DNA from: a virus | Lineage: Duplodnaviria > Heunggongvirae > Uroviricota > Caudoviricetes | Length of the DNA: 19,900 nucleotides | Virus record (IMG/VR): IMGVR_UViG_2734482551_000002 | Strand: one strand, 5' to 3' | Shown: piece by piece, positions 1 to 19,900 of the stretch | Numbering within the stretch: position 1 is the stretch's first letter | Layout of the letters: each line of letters opens with the position of its first letter | Notes under the pieces: generated by a model | The model's database searches: none | Told to the model about the DNA's origin: nothing | What the model saw: the letters and a program-made list of their open reading frames with translations, nothing else | Program-made: the position numbers and the translations under genes

Positions 1-257
1 GGTTATCGCTCGCCACGGGAATATCTGCGGCAGCGGGCTTGTAATGGGTTAAGTGATAACAGATGTCTGGAAATATAGGGGCAAATCCAATCGTCGCCGT
101 ATTCCCGTATTAACAGAGACCGTAGCCCGACGGGGAACTCCTTCTGCGCGAGTGTGCGGGAATAATCAAAAACGATGCACACCGGGGTTACCGGGTACAC
201 ATATTTCATCATGCCAGCGAGTCCGGTTCTGGCACGGAAGAAACCGGACGTTATGAT

Positions 258-668
258 TTAGTGCGGAAATATTTGTGTAGTGTTCTGTATGTTCTCAGTA
301 AAGAGTAATGAATTATCAAAGGTATAGTAATACCTTTTGTTTTCGTGGATATTTGTAATCCATCTGAAAACCCCTGCTGTAGCAAGATTTTTCCTGTATT
401 CGTAAAATGATAACTCTCCTGATTTGAATCCTTTTAAGGTGGCTTCTATAAGGCATTTATTTTTTGAAAATCTTACATTTACAACCTTACCCTGTCCTTT
501 TATTAAAACCGTATTATCGTTTTCAAGAACAAGATGAATATTCTCTGTGGCTAAATAGTAAATGTAATGTGAGACATTGTGACGTTTTAGTTCAGAATAA
601 AACCAGTGATAGTTTAAATTATTTCGCACTTTATCGAATATTTGTTTAAAAATGGCAACCTGAGCCAT
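258..668 (-). CDS. DUF1398-family protein (YbcV/YdfO-like; homolog of the lambda right-end ORF next to bor)
   Basis: Minus-strand ORF with stop at 258-260. The ORF track starts it at 683 ([12 protein letters not shown]...), but the second in-frame ATG at 668 has a GGAAGG Shine-Dalgarno-like motif 7 nt upstream and gives a 136-aa product ([18 protein letters not shown]...[24 protein letters not shown]). This closely resembles my recollection of the lambda/DLP12/Qin DUF1398 proteins. The gene is markedly AT-rich compared with the flanking phage genes. Confidence 0.6.
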
Positions 669-725
669 TGTAGTACCTTCCATGTGATATGAGGGGGCGT
701 AGTCTGCACGATTATCTAAATTGCT

Positions 726-959
726 TCAATCTGGTCTAACCTGTTTTCTGAGCAATTCAGTAATGTCACTCTTTTCTTTGTTTGCTTCAGGCGAAACTCT
801 TTTTTCTGAGCACAGTCTCCGGCGGCAGGCTTCAATGACCCAGGCTGAGAAATTCCCGGACCCTTTTTGAACAAGAGCGATGTTAATTTGTTCAATCATT
901 TGGTTAGGAAAGCGGATGTTGCGGGTTGTTGTTCTGCGGGTTCTGTTCTTCGTTGACAT
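726..959 (-). CDS. Small basic protein with Arc/MetJ-like ribbon-helix-helix signature (resembles the lambda right-end small ORF / YlcI-type DUF3950 proteins)
   Basis: 77-aa minus-strand ORF starting at ATG 957-959 with AGGG 8 nt upstream. The N-terminus (MSTKNRTRRTTTRNIRFPNQMIEQINIALVQKGSGNFSAWVIEACRRRL) is near-identical to my recollection of the small ORF just inside the lambda right end. The pattern basic tail, beta-strand (RNIRFP), helix (NQMIEQINIAL), turn (GSGNFS), helix (AWVIEACRRRL) fits a ribbon-helix-helix fold. The C-terminal 25 aa differ from the lambda version. Confidence 0.55.
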   Translation of the reverse strand: MSTKNRTRRTTTRNIRFPNQMIEQINIALVQKGSGNFSAWVIEACRRRLCSEKRVSPEANKEKSDITELLRKQVRPD

Positions 960-1126
960 GAGGTTGCCCTGTATTCAGTGTCGCTGATTTGTATTGTCTG
1001 AAGTTGTTTTTACGTTAAGTTGATGCAGATCAATTAATACGATACCTGCGTCATAATTGATTATTTGACGTGGTTTGATGGCGTAGATGCACGTTGTGAC
1101 ATGTAGATGATAATTATTATCATTTT

Positions 1127-1184
1127 GCGGGTCCTTTCCGGCGATCCGACAGGTTACGGGGCGGAAGGCGCGCGGGTTTTCGCT
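1127..1184 (+). other. cosQ/cosN region of the cos packaging site; cosN carries a non-lambda right half
   Basis: GGGTCCTTTCCGGCGATCCGACAGGTTACG followed by GGGCGGAAGGCG (1159-1170) and then CGCGGGTTTTCGCTATTTATG. The flanks match lambda on both sides, but the 12-nt cohesive-end position reads GGGCGGAAGGCG where lambda has GGGCGGCGACCT, as I remember it. Confidence 0.7.
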
Positions 1185-1204
1185 ATTTATGACAATTTTC
1201 CGGT

Positions 1205-1323
1205 TTAAGGCGTTTCCGTTCTTCTTCGCCGTAACCTAATGTTTTTATTTAAAACACCCCCTGAAAAGAAAGGAAACGACAGGTGCTGAAAACGGGCTTT
1301 TTGGCCTCTGTCGTTTCCTTTCT
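1205..1323 (+). promoter_or_regulatory. cosB: gpNu1 binding sites R3 (1211-1226), R2 (1267-1282, inverted) and R1 (1308-1323), with an AT-rich IHF-site-like segment (about 1231-1260) between R3 and R2
   Basis: Three copies of the CGTTTCC(T/G)TTCT-type element in the lambda arrangement. R2 (AGAAAGGAAACGACAG) is the reverse complement of R1 (CTGTCGTTTCCTTTCT). The block sits immediately upstream of nu1. Confidence 0.8.
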
Positions 1324-1347
1324 CTGTTTTTGTCCGTGGAATGAACA

Positions 1348-1867
1348 ATGGAAGTCAACAAAAAGCAGCTGGCTGACATTTTCGGTGCGAGTATCCGTAC
1401 CATTCAGAACTGGCAGGAACAGGGAATGCCCGTTCTGCGAGGCGGTGGCAAGGGTAATGAGGTGCTTTATGACTCTGCCGCCGTTATAAGATGGTATGCC
1501 GAAAGGGATGCTGAAATTGAGAACGAAAAGCTGCGCCGGGAAGTTGAAGAACTGCGGCAGGCCAGCGAGACAGATCTCCAGCCAGGGACTATTGAGTACG
1601 AACGCCATCGACTTACGCGTGCGCAGGCCGACGCACAGGAGCTGAAAAATGCCAGAGACTCCGCTGAAGTGGTGGAAACCGCATTCTGTACTTTCGTGCT
1701 GTCGCGGATCGCAGGTGAAATTGCCAGTATTCTCGACGGGATCCCCCTGTCGGTGCAGCGGCGTTTTCCGGAACTGGAAAACCGACATGTTGATTTCCTG
1801 AAACGGGATATCATCAAAGCCATGAACAAAGCAGCCGCGCTGGATGAACTGATACCGGGGTTGCTGA

Positions 1868-1893
<26 letters not shown>
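1348..1893 (+). CDS. nu1: Terminase small subunit Nu1
   Basis: 181-aa ORF MEVNKKQLADIFGASIRTIQNWQEQGMPVLRGGGKGNEVLYDSAAV..., essentially identical to lambda gpNu1, with an N-terminal winged helix-turn-helix. Same length as lambda nu1 and located directly after cosB. Confidence 0.97.
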
Positions 1894-5574
<3,681 letters not shown>

Positions 5575-5594
<20 letters not shown>

Positions 5595-6930
5595 TCTCCC
5601 GCATATTGCCAGCATGGCTTTTAATGAGCCGCTGATGCTTGAACCCGCCTATGCGCGGGTTTTCTTTTGTGCGCTTGCAGGCCAGCTTGGGATCAGCTGC
5701 CTGACGGATGCAGTATCCGGCGACAGCCTGACTGCCGGAGAGGCACCCGCGGCGCTGGCGTTATCCGGTGATGATGACGGACCACGACAGGCCCGCAGTT
5801 ATCAGGTAATGAACGGCATCGCCGTGCTGCCGGTGTCCGGCACGCTGGTCAGCCGGACGCGGGCGCTGCAGCCGTACTCGGGGATGACCGGTTACAACGG
5901 CATTATCGCCCGTCTGCAACAGGCTGCCAGCGACCCGATGGTGGACGGCATTCTGCTCGATATGGACACACCGGGCGGAATGGTGGCGGGAGCATTTGAC
6001 TGCGCTGACATCATCGCCCGTGTGCGTGACATAAAGCCGGTATGGGCGCTGGCCAATGACATGAACTGCAGCGCAGGTCAGCTGCTTGCCAGTGCCGCCT
6101 CCCGGCGTCTGGTCACGCAGACCGCCCGGACAGGCTCCATCGGCGTCATGATGGCTCACAGTAATTACGGCGCTGCACTGGAGAAACAGGGCGTGGAAAT
6201 CACGCTGATTTACAGCGGCAGCCATAAGGTGGATGGCAACCCCTACAGCCATCTACCGGATGATGTCCGGGAAACATTGCAGTCCCGGATGGATGCAACC
6301 CGCCGGATGTTTGCACAGAAGGTGTCGGCATATACCGGCCTGTCCGTGCAGGCTGTGCTGGATACCGAGGCTGCAGTGTACAGCGGTCAGGAGGCCATTG
6401 ATGCCGGACTGGCTGATGAACTTGTTAACAGTACCGATGCGNNNNNNNNNNNNNNNNNNNNNNNNNNNNNNNNNNNNNNNNNNNNNNNNNNNNNNNNNNN
6501 NNNNNNNNNNNNNNNNNNNNNNNNNNNNNNNNNNNNNNNNNNNNNNNNNNNNNNNNNNNNNNNNNNNNNNNNNNNNNNNNNNNNNNNNNNNNNNNNNNNN
6601 NNNNNNNNNNNNNNNNNNNNNNNNNNNNNNNNNNNNNNNNNNNNNNNNNNNNNNNNNNNNNNNNNNNNNNNNNNNNNNNNNNNNNNNNNNNNNNNNNNNN
6701 NNNNNNNNNNNNNNNNNNCTCACGGACGCGAAGAACAGGCACGCGTGCTGGCCGAAACCCCCGGTATGACCGTGGAAACGGCCCGCCGTATTCTGGCCGC
6801 AGCACCACAGAGTGCACAGACGCGCAGTGACACTGCGCTGGATCGTCTGATGCAGGGGGCACCGGCACCGCTGGCTGCAGGTAACCCGGCATCTGATGCC
6901 GTTAACGATTTGCTGAACACACCAGTGTAA
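5575..6930 (+). CDS. C: Prohead protease / minor capsid protein C (S49-type), interrupted by a masked N block at 6442-6718
   Basis: Starts at GTG 5575, overlapping the B 3' end as in lambda. The product VTAELRNLPHIASMAFNEPLMLEPAYARVFFCALAGQLGIS... matches lambda gpC. The frame continues through the N run and resumes with HGREEQARVLAETPGMTVETARRILAAAPQSAQTRSDTALDRLMQGAPAPLAAGNPASDAVNDLLNTPV, the lambda C/Nu3 C-terminus. The gene is about 36 nt longer than I remember lambda C to be, if the N-run length is real. Confidence 0.9.
6289..6930 (+). CDS. nu3: Scaffolding protein Nu3 (in-frame internal start within C), partly masked
   Basis: In-frame ATG at 6289 (MDATRRMFAQKVSAYTGLSVQAVLDTEAAVYSGQEAIDAGLADELVNSTDA...) at the position equivalent to lambda nu3, sharing the C stop. 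The central part is hidden by the N block. Confidence 0.8.
   Translation: MDATRRMFAQKVSAYTGLSVQAVLDTEAAVYSGQEAIDAGLADELVNSTDAXXXXXXXXXXXXXXXXXXXXXXXXXXXXXXXXXXXXXXXXXXXXXXXXXXXXXXXXXXXXXXXXXXXXXXXXXXXXXXXXXXXXXXXXXXXXXHGREEQARVLAETPGMTVETARRILAAAPQSAQTRSDTALDRLMQGAPAPLAAGNPASDAVNDLLNTPV
6442..6718. other. Masked block (277 N) inside C/nu3
   Basis: Continuous run of N. Flanking sequence is in frame with C on both sides. Confidence 0.99.
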
Positions 6931-6939
6931 GGGATGTTT

Positions 6940-7272
6940 ATGACGAGCAAAGAAACCTTTACCCATTACCAGCCGCTGGGCAATAGTGACCCGGCTCATA
7001 CCGCAACCGCGCCCGGCGGATTGAGTGCGAAAGCGCCTGCAATGACCCCGCTGATGCTGGACACCTCCACCCGTAAGCTGGTTGCGTGGGATGGCACCAC
7101 CGACGGTGCTGCCGTTGGCATTCTTGCGGTTGCTGCTGACCAGACCAGCACCACACTGACGTTCTACAAGTCCGGCACGTTCCGTTATGAGGATGTGCTC
7201 TGGCCGGAGGCTGCCAGCGACGAGACGAAAAAACGGACCGTGTTTGCCGGAACGGCAATCAGCATCGTTTAA
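6940..7272 (+). CDS. D: Head decoration protein D
   Basis: 110-aa product [110 protein letters not shown], near-identical to lambda gpD. I chose ATG 6940 (AAGGGA 6 nt upstream) over the track start at 6934. Confidence 0.96.
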
Positions 7273-7292
7273 CTTTACCCTTCATCACTAAA

Positions 7293-7314
7293 GGCCGCCT
7301 GTGTGGCTTTTTTT
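7293..7314 (+). terminator. D-E intergenic hairpin followed by a T7 run (terminator-like or RNA-stability element)
   Basis: GGCCGCCTGTGTGGC (5-bp stem with one G-U pair) followed by TTTTTTT at 7308-7314, directly between the D stop and the E start. A similar hairpin exists at this position in lambda. Weak as an intrinsic terminator. Confidence 0.4.
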
Positions 7315-7327
7315 ACGGGATTTTTTT

Positions 7328-8353
7328 ATGTCGATGTACACAACCGCCCAGCTGCTGGCGGCAAATGAGCAGAAATTTAAGTTTGATCCGCTGTTTCTGC
7401 GTCTCTTTTTCCGTGAGAGCTATCCCTTCACTACGGAGAAAGTCTATCTCTCACAAATTCCGGGACTGGTAAACATGGCGCTGTACGTTTCGCCGATTGT
7501 TTCCGGTGAGGTTATCCGTTCCCGTGGCGGCTCCACCTCTGAATTTACGCCGGGATATGTCAAACCCAAGCATGAGGTGAATCCGCAGATGACCCTGCGT
7601 CGCCTGCCGGATGAAGATCCGCAGAATCTGGCGGACCCGGCTTACCGCCGCCGTCGCATCATCATGCAGAACATGCGTGACGAAGAGCTGGCCATTGCTC
7701 AGGTCGAAGAGATGCAGGCAGTTTCTGCCGTGCTCAAGGGCAAATACACCATGACCGGTGAAGCCTTCGATCCGGTTGAGGTGGATATGGGCCGCAGTGC
7801 GGCGAACAACATCACACAGTCCGGCGTCACGGAGTGGAGCAAGCGTGACAAGTCCACGTATGACCCGACCGACGATATCGAAGCCTACGCGCTGAACGCC
7901 AGCGGTGTGGTGAATATCATCGTGTTTGACCCGAAAGGCTGGGCGCTGTTCCGTTCCTTCAAAGCCGTCAAGGAGAAGCTGGATACCCGTCGCGGCTCTC
8001 ATTCCGAGCTGGAGACAGCGGTAAAAGACCTGGGCAAAGCGGTGTCCTATAAGGGAATGTATGGCGATGTGGCCATCGTCGTGTATTCCGGACAGTACGT
8101 GGAAAACGGCGTCAAAAAGAACTTCCTGCCGGACAACACGATGGTGCTGGGGAACACTCAGGCTCGCGGTCTGCGCACCTATGGCTGCATTCAGGATGCG
8201 GACGCACAGCGCGAAGGCATTAACGCTTCTGCCCGTTACCCGAAAAACTGGGTGACCACCGGCGATCCGGCGCGTGAGTTCACCATGATTCAGTCAGCAC
8301 CGCTGATGCTGCTGGCTGATCCTGATGAGTTCGTGTCCGTTCAACTGGCGTAA
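7328..8353 (+). CDS. E: Major capsid protein E
   Basis: 341-aa product from ATG 7328 (MSMYTTAQLLAANEQKFKFDPLFLRLFFRESYPFTTEKVYLSQIPGLVNMALYV...EFVSVQLA), near-identical to lambda gpE. The track start at 7301 is an upstream in-frame extension not used in lambda. Confidence 0.97.
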   Translation: MSMYTTAQLLAANEQKFKFDPLFLRLFFRESYPFTTEKVYLSQIPGLVNMALYVSPIVSGEVIRSRGGSTSEFTPGYVKPKHEVNPQMTLRRLPDEDPQNLADPAYRRRRIIMQNMRDEELAIAQVEEMQAVSAVLKGKYTMTGEAFDPVEVDMGRSAANNITQSGVTEWSKRDKSTYDPTDDIEAYALNASGVVNIIVFDPKGWALFRSFKAVKEKLDTRRGSHSELETAVKDLGKAVSYKGMYGDVAIVVYSGQYVENGVKKNFLPDNTMVLGNTQARGLRTYGCIQDADAQREGINASARYPKNWVTTGDPAREFTMIQSAPLMLLADPDEFVSVQLA

Positions 8354-8355
8354 TC

Positions 8356-8382
8356 ATGGCCCTTCGGGGCCATTTTCTCTCT
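8356..8382 (+). other. E-FI intergenic perfect hairpin with TTCG loop
   Basis: ATGGCCC TTCG GGGCCAT (7-bp perfect stem, TTCG tetraloop-like loop) at 8356-8373, followed by TTTCTCTCT, between the E stop and the FI start. Confidence 0.45.
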
Positions 8383-8394
8383 GTGGAGGAGTTC

Positions 8395-8793
8395 ATGACG
8401 AAAGATGAACTGATTGCCCGTCTTCAGGAGCTGGGTGAGCAATTGAACCGCGATGTCAGTTTGACGGGAACGAAAGAAGAACTGGCGCTTCGTGTGGCAG
8501 AGCTGGAAGAAGAGCTTGATGACACGGATGAAACTGCCGGTCAGGACACCCCTCTCAGCCGGGAAAATGTGCTGACCGGGCATGAAAATGAGGTGGTATC
8601 AGCGCAGCCGGATACCGTGATTCAGGATACGGCTGAACTGGTCACGGTCGTGGCACTGGTGACGCTGCATACTGATGCACTTCACGCCACGCGGGATAAA
8701 CCTGTGGCATTTGTGCTGCCGGGAACGGCGTTTCGTGTCTCTGCCGGTGTGGCAGCCGAAATGACAGAGCGCGGCCTGGCCAGAATGCAATAA
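8395..8793 (+). CDS. FI: DNA packaging protein FI
   Basis: 132-aa product from ATG 8395 (MTKDELIARLQELGEQLNRDVSLTGTKEELALRVAELEEELDDTDETAGQDTPLSRENVLTGHENEV...ERGLARMQ) matching lambda gpFI. The track start at 8356 lies inside the E-FI intergenic hairpin. Confidence 0.95.
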   Translation: MTKDELIARLQELGEQLNRDVSLTGTKEELALRVAELEEELDDTDETAGQDTPLSRENVLTGHENEVVSAQPDTVIQDTAELVTVVALVTLHTDALHATRDKPVAFVLPGTAFRVSAGVAAEMTERGLARMQ

Positions 8794-8804
8794 CGGGAGG
8801 CGCT

Positions 8805-9158
8805 GTGGCTGATTTCGATAACCTGTTCGATGCTGCCATTGCCCGCGCCGATGAAACGATACGCGGGTACATGGGAACGTCAGCCACCATGACATCCGGT
8901 GAGCAGTCAGGTGCGGTGATACGTGGTGTTTTTGATGACCCTGAAAATATCAGCTATGCCGGACAGGGCGTGCGCGTTGAAGGCTCCAGCCCGTCCCTGT
9001 TTGTCCGGACTGATGAGGTGCGGCAGCTGCGGCGTGGAGACACGCTGACCATCGGTGAGGAAAATTTCTGGGTAGATCGGGTTTCGCCGGATGATGGCGG
9101 AAGTTGTCATCTCTGGCTTGGACGGGGCGTACCGCCTGCCGTTAACCGTCGCCGCTGA
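8805..9158 (+). CDS. FII: Head-tail connector (head completion) protein FII
   Basis: 117-aa ORF from GTG 8805 (MADFDNLFDAAIARADETIRGYMGTSATMTSGEQSGAVIRGVFDDPENISYAGQGVRVEGSSPSLFVRTDEVRQLRRGDTLTIGEENFWVDRVSPDDGGSCHLWLGRGVPPAVNRRR) matching lambda gpFII. Confidence 0.95.
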   Translation: MADFDNLFDAAIARADETIRGYMGTSATMTSGEQSGAVIRGVFDDPENISYAGQGVRVEGSSPSLFVRTDEVRQLRRGDTLTIGEENFWVDRVSPDDGGSCHLWLGRGVPPAVNRRR

Positions 9159-9169
9159 AAGGGGGATGT

Positions 9170-9748
9170 ATGGCCATAAAAGGTCTTGAGCAGGCCGTTG
9201 AAAACCTCAGCCGTATCAGCAAAACGGCGGTGCCCGGTGCCGCCGCAATGGCCATTAACCGCGTTGCTTCATCCGCGATATCGCAGTCTGCGTCACAGGT
9301 TGCCCGTGAGACAAAGGTACGCCGGAAACTGGTAAAGGAAAGGGCCAGGCTGAAAAGGGCCACGGTCAAAAATCCGCAGGCCAGAATCAAAGTTAACCGG
9401 GGGGATTTGCCCGTAATCAAGCTGGGTAATGCGCGGGTTGTCCTGTCCCGCCGCAGGCGTCATAAAAAGGGGCAGCGTTCATCCCTGAAAGGTGGCGGCA
9501 GCGTGCTTGTGGTGGGTAACCGTCGTATTCCCGGCGCGTTTATTCAGCAACTGAAAAACGGCCGGTGGCATGTTATGCAGCGTGTGGCCGGGAAAAACCG
9601 TTACCCCATTGATGTGGTGAAAATCCCGATGGCGGTGCCGCTGACCACGGCGTTTAAACAGAATATTGAACGGATACGGCGTGAACGTCTTCCGAAAGAG
9701 CTGGGCTATGCGCTGCAGCATCAACTGAGAATGGTAATAAAGCGATGA
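9170..9748 (+). CDS. Z: Tail completion protein Z
   Basis: 192-aa ORF MAIKGLEQAVENLSRISKTAVPGAAAMAINRVASSAISQSASQVARETKVRRKLVKERARLK... matching lambda gpZ. Confidence 0.95.
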   Translation: MAIKGLEQAVENLSRISKTAVPGAAAMAINRVASSAISQSASQVARETKVRRKLVKERARLKRATVKNPQARIKVNRGDLPVIKLGNARVVLSRRRRHKKGQRSSLKGGGSVLVVGNRRIPGAFIQQLKNGRWHVMQRVAGKNRYPIDVVKIPMAVPLTTAFKQNIERIRRERLPKELGYALQHQLRMVIKR

Positions 9749-10140
9749 AACATACTGAACTCCGTGCAGCCGTACTGGATGCACTGGAGAAGCATGACAC
9801 CGGGGCGACGCTTTTTGATGGTCGCCCCGCTGTTTTTGATGAGGAAGATTTTCCGGCAATTGCCGTTTATCTCACCGGCGCTGAATACACGGGCGAAGAG
9901 CTGGACAGCGATACCTGGCAGGCGGAGCTGCATATTGAAGTTTTCCTGCCTGCTCAGGTGCCGGATTCAGAGCTGGATTCGTGGATGGAGTCCCGGATTT
10001 ATCCTGTGATGAGCGATATCCCGGCACTGTCAGATTTGATCACCAGTATGGTGGCCAGCGGCTATGACTACCGGCGCGACGATGATGCGGGCCTGTGGAG
10101 TTCAGCCGATCTGACTTATGTCATTATCTATGAAATGTGA
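9745..10140 (+). CDS. U: Tail tube terminator protein U
   Basis: 131-aa [74 protein letters not shown]... matching lambda gpU. ATGA overlap with the Z stop. Confidence 0.96.
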
Positions 10141-10147
10141 GGACGCT

Positions 10148-10888
10148 ATGCCTGTACCAAATCCTACAATGCCGGTGAAAGGTGCCGGGACCACCCTGTG
10201 GGTTTATAAGGGGAGCGGTGACCCTTATGCGAACCCGCTTTCAGACGTTGACTGGTCGCGTCTGGCAAAAGTTAAAGACCTGACGCCCGGCGAACTGACC
10301 GCTGAGTCCTATGACGACAGCTATCTCGATGATGAAGATGCAGACTGGACTGCGACCGGGCAGGGGCAGAAATCTGCCGGAGATACCAGCTTCACGCTGG
10401 CGTGGATGCCCGGAGAGCAGGGGCAGCAGGCGCTGCTGGCGTGGTTTAATGAAGGTGATACCCGTGCCTATAAAATCCGCTTCCCGAACGGCACGGTCGA
10501 TGTGTTCCGTGGCTGGGTCAGCAGTATCGGTAAGGCGGTGACGGCGAAGGAGGTGATTACCCGCACGGTGAAGGTCACCAATGTGGGACGTCCGTCGATG
10601 GCAGAAGATCGCAGCACGGTGACGGCGACGACCGGCATGACGGTGACACCCGCCAGTGCTTCCGTAGTGAAAGGGCAGAGCACCACGCTGACCGTGGCAT
10701 TCCAGCCGGATGGCGCAACCGACAAGAGCTTCCGTGCGGTGTCTGCGGATAAAACAAAAGCCACCGTGTCGGTCAGTGGTATGACCATCACCGTGAAAGG
10801 TGTTGCTGCAGGCAAGGTCAACATTCCGGTCGTATCTGGTAATGGTGAGTTTGCTGCGGTTGCAGAAATCAACGTCACCGCCAGTTAA
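10148..10888 (+). CDS. V: Major tail tube protein V (with C-terminal Ig-like Big_2 domain)
   Basis: 246-aa product from ATG 10148 ([73 protein letters not shown]...), near-identical to lambda gpV. The C-terminal approximately 90 aa ([31 protein letters not shown]...NVTAS) form the Ig-like decoration domain. The track start at 10118 is an upstream extension. Confidence 0.96.
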
Positions 10889-10903
10889 TCCGGAGAGTCA
10901 GCG

Positions 10904-11326
10904 ATGTTCCTGAAAACCGAATCATTTGAACATAACGGTGTGACCGTCACGCTTTCTGAACTGTCAGCCCTGCAGCGTATTGAGCATCTCGACCTGATGA
11001 AACGGCAGGCAGAACAGGCGGAGTCAGACAGCAACCGGAAGTTTACTGTGGAAGACGCCATCAGAACCGGCGCTTTTGTGGTTGCGATGTCCCTGTGGCA
11101 TAACCATCCGAAGAAGACGCAGATGCCGTCCATGAATGAAGCCGTTAAACAGATTGAGCAGGAAGTGCTTACCACCTGGCCCACAGAGGCAATTTCTCAT
11201 GCTGAAAACGTGGTGTACCGGCTGTCCGGTATGTATGAGTTTGTGGTGAATGATGCTCCTGAACAGGCAGAGGACGCCGGGCCTGCAGAGCCTGTTTCTG
11301 CGGGAAAGTGTTCGACGGTGAGCTGA
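10904..11326 (+). CDS. G: Tail assembly chaperone G
   Basis: 140-aa ORF MFLKTESFEHNGVTVTLSELSALQRIEHLDLMKRQAEQAESDSNRKFTVEDAIRTG...PVSAGKCSTVS matching lambda gpG. It ends just after the slippery heptamer. Confidence 0.96.
   Translation: MFLKTESFEHNGVTVTLSELSALQRIEHLDLMKRQAEQAESDSNRKFTVEDAIRTGAFVVAMSLWHNHPKKTQMPSMNEAVKQIEQEVLTTWPTEAISHAENVVYRLSGMYEFVVNDAPEQAEDAGPAEPVSAGKCSTVS
11302..11308 (+). promoter_or_regulatory. Programmed -1 ribosomal frameshift slippery sequence G GGA AAG (G to G-T)
   Basis: GGGAAAG at 11302-11308, with GGA and AAG as in-frame G codons (codon starts 11303 and 11306). The -1 frame continues as GKVFDGELSF... into T. This is identical to the lambda G/GT frameshift site. 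Confidence 0.9.
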
Positions 11327-11742
11327 GTTTTGCCCTGAAACTGGCGCGTGAGATGGGGCGACCCGACTGGCGCGCCATGCTTGCCGGGATGTCATCCACG
11401 GAGTATGCCGACTGGCACCGCTTTTACAGTACCCATTATTTTCATGATGTTCTGCTGGATATGCACTTTTCCGGGCTGACGTACACCGTGCTCAGCCTGT
11501 TTTTCAGCGATCCGGAGATGCATCCGCTGGATTTCAGTCTGCTGAACCGGCGCGAGGCTGACGAAGAGCCTGAAGATGATGTGCTGATGCAGAAAGCGGC
11601 AGGGCTTGCCGGAGGTGTCCGCTTTGGCCCGGACGGGAATGAAGTTATCCCCGCTTCCCCGGATGTGGCGGACATGACGGAGGATGACGTAATGCTGATG
11701 ACAGTATCAGAAGGGATCGCAGGAGGAGTCCGGTATGGCTGA
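11308..11742 (+). CDS. T: T portion of the G-T tail assembly chaperone fusion (translated only by a -1 frameshift from G; fusion spans 10904-11742)
   Basis: The -1 frame ORF (F)DGELSFALKLAREMGRPDWRAMLAGMSSTEYADWHRFYSTHYFHDVLLDMHFSGLTYTVLSLFFSDPEMHPLDFSLLNRREADEEPEDD... matches lambda gpT. It has no independent start context and begins at the GGGAAAG slip site. Confidence 0.92.
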   Translation: MFDGELSFALKLAREMGRPDWRAMLAGMSSTEYADWHRFYSTHYFHDVLLDMHFSGLTYTVLSLFFSDPEMHPLDFSLLNRREADEEPEDDVLMQKAAGLAGGVRFGPDGNEVIPASPDVADMTEDDVMLMTVSEGIAGGVRYG

Positions 11743-14296
11743 ACCGGTAGGCGATCTGGTCGTTGATTTGAGTCTGGATGCGGCCAGATTTGACGAGCAG
11801 ATGGCCAGAGTCAGGCGTCATTTTTCCGGTACGGAAAGTGATGCGAAAAAAACAGCGGCAGTCGTTGAACAGTCGCTGAGCCGACAGGCGCTGGCTGCAC
11901 AGAAAGCGGGGATTTCCGTCGGGCAGTATAAAGCCGCCATGCGTATGCTGCCTGCACAGTTCACCGACGTGGCCACGCAGCTTGCAGGGGGGCAGAATCC
12001 CTGGCTGATCCTGCTGCAACAGGGTGGTCAGGTTAAGGACTCCTTCGGCGGGATGATCCCCATGTTCAGGGGGCTTGCCGGCGCGATCACCCTGCCGATG
12101 GTGGGGGCCACCTCGCTGGCGGTGGCGACCGGTGCGCTGGCGTATGCCTGGTATCAGGGCAACTCAACCCTGTCCGATTTCAACAAAACGCTGGTCCTTT
12201 CCGGTAATCAGGCGGGACTGACGGCAGATCGTATGCTGGTCCTGTCCAGAGCCGGGCAGGCGGCAGGGCTGACGTTTAACCAGACCAGCGAGTCACTCAG
12301 CGCACTGGTTAAGGCGGGGGTAAGCGGTGAGGCTCAGATTGCGTCCATCAGCCAGAGTGTGGCGCGTTTCTCCTATGCATCCGGCGTGGAGGTGGACAAG
12401 GTCGCTGAAGCCTTCGGGAAGCTGACCACAGACCCGACGTCGGGGCTGACGGCGATGGCACGCCAGTTCCATAACGTGACGGCGGAGCAGATTGCGTATG
12501 TTGCTCAGTTGCAGCGTTCCGGCGATGAAGCCGGGGCATTGCAGGCGGCGAACGAGGCCGCAACGAAAGGGTTTGATGACCAGACCCGCCGCCTGAAAGA
12601 GAACATGGGCACGCTGGAGACCTGGGCAGACAGGACTGCACGTGCATTCAAATCCATGTGGGATGCGGTGCTGGATATTGGTCGTCCTGATACCGCGCAG
12701 GAGATGCTGATTAAGGCAGAGGCTGCGTTTAAGAAAGCAGACGACATCTGGAATCTGCGCAAGGATGATTATTTCGTTAACGATGAAGCACGGGCGCGTT
12801 ACTGGGATGATCGTGAAAAAAAACGCCTGGAGCGGGATGCAGCCCAAAAGAGGGTAGATCAACAGCGTCAACAGGACAAAAATGCGCAGCAGCAGAGCGA
12901 TACCGAAGCGTCACGGCTGAAATATACCGAAGAGGCGCAGAAGGCTTACGAACGGCTGCAGACGCCGCTGGAGAAATATACCGCCCGTCAGGAAGAACTG
13001 AACAAGGCACTGAAAGACGGAAAAATCCTGCAGGCAGATTACAACACGCTGATGGCGGCGGCGAAAAAGGATTATGAAGCGACGCTGAAAAAGCCGAAAC
13101 AGTCCGGCGTGAAGGTGTATGCGGGCGATCGTCAGGAAGACAGTGCTCATGCGGCCCTGCTGACGCTTCAGGCAGAACTCCGGACGCTGGAGAAGCATGC
13201 CGGAGCGAATGAGAAAATCAGCCAGCAGCGCCGGGATTTGTGGAAGGCAGAAAGTCAGTTCGCGGTACTGGAGGAGGCGGCACAACGTCGCCAGCTGTCC
13301 GCACAGGAGAAATCCCTGCTGGCGCATAAAGACGAGACGCTGGAGTACAAACGCCAGCTGGCTGCACTTGGTGACAAGGTTACGTATCAGGAGCACCTGA
13401 ATGCGCTGGCGCAGCAGGCGGATAAATTCGCACAGCAGCAACGGGCAAAACGGGCAGCCATTGATGCGAAAAACCGGGGGCTGACTGACCGGCAGGCAGC
13501 GCGGGAAGCCACGGAACAGCGCCTGAAGGAACAGTATGGCGATAATCCTCTGGCGCTGAATAACGTCATGTCAGAGCAGAAAAAGACCTGGGCGGCTGAA
13601 GACCAGCTTCGCGGGAGCTGGATGGCAGGCCTGAAGTCCGGCTGGAGTGAGTGGGAAGAGAGCGCCACGGACAGTATGTCACAGGTTAAAAGTGCAGCCA
13701 CGCAGACCTTTGATGGTATTGCACAGAATATGGCGGCGATGCTGACCGGCAGTGAACAGAACTGGCGCAGCTTCACCCGCTCCGTGCTGTCCATGATGAC
13801 AGAAATTCTGCTTAAGCAGGCAATGGTGGGGATTGTCGGGAGTATCGGCAGCGCCATTGGCGGGGCTGTTGGTGGCGGCGCATCCGCGTCAGGTGGTACA
13901 GCCATTCAGGCCGCTGCGGTGAAATTCCATTTTGCAACCGGGGGATTTACGGGAACCGGCGGCAAATATGAGCCAGCGGGGATTGTTCACCGTGGTGAAT
14001 TTGTCTTCACGAAGGAGGCAACCAGCCGGATTGGCGTGGGGAATCTCTACCGGCTGATGCGCGGCTATGCGGAAGGTGGTTATGTGGGCGGTGCCGGAAG
14101 TCCGGCGCAGATGCGGCGGGCTGAAGGCATTAATTTTAATCAGAACAATCACGTGGTGATTCAGAACGACGGTACGAATGGTCTGCCAGGTCCACAGATG
14201 ATGAAGGCCGTGTATGACATGGCCCGCAAGGGTGCCCGTGATGAAATTCAGACACAGATGCGTGATGGTGGCCTGTTCTCCGGAGGTGGACGATGA
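11735..14296 (+). CDS. H: Tail tape measure protein H
   Basis: 853-aa ORF MAEPVGDLVVDLSLDAARFDEQMARVRRHFSGTESDAKKTAAVVEQSLSRQALAAQKAGISVGQYKAAMRMLPAQFTD..., the same length as lambda gpH and matching along its length, with coiled-coil and Gly-rich segments. Local substituted patches are noted in the findings. Confidence 0.96.
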   Translation: MAEPVGDLVVDLSLDAARFDEQMARVRRHFSGTESDAKKTAAVVEQSLSRQALAAQKAGISVGQYKAAMRMLPAQFTDVATQLAGGQNPWLILLQQGGQVKDSFGGMIPMFRGLAGAITLPMVGATSLAVATGALAYAWYQGNSTLSDFNKTLVLSGNQAGLTADRMLVLSRAGQAAGLTFNQTSESLSALVKAGVSGEAQIASISQSVARFSYASGVEVDKVAEAFGKLTTDPTSGLTAMARQFHNVTAEQIAYVAQLQRSGDEAGALQAANEAATKGFDDQTRRLKENMGTLETWADRTARAFKSMWDAVLDIGRPDTAQEMLIKAEAAFKKADDIWNLRKDDYFVNDEARARYWDDREKKRLERDAAQKRVDQQRQQDKNAQQQSDTEASRLKYTEEAQKAYERLQTPLEKYTARQEELNKALKDGKILQADYNTLMAAAKKDYEATLKKPKQSGVKVYAGDRQEDSAHAALLTLQAELRTLEKHAGANEKISQQRRDLWKAESQFAVLEEAAQRRQLSAQEKSLLAHKDETLEYKRQLAALGDKVTYQEHLNALAQQADKFAQQQRAKRAAIDAKNRGLTDRQAAREATEQRLKEQYGDNPLALNNVMSEQKKTWAAEDQLRGSWMAGLKSGWSEWEESATDSMSQVKSAATQTFDGIAQNMAAMLTGSEQNWRSFTRSVLSMMTEILLKQAMVGIVGSIGSAIGGAVGGGASASGGTAIQAAAVKFHFATGGFTGTGGKYEPAGIVHRGEFVFTKEATSRIGVGNLYRLMRGYAEGGYVGGAGSPAQMRRAEGINFNQNNHVVIQNDGTNGLPGPQMMKAVYDMARKGARDEIQTQMRDGGLFSGGGR

Positions 14297-14622
14297 AAAC
14301 CTTCCGCTGGAAAGTGAAACCCGGTATGGATGTGGCTTCGGCCCCTTCTGTAAGAAAGGTGCGCTTTGGTGATGGCTATTCCCAGCGAGCGCCTGCCGGG
14401 CTGAATGCCAACCTGAAAACGTACAGCGTGACGCTTTCTGTCCCCCGTGAGGAGGCCATGGTACTGGAGTCGTTTCTGGAAGAGCACGGGGGCTGGAAAG
14501 CCTTTCTGTGGACGCCGCCTTATGAGTGGCGGCAGATAAAGGTGACCTGCGCAAAATGGTCGTCGCGGGTCAGTATGCTGCGTGTTGAGTTCAGCGCAGA
14601 GTTTGAACAGGTGGTGAACTGA
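14293..14622 (+). CDS. M: Tail tip protein M
   Basis: 109-aa ORF MKTFRWKVKPGMDVASAPSVRKVRFGDGYSQRAPAGLNANLKTYSVTLSVPREEAMVLESFLEEHGGWKAFLWTPPYEWRQIKVTCAKWSSRVSMLRVEFSAEFEQVVN matching lambda gpM. ATGA overlap with the H stop. Confidence 0.96.
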   Translation: MKTFRWKVKPGMDVASAPSVRKVRFGDGYSQRAPAGLNANLKTYSVTLSVPREEAMVLESFLEEHGGWKAFLWTPPYEWRQIKVTCAKWSSRVSMLRVEFSAEFEQVVN

Positions 14623-15207
14623 TGCAGGATATCCGGCAGGAAACACTGAATGAATGCACCCGTGCGGAGCAGTCGGCCAGCGTGGTGCTCTGGGAAATCG
14701 ATCTGACAGAGGTCGGTGGAGAACGTTATTTTTTCTGTAATGAGCAGAACGAAAAAGGTGAGCCGGTCACCTGGCAGGGGCGACAGTATCAGCCGTATCC
14801 CATTCAGGGGAGTGGTTTTGAACTGAATGGCAAAGGCACCAGTACGCGCCCCACGCTGATGGTTTCTAACCTGTACGGTATGGTCACCGGGATGGCGGAA
14901 GATCTACAGAGTCTGGTCGGCGGAACGGTGGTCCGGCGTAAGGTTTACGCCCGTTTTCTGGATGCGGTGAACTTCGTCAACGGAAACAGTGACGCCGATC
15001 CGGAGCAGGAGGTGATCAGCCGCTGGCGCATTGAGCAGTGCAGCGAACTGAGCGCGGTGAGTGCCTCTTTTGTACTGTCCACGCCGACGGAAACAGATGG
15101 CGCTGTTTTTCCGGGACGTATCATGCTGGCCAACACCTGCACCTGGACCTATCGCGGCGATGAGTGCGGTTATCACGGTCCGGCGGTCGCGGATGAATAT
15201 GACCAGC
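14622..15207 (+). CDS. L: Tail tip protein L (visible 5' portion only; 3' end lies in the masked block)
   Basis: Starts at ATG 14622, overlapping the M stop (TGATG). The product MQDIRQETLNECTRAEQSASVVLWEIDLTEVGGERYFFCNEQNEKGEPVTWQGRQYQPYPIQGSGFELNGKGTSTRPTLMVSNLYGMVTGMAED...CTWTYRGDECGYHGPAVADEYDQ matches lambda gpL up to the N run at 15208. The expected end, about 115 nt further on, is masked. Confidence 0.9.
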
Positions 15208-15501
15208 NNNNNNNNNNNNNNNNNNNNNNNNNNNNNNNNNNNNNNNNNNNNNNNNNNNNNNNNNNNNNNNNNNNNNNNNNNNNNNNNNNNNNNNNNNNNN
15301 NNNNNNNNNNNNNNNNNNNNNNNNNNNNNNNNNNNNNNNNNNNNNNNNNNNNNNNNNNNNNNNNNNNNNNNNNNNNNNNNNNNNNNNNNNNNNNNNNNNN
15401 NNNNNNNNNNNNNNNNNNNNNNNNNNNNNNNNNNNNNNNNNNNNNNNNNNNNNNNNNNNNNNNNNNNNNNNNNNNNNNNNNNNNNNNNNNNNNNNNNNNN
15501 N
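15208..15501. other. Masked block (294 N) covering the L 3' end, the L-K junction and the region upstream of the annotated K start
   Basis: Continuous run of N. L is open on entry and the K frame is open on exit. Confidence 0.99.
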
Positions 15502-15519
15502 CCGGAGGCGTATTTCCGT

Positions 15520-16119
15520 ATGTCGCCGGAAGACTGGCTGCAGGCAGAGATGCAGGGTGAGATTGTGGCACTGGTCCACAGCCACCCCGGTGGTCTGCCC
15601 TGGCTGAGTGAGGCCGACCGGCGGCTGCAGGTGCAGAGTGATTTGCCGTGGTGGCTGGTCTGCCGGGGGGCGATTCACAAGTTCCGCTGTGTGCCACATC
15701 TTACCGGGCGGCGCTTTGAGCACGGGGTGACGGACTGTTACACGCTGTTCCGGGATGCTTACCATCTGGCGGGGATTGAGATGCCGGATTTTCATCGTGA
15801 GGATGACTGGTGGCGTCACGGTCAGAATCTCTATCTGGATAATCTGGAGGCCACAGGGCTGTATCAGGTGCCGTTGTCAGCGGCGCAGCCGGGCGATGTG
15901 CTGCTGTGCTGTTTTGGTTCATCGGTGCCGAATCATGCCGCCATTTACTGTGGTGACGGCGAGCTGCTGCACCATATTCCTGAACAACTGAGTAAACGAG
16001 AGAGGTACACCGACAAATGGCAGCGACGCACACACTCCCTCTGGCGTCACCGGGCATGGCACGCATCTGCCTTTACGGGGATTTGCAACGATTTGGCCGC
16101 CGCATCGACCTTCGTGTGA
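15520..16119 (+). CDS. K: Tail tip assembly protein K (JAMM/MPN motif plus NlpC/P60-like Cys-His region)
   Basis: 199-aa product from ATG 15520 (MSPEDWLQAEMQGEIVALVHSHPGGLPWLSEADRRLQVQSDLPWWLVCRG...DCYTLFRDAYHLAG...HAAIYCGDGELLHHIPEQ...AASTFV) matching lambda gpK. It contains the HSHPGG-x-S-x2-D JAMM-type motif. The frame is open upstream (PEAYFR, 15502-15519) back to the N block. Confidence 0.92.
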   Translation: MSPEDWLQAEMQGEIVALVHSHPGGLPWLSEADRRLQVQSDLPWWLVCRGAIHKFRCVPHLTGRRFEHGVTDCYTLFRDAYHLAGIEMPDFHREDDWWRHGQNLYLDNLEATGLYQVPLSAAQPGDVLLCCFGSSVPNHAAIYCGDGELLHHIPEQLSKRERYTDKWQRRTHSLWRHRAWHASAFTGICNDLAAASTFV

Positions 16120-16688
16120 AAACGGGTGCCGAAGCCATCCGGGCGATGGCCACACAGCTCCCTGCGTTTCGTCAGAAGCTGAGCGACGGCTGGTATCAGG
16201 TGCGTATTGCCGGGCAGGATGTTAGCACGTCCGGATTAACGGCACAGTTACATGAGGCTCTGCCTGACGGCGCTGTGATTCATATTGTTCCCAGAGTCGC
16301 CGGGGCCAAGTCAGGTGGTGTATTCCAGATTGTCCTGGGAGCAGCCGCCATTGCCGGATCATTCTTTACCGCCGGAGCCACCCTTGCAGCATGGGGGGCT
16401 GCCATTGGTGCCGGTGGTATGACCGGCATTCTGTTTTCTCTCGGTGCCAGTATGGTGCTCGGCGGTGTGGCTCAGATGCTGGCACCGAAAGCCAGAACTC
16501 CCCGCACACAGACAACGGATAACGGTAAGCAGAACACCTATTTCTCCTCACTGGATAACATGGTTGCCCAGGGCAATGTTATGCCTGTTCTGTATGGTGA
16601 AATGCGCGTGGGGTCACGTGTGGTATCTCAGGAGATCAGCACGGCAGACGAAGGGGACGGTGGTCAGGTTGTGGTGATTGGTCGCTGA
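16017..16688 (+). CDS. I: Tail tip assembly protein I
   Basis: 223-aa ORF MAATHTLPLASPGMARICLYGDLQRFGRRIDLRVKTGAEAIRAMATQLPAFRQKLSDGWYQVRIAGQDVSTSGLTAQLHEALPDGAVIHIVPRVAGAKSGG... matching lambda gpI. It overlaps the K 3' end in another frame, as in lambda. Confidence 0.95.
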   Translation: MAATHTLPLASPGMARICLYGDLQRFGRRIDLRVKTGAEAIRAMATQLPAFRQKLSDGWYQVRIAGQDVSTSGLTAQLHEALPDGAVIHIVPRVAGAKSGGVFQIVLGAAAIAGSFFTAGATLAAWGAAIGAGGMTGILFSLGASMVLGGVAQMLAPKARTPRTQTTDNGKQNTYFSSLDNMVAQGNVMPVLYGEMRVGSRVVSQEISTADEGDGGQVVVIGR

Positions 16689-16748
16689 TGCAAAATGTTT
16701 TATGTGAAATCGCCTCCGGGCGGTTTTATCGTTTATGGAGCATGACGA

Positions 16749-19700
16749 ATGGGTAAAGGCAGCAGTAAGGGGCATACCCCGCGCGAAGCGAAGGACAACC
16801 TGAAGTCCACGCAGCTGCTGAGTGTGATCGATGCCATCAGCGAAGGGCCGGTTGAAGGTCCGGTGGATGGATTAAAAAGCGTGCTGCTGAACAGTACGCC
16901 GGTGCTGGACAATGAGGGGAATACCAACATCTCCGGCGTCACGGTGGTGTTCCGGGCAGGTGAGCAGGAGCAGTCACCGCCGGAGGGGTTTGAATCCTCC
17001 GGCTCCGAGACGGTGCTGGGTACGGAAGTGAAATATGACACGCCGATCACCCGGACCATCACGTCGGCAAACATTGACCGACTGCGTTTTACCTTCGGTG
17101 TACAGGCACTGGTGGAAACCACCTCAAAGGGAGACAGGAATCCGTCTGAAGTTCGCCTGCTGGTTCAGATACAGCGTAACGGTGGCTGGGTGACGGAAAA
17201 AGACATCACCATTAAGGGCAAAACCACCTCGCAGTATCTGGCCTCGGTGGTGGTGGATAACCTGCCGCCGCGCCCGTTTAATATCCGGATGCGCAGAATG
17301 ACGCCGGACAGCACCACAGACCAGCTGCAGAACAAAACGCTCTGGTCGTCATACACCGAAATCATCGATGTGAAACAGTGCTACCCGAACACGGCACTGG
17401 TCGGCGTACAGGTGGATTCGGAGCAGTTCGGCAGCCAGCAGGTGAGCCGTAATTATCATCTTCGCGGGCGCATTCTGCAGGTGCCGTCGAACTATAATCC
17501 GCAGACGCGGCAATACAGCGGTATCTGGGACGGAACGTTAAAACCGGCATACAGCAACAACATGGCCTGGTGTCTGTGGGATATGCTGACCCATCCGCGC
17601 TATGGCATGGGGAAACGTCTTGGTGCGGCAGATGTGGATAAATGGGCGCTGTATGTCATCGGCCAGTACTGTGACCAGTCGGTGCCGGACGGCTTTGGCA
17701 GCACGGAGCCGCGCATCACCTGTAATGCCTGGCTGACCACACAGCGCAAGGCGTGGGATGTGCTCAGTGATTTCTGCTCGGCGATGCGCTGTATGCCGGT
17801 ATGGAACGGGCAGACGCTGACGTTCGTGCAGGACCGACAGTCGGATAAGGTGTGGGCCTATAACCGCAGTAATGTGGTGATGCCGGATGATGGCGCGCCG
17901 TTCCGCTACAGTTTCAGCGCCCTGAAAGACCGCCATAATGCCGTTGAGGTGAACTGGATTGACCCGGATAACGGCTGGGAGACGGCGACAGAGCTTGTGG
18001 AGGATACGCAGGCCATTGTCCGTTACGGTCGTAACGTCACGAAGATGGATGCCTTTGGCTGTACCAGCCGGGGGCAGGCACACCGCGCCGGGCTGTGGCT
18101 GATTAAAACGGAACTGCTGGAGACGCAGACCGTGGATTTCAGCGTGGGTGCTGAAGGGCTTCGTCATGTACCGGGCGATGTCATTGAAATCTGCGATGAT
18201 GACTATGCCGGTATCCGCACCGGCGGGCGCGTGCTGGCGGTGAACAGCCAGACCCGGACGCTGACGCTCGACCGTGAAATCACGCTGCCATCCTCCGGCA
18301 CCACGCTGATAAGCCTGGTTGACGGGCAGGGGAATCCGGTCAGCGTGGAGGTCCAGTCCGTCACCGACGGCGTGAAGGTAAAAGTGAGCCGTGTTCCTGA
18401 CGGTGTTGCTGAATACAGCGTGTGGGGGCTGAAGCTGCCGACGCTGCACCAGCGATTGTTCCGCTGCGTGAGTATCCGTGAGAACGACGACGGCACGTAT
18501 GCCATCACCGCCGTGCAGCATGTGCCGGAAAAAGAAGCCATCGTGGATAACGGGGCGCACTTTGACGGCGACCAGAGCGGCACGGTGAATGGTGTCACGC
18601 CGCCAGCGGTGCAGCACCTGACTGCCGAAGTCACCGCAGACAGCGGGGAATATCAGGTGCTGGCGCGCTGGGACACGCCGAAGGTGGTGAAGGGGGTGAG
18701 CTTTATGCTTCGCCTGACCGTGGCAGCGGATGACGGCAGTGAGCGGCTGGTCAGCACGGCCCGGACGACGGAAACCACATACCGCTTCACGCAACTGGCG
18801 CTGGGACGGTACACGCTGACAGTCCGGGCGGTAAATGCCTGGGGACAGCAGGGCGATCCGGCGTCGGTATCGTTCAGGATTGCCGCACCGGTAGCACCGT
18901 CGCGGATTGAGCTGACGCCGGGCTATTTTCAGATAACTGCCACGCCGCATCTTGCGGTTTATGATCCGACGGTACAGTTTGAGTTCTGGTTCTCGGAAAC
19001 GCGGATTACCGATATCAGGCAGGTTGAAACCACAGCCCGCTACCTTGGCGCGGGGCTGTACTGGATAGCCGCCAGTATCAATATCAAACCGGGCCATGAT
19101 TATTACTTTTATATCCGCAGTGTGAACACCGTTGGCAAATCGGCATTCGTGGAGGCCGTCGGTCGGGCGAGCGATGATGCGGAAGGTTACCTGGATTTTT
19201 TCAAAGGCAAGATAACCGAATCCCATCTCGGTAAAGAGCTGCTGGAAAAAGTTGATCTGACGGAGGATAACGCCAGCAGACTGGATGAGTTTTCGAAAGA
19301 GTGGAAGGACGCTAACGATAAATGGAATGCGATGTGGGGCGTCAAAATTGAGCAGACCAAAGACGGCAAACATTATGTCGCGGGTATTGGCCTCAGCATG
19401 GAGGACACGGAGGAAGGCAAGCTGAGCCAGTTTCTGGTTGCCGCCAATCGTATCGCGTTTATTGACCCGGCAAACGGGAATGAAACGCCGATGTTTGTGG
19501 CGCAGGGCAACCAGATATTCATGAATGACGTGTTCCTGAAGCGCCTGACAGCCCCCGCCATTACCAGCGGTGGCAGTCCTCCGGTATTTTCCCTGACATC
19601 AGACGGAAAGCTGACCGCTAAAAATGCGGATATCAGTGGTAGTGTGAATGCGAACTCAGGAACGCTCAACAATGTCACGATTAACCAGAACTGTACGATT

Positions 19701-19900
19701 AAGGGCATGCTGGAGGCGACCCAGGTCAGAGGGGATTTCGTTAAAGCTGTATCAAAAGCCTTCCCGAAAAAAGTCGGTACGTGGGGTAACACGGAAACAC
19801 CAGACGGTACGGTTACAGTCACCATCAGCGATGATCATAACTTTGACCGCCAGATTATTATTCCGCCCATTATTTTTAACGGTATAGCGTATGACGATCC
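16749..19900 (+). CDS. J: Central tail fiber / host specificity protein J (5' 1050 codons; continues beyond window end)
   Basis: ATG at 16749 ([85 protein letters not shown]...). I read the frame codon by codon from 17991 to 19900 and spot-checked it at 17340; no stop was found. It is absent from the ORF track only because it has no stop inside the window. Near-identical to lambda J until about codon 975, then divergent. Confidence 0.93.

Follow-up and report, generated by a model that had tools for sequence, protein, structure and literature searches.

The two minus-strand genes analysed here correspond almost identically to ynfO and ydfO of E. coli prophages, a pair already known and long annotated, which is dispensable, optional cargo. 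They lie within a phage sequence of 19,900 nucleotides (the window). On balance, they are probably accessory genes in a lambda-like prophage, each transcribed separately and assorting independently of the other, which here share a cassette of ∼850 bp between the lysis genes and cos.

Identity of the gene pair

An ORF check placed two co-oriented ORFs on the minus strand, at 959..726 (77 aa, ATG) and 683/668..258 (141 or 136 aa), with a gap of 57 nt if the second begins at 668 and 42 nt if it begins at 683, exactly as the original prediction had described them. We prefer the start at 668 because an invariant GGAAGG is found 7 nt upstream of it and because the RefSeq annotation gives a protein of 136 aa; this Shine–Dalgarno-like sequence (676..681, minus strand) is the same in all aligned alleles. 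The upstream gene (726..959, minus strand) is of the ynfO/ylcI type and encodes a DUF3950 protein (Pfam PF13132, E 2e-20, 72.8 bits against 25; NCBIfam YlcI_YnfO_N, NF041551, 35.2 bits against 30). The downstream gene (258..668, minus strand) is of the ydfO/ybcV type and encodes a DUF1398 protein (PF07166, 147 bits against a cut-off of 22, spanning profile positions 1–119 of 119). Both family assignments are far above chance.

Purifying selection acts on both genes, with dN/dS of 0.07–0.13 for the DUF3950 core, measured at dS of 0.76–1.1, and of 0.22–0.37 for DUF1398. The idea that the DUF3950 ORF is kept only as cos-related DNA was rejected on the strength of that ratio at dS ∼1 and of the occurrence of DUF3950 away from lambda-type cos.

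The two ORFs share a frame, with only one TGA between them, and ‘fused’ entries of 233 and 177 aa (P0014 and P0010) exist in the protein database. Read-through or fusion is an artefact: the underlying contigs carry the TGA, which the gene caller misread as Trp, and the same-frame relation is lost by ±1 nt in three other loci (L008, L009 and L011). The shared frame is incidental.

The 1.4 kb region has a match in 5211 of 5426 complete genomes, and the ynfO/ydfO-type pair is annotated in thousands of E. coli genomes, many with the labels ‘DUF1398 / YlcI-YnfO / nohD’. The earlier statement that the pair has no established function stands, as we found no experimental assignment of function to either family in the literature, and the 2024 y-ome survey counts both K-12 genes, ynfO and ydfO, among the uncharacterised.

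The genes form a presence/absence cassette beside cos

We surveyed 78 prophage loci picked by cos allele alone (an exact 26-mer in 78 IMG/VR contigs). Both genes were present at 12 of the 78 and DUF3950 only at three; the others carried different cargo or none. Blastn of these loci and alignment of the empty sites delimited a cassette of ∼850 bp (approximately 251..1100), comprising both genes and the region upstream of DUF3950; empty-site alleles join ∼250 to ∼1100 and share flanks with the filled alleles. The G+C content is 31.4% in the DUF1398 gene (GC3 30.7%) and 44.4% in the DUF3950 gene, against 56.9% in the remainder of the window (1348–19900). The DUF1398 gene is thus as AT-rich as had been claimed, and presence/absence among homologous genomes together with deviant composition (31% and 44% versus 57% G+C) are traits that the unit shares with morons. 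The proposal that it is horizontally acquired, AT-rich cargo is borne out by a unit that is polymorphic for presence in a variable slot beside cos and opposite to the late operon.

On one side the cassette adjoins the cos region (1129..1169, plus strand), recognized by comparison with lambda alleles. Within it, we take GGGTCCT (1129–1135) to be a cosQ-like element and GGGCGGAAGGCG (1158–1169) to be a variant of the cosN cohesive end. On the other side, a repeat search found a hairpin, GTCCGGTT-13 nt-AACCGGAC (221..249), directly beyond the DUF1398 stop; it has no U-run on the minus strand, and its conservation in empty-site alleles places it in the flank, outside the cassette. Neither the promoter/terminator scan nor the repeat search found a canonical terminator beyond DUF1398. 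Next, 170 nt downstream of the DUF1398 stop, comes an IS3-family insertion sequence, of which the window has the end (1..89): bases 1–89 match the terminal part of a transposase pseudogene annotated as IS3-family in another locus (L003), and homology to phage relatives begins at base 90. The location originally proposed, between a lysis/bor region and cos, was right on the cos side; on the other side the window has no lysis or bor gene and ends in the IS3-family element, and in the closest phage relative that side is occupied by KilA-N and hypothetical genes, not bor. Rfam gave no credible match in bases 1–1500.

Related loci in Qin, lambda and DLP12

As anticipated, lambda (lambdap78), DLP12 (ybcV) and Qin (ydfO) have homologues in the corresponding position. 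Qin carries the same two families in the same order and orientation (ynfO–ydfO, b4533–b1549; L012/L013), with the DUF1398 start 60 nt beyond the last DUF3950 codon, and both genes lie between lysis-side genes and a Nu1 homologue. Its DUF3950 protein is 97% identical to the one here and its DUF1398 protein 76% identical; the DUF1398 protein here is another variant, 100% identical in phages PhiR49_1, Kati, Chlobot and ev099. The window also differs from the Qin locus in its nearby IS3-family element, and its cosN allele is unlike that of lambda.

Lambda and DLP12 have a homologous DUF1398 gene preceded by the same promoter-like block and Shine–Dalgarno sequence, and the DNA for the first 55 DUF3950 residues and the upstream region is 95% identical. 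They differ in that ∼613 bp with the plus-strand gene ybcW/p79 takes the place of window positions 743–796, and they therefore have another DUF3950 tail (YlcI, 64 aa) and a distance of ∼0.7 kb between the genes. Lambda has the DUF3950 ORF, but NC_001416 does not annotate it. Labels such as ‘putative envelope protein’ and ‘head protein’ on these homologues are unsupported annotation carry-over.

The lambda genes bor and lom are ‘more DNA’ units in the sense of Hendrix, and encode envelope proteins with known phenotypes. The pair resembles them in being transcribed oppositely or autonomously in the late region, in having a deviant base composition, in being present in some related phages and absent from others, and in not being needed for lytic growth. 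bor and lom have been described as lysogen-expressed (PMC7067206). Unlike them, the two proteins here have no signal peptide, membrane segment or known phenotype, and a clear terminator was not found at the pair.

DUF3950 and DUF1398 assort independently

Among phage records, DUF3950 occurs in 155 and DUF1398 in 43, a ∼3.6-fold difference. DUF3950 is present without DUF1398 in phages of the Nu1/A type (L066) and of the HNH/TerS/TerL type (L067, BP-4795), and in PICI-like satellites, where it lies inside the alpA-to-primase operon. In the two different terminase systems it has the same position, directly before the packaging genes and in opposite orientation to them. DUF1398 is found alone in chromosomal contexts, in the ycgX clade, in Raoultella and in metagenome contigs, and also away from prophages. 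DUF3950 is absent from 52 of the 63 loci that have the same cos allele, a Nu1 homologue and enough flank, and is therefore not required for packaging or late expression. The two genes do often occur together in Nu1-type prophages (in seven of the 10 DUF3950-positive Nu1-type loci with enough flank), and some functional link may therefore exist.

An apparently wide taxonomic spread, with hits in ‘genomes’ of Actinobacteria, Bacteroidota and Firmicutes, was set aside as probable contamination by lambda control DNA, because these hits sit on contigs of ∼3.5 kb or 48 kb that are 76% identical to the query, as is lambda.

The DUF3950 protein

The DUF3950 protein is very basic (pI 10.9), with a basic N-terminal arm and a conserved IRFP motif. 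In the AF2 model residues 13–18 are extended and residues 19–32 and 34–52 are helical. R-F-P is invariant and is followed by the two predicted helices, the second of which opens with N-F-S-x-W; across both subfamilies F37, S38 and W40 do not vary and N36 hardly does. From about residue 50 the C-terminal tail is variable, and tails are mosaic among homologues.

Like Arc, Mnt and CopG, the protein is small and begins with a basic arm. A strand motif of the form hydrophobic-R-hydrophobic-P follows (NIRFP, compared with NLRWP in Arc), and then two helices that a Gly-containing turn connects, the second capped by N/S. It differs from them in having no significant sequence, profile or structure match to them. 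Searches of the PDB by phmmer and hmmsearch gave nothing significant, the profile searches returning no match at all, and a Pfam search with 17 and 22 family members gave no RHH family even at E 10. Alignment with hhalign to Arc and Mnt gave no significant result, although it placed NIRFP on the NLRWP of Arc (P 0.011–0.019 over 23–24 columns, below significance), and the best Foldseek matches to the model were RHH-like (a TCP domain and ParD2) but had E > 5. The ‘RHH-like’ label given to this protein is plausible from its strand–helix–helix layout, reached significance in no test, and comes from inference rather than from a database; the model is consistent with a ribbon–helix–helix fold.

Scanning and comparative alignment revealed no convincing sigma-70 promoter upstream of DUF3950, the only shared feature being a GTAAAA block. 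The repeat search found an inverted repeat, ATCAATTAATACG / CGTCATAATTGAT (1029..1061), 70–100 nt before the DUF3950 start, which is kept in all aligned Nu1-type loci and is a candidate operator. In K-12, ylcI is transcribed and forms a convergent excludon with ybcW (PMC12288877).

The DUF1398 protein and its promoter-like element

The DUF1398 protein is basic (pI 9.4) and cytoplasmic, and neither it nor the DUF3950 protein has a signal peptide or membrane segment. It is ∼78% identical to YdfO, for which a structural genomics NMR solution structure is available (PDB 2HH8), and has the YdfO fold, a duplicated alpha2-beta3 unit that forms a single six-stranded sheet, rich in aromatic residues. 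A search for structural neighbours of this fold returned none that was informative.

A promoter scan and alignment of upstream regions identified a sigma-70 promoter-like element for this gene (711..738, minus strand; TAGACC-16 nt-GATAAT). Its −10 is kept in the Qin, DLP12 and lambda alleles; the −35 is weak. A PdhR-box-like sequence, ATCTGGTCTAACCTGTT (729..745), overlaps the −35 and the last DUF3950 codons, and the block is kept in the alignment. Both the promoter-like element and the PdhR-like block are retained also where ybcW splits the two genes, and the PdhR site reported in K-12 between ybcV and ybcW, AtcTGGTctgACCtcTT, is the counterpart of window positions 729..745. In K-12, ybcV mRNA is down 10-fold in a pdhR mutant (PMC7660256), and ybcV is up > 1000-fold when T4 MotB perturbs H-NS (PMC7827196). 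The homologue ydfO is induced by ionic liquid (PMC4077768), and the same paper cites YdfO overexpression as raising oxidative-stress resistance. All these expression results concern K-12 homologues. Cells overexpressing ybcV from the ASKA collection are viable and have a glycogen phenotype (PMC2853380). In lambda, CRISPRi against lambdap78 gave an efficiency of plating of ∼1.9 (PMC10695390), and lytic growth does not require this DUF1398 homologue; for ybcV, the Keio collection includes a ybcV::kan strain.

Discussion

The proposal that the pair is a functionally coupled module, for example one of toxin–antitoxin type, was not supported by this analysis. In a type II version of it, the upstream RHH protein would be antitoxin and autorepressor and DUF1398 the toxin, an arrangement suggested by the antitoxin-first order, the 57 nt spacing and the small size of both proteins. 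The DNA-binding-like N-terminal core and C-terminal tail of DUF3950 do resemble RHH antitoxins, and ParD2 is among its best, weak, Foldseek matches. But the obligatory co-occurrence expected of type II partners is lacking: the two families differ in frequency among phage records, DUF1398 is widespread without a DUF3950 partner, each gene is found alone, and ybcW splits the pair in lambda and DLP12. There the DUF3950 tail has been replaced while DUF1398 remains intact, and this tail, which is mosaic, is where an antitoxin would contact its toxin. DUF1398 has, moreover, a promoter-like element of its own. YdfO could be overproduced for NMR, cells overexpressing ybcV are viable, and YdfO overexpression is, as mentioned above, cited as protective in oxidative stress. 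PADLOC-DB v2 defence HMMs gave no match to either protein at E ≤ 0.01, and we regard a toxin–antitoxin function as very improbable. The same search bears on the suggestion that one or both proteins protect the lysogen or the phage, through anti-phage defence, superinfection exclusion or anti-defence, which we consider unlikely. A variable prophage cargo slot with many uncharacterised alternative genes, a presence/absence pattern, an orientation opposite to the late operon, as for bor, and DUF3950 homologues common to lambdoid phages and to the PICI-like satellites that parasitise such phages would all suit a role of this kind; the lack of a PADLOC family, of any nuclease, NTPase, membrane or sensor-like domain and of any phenotype in the literature, and the finding of DUF1398 on its own in chromosomes, away from prophages, argue against it. 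A match of DUF1398 to Csx23 (E 0.025, 12.6 bits) is not credible, and DUF3950 had no match at all.

DUF3950 might instead serve the life cycle of the element, as a counter-transcribed regulator at the lysis/packaging junction, with DUF1398 as unrelated neighbouring cargo; gating of late read-through or of packaging-gene expression would be examples of such a role. Its conserved position and orientation before the packaging genes of two terminase systems, its place in the alpA-to-primase operon of PICI-like satellites, the very strong purifying selection on it and an upstream region that contains an inverted repeat and abuts cosQ all favour this view. Its absence from most same-cos loci with a Nu1 homologue and the failure to identify a target site weigh against it, and we give it only a small chance of being correct. 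A related and distinctly doubtful reading is that DUF3950 is an unrecognised, strongly conserved RHH-type regulator of cross-talk or conflict between prophage, incoming phage and satellite, for example by repressing the late or packaging transcription of a competitor, and that DUF1398 is an orphan-fold effector acquired alongside. On this reading, lambdoid phages with two packaging systems and the capsid-forming PICI-like satellites that exploit such phages would all retain DUF3950 as a lone counter-transcribed gene in a long operon.

If the two are, as we favour, separately transcribed accessory genes, gene order suggests how they would be expressed. Both would be antisense to the Q-dependent late transcript, so that in the resident prophage they would depend entirely on their own promoters for expression, and in lytic growth they would be overrun. 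DUF3950 would most likely be a small dimeric DNA-binding protein of the RHH kind, contacting DNA through its basic N-terminal arm and IRFP strand, and would probably regulate its own promoter and some target tied to the mobile element rather than DUF1398. DUF1398 would be AT-rich foreign cargo with its own activator-dependent promoter, carrying a PdhR-like box at the −35, and would probably be silenced by H-NS under ordinary conditions. We infer that its product most likely binds a host macromolecule rather than acting in catalysis, and that it modulates host stress physiology and would not be needed for phage growth.

Prophage genes of the ynfO/ydfO type occur in most E. coli genomes, and finding them again here is routine. 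Little is known of either family; both are part of the K-12 ‘y-ome’, and both are found in lambda. The toxin–antitoxin idea can be dropped, and each gene is better studied by itself: DUF1398 with its own, predicted, PdhR-linked promoter, and DUF3950 with the counter-transcribed placement that it keeps in phages and satellites and that leads to a concrete hypothesis.

The two genes and their relatives

The window comprises the left arm of a lambda-like prophage, in which ORFs and the annotations of close relatives place Nu1 at 1348–1893, terminase A at 1868–3793, and head and tail genes beyond. The two genes considered here lie on the minus strand. The first (959..726) encodes a 77-aa protein of DUF3950, the YlcI/YnfO family (PF13132, 72.8 bits against 25; NF041551, 35.2 against 30). 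The second (683 or 668..258) encodes 141 or 136 aa, depending on the start. The 136-aa product, which is the RefSeq form and begins at ATG 668, matches DUF1398 over the whole domain (PF07166; 147 bits, cut-off 22) and shares ∼78% identity with E. coli YdfO (E 3e-67), for which there is an NMR structure (PDB 2HH8). A Shine–Dalgarno sequence, GGAAGG (681–676, minus), lies 7 nt ahead of this ATG and is unchanged in all alleles of the upstream-region alignment. Measured against divergent alleles, dN/dS was 0.07–0.13 at dS 0.76–1.1 for codons 1–52 of the DUF3950 gene, and 0.22–0.37 for the DUF1398 gene; both are real coding genes. Neither is new: annotations exist for both, and what they do is a gap recognised for a long time. 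The DUF1398 family is called 'head protein' by PHROGs and 'putative envelope protein' in older records. We find these names unsupported: signal peptide and membrane segment are absent from the DUF1398 protein, the protein is basic (pI 9.4), and knock-down of its lambda homologue, lambdap78, leaves plating unaffected, the gene being non-essential for plating (PMC10695390).

The original prediction described the two-gene arrangement correctly overall, including gaps of 57 and 42 nt for starts at 668 and 683, and the AT-richness of the DUF1398 gene (31.4% G+C) relative to the morphogenesis genes (56.9% over bases 1348–19900); the DUF3950 gene has 44.4% G+C. The lysis/bor neighbourhood it proposed is not present, as the window contains no bor or lysis gene: bases 1–89 belong to the end of an IS3-family element, and phage relatives are homologous from base 90 on. 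This insertion lies 170 nt past the DUF1398 stop and cuts a small conserved minus-strand ORF (90–212; motif PVCIVFDYSxTLxQKEFPVGLRS) that is present in 21 loci with the window's cos allele. The same junction is seen in the IMG/VR contigs L088, L133 and L144.

As predicted, homologues occupy the same place in lambda and in the cryptic prophages DLP12 and Qin. The ynfO–ydfO arrangement of K-12 Qin (loci L012/L013) is that of the window, and the RefSeq annotation 'DUF1398 / YlcI-YnfO / nohD' recurs in very many E. coli genomes. A 1.4 kb query was matched in 5211 of 5426 complete genomes, with at least 80% of its length covered in 2446. The temperate phages PhiR49_1, Kati, Chlobot and ev099 carry an identical DUF1398 protein, and the DUF3950 protein of PhiR49_1 is identical too. 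In lambda and DLP12, window 89–742 is kept at 83% and 797–1400 at 95% identity, whereas 743–796 is replaced by ∼613 bp containing plus-strand ybcW/lambdap79; the lambda DUF3950 protein therefore keeps its first 55 residues and has another, YlcI-like tail. The corresponding lambda ORF (NC_001416 48139–48303, minus; hits H72/H73) has no annotated feature in the reference record, although its product shares 94.5% identity with the window protein over the first 55 residues and the family is under strong purifying selection.

Actinobacteria, Bacteroidota and Firmicutes also yield apparent homologues (loci L016–L037 and L050–L052). These lie on ∼3.5 kb or 48 kb contigs of lambda sequence in assemblies of unrelated bacteria, for example Arcanobacterium, Brevibacillus, Flavobacterium, Pedobacter, Cohnella and Kitasatospora. 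We reject a wide taxonomic spread, as these contigs look like lambda control DNA carried into assemblies, with a link to the nanopore control amplicon. Such contigs make the host range of both families seem wider. Among them is the 3,566 bp 'plasmid' of Arcanobacterium hippocoleae, published as a plasmid and discussed in PMC11171008.

A presence/absence cassette in a variable slot next to cos

The cohesive-end variant at 1158–1169, GGGCGGAAGGCG, differs from lambda GGGCGGCGACCT at 5 of 12 positions; cosN and the cosQ-like GGGTCCT are assigned by comparison with the lambda sequence. An exact cosN-region 26-mer of the window retrieved 78 prophage contigs from IMG/VR (loci L074–L151), chosen blind to both genes, so this variant of cos is natural and widespread in E. 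coli prophages. Both genes are present in 12 of the 78 and the DUF3950 gene alone, with another tail, in three; the remainder have neither, and 52 of these have at least 1.2 kb of flank. Empty sites keep window 90 to ∼250, including the hairpin at 221–249, and join ∼250, within tens of bases, to ∼1100 onward, where the palindrome GATAATTATT..TCA is followed by the cosQ-like GGGTCCT and cosN. These junctions define a presence/absence cassette of ∼850 bp that consists of both genes and 140 nt upstream of the DUF3950 start. In other alleles the slot holds different cargo, in either orientation; examples are DUF4406, DUF6979, an AlpA-like protein and several proteins of 70–290 aa that have no family. 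The proposed accessory slot between lysis genes and cos is thus borne out and is variable, with filled and empty alleles and alternative cargo, and the interpretation of the genes as accessory cargo was right.

At the right-hand cassette edge, a strong sigma-70 promoter-like match (1096–1123, plus; GTGACA-16 nt-TATCAT, 10/12) points toward Nu1. It shares bases with the palindrome ATGATAATTATTATCAT, and the cosQ-like GGGTCCT follows immediately to its right.

The two genes are at most a loose functional pair

The evidence says that DUF3950 and DUF1398 are not a functional pair, or are a loose one at most. In tblastn searches, DUF3950 was found in 155 phage records and DUF1398 in 43. Without DUF1398, DUF3950 adjoins Nu1/A in locus L066, and HNH/TerS/TerL in locus L067 and in Stx phage BP-4795; in all three it is a lone gene antisense to the late operon, with the lysis cassette on one side and packaging genes on the other. 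A second subfamily (∼40% identical, 67 aa, its inter-helix loop enlarged by an insertion) occurs in Klebsiella, Salmonella, Serratia, Yersinia, Dickeya and others, housed in PICI-like satellites with integrase, AlpA, primase, capsid, protease and portal genes (loci L070–L073). Here again the gene is alone and on the opposite strand, within the alpA-to-primase gene string; some records annotate an overlapping 324-aa ORF in its stead. DUF1398 without DUF3950 is found in the ycgX clade (44–53% identity; for genomic context see PMC3509220), in Raoultella (37%), and on metagenome contigs with ordinary chromosomal neighbours. 'Fused' DUF3950–DUF1398 metagenome proteins result from translation of the TGA between the ORFs as Trp. 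That the two ORFs share a frame here is not a conserved feature.

DUF1398 also has its own promoter-like element, as a single conserved block lies upstream of it in both the adjacent (Qin/window) and the split (lambda/DLP12) forms, with a homology breakpoint directly upstream. The block runs from AGGT(C/T)AGACCAGATTGAAG through a −10-like GATAAT (716–711) to the Shine–Dalgarno sequence, and the element itself is TAGACC-16 nt-GATAAT (738–711, minus). Within the block, ATCTGGTCTAACCTGTT (729–745) is the counterpart of the K-12 PdhR site mapped between ybcV and ybcW; there, mutation of pdhR lowers ybcV mRNA 10-fold (PMC7660256). The DUF3950 ORF also contains a 14-nt direct repeat, CTGTTTTCTGAGCA / CTTTTTTCTGAGCA (741–754 and 799–812), whose copies are 58 nt apart and differ in reading frame. 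One copy is just upstream of the −35 of the DUF1398 promoter-like element; the repeat may be due to chance.

The original prediction had raised a toxin–antitoxin-like or exclusion module. Each gene being found alone, and DUF1398 having its own promoter-like element, a coupled module of this kind is not supported. A toxin–antitoxin module is further disfavoured because toxicity is apparently lacking, and because DUF3950 residues 1–50 are nearly invariant while the tails beyond them are mosaic and unrelated in sequence, a poor fit to a cognate antitoxin tail, which should not vary so. A defence or exclusion role, with nothing positive in its favour, has a low probability.

Predicted structures

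The AlphaFold2 model of DUF1398 is confident (pLDDT 89.5) and has two tandem helix-helix-strand-strand-strand units. The family-conserved residues (L27, Y35, T41, N43, G99, W103 and Y114) are mostly aromatic or structural and do not suggest an active site. The DUF3950 monomer model is modest (pLDDT 67; ∼80 over residues 20–50), with an extended N-terminus, helices at 19–32 and 34–52, and a shorter one at 64–73 that follows a disordered linker. Several features are compatible with a ribbon-helix-helix (RHH) fold: an invariant R16-F17-P18 ahead of helix 1, N-F-S-x-W capping helix 2, and a basic arm (residues 1–18, pI about 12). Hhalign places NIRFP on the Arc strand NLRWP (Arc sequence checked against PDB 1ARQ), and the best Foldseek matches are an RHH-like TCP domain and ParD2, at E > 5. 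None of the tests of an RHH relation was significant; PDB profile searches were empty and Pfam RHH families gave no match even at E 10. An RHH-like DNA-binding protein is the most likely reading of DUF3950.

Expression and possible roles

By established lambda biology and the gene order of relatives, Q-dependent late transcription of the prophage reads rightward across this region and on into Nu1. Both genes are antisense to that transcript, so that while the prophage is resident only promoters of their own would drive them; after induction, late transcription would oppose them. Literature on the K-12 homologues, including the PdhR dependence of ybcV, is in keeping with conditional expression in the prophage state. 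Convergent transcriptional overlap of ylcI with ybcW was seen in at least half of RNA-seq samples (PMC12288877). Both ybcV and ybcW rise > 1000-fold when T4 MotB perturbs H-NS silencing (PMC7827196), which fits the 31% G+C of the DUF1398 gene. An ionic liquid induces ydfO strongly but transiently, and the same paper cites greater resistance to oxidative stress when ydfO is overexpressed (PMC4077768).

We propose, as the likeliest account, that these are two autonomous accessory genes. DUF1398 would be an H-NS-silenced, PdhR-responsive cytoplasmic protein that alters host physiology through partner binding, and DUF3950 a small predicted DNA-binding regulator with a target in the mobile element or the host, rather than DUF1398 specifically. 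The most useful lead is that DUF3950 keeps its counter-transcribed position both in lambdoid phages and in PICI-like satellites.

Follow-up and report, generated by a model that had tools for sequence, protein, structure and literature searches.

The cohesive-end site of phage lambda, cosN, is functionally asymmetric. Many mutations at bp 7-12 of the site have a minimal phenotype, whereas the symmetric mutations in the left half are severe (Xu and Feiss 1991, summarised in PMC4669245): G2C, for instance, lowers the phage yield ~10-fold while its symmetric counterpart, C11G, is silent (PMC4669245). A rule of left-half conservation for cosN has likewise been stated (as cited in PMC9303873). According to Feiss et al. 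2015 (PMC4669245), the asymmetry is contingent on the proximity of cosB, where R3-bound TerS places the TerL responsible for the bottom-strand nick (between bp 12 and 13); bp 7-12 tolerate change because the cosB-bound terminase positions the bottom-strand nick (PMC4669245). In the same work, right-half differences are called common in lambda-like phages and the CG pairs that flank the nicks are described as highly conserved, as is cosQ, a 7-bp site (PMC4669245). The cosN sequences of N15 and phiD326 differ from that of lambda at positions 9 and 12, and that of Gifsy-1 differs at positions 8, 9 and 11; the lambda and N15 sequences are used equally well by lambda TerL, and a 2-bp mismatch between ends reduces yield about fourfold (PMC4669245). 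LLS and mEp213 have the cohesive end GGGCGGCGCGCT (PMC12315714). In the portions of these sources available to us, tolerance data cover one to three changes, in comparison with the block of five bases described here, which removes two symmetric pairs.

The window analysed in this study is a 19,900-nucleotide stretch of a Caudoviricetes record in IMG/VR (IMGVR_UViG_2734482551_000002). It is the left arm of a lambda-like prophage and begins ~1.16 kb upstream of cos. The site has the lambda-type features, comprising cosQ, the cosN left half, the flanking CG pairs, the R3-I1-R2-R1 layout and adjacent Nu1 and A genes. The heptamer GGGTCCT at 1129-1135 on the plus strand, which we take to be cosQ, the packaging-termination element, matches lambda bp 48473-48479 in all seven bases and lies at an equal distance upstream of cosN. 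By homology, the plus-strand cosN core occupies 1157-1172 and consists of the 12-bp cohesive end with CG on each side, CG^GGGCGGAAGGCG^CG. The two CG dinucleotides (1157-1158 and 1171-1172) are 12 bp apart, the same as in lambda, and the nicks predicted by homology to lambda fall at 1158/1159 on the top strand and at 1170/1171 on the bottom strand.

To the right of cosN lies cosB, with the terminase small-subunit binding site R3 at 1208-1223 on the plus strand (extent of R3 taken from PMC9026076), which is identical to lambda bp 50-65 and shares the cosN-R3 spacing of lambda. R2 is inverted, on the minus strand at 1266-1281 (AAGAAAGGAAACGACA), and R1 is on the plus strand at 1309-1324 (TGTCGTTTCCTTTCTC), so that all three core sequences match lambda exactly and at lambda spacing; the interval containing I1 shows a few substitutions relative to lambda, at positions 71, 73, 78 and 97. 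The terminase genes follow, both on the plus strand and both full length: Nu1, the small subunit (1348-1893, 181 aa), at 98.3% amino-acid identity to lambda, and A, encoding gpA, the large subunit and cos endonuclease (1868-3793, 641 aa), at 99.4%. A first-pass annotation of this DNA had described the flanks, the R sites, Nu1 and gpA as lambda-like, and the alignments bear this out. Judged by its sequence, the window cos is a member of the lambda-type cos family, with its order of cosQ, cosN and cosB; of the features compared, only the degree of cosN symmetry (below) is lower than in lambda.

The gene order after cos is Nu1, A, W, B, C, D, E, FI, FII, Z, U, V, G, T, H, M, L, K, I and J, which amounts to the complete lambda set of 20 head and tail genes, at 93-100% amino-acid identity, with J incomplete at the window end. 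Two runs of N were found, at 6442-6718 (277 bases) and at 15208-15501 (294 bases); the first interrupts C/Nu3 and the second covers L at its 3' end and K at its 5' end. A divergent C segment and a long ORF of 312 aa labelled 'L' were dismissed as artefacts, as the runs of N account for both. Upstream of cos there are two small minus-strand ORFs, at 258-683 and 726-959, lying where the closest E. coli prophage has genes annotated as DUF1398 and YlcI/YnfO family.

Within this lambda-like setting it is the cohesive end's right half that departs from lambda. Positions 1140-1190 read, in succession, GGCGATCCGACAGGTTACG, GGGCGGAAGGCG and CGCGGGTTTTCGCTATTTATG, and the central 12-mer occurs once in the window, at 1159-1170, where shuffled sequences give an expectation of 0. 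The first-pass annotation had placed the cohesive end at 1160-1171, which these coordinates correct. The lambda reference (NC_001416) starts with GGGCGGCGACCT and ends with GATCCGACAGGTTACG, and the lambda cohesive end that the annotation gave for comparison was accordingly right. On the plus strand, the left half GGGCGG (1159-1164) is identical to lambda, and the right half (1165-1170) is AAGGCG, where lambda has CGACCT, through the changes C7A, G8A, A9G, C10G and T12G with no change in length. An earlier description of this as a same-length replacement of six bases thus stands as to length, but the number of differing positions is five, because C11 is identical in lambda and the window.

The differences are confined to cohesive-end positions 7-12, and the next nearest lie at -17 and +35. 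Background divergence between the window and lambda around cos is 2.6% of sites (1,061 aligned bases); on that background, five or more changes within a single 6-mer have a probability of ~6e-8 per 6-mer, or ~7e-5 across all 6-mers of the 1,061-base stretch. The right-half change is a block replacement rather than background drift. Rotational two-fold symmetry of cosN amounts to 8/16 bp in the window and 10/16 bp in lambda, the latter in agreement with PMC9026076. The window retains the pairs -2/14, -1/13 and 2/11, gains 4/9 and loses 3/10 and 6/7. Read 5' to 3', the nick contexts are TTACG^GGGCGG on the top strand and CCGCG^CGCCTT on the bottom strand (CCGCG^AGGTCG in lambda), and CG^NG is preserved at the predicted nick sites on both strands. 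The G+C content of the overhang is 10/12 in the variant and in lambda, and nearest-neighbour melting temperatures calculated under the same conditions are 46.3 °C and 47.8 °C, respectively.

We compared this allele with the natural and engineered variants described above. Like the window, N15 and phiD326 have changes in the right half only, including T12G, and keep the left half and the CG pairs. The cohesive end in the N15 sequence is GGGCGGCGTCCG, which has two changes in contrast to five in the window and carries T at position 9 where the window has G; moreover, N15 has its own, single-R cosB, whereas the cosB of the window is that of lambda. Gifsy-1 and mEp213/LLS resemble the window in that their cohesive ends are lambda-like and have a natural variant right half, but the bases are different and the changes fewer, and Gifsy-1 alters C11, which the window keeps. 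The engineered lambda cosN mutants, in the published material available to us, carry single or few-base changes, unlike the natural five-base block of the window; the natural allele may be able to work because engineered changes at bp 7-12 have little phenotype (PMC4669245). On this comparison of sequences, the window allele is one of the natural right-half cosN variants, with five of six bases replaced as opposed to two or three in the published examples as far as those sources describe them. The view that lambda cosN is strongly conserved, voiced in the initial reading, holds for the left half and the flanking CG pairs but not for the right half, where differences are common (PMC4669245).

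The allele recurs widely. Among 5,426 complete E. coli genomes, 155 contain the exact 36-mer that includes it (ACGGGGCGGAAGGCGCGCGGGTTTTCGCTATTTATG), the closed genome E24377A being one of them; the places number 166, of which 150 are chromosomal and 16 are on plasmids. The canonical 52-mer was found in the complete E. coli genomes at 8,407 places in 4,484 genomes, so the variant makes up about 2% of E. coli lambda-type cos sites (166 places versus ~8,400). PLSDB holds 23 plasmid records with the allele, hosted by E. coli, Shigella sonnei, E. albertii and E. fergusonii; most are 34-92 kb long, and many are close to 46 kb. Partitioned pattern scans of IMG/VR returned 78 contigs with AAGGCG, and in 78/78 the sequence on the left was ACG-GGGCGG, such that the left half was invariant; canonical cos sites in IMG/VR numbered at least 112, among 120 contigs listed. 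A scan of species-representative genomes gave one genuine match, Escherichia sp. E1V33, together with eight chance matches in GC-rich bacteria.

Variant cos sites are embedded in 35 left and 32 right flank haplotypes, a few of which are common to canonical sites, and the linkage of the allele to nearby SNPs is only partial. Given these many recombined flank haplotypes, the allele is an old recombining polymorphism and therefore neither an error nor a private mutation. Two phage records carry it, PhiR46_1 (PV340565) and YDC107_1 (CP025712). PhiR46_1 is entered as a complete phage genome, for which ECOR13 is given as the host; its infectious status rests on the GenBank record, and a literature search on the PhiR phages found no paper describing it. 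A 46,419-bp circular 'plasmid' (CP056845, locus L230) shares 97% identity with PhiR46_1 over the lysis-terminase region. Circular 'plasmid' replicons of ~46 kb pair the variant cos with lambda-type Nu1 and A, and these are probably phage or phage-plasmid genomes. One metagenome-derived IMG/VR contig of 56,122 bp (IMGVR_UViG_3300045988_113976) contains two copies of the variant cos (L165 and L173), and may be a concatemeric assembly or two adjacent elements. When the phage collection was queried from cohesive-end position 1, no record began at the variant 12-mer, and an IMG/VR scan with the left flank omitted from the pattern yielded no contig beginning there. A literature search for the 12-mer returned only an unrelated plant paper; the cosN survey of Vahanian et al. 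(2017) may already catalogue the allele.

Other right halves are present at low numbers. Those seen in several IMG/VR copies are CAGGCG (4), CAGACG (3), AGACCT (2), TGACCT (2) and GAGCGT (2), and CAACCT, CTGACG, AAGCGT, AAGGCT and CGACCG were each seen once. Minor alleles on lambda-type flanks occur at IMG/VR loci L084 and L145-L228, and phage PhiR70_1 (L002) has the minor allele GGGCGGAGACCT on flanks of the same type. The lambda-type-flank alleles in IMG/VR form two clusters, one of CGACCT with at most one change and the other of AAGGCG-like sequences with four or five; no intermediates with two or three changes were found on lambda-type flanks among the IMG/VR alleles. As a pattern of sequences, this suggests that the variant either was imported from a diverged lineage or belongs to a small family of alleles.

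These data are best explained if the window carries a working lambda-type cos site with a natural allele of the cohesive-end sequence, a reading in which we have high confidence, with nick positions and an overhang that we infer from lambda. We propose that Nu1 bound to R3, R2 and R1 would anchor gpA at cosN, with IHF bending the DNA at I1. One gpA would nick the top strand after ...TTACG, in dependence on the conserved left half GGGCGG, and the cosB-anchored gpA would make the bottom-strand nick 12 bp farther right, following CCGCG of that strand. The latter nick would be largely indifferent to bases 7-12 because its position is set by cosB. Both the tolerance of bp 7-12 and the anchoring role of cosB are carried over here from published work, and would be expected to apply to the window as they do to lambda. 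As the allele obeys each of the published rules set out above, cleavage is predicted at the homologous positions, leaving the 5' overhang GGGCGGAAGGCG. Virion DNA would then have 12-nt 5' overhangs, the left one reading GGGCGGAAGGCG and the right one being its complement, and variant ends would anneal to each other approximately as stably as those of lambda do, but with 5/12 mismatches against lambda ends. The low frequency of the allele is compatible with a mild cost.

The initial reading had allowed the replacement three possible meanings: the cohesive end is altered, the prophage is defective in packaging, or there is a local error. An error of sequencing or assembly in this record could draw on the two runs of N, because of which the record is not flawless finished sequence. 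However, hundreds of assemblies made independently share the identical 12-mer and flanks, closed genomes (E24377A, for example) included, and with the allele in 155 E. coli genomes, 78 IMG/VR contigs, 23 plasmids and two phage records an error is effectively excluded; we give it a negligible probability. A replacement that disables cosN, leaving the window as part of a packaging-defective, decaying prophage, would fit with the change of five of six right-half bases, the loss of two of lambda's five symmetric pairs, the rarity of the allele and the failure of any phage record or IMG/VR contig to begin at the variant end. Against this, the allele sits on dozens of haplotypes, and the TerL ORF is intact as often beside it (38/43 variant cos sites) as near canonical cos (43/56). 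The full set of head and tail genes is retained, C and L each being broken by a run of N, and the allele is found in PhiR46_1, a phage deposited with a propagation host, and in the related ~46-kb circular replicons. Published tolerance of right-half change (PMC4669245) points the same way. The suggestion of a defective prophage thus finds no support, and we regard it as highly unlikely. The altered cohesive end is the reading that the data favour, as an ordinary natural allele with a predicted overhang.

A functional variant end might alternatively require a terminase whose endonuclease specificity has evolved with it. The Feiss laboratory reportedly obtained lambda gpA suppressor mutations that broaden the nuclease specificity of the enzyme, which would make such an adjustment conceivable. 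A TerL alignment covered 39 variant and 46 canonical loci, and its columns were scanned across the lambda-like sequences, 37 variant and 36 canonical. No gpA residue segregated with the cosN allele among these 37 and 36 sequences, the largest frequency difference being 0.20. Identity to lambda gpA among the TerLs next to the variant cosN spans 64-100% around a median of 99.4%, no different from canonical sites, and one variant locus (L179) pairs the allele with a gpA 100% identical to that of lambda; the window gpA is itself nearly so. A matching change in terminase is therefore very improbable. Selection could, in turn, hold the allele as a separate cohesive-end compatibility group, in which five mismatches prevent annealing with canonical ends, mixed-cos chromosomes consequently fail to circularise, and some lambdoid exchanges are thereby limited. 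In keeping with this are the two allele clusters without two- or three-change intermediates, the preserved G+C content and the published fourfold loss of yield from a mismatch of only 2 bp (PMC4669245). The allele nevertheless recombines freely onto many flank haplotypes and TerL types, and the lineages are therefore not isolated. Furthermore, mixed ends would rarely arise, because packaging normally takes place between two identical cos sites of one concatemer, and neutral variation or import from a diverged lineage fits the data equally well. We consider a compatibility group very unlikely. The more specific proposal that AAGGCG is a second compatibility type in Escherichia lambda-type phages, selected at low frequency rather than drifting, for example against mixed-end chromosomes, is a speculation to which we give only slight credence. 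A working cos site carrying a natural cohesive-end allele is thus the reading that we retain.

Some loci with lambda-type cos flanks encode a TerL ~64-66% identical to that of lambda. By tblastn, N15 TerL (gene 2, locus L010) is 87% identical to the window gpA (1868-3793); the identity of the lambda and N15 TerLs is stated as 64.9% in PMC4669245.

As a natural example, the allele is stronger support for cosN being functionally asymmetric than are the published examples in the portions of that literature available to us: five of six right-half bases appear replaceable under an otherwise-lambda terminase, whereas the left half and flanking CG pairs are invariably retained. In practice, annotation of cos by the canonical 12-mer misses ~3% of E. 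coli genomes (155/5,426) and a family of phage-like replicons of ~46 kb, and at the bench neither lambda ends nor lambda-cos reagents would anneal with the ends of variant phages. The significance is otherwise modest, as this is ordinary natural variation that indicates no defect and raises no new question.

Two further observations concern the sequence around cosN. A second tight cluster of differences from lambda lies at window positions 1083-1088 (lambda -76 to -71), in a non-coding stretch upstream of cosQ, where lambda has CCTCCA and the window GTAGAT, with 4/6 bases changed. The 6-mer AAGGCG is also present just to the left of R3 (GGTTTAAGGCGTTTCC); a local duplication was considered as its source, and we judged it to be a chance 6-mer match.

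Follow-up and report, generated by a model that had tools for sequence, protein, structure and literature searches.

A 434-type (h434) receptor-binding allele on the J protein of a lambda-like prophage, with OmpC as its predicted receptor

The gene for host-specificity protein J in a 19,900-nt stretch of viral DNA (IMG/VR record IMGVR_UViG_2734482551_000002; the whole stretch is hereafter called the window) leaves the lambda sequence just upstream of its receptor-binding domain (RBD), and the non-lambda sequence that follows is, base for base, that of the classical allele of phage 434 (h434), which is already known and not new. We hold it to be very probable that the distal module is the 434 (“h434”) RBD allele set on a lambda-family J, with adsorption most likely through OmpC and no need for LamB. 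The finding is real but ordinary, and its weight as a discovery is small; the practical value lies in annotation, where this J can be labeled “434-type, predicted OmpC-dependent.”

Gene J and its departure from lambda

An open frame of 1050 codons runs along the plus strand from 16749 to 19900 and meets no stop before the window end. The open frame, its Pfam content and its place in the operon identify it as J (the tip attachment, central tail fiber or host-specificity protein), of which the first 1050 of 1137 inferred codons are present; J has a length of 1137 aa in phage 434, in mEp460_ev081 and in E. coli X14-3. The translated product scores above the cut-offs for FNIII-A_GpJ, Phage-tail_3, Ig_J, Ig_J_second, Phage_Tail_Tip and Ig_GpJ_C, and the order and positions of these six families are as in 434 J. 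Upstream lie reading frames for H (853 aa), M (109 aa), L and K (interrupted by a run of N) and I (223 aa), and the order H-M-L-K-I followed by J is the same in lambda, 434 and the window. Downstream of J, the genomes of 434, mEp460_ev081 and the X14-3 prophage carry lom, a side tail fiber gene (stf) and an assembly chaperone (tfa). Over its full length the window is 96–97% identical to lambda and lambda-like phages, and the J region (16749–19900) is free of N runs and frame problems. The feature is gene J of a lambda-like prophage, about 87 codons short at the window end.

The earlier note had described a J that stays close to lambda up to about codon 975 and is non-lambda from there on, with the switch near 19670, and comparison with the lambda reference (NC_001416; protein NP_040600.1, P03749) bears this out, as the two proteins agree at 934/974 residues (95.9%) over positions 1–974 and at 37/76 (48.7%) over positions 975–1050. 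The first departing residue in the diverged block is N974 (S974 in lambda), encoded at 19668–19670, and the peptide strings that had been quoted from each of the two proteins are found in them letter for letter. At the DNA level, identity to lambda J in 150-nt bins is 90–98% through 19598, falls to 76.7% at 19599–19748 and reaches 51.3% at 19749–19896. A single mismatch is present in 19602–19657, and mismatches become dense from 19658; with megablast on the whole window, the lambda match stops at 19716, whereas 434-type phages match through 19900. A LamB-binding RBD of lambda type would carry high identity to residues ~975–1132 of lambda J, and the in-window part shows 48.7% in protein and 51–77% in DNA. 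Sequencing error or a frameshift was considered as the source of the divergence and rejected, since the frame is open and the segment equals that of 434 base for base.

These values divide the gene into a lambda-like body (16749..19657, plus strand), comprising the hub, the FNIII and Ig domains and the central straight fiber and lying at 90–98% nucleotide identity to both lambda and 434 per 150-nt bin, and a transition zone (19658..19682, plus strand; codons ~970–978) in which the lambda-type and 434-type sequences part. The zone lies between Phage_Tail_Tip, which covers aa 846–972 and ends at nt 19664, and Ig_GpJ_C (“C-terminal receptor binding domain”), which begins at aa 1001 and of which aa 1001–1046 (nt 19749–19886) align to profile positions 1–47 of 135. 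The switch point thus placed is a module boundary just upstream of the RBD.

The 434-type allele and its frequency

Residues 975–1050 are identical to those of phage 434 J at 76/76 positions (100%), and the DNA of 19641–19900 shows 0 mismatches to 434 (260/260 nt). Because J upstream of this segment diverges from 434 by 4.7% in DNA, the clean 260-nt match is more than chance would provide, with a probability of 0 mismatches in 260 nt of ~3.6e-6. The segment itself (19668..19900, plus strand; 0 nt mismatches and 76/76 aa to 434) comprises the linker and the first third of the C-terminal Ig-like RBD, and identity to 434 J from aa ~974 holds over all of the module that lies in the window. Over the last 900 nt of the window, identity is 97.2% to phage 434, 97.1% to lambda h434 imm21 and 99.2% to mEp460_ev081; the lambda h434 imm21 record (OM418627), with its 97.1% to window positions 19000–19900, is 99.6% identical to the 434 RBD segment.

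The 434-type RBD is readily related to its lambda counterpart, with E values of 1.5e-70 to 3.3e-71 against the lambda gpJ chains of the PDB over the last 237 aa and of 7e-25 for full-length 434 J against Ig_GpJ_C, and it is a homologous but old alternative cassette to the lambda RBD. The GC content was compared at window positions 19668–19900, L002:5668-6162 and L004:4425-4904. It is 46–48% in the 434-type RBD module (46.4% at window 19668–19900), against 54% in the lambda RBD and 57.7% elsewhere in J, and the low GC of the 434-type cassette suggests a different evolutionary origin.

Among complete E. coli genomes, 2091 of 5426 carry the 493-nt 434-type RBD segment at ≥80% coverage, while the lambda RBD segment is found in 96 of the same 5426; the 434-type RBD is therefore ~20 times more frequent than the LamB-type RBD of lambda. 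The lambda RBD genomes among the matches listed (n = 5) are four DE3-type derivatives and one K-12 strain, all of them laboratory strains. The 434-type matches fall into two bands of DNA identity to 434, with 1211 records at 95–99% and 887 at 90–95%, and 74 phage records contain the same RBD, among them many Stx1a-, Stx2a- and Stx2c-converting phages, a cdtI phage, mEp460 and several PhiR phages. A scan of species-representative genomes found it in two Escherichia genomes and one contig of a Collinsella metagenome-assembled genome (MAG), and in no others. That contig (JAGZNZ010000056.1, 1350 nt; handle L013) bears a 434-type J C-terminus at 93% identity and is presumably a mis-binned Escherichia prophage fragment. 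E. coli prophages commonly carry the “non-lambda” 434-type C-terminus and rarely that of lambda, whose LamB-binding tip is the exception of the two.

Distal exchange within J on a widespread backbone

Relative to its nearest backbone relatives, the window J contains a second and younger recombination junction, at 18700..18850 (plus strand), upstream of which it is 100% identical to the L005/L009/L011 lineage and downstream of which it is of the mEp460_ev081 and X14-3 type. Sliding identity of L005, L009 and L011 to the window is 99–100% up to 18698, then 89%, and then 39–66% at ~19150–19514; from ~18850 the window follows mEp460_ev081 and X14-3 at 97–100%. Backbone contigs retrieved by exact gpH and gpI look-ups (CP104423.1, CP023645.1 and others) are 99.99–100% identical to the window from 1699 to ~18700, a value computed without the two N runs. 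The prophage with this backbone is very widespread, and its exact gpH occurs in 6744 indexed blocks of the collection. None of the complete E. coli genomes exceeds 97.3% identity over the whole window, and the exact 180-nt window-specific pattern (19421–19600) has no match in genome, viral or metagenome contigs.

The J of the backbone relatives is 1165 aa long, which excludes them as the source of the window; it has 28 extra residues in the central fiber (the mismatch zone at ~19150–19514), and its RBD, also of 434 type, departs slightly from that of the window, at six positions in the head. This lineage has recently replaced the distal 1.2 kb of J, exchanging one 434-type RBD for another, which is ordinary lambdoid mosaicism. 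A swap confined to the distal 1.2 kb (minus 28 fiber residues, with six changes in the RBD head) could also be seen as leaving a near-isogenic pair in which an exchanged cassette has shifted the host range very recently, if the 87 residues past the window differ or if the changes retune recognition of OmpC variants, but this seems to us very unlikely.

Two runs of N occupy 6442–6718 (277 bases, within the C/Nu3 gene) and 15208–15501 (294 bases, across the L/K junction), and are masked stretches or assembly gaps. They produce spurious long reading frames (14622–15560, 15061–16119 and 5440–6930), and the over-long “L” and “K” frames arise because of the 294-base run; the 0–8% identity to 434 at 15208–15500 was likewise rejected as real divergence, being this same run of 294 N. 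At the left end, the cosN cohesive end (1159–1170) reads GGGCGGAAGGCG and lies in a context that is otherwise conserved; phage PhiR49_1 has GGGCGGCGACCT there, a difference at 6/12 bases. The 12-mer of the lambda cosN does not occur in the window, also when one mismatch is tolerated. The exact window variant with its flanks recurs in 14 IMG/VR viral contigs (L016–L029), and because of this recurrence it is a natural allele. Upstream of cos and Nu1, two minus-strand reading frames (258–683 and 726–959) match DUF1398 and DUF3950, and the PhiR49_1 counterpart gene is noted as “hypothetical protein YbcV.” No megablast match to lambda-like phages covers the window's first 89 nt.

Receptor use and relation to known systems

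Protein Ib (OmpC) is said to have been identified as the 434 receptor by Hantke in 1978. Reviews place host specificity in the C-terminus of J (PMC3509688, PMC11101478) and state that when lambda J is replaced by the 434 gene the phage binds OmpC, the receptor of 434 itself (PMC3509688, citing Fuerst and Bingham, 1978), in place of LamB (also PMC11101478). The h434 host-range allele has been sequenced (OM418627; PMC9119081). Because the in-window module is identical to this characterized allele, OmpC adsorption is predicted, and the identity to 434 together with the literature makes OmpC the receptor most likely used. The inference in the earlier note that the outer-membrane receptor differs from that of lambda is supported on this basis, with 76/76 residues shared with 434 J and OmpC use by 434 J reported in the reviews. 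What it took for a mosaic C-terminus is no new mosaic; it is the classical, named 434 allele and the majority type in E. coli prophages.

Since the window covers the RBD up to codon 1050, with a further 87 codons, or roughly two thirds of the Ig-like domain, lying beyond 19900, the relatives that share this head are informative about the tail. Ten were compared (434, mEp460_ev081, X14-3, L005, L006, L007, L009, L011, L012 and L013), and in 10/10 the 87–88 residues past the window are 434-type with only 3–4 variable positions. In the window J, a tail of this type would read PGSGNNPGGTRYTGYGFEVRKNG...KKAASGISIR or a close variant, in the pattern PGSGNNPGGTRYTGYGFEVRKNGVLIASRETKGAIPGSYSAVIDMPSG[GR]GSVTLEFK[VI]F[HQ]KGNQ[RG]AGNITDCTVIVTKKAASGISIR. 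E. coli records that match the 493-nt 434 RBD segment do so at ≥80% coverage in 2094/2115 cases and partially in 21/2115. From the ten relatives and a share of partial matches of ≤ ~1%, we infer a complete 434-type RBD. A high identity to lambda's LamB-binding domain once the gene is read to its end, which the earlier note had set against its own reading, is very unlikely to emerge, with 48.7% in the window and 29% to lambda in the tails of all ten relatives.

An alternative is that the 434-type head in the window joins a tail of another type past 19900, giving a hybrid RBD of new or altered receptor specificity. Such a domain would be compatible with profile positions 1–47 of 135 alone falling in the window, with the mosaic junction that this J carries at ~18700–18850 and with the 21 partial matches among 2115 E. 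coli records; against it stand the 434-type tails of all ten relatives, the low share of partial matches (the one shown, H100, consists of the conserved first 76 nt alone) and the complete 434-type RBD in mEp460_ev081 and X14-3, which come nearest to the window in its final 1 kb at 99–100%, so that we regard a hybrid as extremely unlikely. It could also be argued that 434-type and lambda-type domains are equivalent variants of one specificity and that the diverged C-terminus still binds LamB, given that the two are homologous (~38% identity, one Pfam family) and that a few point mutations can shift lambda-family J among LamB, OmpC and OmpF (PMC11336670). The reported OmpC binding of lambda with the 434 J gene, to whose product the window segment is identical, makes this extremely unlikely.

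An alternative of another kind, compatible with the 434 identity of the allele, is that the prophage is defective or cryptic and that its J has no current role in adsorption. The difference of 6/12 bases between the cosN of the window and that of lambda, the two late-operon stretches given as N and the position of the remainder of the prophage outside the window would each fit such a state, but the late genes from Nu1 to J, wherever they can be read, all have open frames about as long as in lambda, the cosN variant shared by 14 viral contigs is a natural allele rather than decay, and the backbone is 99.99–100% identical to a very widespread prophage. We consider a defective prophage unlikely and infer a functional one.

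The preferred reading is that of a 434-type RBD directed to OmpC. As a trimer, J makes up the tail tip and the central fiber, and its C-terminal Ig-like domain contacts an outer-membrane porin, namely LamB for lambda and OmpC for 434 and the lambda h434 hybrids; this contact sets off the opening of the tail and the ejection of DNA. According to structural work on lambda, the Ig-like RBD enters the porin with its bottom loops, and as the RBD trimer opens, the change is passed up the fiber and opens the tail (PMC11101478). For a phage released by this prophage, irreversible adsorption would most likely proceed via OmpC, with no need for LamB. The lambda and 434 cassettes are swapped by recombination in the conserved fiber sequence just upstream, at the domain boundary. 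OmpC is polymorphic and natural gpJ C-termini discriminate between its variants (PMC11338833), so the label “OmpC” leaves the host range unfixed; the side tail fiber genes, downstream of J and beyond the window, are a second host-range determinant.

In comparison to known systems, phage 434 J (UMO75286.1, OL657226.1) and the h434 allele (OM418627.1) share the gene, its position and its domain architecture with the window J, and the body upstream of the module is 97.0% identical in protein to that of 434. The window is not phage 434 itself, because the upstream J body differs by ~4.7% in DNA. In the distal 1 kb the window J is closest to the J of mEp460_ev081 (LR597641.1) and the gpJ of X14-3 (WP_254825386.1), at 97–100% in nucleotides from 18849, although both are 2–8% different from the window in the proximal part of J and, at residue 1014, carry N rather than the D of the window and 434. 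Lambda J shares the Pfam domains and the operon order, and its RBD belongs to the same Ig-like family (Ig_GpJ_C), but it is ~38% identical to the 434-type RBD overall and 29% beyond the window, with small indels, and its receptor is LamB rather than the OmpC of 434-type J.

That J C-termini are exchanged as modules, and that lambda and 434 differ in receptor, is covered in reviews and has already been put to use in the engineering of phage particles. In work by Brödel et al. (2024), natural gpJ C-termini joined at lambda aa 964 gave OmpC-dependent particles (PMC11338833). The engineered lambda gpJ chimeras A8 and 1A2, in which an alternative natural C-terminus on a lambda body at ~aa 964 directs the particle to OmpC, follow the same principle as the window J, whose breakpoint (aa ~970–978), between Phage_Tail_Tip and Ig_GpJ_C, lies at the same modular boundary. 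The RBD of A8 gpJ (PDB 9wca/9wcb, “A8 gpJ 713”) is a different allele, 44.3% identical to the 434-type RBD, which separates the window module from an OmpC-binding RBD of A8 type.
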